A stretch of 63,518 nt of DNA, counting the filler, from Bonamia ostreae (taxonomy: Eukaryota), in NCBI GenBank assembly GCA_040357525.1. It is 56 parts of 56 records of this genome, joined end to end, with 100 filler letters (N's around TTAATTAATTAA, not from the genome) between each part and the next. Parts side by side here need not be neighbours in the genome. Positions count along the whole stretch, not along the records: positions 5,706 to 6,745 come from JBDODL010002920.1; 55 more parts are not named here. The stretch is one strand, 5' to 3'. This document shows positions 1-63,518 of this stretch, in pieces (position 1 is the stretch's first letter; every line of letters begins with the position of its first letter). The notes under the pieces are model-generated. The model did not search any database and was not told where the DNA came from. It saw nothing but the letters and a program-made list of their open reading frames with translations. The translations under genes and the position numbers were made by a program.

Positions 1-1042
1 AAACATGGATGAGGGACATAGGTCGAGAGAAGATAATACTACCTTTTCATACCTACCAACTACCTTGAAAATGATTTTGTGATTAAAATATATATATGGC
101 TTAATTAATTTCACATTGAAGCCCTTTTTGAAAAGTTTAATTTCATGATTAAATAAAAAGAAATTAAGATTTTTGATAACGAGATGCAGGAAACAATCAT
201 TAAGAATCTACATGTATAATGGAATTAAAATGCATCATTCTCTGTGCTAATGTTATCAGCCGGAAATTCATTTTCGTTCAAAATTTTATTGAAGGAGATC
301 ATTCTAATATTTTATAATCATTGTGAATTAAATGTTTCTACTTTAACATGGTATATTCTAGTGATGTGGTGCAATTTATATTCTGAATTAAAGATCGAAA
401 AGCATAATAGATCATGATTATCACCATGCAATAACACATTTGTATATCAACTGAAAATAAAAATATTCCTATAAGGTATCTAGGTACCTTAATTTGAAAT
501 ATTACTATTGAAACAGTATTTTTATAGTTTTTAGAATGCCTGCTCCTTGATCAAGGCCTGGAGGTCAATGTTTCAAAGAATGAAATGTTGCAGGCACGAA
601 GAAACATTGCACAAGTGTTGTTGAAAAATAGTGGTAAGCTACAAGAATATTTTAAGCACAAAAGAAAACAGCATTATGTTTCATGATAAATAGTCTACAA
701 CTGGATAATCATGTTAAATTAAAAAAAAAGATTTCGTAAGAATTACTTACAATGCTCACAATAGTCATTATAGTATGCTATTATATTTTTAAAACTTTGT
801 TGTTCAACAGATGACTTAGATGAATTCTGCAGAGTTTGTTTTACAAGGGCATCAGATGAAAAGGGATCTTTGGTAGTTATATGATTCAGTATGATGACTA
901 TTGGATATGAAATTGTTCATCAGCTTTTATTTATATATTCTTTGATATATTTATCTTGTTTACAGGTTCAATGTTCAGACTGCATGATGCAAAATGAGCT
1001 TAAGTTTTTCCACAGAAGTTGCCCATGTTCCATGCATGGGGA

Positions 1043-1142
1043 NNNNNNNNNNNNNNNNNNNNNNNNNNNNNNNNNNNNNNNNNNNNTTAATTAATTAANN
1101 NNNNNNNNNNNNNNNNNNNNNNNNNNNNNNNNNNNNNNNNNN
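1043..1142. other. Artificial contig-joining spacer (N-run + TTAATTAATTAA + N-run); first of about 55 copies, recurring every ~1.14 kb
   Basis: Identical 12-mer giving stops in all six frames, flanked by Ns; unrelated sequence on either side; contig length falls steadily along the window. Confidence 0.98.
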
Positions 1143-2160
1143 AAAATAAATTTCTCGCCGAACAAGTGACAAAAAAATTTTGGTTGGCAATTCGTCAGAA
1201 CCCTCGACGCAGCCGAGAAGAAGGCGATGTTCAGCAACAAGATCGACCCCCAATTCTCTCTAAACATCGGCGCGCTCGATTTGAACCCAAAACATAACGT
1301 CGGCGAAAATAAAAAGTTTATCGCCATTAAAGCTTGTAACAGAATTAATGGATGAAACATCCGATGAGCAGAGAAAAGAGCCTTATTTTTCTCCAAACGA
1401 AAAACAGTTGGGCGAAAGTGACTATTTTTCTTTTCTCGGGCGCGATGAATTTTTTGGTGAAGGCTGCTCTCGTGAGATAAAGGAAAGCTGCGATGCAGAC
1501 GAACATGGAGACGACAACTATCCCATTAAAAGCGAGGAGCAACGAAAGAGGGCTTCTTTTGTATTCGACGGTTGACGACAAAATGAGCCAAGCTAGCATT
1601 GTCAGAAGTCCGGCAATGGACATCCCCGCGGGAACCGCTTTTACGAACTGCTCTGGCAACAAGGAACAAAACCTTTTAATTTTCCGAATTTTCGATTGGC
1701 CAAAATTGCGATTTTAGAATAAAAACGAAAAGAATGAAGACTGCGCCACAGCAAACAGAAATGCGGTGCAGAAAACAGATGCCAAGAAGAAGTAAAAATG
1801 GGTGTTTTTATGGTCAGTGAAATATCTATAAGGGAAAAAGGCCACACCGAAAGAGACGGGAATTTGCAAGGCCCAACTTGCGAAAAGTCTTTTTCTGATG
1901 GAGAACAGGTTCTCTGCTTTCAGCATCAAAAGCGTGACGAACGGCGTCGGCAACGTAAGAATCCAGTTTGAGGCGCCCATTTTTTGCGCCCCGAACAAAT
2001 TCCGCCACAACTGGCTGCTTTGCGCGACAGCGCTGTAAGGACTAAGAATAAGCGCTCCGATCAAAATACAGGCGCAAAAGGTTTTTCTGGAATTTGCGTC
2101 GGCCGACACAGTCGTGATGCATTTTGGGATGTTTAGTTTGTCAGGCTCCATGTCGGACAT
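1143..2160 (-). CDS. Equilibrative nucleoside transporter (ENT/SLC29 family), 3'-partial, protist
   Basis: Three hydrophobic ORFs join via GT-AG introns 1726-1673 (54 nt) and 1358-1333 (26 nt): AVAQSSFFS/FCSLLPEQFVKAVPAGMSIAGLL matches the ENT QGSLFGLAGLLP..YT..IMSGQGLAG region; INFLFSP matches the TM7 ..FP motif. Confidence 0.75.
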
Positions 2161-4055
2161 TGTCGCAATATTATATTTCAGTGNNNNNNNNNNNNNNNNN
2201 NNNNNNNNNNNNNNNNNNNNNNNNNNNTTAATTAATTAANNNNNNNNNNNNNNNNNNNNNNNNNNNNNNNNNNNNNNNNNNNNACCGAATTTGAGGCTAA
2301 ATTTTATAACCGATTTATTGTTTAAATTTTGGCTAAATTTTGCAATTAAACGTTCTATTTTTAGATATATTTTGATGATATTATCGATCTGTTTCTTCGA
2401 ATCTTTTACTAATAGCTCTGTCATCGCTTCAATTATTGCTATTTTCATATAAAAATCGCTTTTATATCTTCAAAAAAATTAAATTTTTGAGAAATAAAAA
2501 ATCTGAAAACAAAATTTAGTCGCCTTAAAAACTTGATGAACAAAGACATAAAATCGATTTGAGTTCTATTCGGAAGTTGCAAATTTTTATCTAAAACGGC
2601 GATCGCTTTGATCGAGCTACAACTGATTTTTTTGTTTTTCGAAGGAAATATTTGGTCTATTTTTATGTATCTCAACAACTGTTTCAATAATCGTTTTTTC
2701 ATATCTTCGTCGAATTGAATTTTCAACAAAGAACAGCATTTAATTAAATGACTTATGTAGTCGTCATCTTTGTACTTTTTGTTGTTCATTGTTGTCAAAA
2801 AATTGTCATTTTCCAAAATGTCAAAAAATATTGTCGCTAAAATCGAAATTTCAAAAAAAAACGAAATTGAAATTAAAAAAATGAAAATTGCAAAAAAAAT
2901 CGAAATTGCAAAAATATCAAATAATTAAAAAAATGAAAATAAAAAAATCGAAATTGCAAAATAATCAAAATTGCAAAAAAAATCGAAATATCAAAAATGT
3001 CAAATAATTTTAAAAAATTTTAAAAAGCACTTTGTTATTGCTATTGTCATTAAACTCCAAAATCTCAATCAACAATTTTACTGCAACAACCGCATTGCAA
3101 TTCATCGAATCTGTACTCTCCGCCAAAACTTTATCGATTTTTTTGCGCACAAAATAAGTTTCAAAATCGCTAAAATCGTTTCTTTTCAGAATTTTCTCTT
3201 TCTCGAAAAATTTTTCTCTGTAAAACGCGACGACGATTTTGACATTTTTGTTGAAAATATCGTCGTCGTTTTTGCCCATCAAAATAATCGTTCTCGCAGC
3301 CAAAACGCGACATTTGTAAAAATANNNNNNNNNNNNNNNNNNNNNNNNNNNNNNNNNNNNNNNNNNNNTTAATTAATTAANNNNNNNNNNNNNNNNNNNN
3401 NNNNNNNNNNNNNNNNNNNNNNNNAGCCATTCGATGATTTGGGGCTAGAGCCAATATGTGGAATAATCGAAAGTCCGGCGCAGTTTAATGTCTTTCTGCG
3501 CTTCGGTCTTTTTTCTAAATTGGTGTCAAAATCTTCTGAGTCTGACGAAATCGCTTCTTCCGTCCTCAAAGAAGCGGTCTTTAAAAATTTAAAGACTAAA
3601 ACTCTTTTTTTAAGCCTCATTTTTGGTGAACTGCAATCTTCGCAGTTACACATTTCTGTGTTCATTATATCCTTGCTAAAATTAAATTTTAAATTAAGTG
3701 GTTGTTTTTTAAATAAGCCTTATTTGTTTGCAATTTTTGTTATTTTACTGTTTTATAGATTATCTTTAACAATTTTTAGTTGTTTTAAAGGGTTCATTGA
3801 AATTTTATATTTTAAATAAAATGGCGTTAAATGGGAGAGAAATTATTTTTAAAATATTAAAATTAAACGAAAAATAAAAATGAAATTAGAGCTTTCAATA
3901 AATTTTATGGAGAAAAAGACCTACCGATGATAAAATGCAAAAACGACATCTCTTCGAAAATTTTATAATTGTCGCAATGCGCACAAAGGATGAAATGGAA
4001 AGTTGAGAGATTGTAATCGTTATTGTCTAAATATAAAAGCGCTCAATATATTTAT

Positions 4056-4310
4056 TTAGCATGTTATTTCTATATTTTTAATGTCAAGCAGAAGCTTTGA
4101 AAGAGAAGCTTTTTCATATATTATGCGTATTTTTAAAGGGCAACTGGGGCACTTCAATTCTTCTACTCCTTTGTGCAGTTCGTCAATGGTAACACTGAAA
4201 AAATCCCCGCACGGACCTTTTCATATTTTTAAAGAGAAACAAGTGTATCGGAAGATGTCTTGCTCCTCGACAAATTCCATTGATTCTAAACGAATTTCGT
4301 CGTGATACAT
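4056..4310 (-). CDS. DPH3: Diphthamide biosynthesis protein 3 / KTI11 (CSL zinc finger), 76 aa, complete; not in ORF track
   Basis: MYHDEIRLESMEFVEEQDIFRYT-CPCGDFFSVTIDELHKGVEELKCPSCPLKIRIIYE...; a 24-nt intron at 4240-4217 splits the first Cys codon of CPCG. Confidence 0.92.
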
Positions 4311-4630
4311 TTTAAGTGCAAATTATATTGAAGTGTCTAAACACATTCGCAATAAAATATTATAAGAAAAACGAAATATCCATATTAAAGCTTTAAACAG
4401 AGATTCAATGCTTATGAATATTGCACATTGTATTGGATAAAAGCATTCACATGTAATCAGATCGCNNNNNNNNNNNNNNNNNNNNNNNNNNNNNNNNNNN
4501 NNNNNNNNNTTAATTAATTAANNNNNNNNNNNNNNNNNNNNNNNNNNNNNNNNNNNNNNNNNNNNGTTTTCCAAAGAACAATTTAAGAAACGATTCTGCA
4601 ATCCTTAAAAATCCAATTTAACGCAAAAAG

Positions 4631-5303
4631 ATGATGAGAGAATACAAATCCTTCCCAAATAAAGACGAAGACGTTTCTAAAGTGCTTGATTTTTACTTCA
4701 GTCTTTGTTCCGTAGAATTAACAGCCCGCGACGCAGCCGTTCTCTCCGCTTCTCTCGCAAACGGTTTGCAAAAAATCATTTCCAAATTTAGGGGGAGTTT
4801 GCCCAATAACAAATGACGCTGTTCTGGAATCCATCAACGTTCGGAATTGCTTATCGCAAATGCTCTCATGTTCGATTTCTGAAAAAAATAAAAAGGCGGA
4901 ATGTACGATTACAGCGGCGAATGGGCTTTCAGCGTCGGCCTCCCCGCAAAATCGGGCGTGAGCGGGTGTGTGCTCATTGTCATCCCCAACAAAATGGGAA
5001 TCGCCGTTTATTCTCCGCCGCTCGACAAAATTGGCAATTCGGTGAAAGGACTCGCCTTCGCCGAACGACTTTCGGAGCAATTTTCCATACACCATTTAGA
5101 CAGTTTCCACGCGAAAGGAGGTCGATTGGAGCGAGCGGTGCGAATGGAAACATCGCGGCGGAGACAGCATCGTCTGAACATCTCGAATTTGCTGGTTTCG
5201 GCTTCGAGCGGCGATTTAGACGAAATAAAAAGATTGGTCTCGATCGGCGTCAATCCGTTCGAGCCCGGGATCGATGGGAGAACTGCTTTGCATTTAGCTG
5301 CTT
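4631..5303 (+). CDS. GLS: Glutaminase with C-terminal ankyrin repeat (kidney-type architecture), partial, protist
   Basis: LDFYFSLCSVE..ASLANG/GVCPIT..VRNCLSQMLS/CGMYDYSGEWAFSVGLPAKSGVSG..SPPLDKIGNSVKG, then ankyrin DGRTALHLAA; introns 4764-4791 (28 nt) and 4870-4895 (26 nt) restore the conserved frame. Confidence 0.93.
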
Positions 5304-5309
5304 GTTTAT

Positions 5310-5605
5310 TGCGAATTTTTATTGATTTTTTTTATTTTCAGAATTTATTGCCAATTTTTTATTGCGATTTTTATTGATTATTTTTTATTTACAATTTTTA
5401 TTGCAACTTTTATTGCAATTTTTATTTATTTTTTTATTGCAATTTTTATTGATTATTTTTATTTGCAATTTTTATTGTTTTTTTTTGCAAATTTTTATTG
5501 ATTATTTTTTATTTGCAATTTTTATTGATTTTTTATTGCGATTTTTTATTTGCAATTTTTTATTGATTTTTTATTGCGATTTTTATTGATTTTTTATTGT
5601 GATTT
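5310..5605. repeat. AT-rich minisatellite inside the glutaminase intron
   Basis: Degenerate TTTTTATTG(CAA/CGA/A)TT units start just after the GT donor at 5304 and run to the contig end. Confidence 0.85.
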
Positions 5606-5705
5606 NNNNNNNNNNNNNNNNNNNNNNNNNNNNNNNNNNNNNNNNNNNNTTAATTAATTAANNNNNNNNNNNNNNNNNNNNNNNNNNNNNNNNNNNNNNN
5701 NNNNN

Positions 5706-6670
5706 GACAACATCATTAAATTCCAAACTTTGTCTGCGGCATATGAAGTGCCTATAACCAACTCTGATTTTCCATTGTAGCTGTTTACACTTTGCACAAA
5801 GCTGTTTATGTTTTCTGGTTCTACCTCGTAGACAAAATAGTCAACATACCTGTCAAAGTCTGCGAATCTTGTTAAATTTGTTTTTAAGTATCAAAGTGAT
5901 AAATCTAGAAATTATATTTAGCTGAAAATTTCTTACAGGGATTCGTCAAAATCGTTTCCTTTGACAGTAACAGAAATAAATCGTGTTCCTGTAATCAATT
6001 CTCTTATGGCTTTAACACAATCCTTCAATGCGTCGGCATCACTAAAAATCGCGATTAAATGTTTTTACCTGCTAGACGAGTAAACAATGTCAACGCCTCC
6101 AAAATAACTTTTCATCATCATACTTTTTGTCATAGCAACACACGTACTTAAAATGAAGTTTAGAACGAAGCAAGATTGCCGGAACTTGACGATGCCGCGG
6201 AAAAGTCATTGGAGAACATCACGTAATTGCTCGATTCCACTTTTGACTCATCAATCATGAATGCGGTACCAATATCAGCTATCGCGAATTGGAAGCCGTT
6301 TTCGAATCCCTTATAAACTGCATCAGCGCTGTCAGCTTTGAATCCAATTCTGTTGTAGTACGCTTTTTAGTAAATTTGTTGAGTAACCTATTTCACAGGG
6401 AGGGCAGAGTCTGGTTCCTTGCCAACAACCATCCACTTTGTGAACAGATTTTATCGTTCCGGGGAACGGAGTGCAAATGGAGTTGACATGTTGGCATTGT
6501 CCACAGCTTCTGACTTTGTCAGCGGGATTATCGCTGTAATTATGGTCATAACACCATTCGTCGCAGGGCTCATCTAGAAAGAATGAAAGGATGGTTGTTT
6601 AAAAACAGATAGTTTGGCTGAACACAAACGATAAAAGAATCATCATTTTAAAAAGATAATTTGCTTTCAT
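5706..6670 (-). CDS. Secreted protein: signal peptide + Cys-rich domain + degenerate GH18 (chitinase-like) barrel; 3'-partial; not in ORF track
   Basis: Five GT-AG introns (6606-6574, 6387-6363, 6166-6147, 6068-6042, 5936-5868) give one open frame: MKANYLFKMMILLSFVFSQ..CDEWC..CGQC..C..C..CPPC..STCVAMTKSMMMKSYFGGVDIVYSSSSDADALKDCVKAIRELITGTRFISVTV..FDRYVDYFVY..KSELVIGTSY. Confidence 0.6.
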
Positions 6671-7089
6671 TTTTTCGTATTTGTGGTTATGTTTTTAAAT
6701 TTTTTTGCTTAATATCTTTTTTTTAGTTGAAAATTTTAACAGTAANNNNNNNNNNNNNNNNNNNNNNNNNNNNNNNNNNNNNNNNNNNNTTAATTAATTA
6801 ANNNNNNNNNNNNNNNNNNNNNNNNNNNNNNNNNNNNNNNNNNNNAAATAATTTGGCAATTTTATCAGATTTGTTCATTTTGCCAAAATTTGCGAAAAAT
6901 AAAAATTTTAAGAAAAAACAGCCATTATCAACGAGGTCGAATATAAAATGAGGTTGAAACGGCTTTTTAAAACTAGAAATAACGCAAAATTATTTCACGA
7001 CATTAGATTATAATTATTACATTAATTTTCGATTGCAAAAATAATTTTTGGCTTAGTTGACTTGCACTCTGAAATAAACTATTTGAATT

Positions 7090-7788
7090 TCATAAACCAA
7101 GCAATAAAGATGGACGAAAACAAAAACGGCTTTGAGCAATCCTCCATTTCCGATTCGAAAGATTTGCCAGAACGACTCAAAATTCTCGTAAAACAGATTT
7201 TTATTTTTTTGTTGCTTCAAAATCGAATTAAAATTACGACTCCATTAAACCTTAAAAGAGGCATTCACAATGCGGAAATTTTGGATGAAACATTGAAAAA
7301 AATGTCGGAACAGTTCCACAATTCTGGTTCGGTTTTAAAAAAGATTTCCGAAAAATCAACTGCGAAAACTTCTCGCAAAAATCTACACGACTATGTTGAT
7401 AAAGACTGCATGAACACTTATTCGGCGATTAACATTTTGGGTGACAATCATTTGAGAATAAGTGATGAAATTAATGAGCTTATAGAGTCAAAATATCACA
7501 CGGTAAATAAATTTTTGAGTGGAAATATTTTAAGTCGAGTGACGATTTGGTCGAAAATAAATCGACTTTTTCCGTAACAATAAAAATTGAAGGGATTGGA
7601 AAATTTGAGATTGCGTTGCAAAACTTTGGATAAGCAAAACGGGGAATGTGTTGCTTCGTTGCGAAAGCAAAGGGTCAACATTGAATTGCTAAAGCAACGA
7701 GCAATTAAAAAAATTACAAATGAGTTCGAGAAAGATTACAACATACGAACTAATGGTACGCCGTCAAAACAAAGATTGTCTGTTATGG
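7090..7788 (+). CDS. Intron-containing alpha-helical/coiled-coil protein, possibly BAR-like, partial
   Basis: ORFs 7062-7577 and 7587-7805 carry helical charged sequence interrupted by AT-rich intron-like stretches; exon limits approximate. Confidence 0.35.
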
Positions 7789-8153
7789 TTCGATTTGGTT
7801 TTTAAATTAAAATTGTTTTTCTGAATTGCTAAAAATCGATTTTTGTAAAATTAAAATTGTTTTTCCGAATTGCCAAAAATCGATTNNNNNNNNNNNNNNN
7901 NNNNNNNNNNNNNNNNNNNNNNNNNNNNNTTAATTAATTAANNNNNNNNNNNNNNNNNNNNNNNNNNNNNNNNNNNNNNNNNNNNTTTATTTTTTAAGAC
8001 GAATTTTTATTTTTTAAGACGAATTTATATTTTTTAAGACTAACTTTAATTTTTATAACGAAATTTAATTTTTAAGACAAATTTTTATTTTTTGACGAAA
8101 TTTAATAATTCTGAAACACAAACATAATTTTTATCGAAAAAATTTCCAAAACC

Positions 8154-8639
8154 AAAATATATTTTGGCAAAATCAGAGACACCGATAGCGGGAAGCAAAA
8201 CATTTGAGAAACTCGTTAGACAAACGATATTGACGAGAAGATGCAAAACAGAATGATGGGAGAACATGTGAGTTATCAAAGTGTGCGGGTTTCTAGCAAA
8301 AACATGCGATTGGAGCGTAAAATGTTTTACCATTATCTTTTCAAGCGGTTTGTAAATTTTTGAAAATTGCCAAAAACAGTGCACGAACACGTTAATACCG
8401 ATAATCGCCCCTAAAAAGGGGACAGCGCTGTGCTCAAAGAAAATTTTTTTCGATTCTTCGTCATTTTTGAATCTGTTGTTAAATTTTGAATATTCCACAA
8501 AAGGATTTCTTATCCAATCGCTCAATATAAAGGCGCTCCCAAAAAATAACGAAGTTTTTGCGAAAAAACCAAATTTTCTAAATTTTGGCGCAAATTTGTT
8601 CGGATTTTTAAAATGTTTCGCAAACTTTGTTAAACGCAT
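8154..8639 (-). CDS. Mitochondrial rhomboid protease (PARL/Pcp1-like), first exon
   Basis: Basic, acid-free presequence MRLTKFAKHFK..; INVFVHCFWQ..HFT..PHTLITHMFSHHSVLHLLVN rhomboid L1/TM2 motif; runs into a repeat-filled intron. Confidence 0.85.
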
Positions 8640-8790
8640 TTTTAGGCGGTTTTTTTGTTAATAAAACAATTTAAAAAATTAGTCTTTTTTGCAGTTTGTT
8701 GTGAAAACATTTTATGGGTAAATTATAGAATCACGATTACTTAGTCATCAAGCAAATTATATAGAATCAGTTATATTAATTAAAGCTTAA

Positions 8791-8943
<153 letters not shown>

Positions 8944-10584
8944 TAGTTTTTTTCAGACATTCTTTGAATCTCAGATAATTATTTTTGTTTAAAAATGTGA
9001 TGACGACATAATTATTTCTGTATATNNNNNNNNNNNNNNNNNNNNNNNNNNNNNNNNNNNNNNNNNNNNTTAATTAATTAANNNNNNNNNNNNNNNNNNN
9101 NNNNNNNNNNNNNNNNNNNNNNNNNGAATAACGTTGCGGGTACTGTAATGCTGGTTCCTAAGTAAAGTCAAGTGGAATATTCTGTAGTCTTACTATCTCC
9201 TGTAATCAATGAGAACTCGATGCTGTTATGATTTTCATGTCCATCACATTTGTACAAAGGTGTTTACCAAAAGAAGTATTTTCTCCGTTACATTGTGTAA
9301 ATCCACTCGTAAACAATTTGGAAGCTCCTCCTATTTTTCTATGTTGACATATAAGACCACTGAAACGTTTGCTGCAGTCCTTAGGTCTATTGTACGATCT
9401 AACTCTCCTTGAACAATCTTCTTAGTCAACTGAATACTGAGAAATAAATCACGTAGACAACACAAACATTCGGTAACGCTCACTAAAGATCAAGATATGT
9501 ACACACAAAATTAAGATACCTGAATTTCAATAAAGGTATTTTTTCTCATTAAAAAATATTCTCACTGCACAATAATACAGCACTTAAAAAAAAGAATAAA
9601 TACTGAATTTTAATATGTACAAAACATATTTGTATCCATATATAGTAGTACGTAGGAAAACATTCTAACTACAAAAATATATATCTTTTTGAAAAATGCA
9701 ACATGATTTAACGGTCTAAATTTGATACTTTACATCAGAATAACACCCATATTGTGAGCTATGACTTGTTTTATTGTACAGGCGTCGTACTGTCCCGTTG
9801 GTTTACTATGACTTTGGTAGCGGCGCTGGTGCAGTAATCGTTCCAAATGTTTGTGGTGACGCATGAATTTCCCGTACATTTTATATTGCAGGTGGTGGCG
9901 GCGGCGGCATTGACAGCTGTGGTGACAGTGTAATCGATGAACTGTTGGGGGCGGTGATATGCCTTTGCTTTGTATGGGAGGATGCAATGGAGGCGGGGAT
10001 TGATGGTCTTTAAGCAGTGGCAGAGGTTGCGGTGGATTCTAAGACGAGGTTCCTGGGAAAAGGTCATGGCAATGTGTATTCCTTACGTGTCGAAGCATGG
10101 CGTCTTTTCCATAAAATCCCTTTTTGCAATGTACGGGGTTTCCCTATAAAGGTGCGGTTCGCAATNNNNNNNNNNNNNNNNNNNNNNNNNNNNNNNNNNN
10201 NNNNNNNNNTTAATTAATTAANNNNNNNNNNNNNNNNNNNNNNNNNNNNNNNNNNNNNNNNNNNNAACGTATTTATGAACTAATCAACTAAATTAAACTC
10301 TTTTTTTTTCTTCAAATAACTTACATCTATTCATATTTTGATAATATGAACTCGGATAGTATGAAATTTCAGATACGTGTAGTATGAAAAGAATTCCACT
10401 CAATTCAACACATTTCCCACCAAAAATTGCCAACATAGTATGAAACCCGAAGTAAATTTTTGAACCCCTTTGATTTCATTTTAACGGTATTAGACTGTAT
10501 TCTGTTTTGGCCTTAATTCAATTTACTTTTTAACGAACACTAATAAAAGTAAGTAACTTACATCACAACGAAACTGTAACCAAG

Positions 10585-10948
10585 GGAAATGTCAATTAGG
10601 TTCTTGAAATCCAATTTGTCTGTTACTACTAGCTTTCCTCGTTGTGCAAATGCCAGTGTCATCTTTTGGTCCACCATTTCCACATTAACATCAGCAGAAG
10701 TCTTCCTAAACTCTCTTTGAAGAGACTGGATGTGAATGTCTATTGATGCATCATCTTCACTTGATGGCGGATCTGGTAGGTAGTTTCCAAGTCCCCAAGT
10801 GAAAGCTCTTTCCTCTGCTGGTGGACTGAGTGGAGTAGCAGCCTGTGTGTTCTTTTTTCTTTTTTTTGCTGACAACATCTGGATGGCTTTGGTCAAAACT
10901 TTTTCTTGCGTTTCCAAATTTGAAGATTATTTTATCTTTCCAATATGC
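10585..10948 (-). CDS. SAMD3-like exon of the kind associated with animal DNA transposons, host
   Basis: NYLPDPPSSEDDASIDIHIQSLQREFRK..VDQKMTLAFAQR resembles the NYLP.P.GED......H...L..E.KK....KM..TF..RR pattern. Confidence 0.45.
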
Positions 10949-11442
10949 CTAAAATGAATAGTTCATGTATGTATTTACGAAATGTGTTCAACATTTAACT
11001 TAATACGTCATGATTATAGTAAAAACTGTCCTAATGGGACTTCTACTCCTAATGGATGTTATTATTTGAAAGTGATTTGAAATAATGTAAATCAATAAAT
11101 ATTCGCAAGATATTTATTTTCCTATAATATTGTGTAACAATGTCTGTCTGTGAATTAAAGTAGTTGCAAATAAATACATCAAAGTTTACTCACGAAATAG
11201 AGTACATTGCACTCTTGAATAGTAAGTTATCTACATGCAGTATTGAACCCTTAACCCATTTTTTAAAAATACATGGAAAATAAATTTACAATTCATATTC
11301 CACTCNNNNNNNNNNNNNNNNNNNNNNNNNNNNNNNNNNNNNNNNNNNNTTAATTAATTAANNNNNNNNNNNNNNNNNNNNNNNNNNNNNNNNNNNNNNN
11401 NNNNNTCGACGAAAAGTCAATTGCTGAAAAGAAAAAAAAAAC

Positions 11443-12445
11443 CGATTAAGAAATGAAAAAGGCAATCCTTTTCTTCCTCCGCCCTCAGAAAGCGGATTCT
11501 GTGTCGCGAAAACGCGGAAACCGTCCGCACAGCTCACGTTTTCGCCGATTTCTGGTACAAAAACGCATTTCCGATGGTCCAAAACGGAATTGAGTCCCTC
11601 CAAAACTTGTTGCGGCGCCAAATTCAATTCGTCCAGCATAACCCAATCGCCGTTCCGCATCGCTTTTAAGAAGACGCCATCTTCCCAACAGAACTTGTCG
11701 CCGCGAGGGAGGTCGCATCCGATCAAGTCCATGATATCGGTGTGTTCGGACAAATTTATTCGAACCAATTTGTTTTTCGTTAATTTTGCGAGCGCTGAGA
11801 TCGTCGCCGTTTTGCCGACGCCGGGACTGCCTTCGATCAAAATGGCCTTGTCTAGTTGCATTGCTCGTAATATGTTGAACATGTTTTCTTTTACTGTTTG
11901 GCTTTCTGTGTAGAAATTTTGCTCTTTTGTTATAAATTTTCGATTTTTAGATTTTTTTGTTTTTGATTTTATCTTTTTTGTAAATTTGTTATTTTTTGTT
12001 TAAATTTTATGGAATTTTTCAATTTTTGTCTTTTTATTTTTTCTAAATTTTTCAATTTTATAAAAATTCGATTTTATTATTTTGACGAAATTGAAATTTA
12101 TGTTTTTGTTTTTTTTTTGAAATATTTGTTATTTTTCGAGTAAATTTGATAAAATTTGTAAATTTTAATATTCGAAACGTTTTTTATTATTGTCGGGATT
12201 TTGACTGTCGCCGACAAATTTTTGCGATAAGTTGACTAAACTGAGAGAACATTTAGCTTTTTTGATATAAAAAGGATCAATTCCAATTAAATCGCGATTT
12301 TCAAAGATTTCCTTTTTGTCAAAACTTTGAATTTTAATATCAGATTTTAGCAAATTTGAGAATCCAAAATCTTTGAAAAAAATTTGGCATTCTTCAAAAT
12401 TCAAATTTGTTCCGTTTAAAAGCAATTTTAGGCCTTCAACAAAAA
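11443..12445 (-). CDS. MDN1: Midasin/Rea1 AAA+ ATPase, internal exons
   Basis: ILRAMQLDKAILIEGSPGVGKT, RINLSEHTDIMDLIG, WVMLDELNLAPQQVLEGLN, FATQNPLSEGGGRKGLP.SFLNR; upstream exon with GIDPFYIKK separated by a ~300-nt intron. Confidence 0.93.
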
Positions 12446-12545
12446 NNNNNNNNNNNNNNNNNNNNNNNNNNNNNNNNNNNNNNNNNNNNTTAATTAATTA
12501 ANNNNNNNNNNNNNNNNNNNNNNNNNNNNNNNNNNNNNNNNNNNN

Positions 12546-13552
12546 ATTAGCCGCAAATACTTTTGTTTGTGCTCCTTAAAAATGTCTTTGACCTCCAAAA
12601 CAATCTTTTTGGCGTTGTGACGTTTGTTGAAGACGGAAAATTCCGTGTTCACAAGAAAGATCCAACACATTTGATGAGGATATTCCATGAACACTCTCAA
12701 AGCAATTTTTCTTATAAACTGTTCAGACGATCGATTTTCGGTCGCCAGACGAGAAACGATCTGTGGCATTACAGAAAACCATTGGAACTCGCTGATTTCT
12801 TGGCACAACTTGTTCAACAAATTTTCTGTCTTCGCATTCAGTTCGATGGCGCCGTCAACGCAATATTGAAAGTACATAAAAAGTATTTTCGGGAGAGCGT
12901 TGAACAAGTACTTGTTACCGTTCCTCTTATCAATTGTTTGAATAAATTATTGATTTTAACAAAGTACTTTTAACTGATAACAACAATTTTAAAAAATTGT
13001 CAAAGTGCTTAAAATCGATTTGAAAAATCGCAAACAAGGGAAAGCATAAGAAATAAAATCGATTGGTACATCAGCTCCCGAACCAAAGAACGTTCACTGC
13101 TATCTCTTATCTTCAGTTCCAATAAATAATTGTAATAATTCCCGAGCAAATAACGCGTTTTGTCGAGTAACTTTGTGTCACCGGGTTCCTTTTCAGAGAT
13201 GTGCAGCAAACTCAAAATTTCGTTCGATTTTTTTGCTTTGAAAGCAATCGACCATTCCGCTAACAACATTCTCGCTTTGCTCAGACAAACTTCGGTCCCT
13301 TTAAGCGCTTCCAAATTTTTGCTTTCAACTTTTTCTGTTTCCTTTTCTACAAAATTTTGCAGAATTTGAATTGCTTCGAATTTGCGTTTCTTCGCTTTCA
13401 TCAGTTTGGCTTTTTCCAGAAACATGAGATTTTCCGGGACGCCCATTAGTTTGGCGCTCATCAAAGCGGAATCTGCCACAGTCAAAACATTTGATTTTCT
13501 GGCTTCTTTTGCCACTTTCAGCCAGCTCAAACCCTCTTCTTCGACCATCCCA
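12546..13552 (-). CDS. ATR: PIKK kinase FAT region, most like ATR/Mec1, internal exons
   Basis: WLKVAKEARK..ALMSA..EKAKL; intron 13035-12926 joins LMLSL/RNGNKYLFNALPKILFMY; WFSVMPQIVSRL and YPHQMCW motifs. Confidence 0.75.
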
Positions 13553-16159
13553 TTCTTTTATTTAAAAGGCGAAATTTAAAATTTGNNNNNNNNNNNNNNN
13601 NNNNNNNNNNNNNNNNNNNNNNNNNNNNNTTAATTAATTAANNNNNNNNNNNNNNNNNNNNNNNNNNNNNNNNNNNNNNNNNNNNTTCCATATCCACTGC
13701 AACTGACCTTAGAAATATAGTTTTGAATATAATTGTAATGTTGACCAACCTGAACTTAAAACTTTATTCTTCATTAACAATTCTAATTGATTAGCCTATT
13801 AGTCAAAGTCAGTGTTACACCATAACATCAATGCACTCATATATGCACCTATTTAACTTTTACAAAGAATTGCAATTTAAACTGTATTTCAGAAATGAAA
13901 TAGACAATAGTTTTCTTTAAAATCCCATCTCATTTCGTCAATGTTTTTCACTTTGCATATTCTTTATGTATTCTGATTTACTTAATAACAAAAAAACAAA
14001 CATTTTATATCATAACAGATTACTTTGTGTTTGTAAAAATGATATTTCATGTATAATGCTATGGGTTGAAAAGTTGAATCTAGCAGATTTGTGACTGTTA
14101 ATACATGTATCAAAATGTATGTTTTGAAACACTGATGCCCCTTTAACCCTAAAGGTCAAGGTAAAAAAAGTTAGGTACCAAAAGAAAGGTCTTGTTATAA
14201 ATAATACATGTGAAATATAGAGCCTAAGTAAATTAACTACCAAAAAGTTATGCTGAAGGTTAAAGTTTCAAAAGTAGGTTAAACCCTAAGGTTAATAGGT
14301 CATAGATTTTAAGAAAGGACTTATTAAGAGGAATACACATGTGATTTATGGAAGCCCTATCACGAACCATTCTACAGTTAGAGCGTTTGCTTACAGACAG
14401 ATGGACCAGAAACTATATGCCCCAAAGTCTGGCATAAAAAGGAGGGAAGCTTCTCCTTCCTAATTATTCTAGACTCCTAAAAAGAATGTATTGCATTGCA
14501 ATGTATCAATTCTTATGGCCATTCATGCCTATATGTATTTTATGACAATTTCATCAATAAAATTACTCTTAATTTTATGATTTTGAACACAATGATGTTA
14601 ACAAAATATATATTAAAAGGTTATGTCAAAACAGATCAATGTTTTATAATCTAAAATTATATGGTGGTGGTGGTGAGGTGGGGGTGTGGAAGAGAGTATT
14701 TTCCCTAGGTACATACATCTGCACTNNNNNNNNNNNNNNNNNNNNNNNNNNNNNNNNNNNNNNNNNNNNTTAATTAATTAANNNNNNNNNNNNNNNNNNN
14801 NNNNNNNNNNNNNNNNNNNNNNNNNTTCGTTACTGGAAGAAGGAAGTCACAAATCCTACAGTTCCTATTACCCTCAGCCCAATACATGCAAAATTGTGGT
14901 ACACATTGGTCGTTTAATATTTGAGAATAAGTTCTAAATGTTAAAGCAAGGCCGACGATAGACAAATCACAGTAAAGAAACAGCAAACAAAGGGGGGACG
15001 ATAATGATAATGGTTGAACGATAACACATTGCGAGTGAAACTCAGTTTTCGACCGCTAATGAATGATGGATATAATATTCCCTCTTTGAATACAAAAATT
15101 AAATGTTCCATAATTTTAAATACTTTATGTTCACCTTCAGTAGAAGTGCAGCTATTCACTACGATACATCNNNNNNNNNNTTAATTTTCGATTCTCCACT
15201 GAGCAGTTCGATTCAATATGAAAAAAAAATAAAGTATGTTTACAATATCTATTTATTTCCTTTAACTTTTAAACAACGTCTCTGATTGGCTACAAAATAT
15301 ACAATCAACACTTAGATCACTGATGCAAACAAGAATGAGTAGTAATTAGATAAACCAGGGCTAAACTATCCTTAACAGTCGCTTTGGAATATTTGGTTTT
15401 AGATAGGTTGTAAAAGATAAAAAAAAAAAAACCCATTCCCAATGATTTCTGTAATATTTGAATAAGTGATTAAACAGGTTTTTAGTCAAATTGCTTTTAA
15501 AGATTTGTATGAAATGTATTGATTCTATGATATCATGTATATGATTTCTAAAAGCTATTCTAAATCTAAGGTAACTAAAATATCAATAAAATGTGACCTT
15601 CAAATATTATCTAAAGTGTTTGATGTTGACTGTGTTTGAAAACAAATGCGTGTTGAATAACAAAGTTAATATTAAAGAACATTGAGCTTGTTGATCGAAT
15701 TGAAACAACCTAATCGAAAGGCTTCAAGTGAAATCGATTCAAATTGAAAAGTTTGTGTAATGTTAACACTCTAACCTTCAAGTCTTTTAATTTCTCTTTC
15801 TTGATCTCTTTCCAGTTTTTGTATTATATCTGTATAAAATATGTAAAAAAAAACAAAAAAAAACANNNNNNNNNNNNNNNNNNNNNNNNNNNNNNNNNNN
15901 NNNNNNNNNTTAATTAATTAANNNNNNNNNNNNNNNNNNNNNNNNNNNNNNNNNNNNNNNNNNNNTGATGTTTCAGATATACTAGGACACGGTTTAATAG
16001 CTCGTCTTTTTATGGTATTATCTTTACTTTTTATTTTTATTTTTGTCTTTGGCATTTTTTCTATAACAAAAATTTAGATTTTGAGATTTTCTTTAAATTG
16101 AGTTTAAACGTTTTTGATATTTCTCTTTGTTATTTTTCCAAAGTTTTCGAGAATGTCAA

Positions 16160-16850
16160 AACATGAGATTTGTCCCCTCTCGGCGGACTCCTCCCAGCTC
16201 TATATTTCACATCTTTTTTCTTTCTGTTTAAACTGTCTTTCGTCATTTCACTTGGACTAAAATTTTTGTCGCTCTTAAAAACTTGACAATTCCAGAAAAA
16301 ATCATCGCGGAAGATTTTGAATGATGCACAAAAACGATAAAATTCGAAGTCAAACACATATAAACGTCTTTTTTCGTATATTTATTGCGCTCATTTTCCT
16401 CGTCCAAATCGTCAACGAAAGGCGATGTCAAAAGGGAAATATTGAAAAGACAAAATTTTTGCTTTTCAAAATTTTCCGGATAAAAATCTTCAAAGTTGAG
16501 ACAAAATCTGTTAAAGTTTTTGTTCGAAAGCGAATTAGAGCCGCGAAGAAATATTTCTGGAAACAAAAGTTTTTGTTTTTGTTTCGGTTTGGCAAAGCTT
16601 TTGACGAGTTGATTCCAGTTTAAAGGATCGCTCAAATTTTCTAAAACAGTTTTGATATCAATTTCATTTTTGGGCGCGATAAAAACGGCGTAAAGTCTTT
16701 TTTCGTTTAAGAAGATTTTCGCCGCTTTGTAATCTTTTGTTTCGGATAAATGGATTTCGTCGCTTTCTAACAAAATTAACTTTTAATCAACAAATTAACA
16801 TTTTTTTGTTGGAATTTTGTTTTTGATTTTTGGATTTTGTCGTCAAAATC
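16160..16850 (-). CDS. Divergent serpin with a basic C-terminal extension, partial
   Basis: YKAAKIFL..LYAVFIAPK, LLFPE and NFIVFVHHSKSSAMIFSGIV follow serpin strand order; the 26-nt intron 16282-16257 yields the canonical terminal GIVNP. Confidence 0.62.
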
Positions 16851-17534
16851 CAGATTCAAATATGATGCAGAACATATTGAGATAATGTTCGACAATTCTT
16901 TAACATTCATTTCGAGTTTTTTGCTTTTTTCTGGCAAAATCTGATTATTATTAACAAAATTTAAATTTGTGATTTAAAATGTTTTTGACGAAATATTGAA
17001 AAAANNNNNNNNNNNNNNNNNNNNNNNNNNNNNNNNNNNNNNNNNNNNTTAATTAATTAANNNNNNNNNNNNNNNNNNNNNNNNNNNNNNNNNNNNNNNN
17101 NNNNATAATCGTTGAACGATTTTTTATGCAAAAAATGACCTGAAATAAAAATTTCTTAGTTGCATAATAAAATCGGACAATGAAGACAGAAAGAGAAAGA
17201 AAATAGCGAGTCGTCTTGAAGACTTCCCATAATAATAAGTCGTTTCTTTTGTTTAATGATACCATTTGCTTTAGTTAGCTTTTAAGGTATATTAACTTAT
17301 ACTCTAATATTATTTAATATATATCAAAAAGCTAAAATTTATGGTTTGTTGTGGCACGAAATGAGTTTAAATAAACTAATAAAGATTTTAATAATTTAAT
17401 ATAATTGTGGCTTTGTTTTTATAAGTTATTCGAGTACTTTTACACTGATTCTTTTTAATTTTGAAATTATCGCTTAAAATTATTTTAAATAAATTTTTTT
17501 CAAATTGGTTGTCGAAATGAGAAATTTTAAATCG

Positions 17535-17722
17535 AAATTTTTGCCATTTAATCCAATTTTATAAACGACAATTTTTTGCCATTTAATCCAATTTTATAAA
17601 AGACAATTTTTTGCCATTTTAATCCAATTTTATAAACGACAATTTTTTGCCATTTAATCCAATTTTATAAAAGACAATTTTTTGCCATTTTAATCCAATT
17701 TAATAAACGACATTTTATTGCC
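17535..17722. repeat. Tandem repeat (~34-35 nt, ~5 copies) downstream of COX5B
   Basis: TTTTTTGCCATTT(T)AATCCAATTTTATAAA(C/A)GACAA repeated. Confidence 0.9.
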
Positions 17723-17778
17723 AATTAATTCAAATAATTTTGAAAATATCGAGAAAAAAATAGCGTGAAAATATTTTA

Positions 17779-18119
17779 TTACCGCTGCAAATCCCAAACT
17801 TCCTTTTCTTCTTCATAATATTTATGGTCTGGGTGATCTGGGTGCCCAGGATGAGCCGTATCGAGAGCAAAGCACTGCCCACATTCCGGACAGCGATGTA
17901 TCGGCCCGGCTCTCAACAGAAAATAACCGAGATCGTGATTTCGTTCGCCATAACCTGTGCAACCGACGATTCGATGGTCCATTCTACTTGGAATCAAAAC
18001 AGGTTCTTCTTCAGTTCCAAAGTTGCCGCCCATGTAACATTGGAAACCATCGATTGCTTTGCCCTCACGTGGTCTTGGCCACGGATCCGATTTTGAATCA
18101 GCGTCGACTGACCCGACAT
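17779..18119 (-). CDS. COX5B: Cytochrome c oxidase subunit 5B (Zn-binding), last exon
   Basis: FGTEEEPVLIPS..RIVGCTG..H..YF.L..GPIHRCPECGQCFAL; frame is open upstream to a TTTTAG acceptor at 18120. Confidence 0.92.
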
Positions 18120-19382
18120 CTAAAATCGAAAATTAAATTAAGTNNNNNNNNNNNNNNNNNNNNNNNNNNNNNNNNNNNNNNNNNNNNTTAATTAATTAAN
18201 NNNNNNNNNNNNNNNNNNNNNNNNNNNNNNNNNNNNNNNNNNNATTTTGTTCATAATTCTAATTTTATAATTTTGCTTTAACAGTGTTACAACCTTGATG
18301 TGTCTATTCTTAATTCTGATATTGTATTTTTGTTTTAACAATTTCATTTCAATATTTTTGTTGCTGTTAATAATTTCCTATTTGATTCCTTAAACTTCAT
18401 TTTTAGAAAAGCTATTGTAAAATGTTGTTTTGAGTTGCTGAAATACATGTTAAATTTTCGATGGACATGGGGTCAATTAAATCCGCACTCAGAAGCTGAC
18501 ATATACTGTCACGCACTTCAGTATCAGGACCGTATCATCGTTCAAAGTGAGGGGATCTTGTTTTGACAATTCTTGAGAAGTGTAAACAATTCCTCAATCG
18601 GAGGTGGGGTAGGGGTGGGGGTGATTCTTCTTAAGCAATAGCTCTCTTGAAATTTCCCCAAACTCCGATGTTTTAAAGAAAGGGGACCGTATCCTTCGCT
18701 TCATAGATTCGATTCATTGTGTTACATAAATACATTTTTCTCATTCACAAATTCTAAGTTCTATTAAAATGTTGAGAGGACATTCACCCAATACATCTTT
18801 ATTTATATATTAAAGGAACAGATAATGAACATTGCTAAAAATGTGTGGGGAACCCCCTCTCCAATTCTACGTGCTTGAGAATGGCGTGCAAATATCAGTA
18901 GAGGAGGGCTGTTGGACTGCTACTACAGGCAGCAGACACTTTATCGAAAGCTATCACTTATAGGACACGCGGCTGCGGGTCAGAACAACACATTCAATAT
19001 CAGTTCATACAAAAAGGCGATCGAAGAGAAAGCATTGAGATGGTTCTTTGCACCCTTAGAAACAATATTAGAATATAATGTTACAATCTACAATATGTGT
19101 ATGGAATTCCGTATTTATCTTCTTTTTATCGAAAAAGGGGATAGGAAATTGCAATTTCACACTTAAATATGTCAGTGAATATTTTGTCTGTTAAAAACCT
19201 TATAATTATCAGCTCTACAAGAGTACAGTCTGGGTACCATCTCCGCAAAATTCGTTTGGATGTTTTGAAATTACCCAAAACTNNNNNNNNNNNNNNNNNN
19301 NNNNNNNNNNNNNNNNNNNNNNNNNNTTAATTAATTAANNNNNNNNNNNNNNNNNNNNNNNNNNNNNNNNNNNNNNNNNNNN

Positions 19383-20421
19383 CTTGGCTTCCTAGATCAG
19401 GAACTATAGCCTCATTAGCAATATCGAAGGCACCTGCGAAATCTTCACATTTCATTTCAACAGTATTTAATAGGTCAGATGTTTTTCCTTTAAAGTCTAT
19501 TTGGATTGTACCAGAGAATCTTTTCCCTGTAAAATCAAAATCAATACCAACATATTCTCCCTTTGAGGAATCACCTATTAGATAGGTTTCTCCAGCTCCA
19601 AATTCATATGATGATGTATCTCTAGCCTTAACAGTATTATACACCTGAGAGGCCTTTGTATGGCTCATAGCTGTTTCTATAGCTGTAGCAAGCAATGTGT
19701 AAGGTTTTGTGAATGTACCATCGCTATTTCCACCTGTATAAGTATCATCGAAATAAACAGTATCTGCTTCACTGTGTGTGTGAGAATCTTTAACATAAAG
19801 ACCATCAGCCTCTGATGTTAGGATGTTATCTCCAGCAGGATGTAATTTAACGTCTACTTTAATATCTCCAGGAGTCACTGAATCAGCAACAATATCCATG
19901 GATCCATTAGTTGATTTTAGGTTAATATTTCCAGAAACTGGGTCAACATTATTAATCTTTGTAGAGGCTCCACCAGATCCACCTATTGCCTTCAAACCAG
20001 AGGCAGAAACAGTTAATGTGTTATCTGAAGCAGGGTCTATTACTGGAGAAATATTTAGTTGTCGATTAGCTGGGCTTTAGAATGCCAAACCACCAGATCC
20101 ATCTGATAGAGTAATATTCTTAGAAACAGGAGTAATAATATTTATTTTATCCAATAAAGAGGTGATTCCACCTGCTCCAACAGCAAATAGACCATCAGAG
20201 TTTATTTGAATAATATTATTAGCTGATTTGGAAATATTAACTTGGGCTAATAGTTCATTTGCGGTTGAGGATGCTTCTACCTTTATGGAAGGATCAGCAG
20301 TAAATCCAATATCACCAGTAGAATCCGGATCAACTCCTCCAACGGATGAAACTGTTCCAGCACCACCACCAGCAGTCTTAAGATCGATGTTTCCACCAGC
20401 AGTCCTAGTTACAGTAACTGA
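19383..20421 (-). pseudogene. Virus/phage tail-fibre- or adhesin-like frame, intronless, one in-frame TAA at 20079-20077
   Basis: One frame spans the whole contig (~346 codons); three ~64-aa imperfect repeats (VSSVGGVDPDSTGDI..NNIIQINSDGL; PVSKNI..DNTLTVSASGL; INNVDPVSGNI..DNILTSEADGL), then VYFD..GNSDGTFTKPYTLLATAI. Confidence 0.6.
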
Positions 20422-22798
20422 NNNNNNNNNNNNNNNNNNNNNNNNNNNNNNNNNNNNNNNNNNNNTTAATTAATTAANNNNNNNNNNNNNNNNNNNNNNN
20501 NNNNNNNNNNNNNNNNNNNNNACTTCCTCTCTTGCTTCCCTCCTCTCTTTAAAGAATAACTACGATGCTACATGTCTCATTATATTCATACATGCATCAT
20601 CACATATTTTTTATCATGTTTTTATTTTCATGTGTGTGTTGATTTGTTTTAATTACAGATAACGTATGAAATTCTGAGTATCAATTGTATCGTATTTTAA
20701 AAGAAATACATGTATATACAATAGATATGACATATGTCTGATCCCCTTTCCCCATCCTTCAATTTGATGAAATGCAGACTTTAAAGTGTCTTCTATAAAA
20801 TTAAAGAAACTAAGCTTATTTCTTTTATCCTATATTTGATACAACTTGTTAAACCTCAGCAGAATGAAAAAATTTGGTACCATACGCTTTATTTGATATG
20901 CCTTGTTTCTTTATACTGTTTTATCAAAAGCTTAGGACTGCATCAATAATCACGACCTCCCCCCACCCTCAACTGATAGCGTAGAGGTTTTGTAAGCCAT
21001 TGGAATAATCTATGGTAATAACGTTGGTTGAGTATTGCCTTGTGGTTCTCAAGCAGAGGATGGAGAAATAAAATATCTATGACAAACAGAAGGACATCAA
21101 GACACATATTCAGACAAGCCGACATATCAGAAAAGCTCACTTCTGTCTTTGCATATAATTTATATAAATATATTCAGAGAAATTGGTGGACAAATTGATA
21201 TAACCTAAAATAATTCAGTACTATAAGTCCTTGAATATTTCACAGAATACACCGTTACACAACACCTTTATGATTACTTTTATAGACTTGGCTACTTTGA
21301 AACAGCAAGAATGGTGCGTGGATATGCAGTTTTATCAGCAATGTTCGTTAGCTTTATGGTAAGATATAAAAGTACTTCATTGTTATATATTATGTATGAA
21401 ATAGTTAGTATTACTGGAAGTGTAATATCAAATAAGTATTTGCTTTATTTTAGTTCCTACAAAATGATGCAAAACTTCCAAAGTTTGTGAATAGGGTATC
21501 GAAGTGCCCAGAGCCAGGTGATATCACAAAATGGGAACGCCGGTCTGAAGAACTAGAATGNNNNNNNNNNNNNNNNNNNNNNNNNNNNNNNNNNNNNNNN
21601 NNNNTTAATTAATTAANNNNNNNNNNNNNNNNNNNNNNNNNNNNNNNNNNNNNNNNNNNNTTTTCATCCAGCCCAGATGACACCCCATCTTCACCACTTT
21701 TTAAGTTCTCAAGGTTTTGTAGCTTTAAGGGATCGCTATAAATCCCATCCTCGACATATTTTACGAAGGTCCATAAAACTGTAATTTTGAAATTAAAAAA
21801 TTATAAATGTTGAATTCTTATAATTCCTCTTTAAAGAAAAACAATGCTCTGATAAGATGAGTTTTGAAAATTAAGTTTCACCACTCACCTGAATAACTCT
21901 TCATTGGAATTTTGATTTTACGCTTGCTTGAGCTTGATTTGTCCATTATCATGTGTCCTCCTTTTTTCTCTTAAATTTTTTTTTGGCGCATATGAAAATT
22001 TCCGTTGTATTATAATCTACGAAACTTCCGGAACAGTAACAAAATTTCCACGATATCGTAGCTAGCTTTAAACTGGAATGTGAAAAGTATAATTATAGCA
22101 ATTATATAAAACACACAATCCGAAGAAAAGAAAAAGAAATGCATAAAAGCAGATACATTGATTATTTTACTGGTTTCTTACAACGTAAGATTTAAAAGTA
22201 ATTCATGCGTTCCGGATCGTTGCCTATGGATTTTAAAATTTATACAGCAATTCTCAATTTCCGAATGTATTTAAAACACGTGTTGGTGTATTGGGATCCA
22301 TTTGGCAGTTGTTACCAAATAGTGGAAACACAAGTAAGCATTAAATACTAAAATACTATGATTGCATATTACACGATCTTGAGAGTAATTACATATATTT
22401 TCAGTTCTCATAAAAAACATTGATATGTATTATTTCAAAATTTAGTTCGTCATGTTCGAATTTCCTCTATCGATTTTATAAATTGCAGTTGAATTGCACA
22501 AGCAAATATTGTTTCAGAGTGTAAAGTTTCTGAAGTAAAAGAACAGAAGAATTTATCATAATCTATGGAGAACTCTGAAAGGAAGAGGAAAGAGCTGTGC
22601 AGTAAGATATATACATATAAATTTTGGAGTAGTAAAAAACAAATCAATGCAAGTATGACTGAGCTAGATCTATTGTATGATTGTAAATTGTTTAACGTNN
22701 NNNNNNNNNNNNNNNNNNNNNNNNNNNNNNNNNNNNNNNNNNTTAATTAATTAANNNNNNNNNNNNNNNNNNNNNNNNNNNNNNNNNNNNNNNNNNNN

Positions 22799-22925
22799 TA
22801 CTTCAGTTACAATTGCAATGGAACTTGTTATCTCCCAAACTGTCGAAACATTACGTCTTGTGATGCTATGACCGGGGAATGTTTGGTCGGCTGTGTTGAA
22901 GGCTGGACTGGAAAGACATGCAGTG
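22799..22925 (+). CDS. EGF/laminin-EGF-like exon (MEGF10/SCARF-like), host
   Basis: YFSYNCNGTCYLPNCRNITSCDAMTGECLVGCVEGWTGKTCS then GTAAG donor. Confidence 0.7.
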
Positions 22926-25074
22926 GTAAGCTAATCTTCTGCAACAAAGATATCATAAAATGAAAATTAACTAATTATTATTGGTTTTCGTCAATGGTGG
23001 AATATGAATTTGTTTCGTTCTTTGGATATGTCAGTCCACAAGAGTAAGAATAATCAGAACTACACAATACCCAGTTGTAAATGAAAAACCTACATGGAAC
23101 CACGAATGCTGTATCCCAGCAACACGCACATTGGTATTTAAATACTATAATCAATAGTATTATCAATATCAAAACCTACCAAACATATTGATTAAAACAA
23201 TGTTAATATCAGTCATGCCAAGGAACCTAATGTAATTAAGCAAATTTAACCAATGTAAAGTTGAATCATTGTCCCAGAATAGCAAACACACCCCTCAGTT
23301 TTCAGGGACTTTTACGAAACCCTGTAAAGTGGTATCAATATAGGACAACAATTGCGTTTTAACTGTAATTTGTTTATAACTTTTATTTTTGAACATATCT
23401 CATATATATAATCATCTCTAAATGACTACGAATTCTTCTGCGAATAAATTAAATAAATTTCAATGCATCCTTGATGCTTTAGTATCACGCCTTCACAAAG
23501 GCATGCCCATAGTTGTTCCTAATAAAAAAAATTAACAAACGACTTGAAATTTTCAGTAAAGTACGCACGTTTACAAGACTTCTAACAATAATGTACACCC
23601 TTCTTCAAGTTTGTATATAGTTATAAGGTGATTATTATTGTTTGTCTTAACTTTTGCATTGCATATAGGTAATAAATTAACTTTGGAATTAGGACGAAAA
23701 AGGAAAGAGCTACTTCGGATCACAGACACTACATATTAGTTTTCTAAACGTGTGTGTGCAATTTTAAAGAGTGAAATCAATCTTGCATTTGTTGTTATAC
23801 ACTTGCAGATAAAGAAATGTAATTTTGGAAAATAATNNNNNNNNNNNNNNNNNNNNNNNNNNNNNNNNNNNNNNNNNNNNTTAATTAATTAANNNNNNNN
23901 NNNNNNNNNNNNNNNNNNNNNNNNNNNNNNNNNNNNCATTCGATATTTATGAGTTACATATCTTACATCAGCAGAGTTACAGTTCTTAAATCAAATTTTA
24001 CAGTAATTTCTGTTTGGAAAGACTCTAACATATAGATGCATTGAGTTTCGTTCCGTTTGAGTTATTAGACTGGGATCATATTAGATTCCATTCTATTGCT
24101 ACATTATGTATCTCTTTCTCAGAAGTTTCGTAATTTGGTAATTTGCGAGTTTTTAAAAGAAAAAATCCCCTACGGCTTTTTAAAATTAGAAATTAATACT
24201 TGATACATGTGTTCATTGTGAATTGAACTTCTTCGAATATCTGTTACGCTACTTCTTAATTGAACATAGATTAAGAGTTAGTGTAGAGCACTTGTTTATG
24301 TCCTCGAGGTAAGATGAGTCGTACGTACAGTGATTGGTTTAGAACTCCAAATTATGTGAAGGAATGTGGGACAATGTGATAAAGGTATCACATGAAAATC
24401 TAAGGGCGATACTCAAGGCCGAAATGAAGGAAATGAACTGCATCAAATAACAAATTAAAGCTAATCAACCTGTCATTCAACGTATAATTCATTTTACTTC
24501 GGTTTGGCCATGTCATTTTTATTGGATGTAAAAAAAATATCATATTTTGTTTAATCAGATATACTTATACAGATGTCAGAATTGTGGACTACATGTATGT
24601 AACTTTGATCAATTAAAGGCTGACTAAAGTTTGATAGTTTTTGCTCCTAGGCAACACTAACGTGTGAATCAGTGCATTTAACAGTGCGCATGTAATACAA
24701 CATACAAACTTTTGCATTGTAATCAACACGAAAAGACATTTCATTCAACCGAAGGCATAGCAACTCTATAAAAGAGCAGGGAATCCATTCATATTATGAA
24801 TCATGATCGCAAAAATGTACATTGTTATCCCCCCTCCCCCCGTGGAGTCTTGGTTGCCGTCGCTCGTTGTGGTGTGGTTTCGGGTTTCTTGGAGTTGGGG
24901 AGCGGGTGGTGTGGGGGGGTGACAATTCGAGGCTGAGTGAGGCTAAATATGTTTGCTTCTAGGTACGTTGTATTNNNNNNNNNNNNNNNNNNNNNNNNNN
25001 NNNNNNNNNNNNNNNNNNTTAATTAATTAANNNNNNNNNNNNNNNNNNNNNNNNNNNNNNNNNNNNNNNNNNNN

Positions 25075-25366
25075 AGCCGTTACGATATCCTCCGTCGTTT
25101 TCGAAAAAACAGAAGAAAAATCTCTAAAGTTGGAAGAATCGACTTGTACCATTTGTCTCGAAAAATATAAAAAAGGAGAAAAAATTTGCGAGCTTCATTG
25201 CAGCCATGCGTTTCATAAGAATTGTCTGACGTTGTGGATTCGTTCCAATAGAGTTTGTCCTGTTTGTTTGCAGGATTTCAGAACTGGTCGGAATCTGAGG
25301 AAGCGCAGTCCTTCCAAAAAGGAAAGTCAAATAGTTGAGGATAGACTTGAAAATGTTGTTGAATGA
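25075..25366 (+). CDS. RING-H2 E3 ligase, 3' end
   Basis: CTICLEKY..LHCSHAFHKNCLTLWI..CPVC canonical C3H2C3. Confidence 0.9.
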
Positions 25367-25891
25367 GTTTTTGGCATTTTTCAATTTTAAAGCTTTTTAA
25401 GTTTAAATGTTTAACTATAAATAGTTTTTAAGCTGTTCATTTTTTAATGTCTCTTTAAATTGTTCAAGAATTTTTTAGTCAATAAAGATTTGATCAAATC
25501 TCTCCATTTTTTATTAATTTTAATGGTTTCTATTTGTTTCTTTTTGAATTTTATCGATTAATGGACAAGTTTAAATAGTTTTGCGAAAATGAAATTGTAA
25601 TTTTATCCATTTTTAGCGAAAATGTAATTTTTTAAATAGTTTCGCAAAAACATATCAAATGTAATTTTTTCGAAAATGTAACTTTCAATTTAAACGAATG
25701 AAAATATCAATAATAAATATCATCAAATCGACGACAAAACAAAACATTAAAGAATCAAAAAAACATCAAAATTTTTTATTGATAATTTTTCTAGTCACAA
25801 ACGATTTTAGTTTAAAAACTAAATTGTTTAAAAGTTCAGAGATGTTTTTAGGCTAAAACTAATAAACTCGGAAAAGCTAAGTTCATAATTT

Positions 25892-25982
25892 ATGCGAGGA
25901 ATGCCTGAACTCAGTTCTAGTAGTGAATACGATTCGAGCAAAGATGACGCAGACTGGCTTTCCACTTTTCTAGACCGCGAAG
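25892..25982 (+). CDS. Possible casein kinase II beta subunit, first exon; not in ORF track
   Basis: MPELSSSSEYDSSKDDADWLSTFLDREG resembles the CK2-beta N-terminus (SSS-acidic, W(I/L)S.F....G); GTTTT donor at 25983. Confidence 0.45.
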
Positions 25983-26571
25983 GTTTTCACCAAAATTTAG
26001 ACATATAGTATCAATATTTAGACAGACAATTTTAAAAAATAATTTAAACACAAAATTTAGCAAAAAAATTGAAACTAAAATTTTACTTAAAACAAAAAAT
26101 TTCGAACAAAAANNNNNNNNNNNNNNNNNNNNNNNNNNNNNNNNNNNNNNNNNNNNTTAATTAATTAANNNNNNNNNNNNNNNNNNNNNNNNNNNNNNNN
26201 NNNNNNNNNNNNATCAACTATTGCATAAATGTATGTATTTAGTAAACAAGTATTACAGTATATATTATGCATGTAACTTTACAAGCATTAAAGTACATGT
26301 GAGATATGGATGAAATATACAGAAGCGCATTAGTGAATGTGTACCATTAAAATGGTGTAAAATATATGCAACTTTTTAGAATTTCAATTTATGTATGCAT
26401 CATAAAATAAACATACGATGTATATCCATAAATTCACGCCTGTTTACTCTCAGTCTGTCTAAATCAGTTTTCACGCAGTTATCTAACCCATCCATGTAAA
26501 CGTAGATTAGGGGGTATTTTGGAATTACTTTGTCCCTCTGTCCGTAGAAATAATTTGTCTGAATATATTTT

Positions 26572-26598
26572 CATATATATATATATATATATATATAT
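26572..26598. repeat. (AT)n microsatellite
   Basis: About 13 AT units. Confidence 0.9.
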
Positions 26599-27349
26599 CC
26601 GTATTGCTCTGCATAATTTGTAGTAATATCGGTCCTAACGTACCTCACCTCCTACAAATCTCCCACTGCATTGTTGTTACATAGAATATCACAGTTACAA
26701 GCAGGGGAACTTAAGTCAATTGAAAATAGCATTGACCTTGATCTTACGAGTATGTGAATGGACATTGCTTTCTCGAGTGGGGTGTACCAGTTGGAAATTT
26801 GGTTTGACGATTTATATAGCTACATGTTTCATTGCTAGAGTGATTTATTTATCTAATGGCAGTAGAAGATTTAGAAGATGGAGTACGTGGATTTGTGAAA
26901 AGGTGTAAGAGCTTAGATGGGGTACTTTAACCTCGTGTTGGCAACACATTTATTACATGGGGTTGAAACGTACCCAACCCTTTGTAAGTTTTCGGGATCC
27001 TTGTTTAGATATGTTTCAAGATACTGTTCATATTGATATCAAAACTACTTGTTTTTAATATGAAGATGTTCTGCACAATTGGTCAAGTAAATAAAAATAA
27101 TATACAGCAAACGTATACAGTTCTATTTTGAAAATTTCTTCTCAATTGAATGCCTTAACCTCCATTGTGCTAATAAATTGTTCTATAGTAAACCGAAATA
27201 CTCAACTTGTCCCTGTTTGTATACAAATAAACACTATATAATTATTTCANNNNNNNNNNNNNNNNNNNNNNNNNNNNNNNNNNNNNNNNNNNNTTAATTA
27301 ATTAANNNNNNNNNNNNNNNNNNNNNNNNNNNNNNNNNNNNNNNNNNNN

Positions 27350-28386
27350 CGACATCGACTTTGTTCGATTTGTACAAAATGCGGTCGCAATAAGACGGCA
27401 TTCGTAATTTCCCATTTTTCACTGTTTTGTAATTCGTTTCGTTGTCGATCTCAAATTTGTAAGTCGGTGGAAATTTGATGGTTGCTTCTTCAAAGCCAAT
27501 AAACGCTTTACGTTTCGACATTGATTTTTTGAGCTTTAATTTTTAGTTTTAGTTTACAATTAAAAGCAAAAATCTCGTTTTAGAAATGGCGAAAATGTGT
27601 CCAAATTTGATTTATATTTTATTTTAATGCTTTAATTTTTTTTTGCTTTTGCCAAAATTTACTTGATCGTGTTTCAGCAATTCTTGGTAATTTTTGTGTT
27701 CTATCAGAGACTTTGCCTCTTCCACTGAAATATCTTCAAGGCGATAATTGAAGTCGCCGAACCAGAAAACATGACTAAATGTTAAATTATTTAAACGAAT
27801 TTTCAAGATAACCAGAAAACGCCTTTGCGCACTTTACTTTTGTTGTTTTTATTTGTTTAAAAACGGTATTGGTTGTTGCGTTTTCCGGTGTGTTCACTTC
27901 CCGCGCTAAAGTGGGAAGTGATAAAAGTCAAATTTGTGCTATTTATCGACATTTTCACTGCGATTGCGCCTTTGTTGACCTTATTAAATTTTACATTTTA
28001 TTGTTGAAATTATCGAATATCGCAGATAAAAGCGACAAAAATTTTAGATCAAAGTTAAAACAGCCAAAATTTGCAAATACTCAAAAAAAAATAAAAAACA
28101 ATAATTTTTGCGTAGTTATCCAAAGCAACATTTTTTTTAGAATCAATCTCTGCATTCAAACTTTCGTGCGAGTAAATTAGCAAACATAGTCCCAAAAGAT
28201 TTTTACAACGAATTAATCTAAATTGCGTTCCAAGTTGTTTCTTGAAAAATTCCTTCCATTTATTAACCCTTTTATCTAAAGACAGCGTCTGAGGAGCCTT
28301 TTTCATATCCATTTCTATTACTTCCTGTAAACCGACCACACAAATAGTTGCCCTCTCATCGAATCGTATGGTCTTTTCTAGGTTTG
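27350..28386 (-). CDS. Inositol polyphosphate 5-phosphatase, internal exons
   Basis: VVGLQE, NKGAIAV..FITSHFSAG..RN, HVFWFGDFNYR, EEATIKFPPTYKF, PSYCDRILYK; micro-introns 27864-27837 (28 nt) and 27796-27775 (22 nt) plus longer introns. Confidence 0.93.
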
Positions 28387-31300
28387 NNNNNNNNNNNNNN
28401 NNNNNNNNNNNNNNNNNNNNNNNNNNNNNNTTAATTAATTAANNNNNNNNNNNNNNNNNNNNNNNNNNNNNNNNNNNNNNNNNNNNATGTATCCAAAATA
28501 CTTGTCAATAGTTCATCCTGCAAGTGGCAAATCCTTGTAATCACCGAGGTGTCTATGTCGTTGACTAATTTCATCTTTGTGGGAAGATGATTCCTTATTT
28601 TTGCAGCTTTTTAATGCGTCGTTACACCATCCACTTTTTGTAATAATTCTTACCAATCAAGTGGAGTCCATGACCGTCTTTCATTTTACACTTTAATCAA
28701 CACCTGTACATGTATTTATTCAAAAGAGTTTAATTTGATATTTTGCATTCAATCCAGATGTTTCTGCGATTATTTTAGATCACCGGAGTCACATAGGTAT
28801 CCTAGTATTGTAATCTCTTCCTACCCATTGTCATCCGATATCTCTCTTCTTCTCTCAAACTATTCAACAATATTGTACAATATCTTTGCAAAGGTGTAGA
28901 GTAACACAAAATTACAAAAATCATAGTCAAAGGGAAGTGGTCACATTAATCAAATGCATTTGAGAATGCAAATCACTACTCCGGGAACGGGGTAATATTG
29001 AATAATCAACATTAGTACAAGTCAAGTTCAATAAATGAAAACTTCTATATCGAAAGCGCTTATAGAGATAATTTATTCAATAGAATTGCAATTGTTTAAA
29101 AGAGAGAGGGGGATTCGTGACATGATTACAGTTTACAGCTGTTTATTCATTATTTTACTACAGGGTGTTTAGAGAACGGCGAAATCATGTTGTATGGACT
29201 TCACAGTGGAAGCAAGATATATCTGGACAATCCTCGTTCAGGGTGCACCAAGAATATTTCTAACGCAAACAACCAACCTGTTACAATTGCGAAGAATTGT
29301 TTGAACTTTACTATTAGTGCACCGAAGGTATGATATGATTGTACGTTGCACGTAATCTTTAAAGGACTGCAATTTCGATAGTAATAAATCTTAACGCCTA
29401 TTGTGAAAAGTCAAAATTATTTACATGCATAAAAATGTCAATCGATTTCAACTGTATTAAGAATATACATTTATATTATTGGGTGAAAACATAACTTTTG
29501 AGCCTGAATAAAGTCTGCTAATGNNNNNNNNNNNNNNNNNNNNNNNNNNNNNNNNNNNNNNNNNNNNTTAATTAATTAANNNNNNNNNNNNNNNNNNNNN
29601 NNNNNNNNNNNNNNNNNNNNNNNTTAAAACCTAATTCAGCTGCATTAAATTTATAAAATAGGTGACCATCGGACTATACCTCTTTGAAAATATATAGGTC
29701 TCAACATGTAGTTTCAGGCATATGCAATTGTATTTTGATCTTTGAAATATATTGATAAAGATTAATAATGGAAAATTACTTATATCTTAAAGACGTCCTG
29801 ATCTAAGGAAGTCGATGATTGATATTTATGTGTTGCATCATGACCTTACATCGCCTGCGTTAAAAAAATCGCACATGGGACATATAAATACAATCAGTGA
29901 CTAAAAGTATATTACAATCATGATATCATTGTTCAGTGATTATGCTTAATTCTTAGAAAAAAATATTCAAATAGTACTAAATTACTATAGGATCTATATA
30001 CATTTTTCTATGTATGCCTTATATGGACGCCATGAATTAAGGACCACAACGTGTTGAATATATTGTGAACAGAATACCCAATAAATTGTTTTTCCTTTTA
30101 CTGCGTAGTACAATTTAAAAAAGAAATTCATAATTTTATCCACTTTTCATTTATTGAACATTTTGTGATACTTATTTTTGCCCTACATATGATAAGATTC
30201 AGATCAAGTCCCCTGGATCAAATCAGGTAGCTTGTTATGTTACATCACGAACAAAACGATGGAACATGTGAACAATTAGTTATGGTCTTCAAAAGACTTC
30301 CATTTAATCAGATTTTCATGGAGTCTCCAACATGGCGGTTTGTAGAAAGTGTCATGAGGTTTTGCACATAACATCGTGTAACTCCCTGGGTGCAGCCATT
30401 TGTATTTGAACAATAAAGTGTAACTAAGAAACGAATTTCCATTAGTCTTCTAAAATGGACATTTGATTGAAGATAAAGTAAAAATAATTAATTTGTATAT
30501 ATGCATGCATTATTCATTAAAGTATGTTGCACTCGTGCATGTGAGCTTATCATATACACAAGTCTTTGTGTTCCATTTTATAAATGATTTATGCTCGGTA
30601 AAACTGGGGAATACGAACATAACTAAGCACATCCTGAAACATTCTACTACATCATACAAANNNNNNNNNNNNNNNNNNNNNNNNNNNNNNNNNNNNNNNN
30701 NNNNTTAATTAATTAANNNNNNNNNNNNNNNNNNNNNNNNNNNNNNNNNNNNNNNNNNNNGCCTGTACAAATTCCAACTCTCACCAAATAGCCAAATATG
30801 ATTTTTAAAAACTGAATTGTATGATGTAAAGAATACATAACCCATTCAGCCTGGAAATTCCAAAATGAAATGCTCAAGTACTTTCGATTTGTGTTTATCA
30901 CTTTGCGCATGTGTCAAGAACAAAGAAAATGCAATTGTCATATTACGAAATGTATTGACCTTGAACGTGTAGTGGTGTAGTTGTGGATGAAAGACAAAAT
31001 TTGTCGTAAGTTATTTGTTGAACTTGTAGTATCGATATCCTTATGTACCTGTGCTCGATCCTTACAGTTTAGAATGATTGTAAAATATATCGTTTGCCGT
31101 GTGAATGAGATTTGGTTTGTTTGACCTTTGCAAATTGGGCAAGCATTTACTGTGTCATTAGTTAGTCGAAATATTGTAATATCACTTACAGTTATACGTA
31201 TAATCTGTGTAAGGAGTCGTGGTCACAGTGCGGCCGTTAACTTTCAGCAAGACAATGATTCAATGAGCTTTGAAGACTGAATGAAAATATATTAAAAAGG

Positions 31301-32089
31301 AAGCCTTTCTCACGAATGAAACAAATCTTATATTAGAAAGGCACAGCTATTAATAGCTACTAAATACTATTCTGCACAGGGAATTGATTGTTGCAAATTA
31401 TAATATTAATTGTTCAATTATACTGTTCACATCAACAACAATGTTTGCAAACTGGTGTACGTCATTCTAAAACATTATTATGGAATATTGATTTCGGAAA
31501 GGTTACAAAATCATCCTAGACTTATTTGAAGTGAATATAAACGCATTCCTACAGGACATCACAGGAGTCTTTAAAAATGAAAAGCCCAATATATTTATTA
31601 TTGTTTTACATCCATTTGTGCGTTGGTGGTGACAATAGTGATTACAGATAAGGGTAGCTATGATGGCTATTGCAACCCTCCTTCGTCAATAAATGTTATA
31701 TGTCATATGGCATGTTAAAGGTTACATACGGTGTTTATTTGAAAAATTACAACTTTTCACGACTATAGGCTAATGAAGCAATAAAAGCAAGATTAGGNNN
31801 NNNNNNNNNNNNNNNNNNNNNNNNNNNNNNNNNNNNNNNNNTTAATTAATTAANNNNNNNNNNNNNNNNNNNNNNNNNNNNNNNNNNNNNNNNNNNNACG
31901 GGTAAATACTTAGTTGTAGCATCATATGTAGTTGTAAAAGTAAATGTAAATATGTAATGATAATATTGCTTAACGTTTTACTAAACGAACAGTGTCTTAT
32001 ATTTTTATAATGCTTATCTAGATCTGTCAAAATAACGATTATAGGATTAGAGATTATTTCCTTTACATTGTCCAGAGAGAGGAGTAACG

Positions 32090-32235
32090 ACGGACGTGAT
32101 CCGTCAACAGCTGATACTTGCTCCTCCCTAACACCTGGTCCTATCTTCGGTGGTTTCGGGGATACGTGTTTGTCCTCTTTTTAATTTTTCATTATTTGCA
32201 GTACCTATTGATCACTATTCACTGTTTTCAACTTT
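32090..32235 (+). repeat. Copy of a dispersed host repeat (probable retroelement tail); related copies in opposite orientation at ~34998-35090, 36600-36735, 39940-40040
   Basis: Shared degenerate core ..CTCCTCC.TA.CACCTG.TCC.A.CT...GGT....GGG....CGTGTTTG.CC in several independent host contigs. Confidence 0.6.
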
Positions 32236-32390
32236 TTTAAAGGTTTTGAATCAAGCCCTTATATATCTCTAGTTTCTAATATCCATGCGTTATCTTTGAA
32301 TATGGGTATGATCGAGGATGTTGATACACTACATATCCAAAGCTGTATTTTATATTAAGTATCATATATCATACACTCATATGATTTTAG

Positions 32391-32564
32391 GTACTATTCC
32401 AAAAACTACGGATACAATTGGTCACGAAGTCAATAGAAGAGCATGCGTTCCTGGTATTCACTCTGCTTGCGATACTGAATATCTGATAAAAGTGATCAAC
32501 TGTGGAACGTACAGAGTGTATAAATTGAAAAAACCAGATGGATGTCCAAAATCCTACTGTTTCG
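32391..32564 (+). CDS. UMOD/GP2/OIT3-like D8C domain exon, host
   Basis: VNRRAC...C..EYLIKVINCGTYRVYKLKKPDGCPKSYCFG between AG and GT sites. Confidence 0.7.
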
Positions 32565-35320
32565 GTTTGTTGATTACCTTTTTTAGTAACTGAACTATTA
32601 CAAAACTTATTAATTTCTATTTTACGAGGAGAATAACCAAACGGATGTATGTCACCCTATATGTTTAGTTTGTGATAGATAGTATACATTTCTTATACAG
32701 GTTATGGCGTGAAAGGTAAGCATTACACATTATAAATCTTTTCTTTTTTTTTTATCATAAACGGATTCTATTTTGTCTAGAAAAGCCATTTACCAATCGG
32801 TTAAACATTTTCATATTGTATAAGAGTCATCATTACAATATTATTTCAGAAGAACTTGACATTAATTCTGAATTTGAAAAGACAACTTATACTCAAAGTT
32901 CCCTTCCATACAACCAGAATAATCAACGTCAATNNNNNNNNNNNNNNNNNNNNNNNNNNNNNNNNNNNNNNNNNNNNTTAATTAATTAANNNNNNNNNNN
33001 NNNNNNNNNNNNNNNNNNNNNNNNNNNNNNNNNGACCATTTAACTCATATTATGGACCCTGTTCTTTGGGGTGATGCTTTGGTAATCTAGAATTCTCGTT
33101 ATGCAGGGAAATTTGCAAACAAATATGAACTTTCCTGCTGCAGTACGAGGGATTCTTAAGAAGTCCTTTAAATTTCACCTTAATTTCTCTATTGACAACT
33201 ACAATTTTCTCTCAGAGGTGTGGATGGTCCAACATTTGAAAAAAATAATCTCACATTCCTTATCAGCCCATTTGAGCTCTGATGAACATATAATTTATCA
33301 AGTAAGTAAGTTTCACCGAACATGTACATGAGAACGCCGAATATAAGGAATTGTAATCAATCTCATATATCCTATAACGACTACCAAGTTTATAACAGAG
33401 CAACAAATATTTCCGGAAAGAAATGGTACATGTAATGCAAGATAATTCTACGTTCTATACTTGTAGATGGTACTTCGTTCATTGGAACATGGAAGAATGT
33501 ATAAATACATAAAAATCATACTTTTAGAAGATAAGCATATCGCAGTTCACAAATAACATCTAACTATGCAATGCATAACACATACAGTTATTACACATGT
33601 AAATACGAACATTATTAACCTTGATATTCTGGACTAGTTTATTTATAGCTGTGGAAACATTTTATTGCAATGAAATCTTCGGGAATGAAATTCCAAATTC
33701 AGAAGTTCTTTGATTTAAAGTTACGAGGAGCTCATATTAGACCAAATTATATATTTTGAAACAAAAGGAAAATATAATGTGATTCTGGTTATTGGACGTC
33801 ATAGGCATATCATTAAAACCTGATGAGTTCATCTGTACAATTAGATTTTAAAGGTTACGTGTACATATCTAATGTTATAATGCGTATGAACCAGAATTGG
33901 GTGCCTTATTTCCTCCATGCTATTTGTCAGATTCTGGTTTACACAAATTATTTTATATATCTGATAATTTTGATAAAAGATATATAGGGGGAAAAAGAAA
34001 AACAAGTTCTGGAAGGTAGAGCTACACAATTTTGAAAATATATGTTTAAATCACTGCAATTCTGTTCCANNNNNNNNNNNNNNNNNNNNNNNNNNNNNNN
34101 NNNNNNNNNNNNNTTAATTAATTAANNNNNNNNNNNNNNNNNNNNNNNNNNNNNNNNNNNNNNNNNNNNATAAGTTTTACATCATATTGGCTGTCGTTTT
34201 GTATTTTTTTAAAGAAAACTTAATCCTCTGAACTATCTAATTTAGAGTTTTCAGATTTTGTATATGGCAAGACTTCTCACTTCATAACATGATATATGAC
34301 GTCGTGACCTTAGCCTTCTCCAGCGCAGCAAGGTCATGTTAATCATATTGGTGTATCTCTCAGCAAAAGAATAGGGACATGCCATTTGAAATACGCCCAC
34401 TCCGTTCCATAGTGATAGCAAGTTCAGGGTATCATAAAAATTTATTATCCCCTGTTACTTTTTGTCAGTTATGACTAATTCGCAGTGTTTTGAAAATCTG
34501 TTCTTGCTTTGATTTCATGCTACTGGAGACAAAAGTCAGTACATGTACTTTCAAATTTATAAAGTAAGGGAATACGGTGATAATTTAACGCGTCGTTGAT
34601 AGACCGAAAATATAGTTCCCTATAATTCACGTTCTCCTGATTCCGTGTTAGGGATAATGCTACACCTGTTAGTAGATATAGCAGTGAGGATACATGACCA
34701 CATGTGCTAATTGATGGCCATCAGCAAAGCTTTCTCTGTAAATAATAGTCAATGGCCGGTAAGTAGCACTTGTATACTGGCCGTTTTGGATACTATTAAT
34801 ATACATGTATTATATAATTATGTTTTCCGAATCAACATATAGCAACTTGAAAATATTTCTATAGCAATTAAAACAAAATTTGCAATAGATAAATCGACAA
34901 AAAATGATAGATTCACTGTAACTAAGGATCGTTCAACCGATAGACATAAAACTTCACAAGCATTCGTCATGGTGGCACCCTATAGATGAACGTATAAGTG
35001 AAGATAAAGAATTGTGATCAGTCTCATAATTTCGAAAAAAAAAATACAGATTCAAAAGACAGGTAAACACAGGACCCTTAGACACACCAAATGTCAATGC
35101 ATCACCATTTGTCATGGTTGACAGCTTAGAGGTCACCATGTTTTCAACAAATTATATGTATCAGCAGGGGGAAGCGTCCATATCCATTATTTAAGGAATT
35201 AGCTCNNNNNNNNNNNNNNNNNNNNNNNNNNNNNNNNNNNNNNNNNNNNTTAATTAATTAANNNNNNNNNNNNNNNNNNNNNNNNNNNNNNNNNNNNNNN
35301 NNNNNTTCATTAATTTTTAG

Positions 35321-35994
35321 GTATTCAAATTGGCTTGTCAAGACACTCAGCTTTGACGATGGACAGGGTGATAAAGGGTTTCGAACAATGCTACACACCA
35401 ACACCAATAGGTAATACTTATGACGTCATGGACTACAATATAGTATGGGTTATGAAAACTTAACACTTTCGTGTTTTTTTCTTCAGGAATTGCTACTGAC
35501 AACATCTATAACGTAGCTGAAAGTCTAAAGCTAGACAATATATCTGGCCATTCAAAACCACACGTCTTTCGAATTACAAGGGCGGAGAATAAGGCAGTCC
35601 TACAATGGAAGAAGTGGACCACGGACACGGTACAATTAAAAACCTGTGGACGAAATGAATTATTTCCAATAGAAAAAAACTTGGAATTAAATAAAACATG
35701 CTAGCTTGGTATTGAGAAGTGACTAGCTGCTAACTCTACCGTAATAATTATGTTGGACATTATTTACATATATTTTAATCATTGATTCATTTTTCTCCAT
35801 CCTCCTATTACAGGTGTGGCAAGAATGCGAGGGCCATCTTTTAAAAGATGGTGCTCTACAATTCCGTCCTATCAGACCGTCGGTGGATGATATTGATGTT
35901 GATCGGCTTGAGAGAGACGTACATGGAGCGTTTAAATATTTCAAAAGGGAAGAGGACAAGGAATGGTGGGCGAATTTTTTCCGTCATTTGCCAG
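35321..35994 (+). mobile_element. Spliced transposase-related host gene fragment, probably decayed
   Basis: SALTMDRVIKGFEQCYTPTP / NISGHSKPHVFRITR..LQWKKWT / W pattern resembles cryptic DNA-transposon proteins of invertebrates; apparent frameshift in the first exon. Confidence 0.35.
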
Positions 35995-38712
35995 GTACTG
36001 TTGTTTCATGAGTATAACACCATTAGAATTTTTATAATTTCTCTCAGTTACAAAATTAATATATTCTTTTTGAAAAGCAAATGACATGGGACAGGAGGAG
36101 GGGGTCAGTACATGTACGACGAGTTCATTACTTGCAATTCTATTACCTTTCGTCGCCATTATAACCTTTTTTTTTCTATCCTACCCAACATCAGAAACTC
36201 ACTTCAATCACGCATGTTGGTGGTACTAGTGCCTTCACTGACACCATTGGGCACATTCAATGTGATTTCTTTCGTTTGTGTAACGAATTAATCCTATCTC
36301 ACAGTCTCCTGGGTACTCATCATGAATGGCTTACTCCGGATNNNNNNNNNNNNNNNNNNNNNNNNNNNNNNNNNNNNNNNNNNNNTTAATTAATTAANNN
36401 NNNNNNNNNNNNNNNNNNNNNNNNNNNNNNNNNNNNNNNNNTTTTGATGTAATTATCTGTTCAACATTTTCAATAAATTATAAAGTTTCTTTCGTTTCGG
36501 AAAGCAAGAGTTGTGTGCTGAAATACGGCAACTGTTTGATTTGGTAGTTATTCTCAAACGAATTCAATATTATATTGATCATTAATGAAAGACTGAAAAT
36601 AACACAGAGTGATGAATATCATAACCTATAGAAGAAATATAAAATCGAAATTTGGGCAAACACGGATTCATGGGTTTCCAGAGGTGGGGTCAGGTGTCAA
36701 GGAGGAGTTCGCATTGTCTCTCGACCGATCACACTAAGTGAACCCTATACATTGATCTTAACATGAACATATATTTGAGAGGAGTTTAAAACATCTTGAA
36801 AATGTGTACAATTTAATTTAAATGTTGACTTTTAACATTGACTGATGGTTAACGTCCAGTCATTGCTACTTACGTGTAAATGCAAGTTAATGGAAAAAGT
36901 CAGTGTCATTTTGATTTAACTGGCATTTGTATAGCTAGAATCGGGGCTACAATATTGATGCTTCATATTTAGAGAAATCCATGCAAGGGGACAAAGATTC
37001 ATAACAAATAAACATGGCGTATTAACTCTATTAACTATATACCAACCCTTGCTATCATTTCGATCTATAGTATAGAAATATATGGGACTAAAGTGAAAGC
37101 TCAAAGTAAAATATTCAATGTTGTATATCACGATAACCATGGTGACGACTTAGCCAATTCTATGGGCATCCATTTATATAAGTTCCTGTGTCTGTCTTCT
37201 TTGAGAAAAATATTAATGTGATATATTTTATTTGAAATTAGAGCTAATGTGCAAGTGGTCCCATGTCTCTAAACATATTTGTGAAAACGATATGGGCTCA
37301 AACAAAGAACTACAAACATGTAAGGACAATTACCAGATTTAAAGGCCTTCAGTTCACTGATTTTGTTTCTCCATGTGAATTCATGATTAATGGTTGTGTG
37401 TCTCTGTTTCTTTAGTAACTACGAATAACACTGCACCTGTAACACGTTTTTAAATCAGGTCAAGTCAGTGTTTAGCNNNNNNNNNNNNNNNNNNNNNNNN
37501 NNNNNNNNNNNNNNNNNNNNTTAATTAATTAANNNNNNNNNNNNNNNNNNNNNNNNNNNNNNNNNNNNNNNNNNNNGATATGTCCGCAACATGTTTGTTT
37601 TTCTTTTTTCATTCCTTTTTCGTCAAAAAGGCTTTCAAATGTTCAGGAATTCTTGTCAGTGAGAATTCGCTGCGAATTGGAGGGTAAACACATTTTAACC
37701 GGAAGTGTAGGGATTTTAGTAAAATGTTGTAATTTTTCATTTTCTCGTTTGATGTTGACGGTGTTGGAATATACCAAATAATGTCAAGTATGATTTTGCA
37801 CATATTTGTACGCGGATACATATGTAGGAGGTGACGACTTTAACTTTTGCGATTTTTTCTCCAGGTTAATTCTCAGACACTGCTTGATATCGAATTATAA
37901 AACTCTTTAGGATGATATAGCACTATTTATAGAGCTCTGATATTCATCTGACATTTTTGTTCGTCAATTCCGGTCATCACAGGAAGTGATGAAAAATACT
38001 TCCTGTTCAGACAATCTCTCCGTTATCTACATTCACGTCCTGTCGAACTGGTCATCACCATCCCCTACTTTTCTTTTTCCAATCTTTCTTATCTAGAACT
38101 CTTTCGATAGAGAAATTAAATTTTAATCAAGAGGTGCTGTGATTTAGAAAGTAAACACATCTTCGAATTACTTTTATCGTCATAAGAAATGACGTAAAAT
38201 TGGTAAAATAAATTCACTTTAATTCTTGATATATCATGATTGTTTTGTGATAAGTTGGTAGACTATACATAATGAAGTTTAAAATTGTGTTTTACGATTG
38301 TACTCGCGCGAATGCAATATCTCCTTGATATTTCACAGAAGGGATTTGAATTTGGATTTCGAAATTCTATGGGTGGTAAACTATTTTAACACGAATACAG
38401 AGGATCAAATGTTTATTTCAGAGACTTTTTACACAAAGAAAAGTGCATGCTTTAAGAAAGTAATTTGTCATGCCATGCTACTAGTATTTGTACTTCGTTG
38501 CTTTTTCCTACCCATGTGACGTGTATCAAATCCCACTTCATGAAACAACCAAATGCAGTTAAATTGTACGTTCTGAAATCTACAAAATATGTCAAAATTC
38601 GGTGATACCCCNNNNNNNNNNNNNNNNNNNNNNNNNNNNNNNNNNNNNNNNNNNNTTAATTAATTAANNNNNNNNNNNNNNNNNNNNNNNNNNNNNNNNN
38701 NNNNNNNNNNNA

Positions 38713-38937
38713 CAAAAATATTTTTAACGGAAATGTAAATTTGCAATTTTTGTAACTTGAAAGCAATTACAAAAATATTTTTAACGGAAATGTAAATTTG
38801 CAATTTTTGTAACTTGAAAGCAATTACAAAAATATTTTTAACGGAAATGTAAATTTGCAATTTTTGTAACTTGAAAGCAATTACAAAAATATTTTTAACG
38901 GAAATGTAAATTTGCAATTTTTGTAACTTGAAAGCAA
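38713..38937. repeat. Perfect 57-nt tandem repeat, ~4 copies, in the PP1 intron
   Basis: ACAAAAATATTTTTAACGGAAATGTAAATTTGCAATTTTTGTAACTTGAAAGCAATT repeated to the contig end. Confidence 0.95.
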
Positions 38938-38948
38938 AAAATATAAAC

Positions 38949-39481
38949 GTGCAAAAAATTTTCCTTTCGATCAAAGCGCAAATCGGCAAACAATTGAAAC
39001 ACTCCACAAAAGTTCTCCAAACGCGAACGTCAAAGCGTTCACAACACTCTTTTTTGAAGCCATAATATCTGCTAATCGAACTGCTCTCATGATTGCCCCT
39101 TATCAGAAAAAAGTTGTTCGGATACCTTATCTTCAAAGCCAGAAGAATCGAAATGGTTTCGATGCTCTGAACTCCTCTGTCGACGTAGTCTCCCAGAAAA
39201 AGATAATTGTGTTCCGGCGGGAATCCTTGACTTTTGAACATTCGGAGCACGTCTTCGAACTGTCCATGGACATCTCCGACGATTTTGAGGGGAGAGGCAA
39301 GTTCTAGTAACGTCGGTTCAGCCATAAAAAGTTTTTCAGATTTTTCCGTCAGAAAGAAAAGGTCGTCTTCAGTCAAATTTTCTCGGAGGATGACGCGGCG
39401 GTTGTCTAAATCTAAATCTTTTGCGGATAAAAGTTTTTGAAGAATGGCCGAAGCGCGTTTTTCGTTGGGGTTGAGAGGCAT
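38949..39481 (-). CDS. Ser/Thr phosphatase, PP1-like catalytic subunit, first exon
   Basis: [44 protein letters not shown] donor at 38948 just before the expected HGG. Confidence 0.93.
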
Positions 39482-41562
39482 TTCGGTTTGTTATTATTAA
39501 AATTTTGATAAGTTTTTCCGGATTTCTGTTATATGTTATTTGCTAATTTTTTTACAATTAAAAGTGTTTTCGAAAAACAAATGGAATAACAATTAAATGG
39601 AAGATAATAATTAAATCTTTCTAAATTTTTTAAAATTAAATTTATAAAATTCTCCGTCTTGTCTACGATGATTCGAGAAGGCTTATTTATTAAATTTTTA
39701 TGTTTAATATTTCTTTTTGGTTAATTCAAACAAATCGGTTATTTTNNNNNNNNNNNNNNNNNNNNNNNNNNNNNNNNNNNNNNNNNNNNTTAATTAATTA
39801 ANNNNNNNNNNNNNNNNNNNNNNNNNNNNNNNNNNNNNNNNNNNNATTCGCCATCTGAAAGTATGTTAAAATGAACTTTGCTCTAATTGAAAAACCATTG
39901 GTAATCCTACCAAATTGATAACTCATAGTTCTTCTAAAGAATATACAATTAATAGAAGGGCAAACATGAACCCCTTAACACACCAAAGATGGGTCAAGGG
40001 CCTGGGAGGAGTACACATCTCCTATTAACTAATCATATCCTTTGCAAATCGTCCATCTTCATCAGGTCAACGAAGAAATTCATAGTCAAAATCAGTATGT
40101 AAAGAATGGTATAAAACACGTCAGACAGCCTTCGACCTTACGACAAATTTGCAAATAATATCACATCGTAATTTTAAAATTTACTGTATGGGTATAAATA
40201 CAAGAACTACAAGTTGTAATGTTGTAATTTTTAAATATTACAGTATGACAATAATCCCATTATAACAACTGCGGAATTTCCGAAATACTGACTTCATATA
40301 TAGTGCAATATTTAAACTATATCCTTCAACACCCCTCCATAAAAAACCCAACAACGAAGTTTGGGGTTATATTGTTTTCACTTCGTCCGTCTGCCTATAG
40401 AGATATTTTATCGAGATATTTTCTTGGAAGCTGTTGATTTACATTTCACCAAATCTTATGGAAATGTATACTACGTAAACCTGTGCATTTGTTATTTTAG
40501 ACTAATGTGTTCAATTTTAAGAAAGTTATGACCATTTGTTGTTATTTTCCATATTTCTGTGTATTCTGTCAGTACCCCCCCCCCTCCAACAACTTTTTGG
40601 GGTGTAATGATTTCATGAAGTCTCTTTATCTGTCTTATAGTTTTCATCCACCCATCTATTATTGGGGCAATTGATAGATTTCTGCTAGCCGTCCTTGTGT
40701 TTGTCTGTTTTTCGTTCATCCATACAATTTCTCGTTTCTCACAAATTCCTATATGAATAAACCACGCGGAGGTATTTGTCCCATTAAGCCATGCCTAATT
40801 TGTTTTATAAAGAAATGGGGAAATTATCACAGTTTTGTGAGGACTTTTTAGCAGAATAAGCTTTCTTTATGCCTACAGGNNNNNNNNNNNNNNNNNNNNN
40901 NNNNNNNNNNNNNNNNNNNNNNNTTAATTAATTAANNNNNNNNNNNNNNNNNNNNNNNNNNNNNNNNNNNNNNNNNNNNAAATAACTCAAAATTTTCTGT
41001 TTTTCCGGCCATTTTTTCTTTCTGGCGGAACCGATGTGTTTGCATTTTCAGACTGTTGATGCCTTGTGTGTCGATTTCCATTTGTTCTAATCGGATTTTC
41101 TGTTTGCAATATATTGGATTGTGATAAAGGTGAGCTTAAAGAATGATTTGATGTTTATTCATATTAATAATTTTTAATGATTTTGTTTATAATGGATATT
41201 TGATGTGCTTTTATTAAACAAAATTTGTAAAAATGGGCACTTTCAATTTTGATTTTTATTATATTTTTCATTTAGTTTTCCCAATTAACAATTTTTTTAA
41301 TTTCCGAGGAATTAAAATGTCGGAATATTTGAAAGTTTTAAATTCTGAAGATTTAAAAATAATATTTTTACTATCTCGAGCAACTTACTCATATCAAAAT
41401 CATCAATGACGCCAAGTCAATTGATAAAAATGTTTTTGGTTTCTGTTGGCGCCATTAGTAAAAATTTTTGATCGCTTTTAATTTTTTTGAAACTATTTTT
41501 TATTGTGCTTAATTTTAACGTGAATTTTATTGTTATAAATATAGACAACAGATGTCATTTAC

Positions 41563-42013
41563 TCACATAAGCATCACCAAAGACAACAGAGCAACAGATA
41601 AGAATCCCAATGAATTTATGTTAGCATCATCGCCAAATAAAATTTTTCTTGCTATTTTCCTTGCCAACTCTTTTGCTTTTTTATCTTCTTGAGAAGTTCT
41701 TTTGTTATCGTCAATACCTTTTGAGTTTTCATTGAAAAATTTTTTGACTTCATCTGTATCGTTTTTGATTTTATTGATATCTTTTGCAACTGTATCAATA
41801 AATTCATTTAAAAAGCGCACAGACGAATTAGTAATTTTTTTTGATTTTTCGTTTAAATATTTTTTGGCGTCATTAGTATCGTTTTTGATTTTATTGACAT
41901 CTTGTGGAATTTTATTATTAATTCCATCTATAAAGCGTTTTACAGACGAATCAATTACTTTTGATTTTTCGTTTAAATATTTTTTGGCGTCATTAGTATC
42001 GTTTTTGATTTTA
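41563..42013 (-). CDS. Helical 40-aa-repeat protein with hydrophobic C-terminus (candidate GPI-anchored surface protein), 5'-partial
   Basis: Exact 120-nt periodicity (GTTTTTGATTTTA at 41761, 41881, 42001); KIKNDT(N/D) repeats; ends DDANINSLGFLSVALLSLVMLM*. Confidence 0.7.
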
Positions 42014-44379
42014 NNNNNNNNNNNNNNNNNNNNNNNNNNNNNNNNNNNNNNNNNNNNTTAATTAATTAANNNNNNNNNNNNNNNNNNNNNNNNNNNNNNN
42101 NNNNNNNNNNNNNTTTTGTGTTATGCACTCACTTTACATATTTTATCATTGTAGTCGAGGCTCGCGGTTTGTTATTGATGTATGTTAAAATTATATTGAC
42201 AGGGATTCGTCAAGATTGCATTTTGTCACCATTCCCTGTGTATGACTTGCCTACAGAAATGTAAATCTTTGTCATCATGCGTTGGGGATAACTGTTCAAA
42301 CACTGGAATGCCTCCAACACGATATCTTGACCATTTGATGTCATCGTTAAAAGAAAAGGGGGTTTGTAGTACGAAATATCGGAACTTTGAATTTTTCTTA
42401 TCTCTTCTTGAAAGGAAGTTACGAAANNNNNNNNNNCTCCACATGAGTGAAAGATTCTGAAAAAGGACGTTAAACAATATACACTACCAATCACGAGGGT
42501 TAATATTTTAGATCAATGTTGGTACATTAGTGTTGATATTAGATAATACTAATTTGCATCATCAGAATTTTCACATATGCATAATAAAGCTGATAAAGAC
42601 AACAAAAATTCTAAACGAGTTTTACCAGTTTTAACAGTTTGTGATTTAATCCTTGCTTTATTTTGGGAAAATCTCCAGTTGGAGTAAACCCTGTAAGATT
42701 AATGGATTAATGTTTCTACATCTCCCATGCTTTCTCAAACGTTTAATGCCATTGTCTACGACCACGATACCACTCAAAAAATATCTGTGATAATTTTTCC
42801 TTTGAGGAAACTGTTTAGGGGATTTATCAAACACTTCATACCGTACATAAACTTAAAACATACTTTGCATTGACATGTATGTGAATCAATGCACACTTAT
42901 ATTGAAATCAATATTCAATATATGATCTAGTAATCATTTTTTTCAGGAGACTCCATTTCTCTTGAGGACAACTGACTCTCCAGTGGAGCCTTGGACGTGC
43001 AGTGCATGCAGAAAATCAGTATGTAAAATCTATGCGACAAGATTTAGATTCAAACAAACGAAAGGCATATTACATCTTATTTTCAACAAATATTAGTATG
43101 GTTCAGGTATTATTGCGTTATTGCTCTTTTTTACGATGAAGACATANNNNNNNNNNNNNNNNNNNNNNNNNNNNNNNNNNNNNNNNNNNNTTAATTAATT
43201 AANNNNNNNNNNNNNNNNNNNNNNNNNNNNNNNNNNNNNNNNNNNNCCATTCTAACCCGGATCCTCTCGGGATTAAATTGGAAGAAGAGCCAGCATACAT
43301 GTACTATCATGTGCGGGAATGGATGATCTTTTTGTTGTGGCCTTCGGTTCTACATATCTGCGAAATTTTCTGAGTGTTAAACAGTTTATCAACAAAAATT
43401 TCCCAAGGATTAACGACTGATTTGGGAAAGTGGAATTTCGCATCTGCATTGTGACAACGGAATATTCTCGTGCGTGACACACACGTTTAACGCTCTCTTT
43501 ATGAGTCATACTGCATCTTAGTAATGTTTTCTATGATCTATTTTTCTGTAAACAAGTAAAAGTGAAATAAATTGTGAAATGTGTGATTTTTTGTGATTGA
43601 TTTCTGCTGATCACGACAAGAGTTAATTCTAACCAATAAGAAAATAGGGAGGTCATTTGGAATGCGGAAATAATCCAGATTTATATTTTAACTGAGTTTA
43701 ATTTTTTTCTGATTTGTTGATTTGAATAGCAAAAAGAAAGAAAGAAAGAAGTATACTCTTACTCTTAGTTACAGATTGCCCTGAATATATTGCTGCTTTG
43801 AAACAAGATGAGTTAATTGCATTAGGTTTACTTTTCTGGATTATATAAGAAATTTTCAAACCCCAGTATTTCGAAATGATAGGAAAACCTTCGTTTACTT
43901 TTGTTCTGACTCTCCTCATGCTCAGGCCCAGTTATGTTAATTCTATGACGAATTGTAAGCCATTTTTTGTTTCAGGGATTTGTTTTACTCAATAATTCTA
44001 GTAAAGTTAAACCGGAGAGATAATAGTAATATCTAGACTTCGTAGTTAGAGAAAGTTTTGCCTTTGTCTGACCAGACATCTGTTGGTGGGTCAGTTTCAC
44101 AACATGGTGTGGAGCTAAGCGTCATTTATGGTTCCTTATAGAACTTATTTGAAATCAGATTTGAGTACTGGGGCACTTTTCGTAACCTACTTCTCCTATG
44201 AAAAACGTTTCCTTCTTACAAGGTATCGAATTAGCTGGTGGTGAAGTTGTATCAAATTTCGTATTTTCTGGGGAAACACNNNNNNNNNNNNNNNNNNNNN
44301 NNNNNNNNNNNNNNNNNNNNNNNTTAATTAATTAANNNNNNNNNNNNNNNNNNNNNNNNNNNNNNNNNNNNNNNNNNNN

Positions 44380-45228
44380 CAGCTCCAGCAACAATTCGAC
44401 CATGAATCTAGTAATATGAATTTTTTCAATGCGCCATCTCCCCCAGACCTCAATTCCCGCCCTCTTTCAAATCCTCAACCAATTTCTTCGCAAAACTCGC
44501 CATTCCCAAATTCAATGATATTCCAATTCTCTTCGACACGAAATCAAAACAATCCGACGCCATCAAACGCTCAATTTCAAAACAATCCGACGTCATCAAA
44601 CGCTCAATTTCAAAACAATCCGACGTCATCAAACGCTCAATATCAAAGCCATCCGTCTGGCCAAAGTTTCTTCCGTCAAACGACCTTTTCGTCTCCGTCC
44701 GGGGCGCCCATTTCATACTCGATCTCGACACGCAATTTTGGGGGCCCTATCCAAACGACGAACTCGACAACGTCGACGGGGGTACACCCCGATTTCTACG
44801 AACTCTTCAACACAGTGTTCAATCAAAGGACCGACGGAAATAACAGAAACAATGAATTTTCGTTTCCAAACTTGTTCGAAGGCAATTTTGAGCGTATTTT
44901 CGAGTACTTTCGGTCGGTTGGCGCTCGCGACGGAAATCAAATGCAGCCGGCGACAGAACACGACATCGAAAATTTGCCTTCGTTCGTTGTAGACAAAAAG
45001 ATGGCTGAGAGTTTGACTTCGCAAAAATGTGTTTTTTGCATGGAGCAAATGGTAGAAAAGGAGGAAGTGAGGCGATTGCCGTGTTTGCATGTTTTCCACA
45101 AGAAAGAAATCGATCAATGGCTAAAGATCAACAAAGTGTGCCCAGTTTGTAAAGCGGCGATCGATTCTTCCGACCGAAGTCAAGAGCAGCAGCGAGGACA
45201 AGGACAGACCGGACAAAGGCAAAACTGA
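44380..45228 (+). CDS. RING-H2-type E3 ligase (RNF115/126-like layout) with variant Zn ligand; frame open to contig start
   Basis: PATEHDIENLP..CVFCMEQM..VRRLPCLHVFHKKEIDQWL..CPVC; low-complexity N-terminus with 3x 33-nt repeat (NNPTSSNAQFQ). Confidence 0.9.
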   Translation, partial: QLQQQFDHESSNMNFFNAPSPPDLNSRPLSNPQPISSQNSPFPNSMIFQFSSTRNQNNPTPSNAQFQNNPTSSNAQFQNNPTSSNAQYQSHPSGQSFFRQTTFSSPSGAPISYSISTRNFGGPIQTTNSTTSTGVHPDFYELFNTVFNQRTDGNNRNNEFSFPNLFEGNFERIFEYFRSVGARDGNQMQPATEHDIENLPSFVVDKKMAESLTSQKCVFCMEQMVEKEEVRRLPCLHVFHKKEIDQWLKINKVCPVCKAAIDSSDRSQEQQRGQGQTGQRQN

Positions 45229-45257
45229 CAAAAAATTTTGTGTTTCAAACTTTTTTG

Positions 45258-45412
45258 TTTATTTGCAAAAATTGAACAAAATCAATAGATTGCAAAAATA
45301 TCTTCGCTTTATTTGCAAAAATTGATTAAAATCGATCAATTGCAAAAATATCTTCGCTTTATTTGCAAAAATTGAACAAAATCAATAGATTGCAAAAATA
45401 TCTTCGCTTTAT
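45258..45412. repeat. 50-nt tandem repeat x3 downstream of the RING gene
   Basis: ATTTGCAAAAATTGA..AAAATC.AT..ATTGCAAAAATATCTTCGCTTT at 45261, 45311, 45361. Confidence 0.9.
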
Positions 45413-46689
45413 NNNNNNNNNNNNNNNNNNNNNNNNNNNNNNNNNNNNNNNNNNNNTTAATTAATTAANNNNNNNNNNNNNNNNNNNNNNNNNNNNNNNN
45501 NNNNNNNNNNNNTAACAAAAAGAAGAAAAATTAACAAAAGATAAAGCTTTTTTGGAAACACGATCATTTTCAGAAATTTTCTTTTGGATAATCACAATTT
45601 CTTCGATAATAATATTTCTGGTAATCTTGCTGTTGACCATATTTAATTTGATTTGCTTCAAAATTAAATAAATTTTAATGTTCATTTTTTTATTTTTAAA
45701 AATGTCAATCAAATATTAACAATTTCGATAAAAATGAATTTCTGTAATTTGAAAATTGCCGAAAAATAAAGAAAATTTAGCCAGAATTGTTGCCCGATTT
45801 TTAAAAAATCGCCATATTTTTTAAAATAACATTATTTTGTGAAATTGATAAAATAACCGGATTCGAAAAATAATGAAATTTGGCCACAAAATAAAAAATC
45901 GACAAGTCGCTGAATGGCGAAAGAAATATTGCCATTATTCGCGTCTCAAAAAATATTTAAAAAATATTATCAAATCCTCTAAAAGAGACGATTTTTATAA
46001 AAAGTTTTTTTTTGATTTTGTAACAAATTATTTTTTCTGATTTTTGCAATTTAAAATTTTGTAAACAAAAAATATTGACATTTTAAAAATAAGCAAAACT
46101 ATTTGTTTGGAAAAAATCGACGATATTTTTAATGACGAAAAACAATTATTGTCAAATGAAACCAATTTTCTGGAAAACTTTGAAATGAATAAAATTGATA
46201 TTGATGAAAATTTTTTATTTTCAGATTTGATCGATTTCAATGTTTTTTTCTAACAATTTTAAAAAATTTTTTATTTTCACTTTTTAAAATTGTTAACATA
46301 AAAATTTTGGTTTTTTGTTCATCTGGCTAATTTTTAAATTTTAATTTAGAAAATAAGCGAAATTTTTCGAAAAGAAGAAAAATCTTTTTTCGATGAATTA
46401 AGTGCTCAATTCATTAAATCGAATTGTTTTTTCATTCAAAAGTTAACTGAATTCAAAATGCAAATAAATCATCTTTCTTCAAAACTTGGACACAATTTTG
46501 ACATTTTGGCCAAATATGGTCAAAATTTTGCAAAGGACAGCGAAANNNNNNNNNNNNNNNNNNNNNNNNNNNNNNNNNNNNNNNNNNNNTTAATTAATTA
46601 ANNNNNNNNNNNNNNNNNNNNNNNNNNNNNNNNNNNNNNNNNNNNGACATGTTTTGCCTCCGTTGCACCATCCTCCGAGCATGGTTATT

Positions 46690-46910
46690 TTTAAAATCGC
46701 AATTTTTGCAATTTTCAGCAAAATCATTAATCGTTAATTTTTTCAATCGCTAATTTTTGCAATTTTCAGCAAAATCATTAATCGTTAATTTTTGAAATCA
46801 CTAATTTTTGCAATTTTCAGCAAAAATCATTAATCACTAATTTTTGAAATCGCTAATTTTTGCAATTTTCAGCAAAACCATTAATCACTAATTTTTGAAA
46901 TCGCTAAAAA
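46690..46910. repeat. Tandem repeat (~54 nt, ~4 copies), probably intronic
   Basis: AATCGCTAATTTTTGCAATTTTCAGCAAAATCATTAATC.. repeated between a GT and an AG. Confidence 0.85.
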
Positions 46911-47121
46911 ATTGAAGAGCCAAGAACAATGGAATGAAGTTCTCGATCAGAAGATAAAAAATCTGGTAGAGGAAAACAAACAAGAAAACTGATTGTCAAA
47001 TCGATAAATTTAATTTTACAATTTTGTCAAATCAAAAAATTCAGTTTATGCAAACCCAATAAATTTACGCTAATCCAATAAAAATTAACCATTTCTTAAA
47101 ACTACACATAAAATTTAGCTT

Positions 47122-47678
47122 ATGGAATCCATTCCGTGTCCTGACAGATTAATTGACGATTGCGGGGGCGCTTTTATAATGGGCGCGGTCGGTTCTGGGA
47201 TTTGGAATTATTTTAAGGGATACAGAAACACCCCCAAAAACAAAAGAAAATGGTTTTCGAAAATGAGAGGGTCGTTCCAGGCCATTAGACAAAACGCGCC
47301 TCGAACGGGCGGCGCTTTTGCGATTTGGGGATTCACCTTTTCTGCGTTCGATTGCTTTATTTCGAAGCAAAGAAAAAAAGAAGATCCTTGGAACGCCATT
47401 ATGTCCGGAGCTTTAACGGGCGGAGTTTTGTCGATAAAGCGTTTAAGCAAACTTAATATAAAGAGGGCAGACGGGCAATGGTCACCGGGACGATAATAGG
47501 AGGTGTGTTTTTGGCAATGATCGAGGGCGGCTCTCTTTTGTATTCCAATTACGCGAACAAAAACGAAGACCAAATTGTTTTGATTCTGATTTTTAGCAAA
47601 AGAAAGATCAGACGCCGTACTCCAACCGGTCTGTCCAAGGAGAGCAAAAGGTGTCGTTTAATCAGGCTTCCGAGTATT
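47122..47678 (+). CDS. TIM17: Mitochondrial inner-membrane translocase TIM17
   Basis: PCPDRLIDDCGGAFIMG..APRTGGAFAIWG..FDC..RKKEDPWNAIMSGALTGG; 23-nt intron 47441-47463 restores ..GRRAMVTGTIIGGVFLAMIEG; probable 20-nt intron 47577-47596. Confidence 0.95.
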
Positions 47679-47896
47679 NNNNNNNNNNNNNNNNNNNNNN
47701 NNNNNNNNNNNNNNNNNNNNNNTTAATTAATTAANNNNNNNNNNNNNNNNNNNNNNNNNNNNNNNNNNNNNNNNNNNNAAAAAATTGATTTCCCTTAAAA
47801 TTATCAAAAAAATAAATTGGATTTTAAATGATATCAAACTTTAATCAATTATATCGAAAAAATCCTAACAATATTTAAAGCTTTTGTAATGACTAG

Positions 47897-48677
47897 TTTC
47901 ACAAAAACACGATCGAGTTTGCATCGTGGAGGTACAAAACAGGTCGTTTGATTGCGCCTGGAAAATTGAGCAGACTGAGAAACTGCCTTTTAGTTTTCCA
48001 AGGGATCCCCGGGCTTGGCAAAACGACATTGTCGCTAAACTTGAAAAAGCGATTTGGGAAGGAAGGCCTCAAAACAATCGCTCTCGAACAAGATGCTCTC
48101 ACAGAGCAATATGGCCTCAAAAAATCCGGGGCAATGTGCATAAAAAAACTGAAAGAGCTTATAAATAGCCGAAAATTTAAAGCTGTTTTTTTAATGCGAA
48201 ACAATTCTTGTTATGAGCAATTTGTGAAGTATGCCGAAGTTGCGAAAAGTTTTGGGTGGGACGTGCACGTTTTCTATCCGGAATTCTTGTCGTCTTCTTT
48301 GCACCTTCTTTTCGTCTGTCTTCAAAGTGTATATCAAAGGTCGTTTAAGGGCGACCATCCGACTTTTAAGGTTTGTTTATAAAATCGTCGTTGCGATTAC
48401 AAAAAGTCGGTTCCGATAAAACGTCAAATTGAAATAACTCTTTCGTTTTTCGCTTGTTTCAGAAGAGCGAAAGAATCTGCGACAGTTGATTCGGTTTCGA
48501 GCATTCAATGGATTTCGCCGAATGCGGTGGAAAACAAAATGAGCGTGAAGCCGCGCAGAAGAGAAGCTGAGTATCTTCGTTGTTTGGTGAAAATGTATTT
48601 GAATTCCGATTCTCCGTTTTCTGTTTCGATTTCGGAGCATTCTTTTGACGTTTTGTCCTTGTTAGGAATCAAAACAG
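47897..48677 (+). CDS. P-loop polynucleotide-kinase domain resembling that of Trl1-type tRNA ligases, internal exons
   Basis: LLVFQGIPGLGKTT, ALEQD, AVFLMRNN, SVYQR..GDHPT; 36-nt intron 48371-48406 leads to a further open exon ending at the GT at 48678. Confidence 0.55.
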
Positions 48678-50097
48678 GTTTCAATTTTTGATTTTTTTTT
48701 GCAAATTTTTGATTTTTCTTTTTAAATCTTCGATTTTTTTTTTAAATTTGATTTCTTTAAATATCAATTTTCGATTTTTTTTGCAAATTTTCGATTTTTC
48801 TTTTTAAATCTNNNNNNNNNNNNNNNNNNNNNNNNNNNNNNNNNNNNNNNNNNNNTTAATTAATTAANNNNNNNNNNNNNNNNNNNNNNNNNNNNNNNNN
48901 NNNNNNNNNNNAGTCTGCACCGCACAACGTTGTACAGTTCATATCTTTCGAAACCTTTTCATATTCATATTCAGAGGTAGGACAATCCCAAACAATCTTG
49001 TCTTTCACTGCAGAGCAAACATTCTCCTGATCAAAATATAAATTGGTATTACAATCTTGATGCATTTTACATTTTGCTGCCATTCAATAATTACGTTGCA
49101 TTGGTTTAATCATGAATTATCACAAACCAAGAAACTCTTCAAAATGATAAGAATTTAGCGTTTTATCAATATAGTTATTTATAAAATCAACGATTTTACC
49201 ATCATAACGTAACATAGTTCTTACATTAGTAAATTAAAGAATTGGTTATTAACTATGAGTAAATTAGATTATCTAAGTTTTACTACCGTAAATCCCAAGC
49301 TTTGAAAAGAATTGAATAGACAATGAAAATGCTTGCATAAAGTTTGACAAATTGGTGCTTTGTGAATGTCGATATCCAGTATTTTTCGAAGTAAAAAGTT
49401 TCCATTATAACTGTAATTTCACTCTGGTGTTAGAGCTCCTTGCCCATGGGCTAAGCTAAAGAGGATTACCCAGAACCCTGTATGTTGGAAGGGTGGTTGT
49501 GGCCCTTTGTTCCCCAGGGAACCCAAGGGATTAAGTCAGGCAAGTCAAGTTAAAGGTCGTTGAATTTGTTTGAATTAATTTGAATTTTCAAAATTATGTT
49601 TGTTGCGACATTTCTAAATTGCTTAAACATCGAGTTGACAAAGTGTTGAAAACACCTACACTGTACTCAACTATTGCGTTATTATACTGAGGTACACACT
49701 AACATTTAAAGTATGATAACCCACAGGGTCAGTAACTGCACATTCCCCCTAGTCCTATTGATGAATTGTTCAGTTGTCCGACAATCGAAAGCTTCTTGAT
49801 GAGGTGCAAAACCACGAGGGGTGGATGCGGGAGGGATTATCCCTTCTCCTGTTGGGGGTTTGATAAGAGTTGATTTTTGCGCTGATTGACATTATTAGAT
49901 AACACACTCTCAGTTAGCAAGGGATAGTTTCGAACTATAGACCNNNNNNNNNNNNNNNNNNNNNNNNNNNNNNNNNNNNNNNNNNNNTTAATTAATTAAN
50001 NNNNNNNNNNNNNNNNNNNNNNNNNNNNNNNNNNNNNNNNNNNCAATTTCTTTTATTATCAAAAATAAAATTTTGATCAAAACAAACAAATGTCTAG

Positions 50098-51075
50098 CTT
50101 ACGTTCCCGACGATTACGATCCGCTCTCAAATCCAGACACTGAACGCATTTCGACTGTGCGGCTCTCAGACGAAACGCAAGCAAGCGCTCTGCCCAATCA
50201 ACGCCAATTCGTTCGCTCGTTAGCCGAAACGGGCACTGAGCAACCATCCGAGGACAAAGGTCCAACAGTAAAAGCAGTTCCTTTGAGAGCCGAATTGTTT
50301 TGCAGTTTGTGTGGAGAGCCTTTTATAAACGCGGTAATGACAGTTTGTTGCTTTAAAACTTTCTGTGACGTTTGCGTTCGTCTCCATTTACTCGCAGAAA
50401 AAAGTTGTCCTTCGTGCAAGTTTTTTTAAGTTTGCAATTTTTGGATATTTTTACTTTTTAATTCTGTCATTTTTTTGCAATTTTTATTGTTTCTTGAAAA
50501 TTTATTTATTTTACAACTTTATCAAATCGCTTTTTTTGCAATTTTTATTGTTTCTTGAAAAATTTATTTATTTTGCAATTTTATCAAATCGCTTTTTTTT
50601 GCAATTTTTATTGTTTCTTGAAAAATTTATTTATTTTACAATTTTATCAAATCGCTTTTTTTTTTTGCAATTTTTTTATAAAAATTGAGATCGGAGAAAT
50701 GCAACAAATCCGATTTGAAACCAAACAAAATCTTCCAAAAAGCAGTCGACGACTACATTGAACAATTCCCTGAAAAAGCAAACTCGCGAATAGCAAAGTA
50801 TCTGAACATCGACAACGACGTAATCAACAAAAATCCACGTTTTGTCGAAAAAATTTAGAATTGAATCCCGAAATGGCAAACCCCTTTTTAAACGAAAACG
50901 CCATTTTGCAGAACGCGCCGAGAAACATTTATCCCAACAAAGCGTGTTATCGCTGTGGCGATCATGGCCATCTTGCAATCCATTGCACTGTTTATCCAAA
51001 CAAAAGAAGAAGACATTTTCGATCGCGATCCAGATCAACGTCCAAAAGAAGATCGTACAGCAGAGAACGCGGTCA
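50098..51075 (+). CDS. RBBP6/Mpe1-like protein (RING + CCHC knuckle + RS region), partial
   Basis: ELFCSLCGEPFINAVMTVCCFKTFCDVCVR..CPSC; after a repeat-filled intron LKPNKIFQKAVDDY; 20-nt intron 50839-50858; CYRCGDHGHLAIHC; RSRSRS. Confidence 0.7.
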
Positions 51076-51260
51076 NNNNNNNNNNNNNNNNNNNNNNNNN
51101 NNNNNNNNNNNNNNNNNNNTTAATTAATTAANNNNNNNNNNNNNNNNNNNNNNNNNNNNNNNNNNNNNNNNNNNNTTTTCAAAATTAAAAGAACAAGTGA
51201 ACAGCTTTTTCAAAATTTATTAAATTGAACAGCTTTTTCAAAAAAGATAACAATAAAAGG

Positions 51261-52207
51261 TCATCCAAAAACTTGTACGCGCACTTTACTCTCCAAGTTG
51301 TCCCCGAATTTGAAATTTTCCAACAACCTCAAAATGAACCAGTGCGGAACGCGGGGATTGCCTTCTTTCCTCAAATGAACCATCACTGCTTCGACCAACG
51401 CCACGAACACCGACTTGAGCACAAAAATTCGACTCGGACTCAACTCGACAGCGTGGCGCGCAACAGCCGCAACCATTTTGGCCAGTTCCTCGCTGTTTCT
51501 GAGACCAAAGCTCCCTCCGTTTTTCGTTTGGTCCGTCTCAGACAAATCTAGTACGACTTTGATTAGCTTGCAAACAAATCTTCTGTCTGACAGTCTCTTC
51601 AGCAAATTCTCGCTCGTCGCAAATTCTGCTTCGCCTCCAAACCGTTTAATAGATTTCTGCCATTCTATTAAGAGCATTTTGGCTTCCGCTCTATCTTCAA
51701 TTTTGGAAACTTCCAAATCTGTTTTTTCCCGCTCTTTCGGTTTTTGTTCTTTTGGCTTTGTCTTCACTTCTTTGTGCAAAGAAAACAATTTCATGTCTTT
51801 CTCAGATGTGCCAGAATTGTCTTTTTTTGCGTATTCCGGTAAATTTGGGTTTTCCGAATCAGTTTTTGGCGATTTGGATTCTGCCGAGAGTCGGCTGTAA
51901 AGTCGTTCGATTTTGATAAAGTATTCAAAAGCGGCTCCGTCGATATTATTTCTTTGGTACTTCCCCTTTGCGATATCACAGAAAACAGAGAAGATCTTGG
52001 GGAAGTCATCTTTCTCGAGTTTTTTCTCTGCGACGACCAGAATGTTGAAAAAGCACGCGGCAAAGTAGACGGACCGCATGTGCAGCAATGGTCTTTTACT
52101 TGTCATCGATTGGGAAAAGTAAGAGTCGACAAGGGAGAGGTCCAAAAGCTTGTTTTGGATCATTGCGATGAATATGTTCAGATCAAACTTGTTGTAGTCT
52201 TTTTCTT
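51261..52207 (-). CDS. Uncharacterised helical protein, long exon (~300 aa), protist
   Basis: Long open frame with protist-like composition; no motif recognised. Confidence 0.6.
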
Positions 52208-52607
52208 NNNNNNNNNNNNNNNNNNNNNNNNNNNNNNNNNNNNNNNNNNNNTTAATTAATTAANNNNNNNNNNNNNNNNNNNNNNNNNNNNNNNNNNNNN
52301 NNNNNNNTGTACGTCGTGATGTACTTTTATATTGCAACGACATATACTGTGAAAAGAACTGATATACATTTTGTGATTTTTTTTCAGGACACCTTAACTA
52401 CGCTGCGTTTGGAAAGGAAGTAAATGAAAACACTTCAAAATGTTTTAATACTTGAGAGAAATATCAAGTGGATGGTATATCGATAATGTTAGTTATGAAA
52501 TGTGTCGTGTTTAAAAGAAATTCTTTAAATCCTTGTTAACTCTATGCTATGTTGAAAAAGTGAATGCATTTATTCATTTGAAACTTAACATTTTAAGATG
52601 TAATGAA

Positions 52608-53010
52608 ATGGACCAAATTGGACATCTTGGTGCACTGTCCACATTTTTGTGCATCCTGGTTGTAGACAGTGTAAGTAGATTTGAATAAGGCACATCAGCC
52701 GTCTATATAAATTTATTAGTACAATATTATATAATTCCTTGTATATTACTGATGATTATATTCCATTATGTTAACGTCTTTCAGATCACCGATACCCAGT
52801 ATTGCTCCTGGTCAGCCAGAACTGTTAGTTTTGTCAGTGTTTGTCCATCAGAGGAAGAAAGTACTCAGCGGCAGATACAGGTCAAAAAATGTGTAGCGCT
52901 TTCCTCGAGGCAAAATTGCACTACGCCGGCAAAATTCAAATATCATTGCTTAGCAAGCAATATTCCAGGCAAATTAGTAGAGGTTTGCACCACTGAAACG
53001 GAAATTTTTG
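52608..53010 (+). CDS. Host secreted/membrane protein with Cys-rich N-terminal domain (two exons); related fragments near 21480-21560 (+) and 48912-49030 (-)
   Basis: Signal-like exon 52608-52670 (GTAAGT donor), exon 52785-53010 YC..VSVCP..KKC..QNC..FKYHC..LVEVC..IFG (GTGAGT donor), a pattern I recognise from expanded oyster families. Confidence 0.6.
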
Positions 53011-53464
53011 GTGAGTATGCAATATCTGCTAATTATGATATATCTGCAGATCAATAGCTGTCTGGGAAAATATTGGGGCAGACCAGGGAAAGCTACATAT
53101 CTATTTATTCTTTATTGAAATATTTGTATTTCGGTGCAAGTTTTTCAGTGCATGAATAAATCTTACAGCGCAGTCTTCTTGCATCGCCGCCTCATGGATG
53201 TAATACAAATACAGATTTTCACATTGCTCGTCTCCAAACGTACCTTGAAACATTCATATACACCTATGCAAAGCAAACATTCACAGCTTTAACTGATTGT
53301 GTTGCATGGTTATGCTAAGTAACTAATACAGCGATATTTNNNNNNNNNNNNNNNNNNNNNNNNNNNNNNNNNNNNNNNNNNNNTTAATTAATTAANNNNN
53401 NNNNNNNNNNNNNNNNNNNNNNNNNNNNNNNNNNNNNNNAAAACGATTTAATTAGAATAGAAAC

Positions 53465-53837
53465 CAATCCAAACTATAATATCTTTAAGCAATAACGTAA
53501 CATCAAAATTTTCACTATTCTTAAACGAAATATTTCCAAAATTTGATTTTTCGGCAACTTTTTTGGCCGAAGATGTTTTTTCTTCGCCGATTATAAAAAT
53601 TCCCGGAAATTCTGTTTTTAAAGCACTTTCGATGATTTCCTGTGATTTTATGTCAGCTTCTGTACACGGATCGAAAGATTTAACACGACGACCAAAATTT
53701 TGATTAAACGATTTGTCAAATGTCTTAAAGCCATTTTTGTGAATTTTTATTATTTCTTTTCCAGCTTTTTCTGCCGAAAAAATGCAAACTGACAACAAAT
53801 TTGATAATTTGATATTTTTGGGTTGTAATAATTCCAT
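53465..53837 (-). CDS. Inositol monophosphatase superfamily, BPNT1-like 3'(2'),5'-bisphosphate nucleotidase, first exon
   Basis: AEKAGKEI, DPCTEADIKSQEII..FPGIFIIGEE, DIIVWI then GT donor where DPLDGT is expected. Confidence 0.85.
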
Positions 53838-53980
53838 TAATTTTTATTAAAATTTAGGCTAAAAAAATAGACTATCTAAAATATAAACTTTTCTCGAAAA
53901 TGCATTTTATAAATTTTCATATTTTCAGACAAATTTTCAAAAATATTTCGTTTTTAAAAAATTAGCCAAATCTAAAATTT

Positions 53981-54246
53981 ATGGTTGCGCTAACTCAATA
54001 CAGAAAAACGATTAAAGGGCTGCCAAAAATCGATTATAAAGCAGATTATAAAAACATAAATATTGCCGCTGAAGATTTAGTGTCATTATCGATTTTCGGA
54101 AAATCCGAAAATCGGCTTTTAGACTTTCATAGATATTTCAATATTGAAAACAAAAAAGTCGTTTTGACTCCTTTTGATACCGAAAATAGCGAAACCTCTT
54201 TTTTGAGACACAATTTGAGAATTAAGACGATCCACGGAATGCAAAA
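53981..54246 (+). CDS. Uncharacterised protist gene, first exon, head-to-head with the BPNT1-like gene
   Basis: ATG-initiated ~90-codon frame followed by a repeat-filled region (54262-54471). Confidence 0.45.
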
Positions 54247-55799
54247 CGTCTAAACTTAACGAACGCAAAAAATAAATTTCAATAAAAAAACTAAAAAATA
54301 TAAATTTCAATAACAAACGCAAAAAAAAATAAATTTCGATAACAAACTCAAAAAATAAATTACAATAAAAAAACGCAAAAAATAAATTACAATAAAAAAA
54401 CGCAAAAAAATAAATTTCAATAACAAACGCAAAAAATAAATTACAATAAAAAAACGCAAAAAAATAAATTTNNNNNNNNNNNNNNNNNNNNNNNNNNNNN
54501 NNNNNNNNNNNNNNNTTAATTAATTAANNNNNNNNNNNNNNNNNNNNNNNNNNNNNNNNNNNNNNNNNNNNTTATCACTATTCGTTATCTATGACAGACT
54601 ACAATGCGAGCTACTATTCAATATTTTTGGCTTCATAATGTGAAATCAATAGATTCGATACGTTAGCTTCTTATAGGATGTTGTACAATGTATCAAATAA
54701 GTGACCGGGAGTTAATATTTATAGCTGGATTCATCTTACAAACAACCGATGAGATTATCTATCGTGGTCGGGAAAACTATCACTGATTGACACAACATTT
54801 CATCGGACTACGTAGTACTTCCTCTTGCACCGTCATTGACTTCTTCCGTGGCCTCAACCTAATGCAGGCGGATATAATCGACTTTATTTTTCCAATTTCT
54901 TATTTTTCAATGTAATGGTACACTTTGTACACAATGTGTTTTTTTTTAAGGATTTCGTATTGTCTTTGATTCAAAAGATTCATCAATTTACTACAGTGAA
55001 AATTCACGTTGACAAAAAGCACAACATAATTCAGGGTTAATTGTGAAATATGAGTGGAAGCGGTTAGATGAATTTTTGTTTAATCAAATGAAAATAAGCG
55101 TTTGTGAAAAAATGTACAGCAACCACACATCATATCATTAGGCAGATGTTTTGTTCGATCAGTAAAATTTGATTGTATGTATCCTTTTTGTGTACATTGA
55201 GCGTTTTGTTGCTCATTTTTGTTGAGACGGAGTTTGTTTAGGTCAGAAAAATGAAGAGTTTAGAGACTTTGTAGTTAATAAGGATAATGAGAACTTTGAG
55301 AAAGACGAGTGAGCTACAAAAAGAGAAACGAATAAAACTGAATCAGAGAACATTAAAAGAGACACAAAGTCGTACAGCTATAGAAAATCGAAGTAAGCTT
55401 TTGAAAAGTTTAGCTCGTGAAGTCAAGTTTCAAGACATTTTGCTAAACTTCGAAAACTACCTCTACATGTATTTGAAGAGAAAACAGAATACATTGACTC
55501 ATAATTACAGAAATTCGCAACAATGGGAGGATTATATATTGGCAACACAGCAGTATCTTCTTGCTTTTTACTACGGTTATCGAGTGTTCAAGCTGTTTAT
55601 GTTNNNNNNNNNNNNNNNNNNNNNNNNNNNNNNNNNNNNNNNNNNNNTTAATTAATTAANNNNNNNNNNNNNNNNNNNNNNNNNNNNNNNNNNNNNNNNN
55701 NNNAATTTGACAATTATAAAAAACGACATTTTATTGCAAATTTTTGCACCGCTCAAAATATAAATTTTAACAATTATTTACAACTTTTGATATTTAAAA

Positions 55800-56121
55800 G
55801 TACTTGGAAAAGGCGAATTTACTCGATAACATGTTACGAGGATCGGCAATCTTTACAGCCGTTGGAATATTCTTTACAATAATATCGTACGCTTGCAACA
55901 AATATTCTTGTCTCTGGATCACAACCATTCCGGTTGTTCTGTTTGTGCTTGTTTTAACGGGACTTTTGGAAATGATATTGTTCAACGCCATTTTGAAGAA
56001 AATCGGTTTTGGTGTTGAGAGAGGGATCAATTTTTACGTTTTCGTTTGTGTCGGGATATTTATGACAGTTCCAGCAATATTTGAATGCTGTTTGAGCAGA
56101 GTTAAGAAACCAGTACATTAA
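55800..56121 (+). CDS. Small multi-pass membrane protein, last exon
   Basis: Three hydrophobic segments; upstream AAAAG acceptor. Confidence 0.5.
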
Positions 56122-56344
56122 ATAATTGTACATTAAATTTTATTCTGTGATTTTATTTTTGCCAGAAAATATTAAATGGTTGAAAATAATTTTTCTTCAA
56201 AGATTTTCGTCGTTCTTAAAATTTTATTGTTTGCAAATATTTTCGTCGTTCTTAAAATTTAAATGGCGTAAAAATATCTCGCAAAATGATTTGTCGCCTA
56301 AAACAGAAAAATTCAATTTATACGAACAGCTTAAAATTTCAAAA

Positions 56345-56638
56345 ATGGCCGAATCGGACATCGAAAAAAAGTTCAAAAAAGCGGAAGAACATGTTCGAAA
56401 TCTTCCGAAAAGCGGTCCTTTTAGTCCGTCGCGCGAACAAAAGCTGAAAATGTACTCGTTTTTTAAGCAAGCAACTATCGGCGATAACAAAGAAAAGAAG
56501 CCGTGGGCCATTCAAATCGAAAAGTCGTTGAAATGGGGCGCGTGGAAAAAATTGGAAGGAATGGATAAGGAAAAAGCGATGGAACAATATGTTCTTCTCT
56601 TGAAGCAATTGGATCCAGATTTTGCAGTAAATAATTGA
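56345..56638 (+). CDS. ACBP: Acyl-CoA-binding protein, 97 aa, complete
   Basis: FKKAEEHVRNLP..KLKMYSFFKQATIGD..KP..KWGAWKKLEGMDKEKAMEQYV; likely start is the ATG at 56345. Confidence 0.95.
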   Translation: MAESDIEKKFKKAEEHVRNLPKSGPFSPSREQKLKMYSFFKQATIGDNKEKKPWAIQIEKSLKWGAWKKLEGMDKEKAMEQYVLLLKQLDPDFAVNN

Positions 56639-58205
56639 AAAATTGTAATTTGAAAATTTGCTTTTTTGCAAAAAAAAATCGTTTTTAGTTTTTATTAAAT
56701 TTTCTGATTTTAGTTTGTTTTTGAAAATGAACTTCNNNNNNNNNNNNNNNNNNNNNNNNNNNNNNNNNNNNNNNNNNNNTTAATTAATTAANNNNNNNNN
56801 NNNNNNNNNNNNNNNNNNNNNNNNNNNNNNNNNNNAAATGTTAATCTTCGAAATTAAGACGTCTTCAGATCAATCAATCAAAAATTTAAAGATGGAACAT
56901 TTTCCTGTAAATATATATCGATAAAGTAAAACAATTTTGATGCTGATAAATATCAGATGTGTTTTTTGTTCTATATTGTTTCAACAGAAATGATAAATGT
57001 TGATGGAAAGTGTGTTGATATCAAAAGCACCCTTCCTTACAATTGGCTTTGAATATATTTCCTGCAACACTACGAATCCAAAATATTCTCTTTGGTGATA
57101 ATGATAGCTTATAATTATCAAATATTATGCAAGGACAAAACGATCCATTTTTNNNNNNNNNNAAATTTATCCTTTTGGGAATACACGTTCGTTTTCCAAA
57201 CATTACATTGGTCTACTTTTGGCATAAAAATATACAACATTTTCTCTTTGTGGGTAAGTCACACACAAACTTGAACATTGCATTTCACCGAATAAAGTAT
57301 GAAATAGAACAAATAGATTATTCGTATAGATGATAATGCAGACTTTTCATGCATTGATCAAATTATTTTTAAGTATCTCTTTAACATCAATTTTGAAACA
57401 TCATTGAATGATTAAGATATTTTACAATAAGATTAGTTTTCTATATCAGGGCATCGATTGTGAGTGATTAGCAGTCACTGTACCCCCTGCAATGTTATAC
57501 TGAATGTTTTTCGAATTATGTTTTATTTATATAGTTGATATGTAGAAAAAAAACTCCTAATTTCCGAATATTTCACAATCAGATAGATAAACTAAACTGT
57601 AATTCTGCACTATCAATTTAGGAACACGATGATATAGCTTTGAATATACGAGTAGATGTTCAATGACATTTTAGAGGTTTCAAAAAAAATCTTCGTCACA
57701 ATCTTCAAACCAGTATGCATCTAGACTTTGAACTGCTTCTTCTTCTGATATTGACCTCCATGAATCTGGGATTCTCGTAAATTCCTTTCCATGAAGCTTT
57801 TCAAATACATGGGAGAATTTCCCAGTTACCCATGTCCAATATTTTGAATTTGACATGTCAGTGCAAGNNNNNNNNNNNNNNNNNNNNNNNNNNNNNNNNN
57901 NNNNNNNNNNNTTAATTAATTAANNNNNNNNNNNNNNNNNNNNNNNNNNNNNNNNNNNNNNNNNNNNTCTTCGACTTCAGAATGGATTAGATTATTTCAT
58001 GCGTGACTGTGCAAGCGGATAACCGAGAGGGAGATCAGATGACCTAGTTTTATTTTCTAGAAGTTGTTCCAGCTTTTGCTTCTGGATTATCTCATCTTAC
58101 CCGTCGAGAATGTGAATCGTTTAGTGTCTATATGATACTATAGTTTAGCAATGTCATCGATACATTAATAGTACACACTCATGGTACATCGTCATCGATT
58201 CTTTT

Positions 58206-58272
58206 TGTAACGACATTACATACGTTTAAGAGCATGGTCATTGTAACGACATTACATACGTTTAAGAGCATG
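58206..58272. repeat. Local tandem duplication (31-nt identical core, 36-nt period), host
   Basis: TGTAACGACATTACATACGTTTAAGAGCATG occurs twice. Confidence 0.85.
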
Positions 58273-60655
58273 ATCAAAGGTTGTTCGAATTTGCTCAACT
58301 TTGTAACTAAGAGAGTTGTTATGTCTATGGTTTTATTTATGTTAACGCTATGATATTAGAATGGTAAAATGTAGATTAATCTCTCTCAGCTATATATATA
58401 TAACAAGTGCACCACAATGATGAATAATTCAAATGGCCTTTTAAAATTTGATTTAACAAAATAGTTTTAGATTCTCATCCCTGCCTGCCCTAGTATTTAC
58501 CGTGACCTATTTGCCTTTCTTATGCCCACCCGACCCTTCTCCAACTATAAAGAAATAAAAATGCAAGTATGATGCTACAACTGCATTTTGGTAAATTGAT
58601 TTGGTAGGGAAAATTCCCTAGCAGTCCTCATCGAGATATCCTCGTGAGAATCTCGTAAAATCTCGGTAAAATTCCTTATCGTTTTTGCACTTGTCGGAAA
58701 AACCCGAAAATGTGCGATTGGGAAAGACACGAGATCTAGATATTAAAGTAAATTTTTGATTTTACATTTACAGTTCTTTCCTTCTTGTTTAAAATTTTGA
58801 TACTTGATTTCTATTGTGGTATTTCTATGATAGTTTATAATTTCGATATAAAAACATTTATGTAGTGTTGCCTTACCATAGTTACTATCTTACATGTAAC
58901 CTGAGATTTAGTATTATCGTATGCCCTTTTCTAAGTATGTATTGTTCTTTGTTATAGTTTGTTTTGATTGTGTTACATTTAAGGACCTTGGGTGTAAGNN
59001 NNNNNNNNNNNNNNNNNNNNNNNNNNNNNNNNNNNNNNNNNNTTAATTAATTAANNNNNNNNNNNNNNNNNNNNNNNNNNNNNNNNNNNNNNNNNNNNCA
59101 GTTGCAAGAAACTAGGAAAACTGAGCTCCACGCGGGATTAATTCATAGAAAACGTATAGAAACAGCGAGGGTCAGTAAAGGGTATTTACAAAACCGATAA
59201 CTGATTGTGACAAACGGCATTGATTCGATTTAGTAAGGAGTGACATTTACTCACGTATATTAACAAGTAGGTGACATATTTTGCATTTCTGCAAATATCA
59301 AATTATACATTATTGTAGTATATAGAAATTTCAGTACAACTTGACAGTTTACATATTTACTAACATTCAGGTATAAATTGTGTCATTTTCATACTTCATA
59401 ACAATATTACCTATTCCTGTATACACTAATCATTAATGTTTTCTGTAAATTTTAGATTTCATGTAAAGTTCGTTTGTATTACGATCCTCAAGGTCCACCG
59501 GGTCCGTCCTCTGCTAAAAGTGACAGGTTTTTCGCTGGAATTGAGGTATAAACGGAATTTTATGAGTAAAATAATGCGTTTTTCTTTACTACTCCAACTT
59601 TCTTTCTTCAATAAACTTTGCGTTATTTAATTTCCAGCCTCTACAACGAACATACAATATCAAGAGAGGAAAAGGCGATAAAATTCAGTTGAGATTAACT
59701 GTACCATTTGGATGTTTTTATGCTGACCAAAACGATCCTGAACCAATTCCATGTAAACACTCAATAGTGCTTACCACTCCGGATTATTTAAAATGCACCC
59801 AAGGAATTTACGCCGTAGACATGTGTGGAAAACATGTAAGGAGTGAAAACTGGAACCAAACACAAATAATATCTGTTCAGCATAAAAACGACAATATGTA
59901 CGCTACTAAACATTCATTTGAAGTACACATGAAAACGAAAGTAAGATACCAAGGGGAACCATTCTGGGACGACGTTGAAATACCTACAATATATGTAAGT
60001 TTCATGTACAACATATCGTCATCATGTCCAACAAAGTTTTTAACCTTAAAAAAATGTTAATCATGATATGAAAAGAGTTTTACTCAACACAATTTCAAGT
60101 TCTTGGGTAATAATTTAATTCTTATTGTNNNNNNNNNNNNNNNNNNNNNNNNNNNNNNNNNNNNNNNNNNNNTTAATTAATTAANNNNNNNNNNNNNNNN
60201 NNNNNNNNNNNNNNNNNNNNNNNNNNNNCCCTATTTTCAACAGTACTTTCCAAGCGTTCAAGACAGTGCATGTGTAACGTATGATATGATTTTCTTACTT
60301 CAGTATCTATTATTACGCAAAATGAAAGGTTTAATAATAGTTGTTGTACACTCTTTGTGATAATCGATTCACATATCAGCATTGTGGGTTTACATGTACT
60401 TGATTTACAATATGATAGGCAATCCTCCAATCAAAATTTAAGTGAAATTGGGTTTGGCGAATTTAAATAATCCCATGGTAGCTGATCATTTGAAACTGTT
60501 GCCATCTTTAGCAACTGTGACATGCAGAAAAATCATAGATTGTATGCTTTACGTAATAACAAATGCAAATACATATACAATGTATAAGGTAATTTACTTT
60601 ATAGACGAAATAAGGTACGAAATTGACATTTTGATATTTTGAATGTATTTTATAG

Positions 60656-61258
60656 AGTCATTTCCCATGGACACTCCAGAGAGATGCCGGGAGCTCCGGG
60701 AGTTATATGATAAATTCAGTAGAATAAGGAGGGACATTAATGCAGAACATTGTAAAAAGCTCGACATGTTACACCCTCACTTTGATGATCAGGTTAAATT
60801 TCGCACACTGGATCTTGAAAGGAAATACGAATCGGTTGTTATTGCAGGTGTCAATTTCTTTTTTGTTTTCCTCTTTTCTCTCATACTCTGAAACATGAAA
60901 TGACCAGTCTTCAAAATGTTTCATTATGAGACAATATTCTCGGTACAGAGTTCATAATGTTTTTGGTCACCCCATCAGAAGTGCAGATCCTTACATGAAA
61001 TTTGTTCATATGGGTATGAAAACATCCTCTGTAAATTGTATTATAGGGGAGGCAAGTGCTGGCAAATCATCATTGATCAATGAACTGTTGGGGTTGAAAC
61101 TAGTTAAAGTTTCTAAAAAGTCAACGTCTGACACAATATATAGGGTGCACAAAGGTGAAGAATTGAGATTGATATGCACAAGTAAAGAGGGAAAAGAACT
61201 CCCAAACTCCACGTTTGGGAGTGAGGAATCCTTGAAATCAGCCTTGAAGAAAGTAGAC
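60656..61258 (+). CDS. Dynamin-like GTPase N-terminal exons, host
   Basis: Exon 60656-60847 (..SVVIAG) spliced to 61047 gives VVIAGEASAGKSSLINELLG..STSDTIYRV (G1/G2). Confidence 0.7.
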
Positions 61259-62019
61259 NNNNNNNNNNNNNNNNNNNNNNNNNNNNNNNNNNNNNNNNNN
61301 NNTTAATTAATTAANNNNNNNNNNNNNNNNNNNNNNNNNNNNNNNNNNNNNNNNNNNNCCCGAAAGATACTAACAACCCTCGCGGCTTTAAATTTTCAAT
61401 TCATATTTGATGGAATATAAGTATCAGCAGTATCAATCAAAATGAATTTCAACATTACAACGAATGTTCCCATATTCTCAGCACATTGTATTGACTACAC
61501 CTACCTGACTTTGTCTCACCATGAACAGATGTGTCTTTATCCTCAGGTGTATCCAAATTTTCCGCGTTATCTTCTTCTTTTCGGAAATTTGAATTGCATT
61601 CATCATTGAGTTTCTTCTCTACGAAATAAATTTAAACTGTACGCTTCAGGAACGATAAAGATTGTTTTATCGTGCATCCCAACATACAATAACCCTACTT
61701 TCTAAAATTAAAATGTCCAAAGTTCTATTATCGTAAAATGTCATTATTTCGTTAATCACATAAAATAGAATAAAGTTGGAAGTGATATCTTCTTCTCAAT
61801 CTGTCTTTTTTCCGATATACTTTAAAATCACGTGTGGACTCAGGAGAAGGGAGAGATGAACAGTGCATTCGGAAATTTAAATTTCTAAGATTTTCTTTTA
61901 TCCCATAAGTCTCCCTTTTTTCCAAAGTGGAGGTTTTTATGTTGATCATCTGATGTAAATCAAACTGACTGCCTTAAAATCACTTCGATGCAGTATTTCG
62001 AAGAAAAAACCGTCGACTT

Positions 62020-62310
62020 TGAAGAAATTCACTCGTCATTTCTTAAATTAGAAGGTTACTATAGGCGTTTTGTGAAAGGATTTCGTAATATATCATCGCT
62101 ATTGCACATGTTATCCCAGTAGTTTATACCCTTTGGGGAAAAATAGAGTCCGAATTTGATGTCGCATTCAATAATTTGAAAGTACTTTCTTTGTGTTATC
62201 CGATCTTAGATGTGGTTTACCAAGCAGCTATTTGTTCTAGAAACTGACGCCAGTATGCTAGGTCTAGGAGCCGTTTTATCGTAAGTCAAGTACAGAAAAC
62301 AGCATACCAT
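62020..62310 (+). mobile_element. Decayed Ty3/Gypsy pol fragment (RT thumb to RNase H)
   Basis: GYYRRFVKGF, AFNNLK and LFVLETDASMLGLGAVLS in broken frames. Confidence 0.85.
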
Positions 62311-62468
62311 CACTTACTCCCATAGACAAAGTGAAAAGAACATGCAGAATCAAAGATCACGGACACTGGAATTGTTATAATTAAACTGNNNNNNNNNNNN
62401 NNNNNNNNNNNNNNNNNNNNNNNNNNNNNNNNTTAATTAATTAANNNNNNNNNNNNNNNNNNNNNNNN

Positions 62469-62990
62469 NNNNNNNNNNNNNNNNNNNNGTCTCTACAATA
62501 TTTCGTTCAGCATATGAAGTTTTCTGGTTCCGCAATACGGCATTTGTTCATCTCTGGTATGTATCAATAAGTGTATCACATACGACGAATGGACTTTCCT
62601 CTAAGACGCTAGGTTCCAACATGGACGAGACACCATTGCATAAGTGCTGCTTTGCGGTCAGGTGAAAGAAAAGGTCTTTTTATGGGTCTTCTAGTCCTAT
62701 AGCCAAATGACTCTACTCGATTCCTCATTGTTCTTATTCAAAGCAAATAATGTGGTAATCATTTCCTTTTTTAAATTGAGCTATTGGTGAATTCATTTTG
62801 TCTAAATTGAGTATATTGTCCTCCCGAACAGACGTTCTAGGGGTCTTCAAGATCTTGCATTTTTGACGTCATTTGTTAACTGGTACTTCCTGATAATTCT
62901 ACAAATAGTTGAATTGCGATGACCAATTTGTCTCAATGACATAACTGCTTCCTTCATTTCAATACTCTGCCATCGGAATACACTTGAGAC
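62469..62990 (-). mobile_element. Decayed Tc1-like transposase
   Basis: RQIGHRNSTICRIIRKYQLTNDVKNARS, RTSVRED, RTMRNRVESFGYRTRRPIKRPFLS..QWC with stops and frameshifts. Confidence 0.8.
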
Positions 62991-63518
62991 CTGTTGAAAA
63001 CCCTTAATTTCGAAGTGCAAGGAAAGTTAACAAATTTCTCAAATTGTATGGGGTTAATGAAAAGCTAAAGCCTTGTGTACAAAACTCGCAATTCTTTTAT
63101 ACGTTTCTTGGCCAACAGAGTGAACAATAGAATATCTGTTTATTGTAAAAAGGGGGTAAAGACTGCGTTGTACTACTGAATTCGTTTTATGTCAAAATTG
63201 TTATCGAGGAGTAGCTTTGGTGTTGCATTACTTTTTCCGTGTATATAGATTTATGCACAGTAGTCTTAATCAAATCTCGCAAATATTATATACATGTATT
63301 CACTTTTAAGTACTAATAAGATAATGATAAATATTGATAAAACCATCACAAGTTGTAGGCCTATAACAATGAATATCAGTAAAATAATGATAAGAATCAC
63401 GATAATAGTTAACTTGCATCACAAATGTGTCTTTCTTTGTGAATTTATCAGCGGAAGCTTAAAATTGATATGTAACTAAGTTCATGCATGCATTTTCAAT
63501 AAAATAGCTTCATAGGTA

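Follow-up and report, generated by a model that had tools for sequence, protein, structure and literature searches.

A gene of Bonamia ostreae that is split by five short introns appears to encode a secreted protein in which an eight-cysteine (8-Cys) domain precedes a small beta/alpha barrel. The barrel probably descends from a GH18 chitinase and has lost the catalytic residues of that family, and the gene is accompanied by one complete paralogue with the same intron structure.

Gene structure

The window, i.e., the whole stretch of 63,518 nucleotides that was analysed, consists of contigs of approximately 1 kb with N spacers between them (59 sequence segments), and thus the neighbouring window sequence provides no genomic context for the gene. 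Separate contigs of the window carried a glutaminase fragment with C-terminal ankyrin repeats followed by a long, T-rich degenerate tandem repeat to the contig end (4566-5605), fragments of ordinary eukaryotic genes for a rhomboid, an AAA_5 ATPase, and a FAT domain (8085-8657, 11406-11999, and 13009-13557, respectively), and fragments of a Ser/Thr phosphatase, a RING finger, and a weak Cnot1 ARM repeat (38714-39490, 44380-45228, and 51261-52205, respectively).

The gene fills the contig at positions 5706-6745 (contig C2919 of this Bonamia ostreae assembly, hereafter G000). The original prediction had proposed a gene hidden by five introns at 5706..6670, a region overlapped by no stop-to-stop ORF of 100 aa or more. 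An ATG at 6670 on the minus strand opens six exons, the spliced frame of which comprises 263 codons with no stop, and the peptides quoted in the prediction were all present on this strand. Position 5706 is the end of the contig and not of the gene. The 1-kb contig ends before the gene does, so that the window copy lacks the 3' end with strand b8, the stop codon, and approximately 26 aa at the C-terminal end; this tail was not found elsewhere in G000. The five introns are of the GT-AG type (33, 25, 20, 27, and 69 nt; phases 1, 1, 2, 2, and 2), and donors starting with GTT were found in three of them in the window copy and in four of five in the paralogue. The features are as follows.

6607..6670, minus strand: exon 1, start codon and signal-peptide-like leader, 21 codons (11-residue hydropathy peak)
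6574..6606, minus strand: intron 1, 33 nt, phase 1, GTTTT donor (paralogue position identical, 18 nt)
6388..6573, minus strand: exon 2, symmetrical (phase 1-1), 8-Cys domain (77% identity to paralogue, dN/dS approximately 0.10)
6363..6387, minus strand: intron 2, 25 nt, phase 1 (paralogue 21 nt)
6167..6362, minus strand: exon 3, presumed first third of the barrel, b1-b3 (48% identity, pN 0.36 < pS 0.70)
6147..6166, minus strand: intron 3, 20 nt, phase 2 (paralogue 19 nt)
6069..6146, minus strand: exon 4, helix 3 with a conserved Cys and strand b4, as placed by profile and motif alignment
6077..6100, minus strand: position of the GH18 DxxDxDxE motif, G165-x-x-D168-x-V170-x-S172 (paralogue G-x-x-N-x-N-x-S)
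6042..6068, minus strand: intron 4, 27 nt, phase 2, with an in-frame stop inside (paralogue 20 nt; same junction in database model P0001)
5937..6041, minus strand: exon 5, predicted helix 4 with a conserved Cys and strand b5 (65% identity to paralogue)
5868..5936, minus strand: intron 5, 69 nt, phase 2 (paralogue 26 nt; same junction in P0001)
5706..5867, minus strand: exon 6, cut by the contig end, predicted strands b6 and b7 (pN 0.27 < pS 0.57)

The donor of intron 2 was preferred over a donor at 6396 because the 10 nt preceding it are identical in both copies. The introns of this genome are very short, yet intron 5 exceeds its counterpart in the paralogue by 43 nt and contains two strong internal AG sites (5922 and 5905), either of which would lead to stops if used.

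The paralogue and its annotation

The search for paralogues proposed in the original prediction yielded one, on contig C25 of G000 (L003:904-1883), which is complete, encodes 291 aa, and is 57% identical to the window copy. Its introns of 18, 21, 19, 20, and 26 nt all lie at the same codon positions and in the same phases (1, 1, 2, 2, and 2). The sole database protein related to the gene in NCBI and UniRef was MES1918201.1 (P0001) of Bonamia ostreae, a 132-aa model of the paralogue that covers only its last 132 aa. P0001 starts at Met160, omitting the signal peptide, the Cys domain, and exon 3, and splices introns 4 and 5 exactly as in the present model; no protein record for the window copy was returned by the database searches. 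Since P0001 is truncated and no record was returned for the window copy, secretome counts based on such models would miss both copies, and tiny introns may hide other secreted proteins in the Bonamia ostreae annotation.

Searches of G000 with four separate parts of the gene and with P0001 detected no family copies beyond these two, and no tandem family cluster was seen on the neighbouring L003 sequence. The upstream neighbour of the paralogue (L003:2-553, plus strand) is an ORF which we take to resemble ribosomal protein S5, and the downstream neighbour (L003:2279-2998, minus strand) is an ORF with CxxC, D-H-I-P-P, and CxxC that presumably recalls an HNH nuclease.

In the comparison of the window copy with the paralogue, pN was lower than pS in all the exons examined (exons 2-6). 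For the Cys exon, dN was 0.12 and dN/dS approximately 0.10; for the barrel, the values were 0.38 and approximately 0.29. The ratios are rough because synonymous sites are near saturation (dS approximately 1.2-1.3). The two genes are old, conserved paralogues under purifying selection. The five shared introns, the 57% identity, and the excess of pS over pN place the gene beyond chance; accordingly, the claim of a hidden multi-intron gene held, and the comparison of the two copies indicates that the gene is real and its model well supported.

It is highly improbable that the C25 paralogue alone is functional, the window copy being either a recent pseudogene or wrongly spliced at its enlarged intron 5. 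Such a reading would be in keeping with the length of this intron (69 nt against 26), the pair of AG sites within it whose use would bring in stops, the unassembled 3' end, and the lack of a protein record in the searches; however, the 263 codons contain neither a stop nor a frameshift despite a dS of approximately 1.3, and exon 6 retains a pN (0.27) well below its pS (0.57).

N-terminal leader and 8-Cys domain

Both copies begin with a hydrophobic leader (11-residue hydropathy peaks of 2.25 in the window copy and 3.05 in the paralogue), and hydropathy analysis revealed no later transmembrane-like stretch in either. A conserved S-Q marks the end of the leader, and an N-glycosylation sequon is present in the Cys domain of both copies. 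The signal peptide of the original prediction thus reappeared, by hydropathy, as a signal-peptide-like leader in both proteins, and from its sequence the protein is probably secreted.

Exon 2 encodes 61 aa with the pattern C-x3-C-x15-C-x2-C-x6-C-x15-C-x6-C-x2-C, which corresponds to the compact 8-Cys domain noted earlier (spacing 3-15-2-6-15-6-2). The eight Cys and two Trp of this domain are conserved in both copies. It is the most constrained part of the protein and, bearing conserved Trp, Tyr, and His, also the most aromatic. No relative of the Cys domain was detected in Pfam, PDB sequences, the ESM Atlas, two word-indexed protein searches, or JGI metagenomes, the reach of these blanks being limited by length windows and sensitivity; this agrees with the suggestion that the N-terminal domain is undescribed.

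Fold of the barrel region

The leader and the 8-Cys domain are followed by a barrel region of approximately 204 aa (204 aa in the paralogue). In an AlphaFold model of the C-terminal 132 aa of the paralogue (pLDDT 60, one of five models), strands at 9-15, 39-45, 63-68, and 114-119 alternate with helices, and the Atlas structure matches of this C-terminal half were barrel families with TM scores of 0.63-0.75, including a GH18 cluster at 0.67. The model of the N-terminal half, covering the Cys domain and exon 3, was unusable (pLDDT 31). As judged from the predicted structure, the C-terminal half is folded as beta/alpha-barrel units. A GH18 TIM barrel had been expected, and the beta/alpha units of the C-terminal half are consistent with it, but GH18 was not the top fold match: in the Foldseek search, GH18 entries stood at ranks 25, 38, and 42, none at E <= 0.001, and many barrel families were listed ahead of them.

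Relationship of the barrel to GH18

Standard searches showed no Pfam match for P0001 or single exons, no PF00704 candidate in G000, no GH18 among the HMMER matches in 1.84 billion representatives, and no GH18 among the PDB sequence matches. Therefore, profiles were built from fetched bacterial GH18s and from seven control barrel families. The best HMMER score was 7.2 bits against a 23-sequence GH18 set, a value reached by one of 300 shuffles (three of 300 for a control). The best hhalign score with a GH18 set was 33.6 over 84 columns (P 39%; null 14.1 +/- 2.6, n=23); for comparison, this GH18 set gave 44.6 with DUF3142, and its scores with unrelated barrels were 15.9 and 24.0. The other classical GH18 sets ranged from 18.7 to 28.3 (18.7 for one independent set), and a ChiA-type set gave 14.1. 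The controls scored 10.4-16.9, except homocysteine methyltransferase with 24.8 over 38 columns; none of the seven aligned over more than 42 columns, and one exceeded its null. The three GH18 alignments that were displayed agree in register over b4-b6 and place DGxDxDxE on FGGVDIVYS in the window copy and FGGVNINIS in the paralogue. GH25 lysozyme was also considered and was rejected after an hhalign score of 14.1, equal to the null level, and negative tests for the DxE motif (profile of four sequences).

The strands were also scored as a chain of six ordered, hand-chosen GH18 strand motifs (five for the window copy, in which b8 lies beyond the contig end). The paralogue scored 41.7, a value reached by none of 1000 shuffles and none of 98 non-GH18 barrels (maximum 29.4) and falling among the scores of 40 held-out true GH18s, which ran from 36.5 to 53.6. 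For the window copy, the score was 29.1, which two of 1000 shuffles and none of the 98 control barrels reached. The motif picks overlap four modelled strands, with b3 misplaced. With hand-picked windows, the signatures of b4, b5, b6, b7, and b8 were found in order (b8 from the paralogue), whereas with automatic windows one of six GH18 sets was clear (z 4.0 and 2.5), the others being at most 2.1 and a control up to 2.4. The b1-b3 motifs were insignificant (103-351 of 1000 shuffles scored equally), and SxGG was absent from both copies.

The GH18 strand and helix order asserted in the original prediction therefore stands for b4-b8, which score like real GH18s, but was not recovered for b1-b3, and STCV, the first element listed in that order, sits in the helix preceding b4 in the profile alignment and not in a strand. 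Likewise, GH18 is the best-fitting family, but membership is not established, given the missing Pfam and HMMER matches and an HH probability of at most 39%. Taken together, these alignments suggest that the barrel probably has GH18 ancestry.

It is rather unlikely that the barrel derives from another family or that it is an active enzyme of a different chemistry using, for example, the Glu after b6. The fold searches put many barrel families before GH18, the sequence support for GH18 is marginal (HMMER, hhalign, and automatic windows), and the acidic residues of Y-x-x-E-P-E-N after b6 are identical in both copies. However, the control families align over at most 42 columns, with a single one above its null, and the motif-chain scores fall in the range of true GH18s; furthermore, at approximately 52% identity a few conserved residues carry little weight.

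Loss of catalytic and groove residues

Residue losses were read in the register of the GH18 alignments, using 43 bacterial GH18s as the reference. At the position of DxxDxDxE, the window copy has G-x-x-D-x-V-x-S and the paralogue G-x-x-N-x-N-x-S, the catalytic Glu being replaced by Ser in both, while the last Asp and the Glu of the motif each occur in 42 of the 43 references. The loss of the catalytic Asp and Glu anticipated in the original prediction was thus seen in both copies, and the corrected model contained no intact DxDxE. The b6 Tyr and Asp and the b8 Trp line the GH18 sugar groove. In both copies, the b6 M-x-Y-D is replaced (Met, Tyr, and Asp are found in 38, 39, and 34 of the 43 GH18s, respectively). 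The b8 Trp, which 42 of 43 have, is replaced by Ser in the paralogue; in the window copy, its position would lie beyond the contig end. The barrel contains no Trp in the paralogue (204 aa) and one in the window copy, compared with medians of 6-11 in four GH18 sets with longer domains. The b4-b8 span is 105 aa, against at least 151 aa in the 20 of 43 GH18s that were measurable, and thus leaves no room for an insertion domain.

The available text of PMC12090808 states the GH18 motif and the role of its Glu. Since this acid/base Glu is Ser, the barrel should be unable to hydrolyse chitin by the GH18 mechanism, and the residues at these positions make a binding protein more likely than an enzyme. 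The lectin role that had been suggested for the barrel is weakened, since the complete paralogue lacks the b8 Trp, the b6 M-x-Y-D, and any barrel Trp.

Chitin-related genes and alternative roles

Three GH19 chitinase loci above the Pfam cut-off were found in G000 (L008-L011), at C67 2209-2922, C72 256-951, and C213 2427-3214, and therefore the parasite appears to handle GlcNAc polymers. Two of them (L009 and L010) have a signal-like N-terminus and a HETT motif, and none of the three has the Cys module. They are probably the genes behind the chitinase orthogroup that the PMC11069148 supplement gives as an Ascetosporea gain. Beside the C72 gene, at L009:1703-2206, a Gly/Pro-rich repeat gives the impression of an antisense reading of a collagen-like gene. 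No chitin synthase match was found in G000, which is weak evidence because the assembly is fragmented and intron-rich.

The protein is unlikely to be a classic chi-lectin effector like MpChi or YKL-40, in which the dead groove would bind chito-oligomers or host glycans and dampen or trigger haemocyte responses. The GH18-like order of b4-b8, the precedent of MpChi as described in PMC8960721, and the three GH19 genes are all compatible with such a role. However, MpChi is altered by two substitutions only; here, the groove Trp of b8 is Ser in the paralogue and the b6 motif is replaced in both copies, the barrels hold zero and one Trp, and the b4-b8 span is far shorter than in the measurable GH18s.

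A parasite-internal or coat protein of a granule, lysosome, or surface coat, similar to Jessie3 and with no direct action on the host, is still less probable. Its layout would match that of Jessie3, in which an N-terminal 8-Cys module precedes a non-catalytic C-terminal domain (available text of PMC2698119), and two conserved copies under purifying selection in an unexpanded family would suit such a function; on the other hand, Pfam gives no homology to the Entamoeba domain, and the missing chitin synthase match argues weakly against it.

Proposed function

With moderate confidence, we propose a secreted pseudo-chitinase that binds mainly through the new Cys domain, with the trimmed, GH18-descended barrel as a scaffold or contact surface. 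It would be a soluble secretory-pathway protein of approximately 290 aa, consisting of an 8-Cys module on its own exon, presumably disulfide-bonded and with an even number of Cys, and a trimmed, non-hydrolytic (beta/alpha)8 barrel descended from a GH18 chitinase. With the b6 Tyr and Asp and, in the complete copy, the b8 Trp lost, the barrel groove probably no longer holds chito-oligomers. The Cys module may form the ligand-binding end, whose target would be a protein or a GlcNAc-type glycan. The barrel could serve, much as in mosquito AgBR1, as a folded scaffold or as a surface for protein contacts. Binding would be non-enzymatic and take place outside the parasite cell or in a secretory organelle; host glycan, host protein, and the parasite's own coat are candidate partners, and the protein might act on oyster haemocytes or otherwise on the host.

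A more specific version, which is doubtful as a whole, is a secreted modulator or adhesin peculiar to haplosporidians. Its 8-Cys module, of a new class and gained as one symmetrical exon, would have taken over ligand recognition from an extremely reduced (approximately 204 aa, Trp-free), dead GH18 barrel. If this were true, the protein would be a first molecular candidate for the engagement of oyster haemocytes by Bonamia, and it would indicate that introns of 18-33 nt hide some of the parasite secretome from annotation.

Bonamia enters haemocytes within 30 minutes and survives there (available text of PMC5635048). A comparative genomics study describes unannotated signal-peptide proteins as likely host-interface factors (PMC11069148, as far as its accessible text goes), and the present gene pair is a concrete candidate for such factors. 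The word 'chitin' is absent from the main text of that paper; in its text supplements, a single chitinase orthogroup appears as a gain of Ascetosporea and B. ostreae, and there is no GH18 term. In the literature on Bonamia chitinases, haplosporid chitin, and Bonamia secreted or virulence factors, no such protein was found among the matches listed, which consisted of titles and abstract openings, with most subscription papers outside the coverage.

Comparison with known systems

The principle of a dead chitinase is not new, because the reuse of such proteins for binding and signalling is known in insects and fungi (PMC12090808 and PMC8960721, in their available text). The Bonamia protein is probably an extreme new variant of them, its unusual combination being a very small barrel that has lost catalytic and groove residues and is fused to a strongly constrained 8-Cys domain with no detected relative.

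AgBR1 of Aedes aegypti has the GH18 fold with neither catalysis nor chito-oligomer binding (available text of PMC12090808). Like the probably secreted Bonamia protein, it is a secreted chitinase-like protein that has its catalytic Glu replaced; it binds neither GlcNAc2 nor GlcNAc6 and is repurposed at the host interface. AgBR1, however, keeps the insertion domain and a recognisable GH18 sequence, whereas the Bonamia protein has a barrel of approximately 204 aa with no room for that domain, no Pfam match, and an additional 8-Cys module. MpChi and MrChi of Moniliophthora, a eukaryotic pathogen, are likewise secreted and carry mutations in the GH18 catalytic motif (PMC8960721, available text). 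MpChi binds chitin, is altered at two residues (E167Q and M238L), and is an effector, whereas in the Bonamia protein the motif, the b6 Tyr and Asp, and, in the paralogue, the b8 Trp are changed, and an effector role is putative.

The Entamoeba chitinase and Jessie3 share with the Bonamia protein one N-terminal 8-Cys domain before a chitinase or non-enzymatic domain. According to the available text of PMC2698119, this 8-Cys domain binds chitin, the chitinase of Entamoeba has enzymatic activity, and it and Jessie3 belong to the cyst wall. The likeness seen is one of layout; the Bonamia protein has no low-complexity spacer, and Pfam gave no sequence link. Compared with bacterial GH18s (PF00704), the Bonamia barrel has the same order and pattern of b4-b8 and a common register over b4-b6; with DUF3142 (PF11340), a compact, GH18-like family, the register is common over b5-b6 at a score of 11.4, which equals the null level. 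In contrast to both, the Bonamia barrel has dispensed with the catalytic and groove residues.

What the first reader, a model, noticed from the sequence alone, without database searches (positions are those of the whole stretch)
19383..20421. Virus/phage fibre-like contig with a single nonsense codon: possible endogenous viral element or third organism
Unlike both eukaryotes here: no introns and a Gly/Ser/Thr/Asp-rich frame spanning the whole contig. It has three ~64-aa repeats containing V(S/N)xVxPxxGxI and (D/N)N.L....DGL motifs reminiscent of phage tail-fibre repeats, followed by DGTFTKPYTLLATAI, which resembles the cap preceding beta-helix spike domains. One TAA (20079-20077) interrupts repeat 2 and the frame continues on both sides. 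Inference: a decaying integrated virus (Polinton-like, large DNA virus or prophage) of the parasite, host or an associated bacterium.
Basis: partly seen in the sequence, partly recalled or inferred. Interest (0 to 1): 0.7.

Follow-up and report, generated by a model that had tools for sequence, protein, structure and literature searches.

The report
Stray virus-type fibre gene fragment
A 1-kb stray contig in a eukaryotic assembly holds the middle part of a rare, large, three-stranded fibre/spike protein gene of the kind phages use to grip their hosts; nothing shows it is integrated or decaying, and its single stop codon could not be checked.

Summary
Contig 19383-20421 is one minus-strand frame with a single TAA (20077-20079), three 61-65-aa repeats and a helix-capped domain.

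It is not a eukaryotic gene. Third-position GC is 0.18, against 0.35-0.52 in six eukaryotic ORFs of the window.

The fragment matches residues 294-622 of a 1356-aa protein (E 1e-75). That family has only three clear and one distant full-length member among 1.84 billion representatives. It has no Pfam, PHROG or NCBIfam match. No hit came from 50,697 phage genomes, IMG/VR, GTDB genomes, plasmids or JGI metagenomes.

Fold evidence:
- The domain after the repeats is a right-handed beta-helix (best match a phage tailspike, Z 10.2, in the relative).
- The repeats model as an intertwined homotrimer (score 0.80, best control 0.01).
- More distant repeat relatives match a phage family and jumbo-phage tail-fibre genes.

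Best reading (0.6): a piece of a virion fibre/tailspike gene from an undescribed phage of an AT-rich associated bacterium.

"Integrated" and "decaying" are unsupported. There is no host junction. Similarity continues on both sides of the stop. The source runs hold the contig at depth 2.4-3.4, and no piece covers the TAA.

The parts
19383..20421 (-). Whole contig: an internal fragment (346 codons, open at both ends) of a gene for a roughly 1350-aa fibre/tailspike-type protein. It corresponds to residues 294-622 of relative P0002.
   Evidence: Translation. phmmer E 1.2e-75 to P0002, 2.8e-51 to P0003, 2.8e-38 to P0004. Colinear alignment.
20356..20421 (-). Residues 1-22 (SVTVTRTAGGNIDLKTAGGGAG): the segment that follows the coiled-coil stalk in the full-length relatives.
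   Evidence: Aligned to P0002 residues 294-315, after its coiled-coil region.
20167..20355 (-). Fibre repeat 1 (residues 23-85).
   Evidence: Self-alignment and shuffles; motif NNIIQINSDGL.
19972..20166 (-). Fibre repeat 2 (residues 86-150), interrupted by the TAA.
   Evidence: motif DNTLTVSASGL. Trimer interface residues from 124 onward.
20077..20079 (-). In-frame TAA (codon 115). It falls at an alignment column that varies among relatives (D / N / G).
   Evidence: Not covered by any laid contig piece.
19789..19971 (-). Fibre repeat 3 (residues 151-211). It forms the core of the modelled three-chain interface.
   Evidence: motif DNILTSEADGL. Lowest-error contacts at residues 155-207.
19384..19776 (-). 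Residues 216-346: a conserved YFDDTY..DGTF.KPY segment, a capping helix (244-258) and the first rungs of a right-handed parallel beta-helix. The contig end cuts it off.
   Evidence: AF2 block pLDDT 54-89 for this region. VIA best Z 6.4, with beta-helix proteins filling the top of the list. The same domain in P0002 gives Z 10.2 to the CBA120 TSP1 tailspike, and 32 chains reach Z>=8.

Best explanation
The contig is an internal piece of a gene for a large homotrimeric virion fibre/tailspike-type protein. The full-length family is about 1350 aa and is laid out as follows:
- an N-terminal domain of about 140 aa;
- a coiled-coil stalk;
- a variable number of roughly 63-aa shaft repeats;
- a helix-capped right-handed beta-helix;
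- about 570 aa of unknown fold.

Inferred mechanism:
- The N-terminal domain anchors the trimer to a virus particle.
- The coiled coil and intertwined repeats form the shaft.
- The beta-helix binds, and possibly cleaves, a surface polysaccharide of the host cell.

The gene most likely belongs to an undescribed phage or prophage of an AT-rich bacterium present in the sample, not to the eukaryote(s) of the assembly.

The single TAA is either a low-coverage base error or a recent nonsense change. The data cannot say which.

Shown here: the frame, the repeats, the family relationship, the deviant codon usage, the beta-helix likeness and the trimer model. Inferred: virion attachment, glycan binding, a phage rather than other origin, and a bacterial host.
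For: Frame and family
- One frame is open across the contig; the other five hold 9-42 stops.
- Full HMMER search of 1,835,955,588 representatives: 7 proteins at E<=0.001. Three are strong and colinear, at 1347-1356 aa. P0007 (1202 aa) is a fourth, distant full-length member.

Not eukaryotic
- GC3 is 0.18, against 0.35-0.52 in six ORFs of other contigs. Five of those six reach the gathering cut-off of a typically eukaryotic Pfam family; the sixth (ARM_Cnot1) falls below it.

Fold
- Residues 216-346 are modelled at block pLDDT 54-89. Their best structural matches are beta-helix proteins, including phage tail proteins (best Z 6.4).
- The longer domain in P0002 gives 32 chains at Z>=8. The top match is the CBA120 tailspike TSP1 (Z 10.2, rmsd 3.5, 173 aligned), followed by PL6 lyases, pectin methylesterases and the Pam1 tailspike.

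Trimer
- Three copies of residues 116-346 score 0.80, best control 0.01.
- Partner pLDDT is at least 72, and the runs share at least 69 % of contacts.
- The mark was reached by 21 of 30 solved homo-pairs and 0 of 23 single chains.
- The calibration used two copies, not three.
- The interface lies in repeats 2-3.

Links to phages
- Weak repeat relatives P0005 and P0008 match phrog_31688 (E 4.5e-34 and 3.2e-26).
- P0006 carries an N-terminal Amidase_2 domain. Its repeats hit genes annotated tail fiber, tail needle knob or structural protein in jumbo and other phages (7 records, E 3e-10 to 3e-4).
- The coiled coil of the family profile resembles trimeric stalk coiled coils (2wpr_A, E 0.0047).
- The relatives' N-termini show no hydrophobic leader. 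This was read by eye; no predictor was run.
- The ESM Atlas neighbours of P0002 are phage tail-protein clusters, but only at 0.75-0.87. These are leads, not tests.
Against: - No curated family matches the fragment or its three close relatives: Pfam 0 families; PHROGs only E 0.0055-0.29; NCBIfam nothing meaningful.
- tblastn of P0002 and P0003 found nothing in 50,697 phage records. P0001 there reached only E>=3.
- None of the pattern matches was confirmed in IMG/VR, GTDB genomes, JGI metagenomes or plasmids. The genomic context of every relative is therefore unknown.
- Foldseek against the PDB gave 0 matches at E<=0.001. The BFVD matches have TM<=0.15. Both AF2 models are poor overall (mean pLDDT 49.5 and 41.1).
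- The beta-helix fold and this type of coiled coil also occur in bacterial adhesins and enzymes: PfbA, SRRP, pectin methylesterases and trimeric autotransporters.
- The trimer pass may reflect the model's memory of solved fibres.
Confidence: 0.6

Rival explanations
1. One reading: a decaying viral element (Polinton-like, large DNA virus or prophage remnant) integrated in the genome of the host or parasite eukaryote, with the TAA as a true inactivating mutation.
For: An in-frame TAA is in the assembled sequence. The contig was assembled together with eukaryotic contigs.
Against: - There is no junction: the frame runs off both ends.
- There is only one stop and no frameshift in 346 codons of AT-rich sequence, and similarity to relatives is kept on both sides. 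Any inactivation would be very recent.
- GC3 of 0.18 is far from the eukaryotic ORFs, so the sequence has not drifted towards the eukaryote's composition.
- The stretch was found in 2 runs of one study only. The other listed runs that were indexed and carry the same species label hold next to none of its words. Two of three raw-read runs of that label were laid, and 0 reads were laid from about 1.3-1.4 billion letters of each. The tool calls that no test without proof that the organism is in those runs.
- No other contig of the window encodes a relative. 0 of 9 unexplained ORFs matched a phage family.
Confidence: 0.07
2. A structural fibre gene of a free virus of a eukaryote (the parasite, the host animal or another protist), such as a giant virus or a Polinton-like virus, rather than of a phage.
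For: - The family is absent from all phage and prokaryote collections searched.
- Very AT-rich codon usage also fits many giant viruses (recalled, not tested).
- The BFVD list contains giant-virus proteins, though at TM<=0.15.
Against: - The only tested links of the repeat are to phage families and phage tail genes. One repeat relative carries a peptidoglycan amidase domain, which implies a bacterial target.
- The BFVD matches are not meaningful for so poor a model.
- No capsid, polymerase or ATPase gene is available to test.
Confidence: 0.12
3. A cellular, non-viral surface protein of an associated bacterium: a fibrous adhesin or a cell-surface polysaccharide-degrading enzyme with a beta-helix.
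For: - The beta-helix matches include the adhesins PfbA and SRRP and many glycan-active enzymes, at Z values within 1-2 of the tailspikes.
- The family's coiled coil resembles trimeric autotransporter stalks (E 0.0047).
- There are no hits in phage collections.
Against: - The relatives have no YadA-type anchor, LPXTG motif, secretion domain or any other Pfam family.
- Their N-termini show no leader-like hydrophobic stretch (read by eye).
- tblastn confirmed none of the pattern matches in one genome for each of 185,579 prokaryote species and found nothing in 72,556 plasmids. That is unexpected for a chromosomal adhesin family.
- The layout (N-domain, coiled coil, repeats, beta-helix) is that of tail fibres and tailspikes.
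Confidence: 0.15
4. The TAA is read as an amino acid (an alternative genetic code or programmed readthrough) in the source organism, so the gene is intact.
For: The frame and the similarity continue across the TAA. Several contigs of the window are open when only TGA is taken as a stop.
Against: - In those other contigs the TAAs lie in A-rich low-complexity flanks, not in the conserved domains. The AAA_5 and phosphatase ORFs have none.
- The fibre frame has 1 TAA against 6 CAA/CAG.
- The relatives are called as uninterrupted proteins of 1347-1356 aa.
- The phage recodings described in the passages read of PMC11210395 are TAG to Gln and TGA to Trp. 'TAA' does not occur in its main text.
Confidence: 0.03

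Closest known systems
Unnamed family of about 1350-aa proteins: P0002 (1356 aa), P0003 (1347 aa), P0004 (1356 aa) and the distant P0007 (1202 aa), from unnamed public assemblies
   Same: The match is colinear over the whole fragment: 52, 39 and 35 % identity by phmmer, E 1e-75 to 3e-38. The fragment shares the same repeats, the YFDDTY..DG..KP motif and the same domain start.
   Different: The window holds only about a quarter of the gene, it carries an in-frame TAA, and its repeat number differs. P0003 and P0004 have an extra repeat of about 65 aa. P0002 and P0004 lack part of the third.
Phage tailspikes and tail fibres with a right-handed parallel beta-helix, for example CBA120 TSP1 (4oj5) and cyanophage Pam1 tailspike (7eea)
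   Same: Both have a helix-capped beta-helix after an N-terminal shaft (Z 10.2 and 9.1 in the relative; Z 4.1 for 4oj5 in the fragment). A homotrimer is modelled.
   Different: Identity is only 10-15 % over the aligned residues. There is no shared Pfam or PHROG family. About 570 aa of unknown fold follow the helix. No catalytic residues were identified.
phrog_31688 repeat proteins (P0005, P0008) and the jumbo-phage tail-fibre and 'tail needle knob' genes hit by P0006
   Same: They share the repeat ending [DG]N.[LI]....DGL. The fragment has 3 copies; these proteins have 13-16. phmmer E values to the fragment are 2.5e-07 to 1.4e-04.
   Different: Their period is about 50 aa, not 63. The fragment itself does not reach phrog_31688 at E<=1. 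The likeness is limited to the repeats.
Trimeric autotransporter adhesin stalks (SadA fragments 2wpr and 2wpq)
   Same: The family's coiled coil, which lies outside the window's fragment, aligns to their Asn-rich stalk repeats (E 0.0047).
   Different: No signal peptide is seen by eye and there is no YadA anchor. The match is weak and compositionally biased.

Membership tests
Unnamed ~1350-aa fibre family (P0002/P0003/P0004/P0007) | Significant colinear sequence similarity across repeats and domain start | tested here: met
   E 1.2e-75, 2.8e-51 and 2.8e-38 in a library of 1.84 billion proteins. Alignment.
Unnamed ~1350-aa fibre family (P0002/P0003/P0004/P0007) | Full architecture (N-terminal domain, coiled coil, C-terminal ~730 aa) | not testable with these tools
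   The contig ends cut the gene on both sides. No whole genome is held. No other contig of the window encodes a part.
Phage tail fibre / tailspike (functional class) | Right-handed parallel beta-helix receptor-binding domain | tested here: met
   VIA-align: 32 chains at Z>=8, nearly all beta-helix proteins, top Z 10.2, for the relative's domain. Z 6.4 for the truncated domain of the fragment. Foldseek against the PDB gave nothing at E<=0.001, so the support rests on one aligner and models of middling confidence.
Phage tail fibre / tailspike (functional class) | Homotrimer | tested here: met
   Three copies of residues 116-346: score 0.80, best control 0.01, partner pLDDT at least 72, at least 69 % of contacts shared. 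The mark was reached by 21 of 30 solved homo-pairs and 0 of 23 single chains. The calibration was for two copies. This is a model, not a measurement.
Phage tail fibre / tailspike (functional class) | Encoded in a virus genome next to tail or baseplate genes, and present in virions | not testable with these tools
   No DNA of any relative could be fetched. The look-up of encoding contigs is closed.
Phage tail fibre / tailspike (functional class) | Match to a curated phage fibre family (Pfam or PHROGs) | tested here: not met
   Pfam: 0 families at E<=10. PHROGs: best E 0.038, to a family of unknown function. For P0002 the best PHROG E values are 0.11-0.29.
Trimeric autotransporter adhesin | C-terminal YadA-type membrane anchor and N-terminal signal peptide | tested here: not met
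   No Pfam family in P0002 (E<=1) or in P0003, P0004 and P0007 (E<=0.01). The N-termini are polar when read by eye. No signal-peptide predictor was run.
Endogenous viral element / Polinton-like or giant-virus insertion in a eukaryote | Junction with host DNA, or linked capsid, pPolB or packaging ATPase genes | not testable with these tools
   The frame runs off both contig ends. No whole genome is held. Within the window no relative and no phage-family ORF (0 of 9) was found.
Stop-codon-recoded gene (TAA as sense) | Recurrent in-frame TAA at conserved positions in genes of the same organism | tested here: inconclusive
   There is one TAA in 346 codons, at a variable column. No second contig of the organism is available. 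The eukaryotic domains in the window have no in-frame TAA.

The most novel reading that the evidence does not exclude
The fragment and its four relatives mark an undescribed virus lineage. The relatives' contigs reach 38-39 kb, and the lineage was not found in any of INPHARED, IMG/VR, the GTDB species genomes and JGI metagenomes. It might infect not a free-living bacterium but the eukaryotic parasite itself or an obligate AT-rich symbiont of it. The phage-style trimeric fibre with a beta-helix and a 570-aa unknown C-terminal module would then be its host-recognition device.
Probability: 0.1. Interest if true: 0.6.

Novelty: new member of a known kind. Interest (0 to 1): 0.3.

Why it matters
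- For the assembly: this contig should be flagged as foreign (virus or bacterium associated) and not annotated as a eukaryotic gene, pseudogene or endogenous virus.
- For virus discovery: it points to a rare fibre family with five members in all, no curated annotation and a large C-terminal part of unknown fold. It seems to belong to AT-rich genomes that current phage and prokaryote collections do not hold.
- Fetching the two 38-39-kb contigs of the relatives would probably reveal what kind of virus it is.

Tried and rejected
- Word-index search at similar length: none of 8000 candidates scored E<=0.01. In 'longer' mode, 1 of 7998. The C-terminal 757 aa of P0002 found only itself and P0004 among 7998.
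- Attempts to fetch relatives' DNA all failed. IMG/VR: 2 and 168 pattern stretches, none confirmed; also P0007 and P0005, 1 stretch each, none confirmed. GTDB genomes: 147 stretches, none confirmed. JGI metagenomes: 382 and 598 stretches, none confirmed. No whole genome is held for the window.
- tblastn against phages with P0002, P0003 and P0001 found nothing beyond chance. Plasmids gave nothing.
- NCBIfam gave nothing except a spurious E 0.03. The single-sequence PDB search gave one chance hit at E 1.5.
- BFVD Foldseek gave 9 rows at E<=0.001, all with TM<=0.15 on a model of mean pLDDT 41. These were judged meaningless. PDB Foldseek gave 0 rows at E<=0.001.
- The ciliate-type code idea arose because 5 contigs are fully open, and a sixth nearly so, with TGA as the only stop. 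It was rejected because the in-frame TAAs lie in A-rich flanks outside the conserved domains.
- Read test of the stop: the Logan pieces cover 19383-19915 and 20171-20421 only, at depth 2.4-3.4, so the TAA was not tested.
- No RNA holder was listed.
- 0 reads were laid in raw runs X4 and X5. The tool states that this is no test.
- Earlier findings of this scan: nothing by place, by sequence (two look-ups) or by words.
- Rfam: 0 matches in the window.
- Trinucleotide-level tandem repeats in the contig: one weak 18-base array, which is the Gly/Ser-rich coding stretch.
- Supplementary files of papers were not consulted.

Full report
WHAT THE WINDOW IS. The window is not one locus. It is about 57 contigs of 1030-1042 bases joined by N...TTAATTAATTAA...N spacers, in order of falling length. 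The finding is exactly one of these contigs, 19383-20421. No whole genome is held for it.

THE OBSERVATION.
- Frame 1 of the minus strand is open for all 346 codons except one TAA at 20077-20079, which is codon 115. The other five frames hold 9-42 stops.
- The product is 47.4 % G+S+T+D+N.
- Three repeats of 61-65 aa (residues 23-85, 86-150, 151-211) are real. Their pairwise local scores of 46, 54 and 79 were reached by 1, 0 and 0 of 500 shuffles. Each ends in (D/N)N.[LI]....(D/S)GL.
- The TAA lies in repeat 2.
- DGTFTKPYTLLATAI is at residues 234-248.

IT IS FOREIGN TO THE EUKARYOTIC CONTIGS.
- Other contigs encode typical eukaryotic domains. These are Rhomboid, dynein-type AAA_5, FAT, a PP1-type phosphatase with STPPase_N, RING and ACBP, plus a weak CNOT1 repeat.
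- Six such ORFs have third-position GC of 0.35-0.52. The fibre frame has 0.18, with 82 % A or T at third positions.
- tblastn of all seven relatives against the window hit only this contig.
- 0 of 9 unexplained ORFs of at least 149 aa matched a phage family.

RELATIVES.
- Pfam, PHROGs, NCBIfam and a PDB sequence search gave nothing usable for the fragment.
- A full HMMER scan of 1,835,955,588 representatives found 7 proteins at E<=0.001.
- Three are strong and colinear: P0002 (1356 aa, E 1.2e-75, 52 % identity; the fragment matches its residues 294-622), P0003 (1347 aa, E 2.8e-51) and P0004 (1356 aa, E 2.8e-38).
- P0007 (1202 aa) proved to be a distant full-length member.
- Each is a single-member cluster without a name. 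Their contigs are 6.2, 39.5, 38.1 and 25.8 kb.
- The family has no Pfam family and only chance-level PHROG hits, which lie on the coiled coil.
- tblastn found nothing in 50,697 phage records or 72,556 plasmids.
- Pattern scans of IMG/VR, the GTDB species genomes and JGI metagenomes confirmed no relative.
- The genomic context of every relative therefore stays unknown. This is the main gap in the report.

ARCHITECTURE OF THE FAMILY. In order along the protein:
- a conserved N-terminal domain of about 140 aa;
- an Asn/Thr/Ala-rich coiled coil, whose profile weakly matches trimeric autotransporter stalk fragments (2wpr_A, E 0.0047);
- a variable number of the roughly 63-aa repeats, where whole-repeat insertions and deletions distinguish the members;
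- the conserved YFDDTY..DG..KP segment and the domain that follows it;
- about 570 further residues that no tool explained.
The window's fragment covers the repeats and the first 130 residues of the following domain.

FOLD.
- AF2 on the fragment with its 4-row alignment gives mean pLDDT 49.5. The repeats are unmodelled as a monomer. Residues 216-340 have block means of 54-89, with a helix at 244-258 followed by strands.
- An all-against-representatives structural search gave 5 chains at Z>=5 of 48,161. The best was pectin methylesterase (Z 6.4, rmsd 3.9, 99 aligned). SRRP adhesin, a phage Andhra tail protein and several tailspikes followed. On its own this is middling.
- The C-terminal 894 residues of P0002 fold poorly overall (mean pLDDT 41.1), but block means for residues 31-240 run from 41 to 88, mostly above 60.
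- That domain gave 32 chains at Z>=8, nearly all right-handed beta-helix proteins. The top match was the tailspike TSP1 of phage CBA120 (Z 10.2, rmsd 3.5, 173 aligned). PL6 alginate lyases, YbhC, pectin methylesterases, the PfbA adhesin and the Pam1 tailspike followed.
- Foldseek did not confirm this. The PDB search gave 0 rows at E<=0.001, although beta-helix proteins head the weak list. The BFVD rows have TM<=0.15.
- I take the beta-helix as likely, not proven.

TRIMER.
- Three copies of residues 116-346 scored 0.80 (runs 0.80, 0.81, 0.80) against a best control of 0.01.
- Partner pLDDT was at least 72, and at least 69 % of contacts were shared between runs.
- The mark was reached by 21 of 30 solved homo-pairs and 0 of 23 single chains. 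The calibration was for two copies.
- The confident interface is residues 124-212, that is repeats 2 and 3 wound around each other.
- This supports an intertwined trimeric shaft. It may partly reflect the model's memory of solved fibres.

LINK TO PHAGES.
- The weak hits P0005, P0006 and P0008 share only the repeat. They carry 13-16 copies of the [DG]N.[LI]....DGL ending.
- P0005 and P0008 match phrog_31688 (E 4.5e-34 and 3.2e-26).
- P0006 begins with a peptidoglycan amidase domain (Amidase_2, 29.8 bits against a cut-off of 26). Its repeats hit 7 phage records in genes annotated tail needle knob, tail fiber protein or structural protein (E 3e-10 to 3e-4).
- This link is transitive, and it is the only sequence-level tie to phages.
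- ESM Atlas neighbours are phage tail clusters at 0.75-0.87, which are leads only.

THE STOP CODON.
- Identity to the three relatives is 42-46 % upstream and 31-54 % downstream of the TAA. The stop falls on a variable column.
- One stop and no frameshift in an AT-rich frame means any inactivation is recent, or it is not real.
- Only 2 runs, both of one study, hold the stretch. Their Logan pieces cover 19383-19915 and 20171-20421 at depth 2.4-3.4, and none covers the TAA. A base error at such depth is plausible. I could not test it.
- A sense reading of TAA is unlikely. The relatives are uninterrupted. The eukaryotic domains in the window contain no in-frame TAA. The phage recodings described in the passages I read of PMC11210395 are TAG and TGA only, and 'TAA' occurs 0 times in its main text.

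VERDICT.
- The contig is a fragment of a trimeric fibre/tailspike-type gene of a rare, unannotated family. It most likely comes from a phage or prophage of an AT-rich bacterium in the sample (0.6).
- A recoded TAA (0.03) concerns only the stop codon and is not exclusive of the others.
- By kind it is ordinary: a foreign virus-like contig in a fragmented eukaryotic assembly. By sequence it belongs to a family that curated resources do not yet know.
- Background on depolymerases in tail fibres and tailspikes rests on the abstract of PMC13687390, seen in a search listing, and on general knowledge.

Noticed in passing
window 5305-5605, 38712-38937, 50432-50675, 3728-3738 (also 2839-3018 and 46687-46907 with variants): AT-rich minisatellites on different contigs share the core TTGCAATTTTT. 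There are 15 exact copies on 4 contigs, against 0.82 expected; no shuffle of 100 had more than 3. At 38712-38937 a 57-base unit is repeated 4.0 times at 100 % identity, right after a PP1-type phosphatase ORF. This may be a dispersed intergenic repeat family of the AT-rich eukaryote.
   Followed up: partly
window 1143-2183, 4566-5605, 6846-7885, 11406-12445, 38712-39745: Whole contigs are open, or nearly so, in one frame when only TGA counts as a stop. This looked like a ciliate-type code. However, the in-frame TAAs sit in A/K/N-rich flanks and not in the conserved domains, so it is a composition effect.
   Followed up: yes
window 15171-15180, 42427-42436, 57153-57162: Three of the pieces are scaffolds with an internal gap of 10 N, unlike the 44-N spacers between contigs.
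   Followed up: no
window 1143-2183 (GC 0.444), 44380-45412 (0.415), 51176-52207 (0.414) versus 45513-46545 (0.222): GC content of the 1-kb contigs ranges from 0.22 to 0.44. Only coding potential was looked at, not origin.
   Followed up: no
relatives P0002, P0003 and P0004, residues about 790-1356: The roughly 570 C-terminal residues of the family are well conserved. Examples are IGIRRK, MFPQYYPL and QDCAYINEL, and several Cys are invariant. They have no Pfam or PHROG match and were modelled at pLDDT mostly below 50, so the fold and role are unknown.
   Followed up: partly
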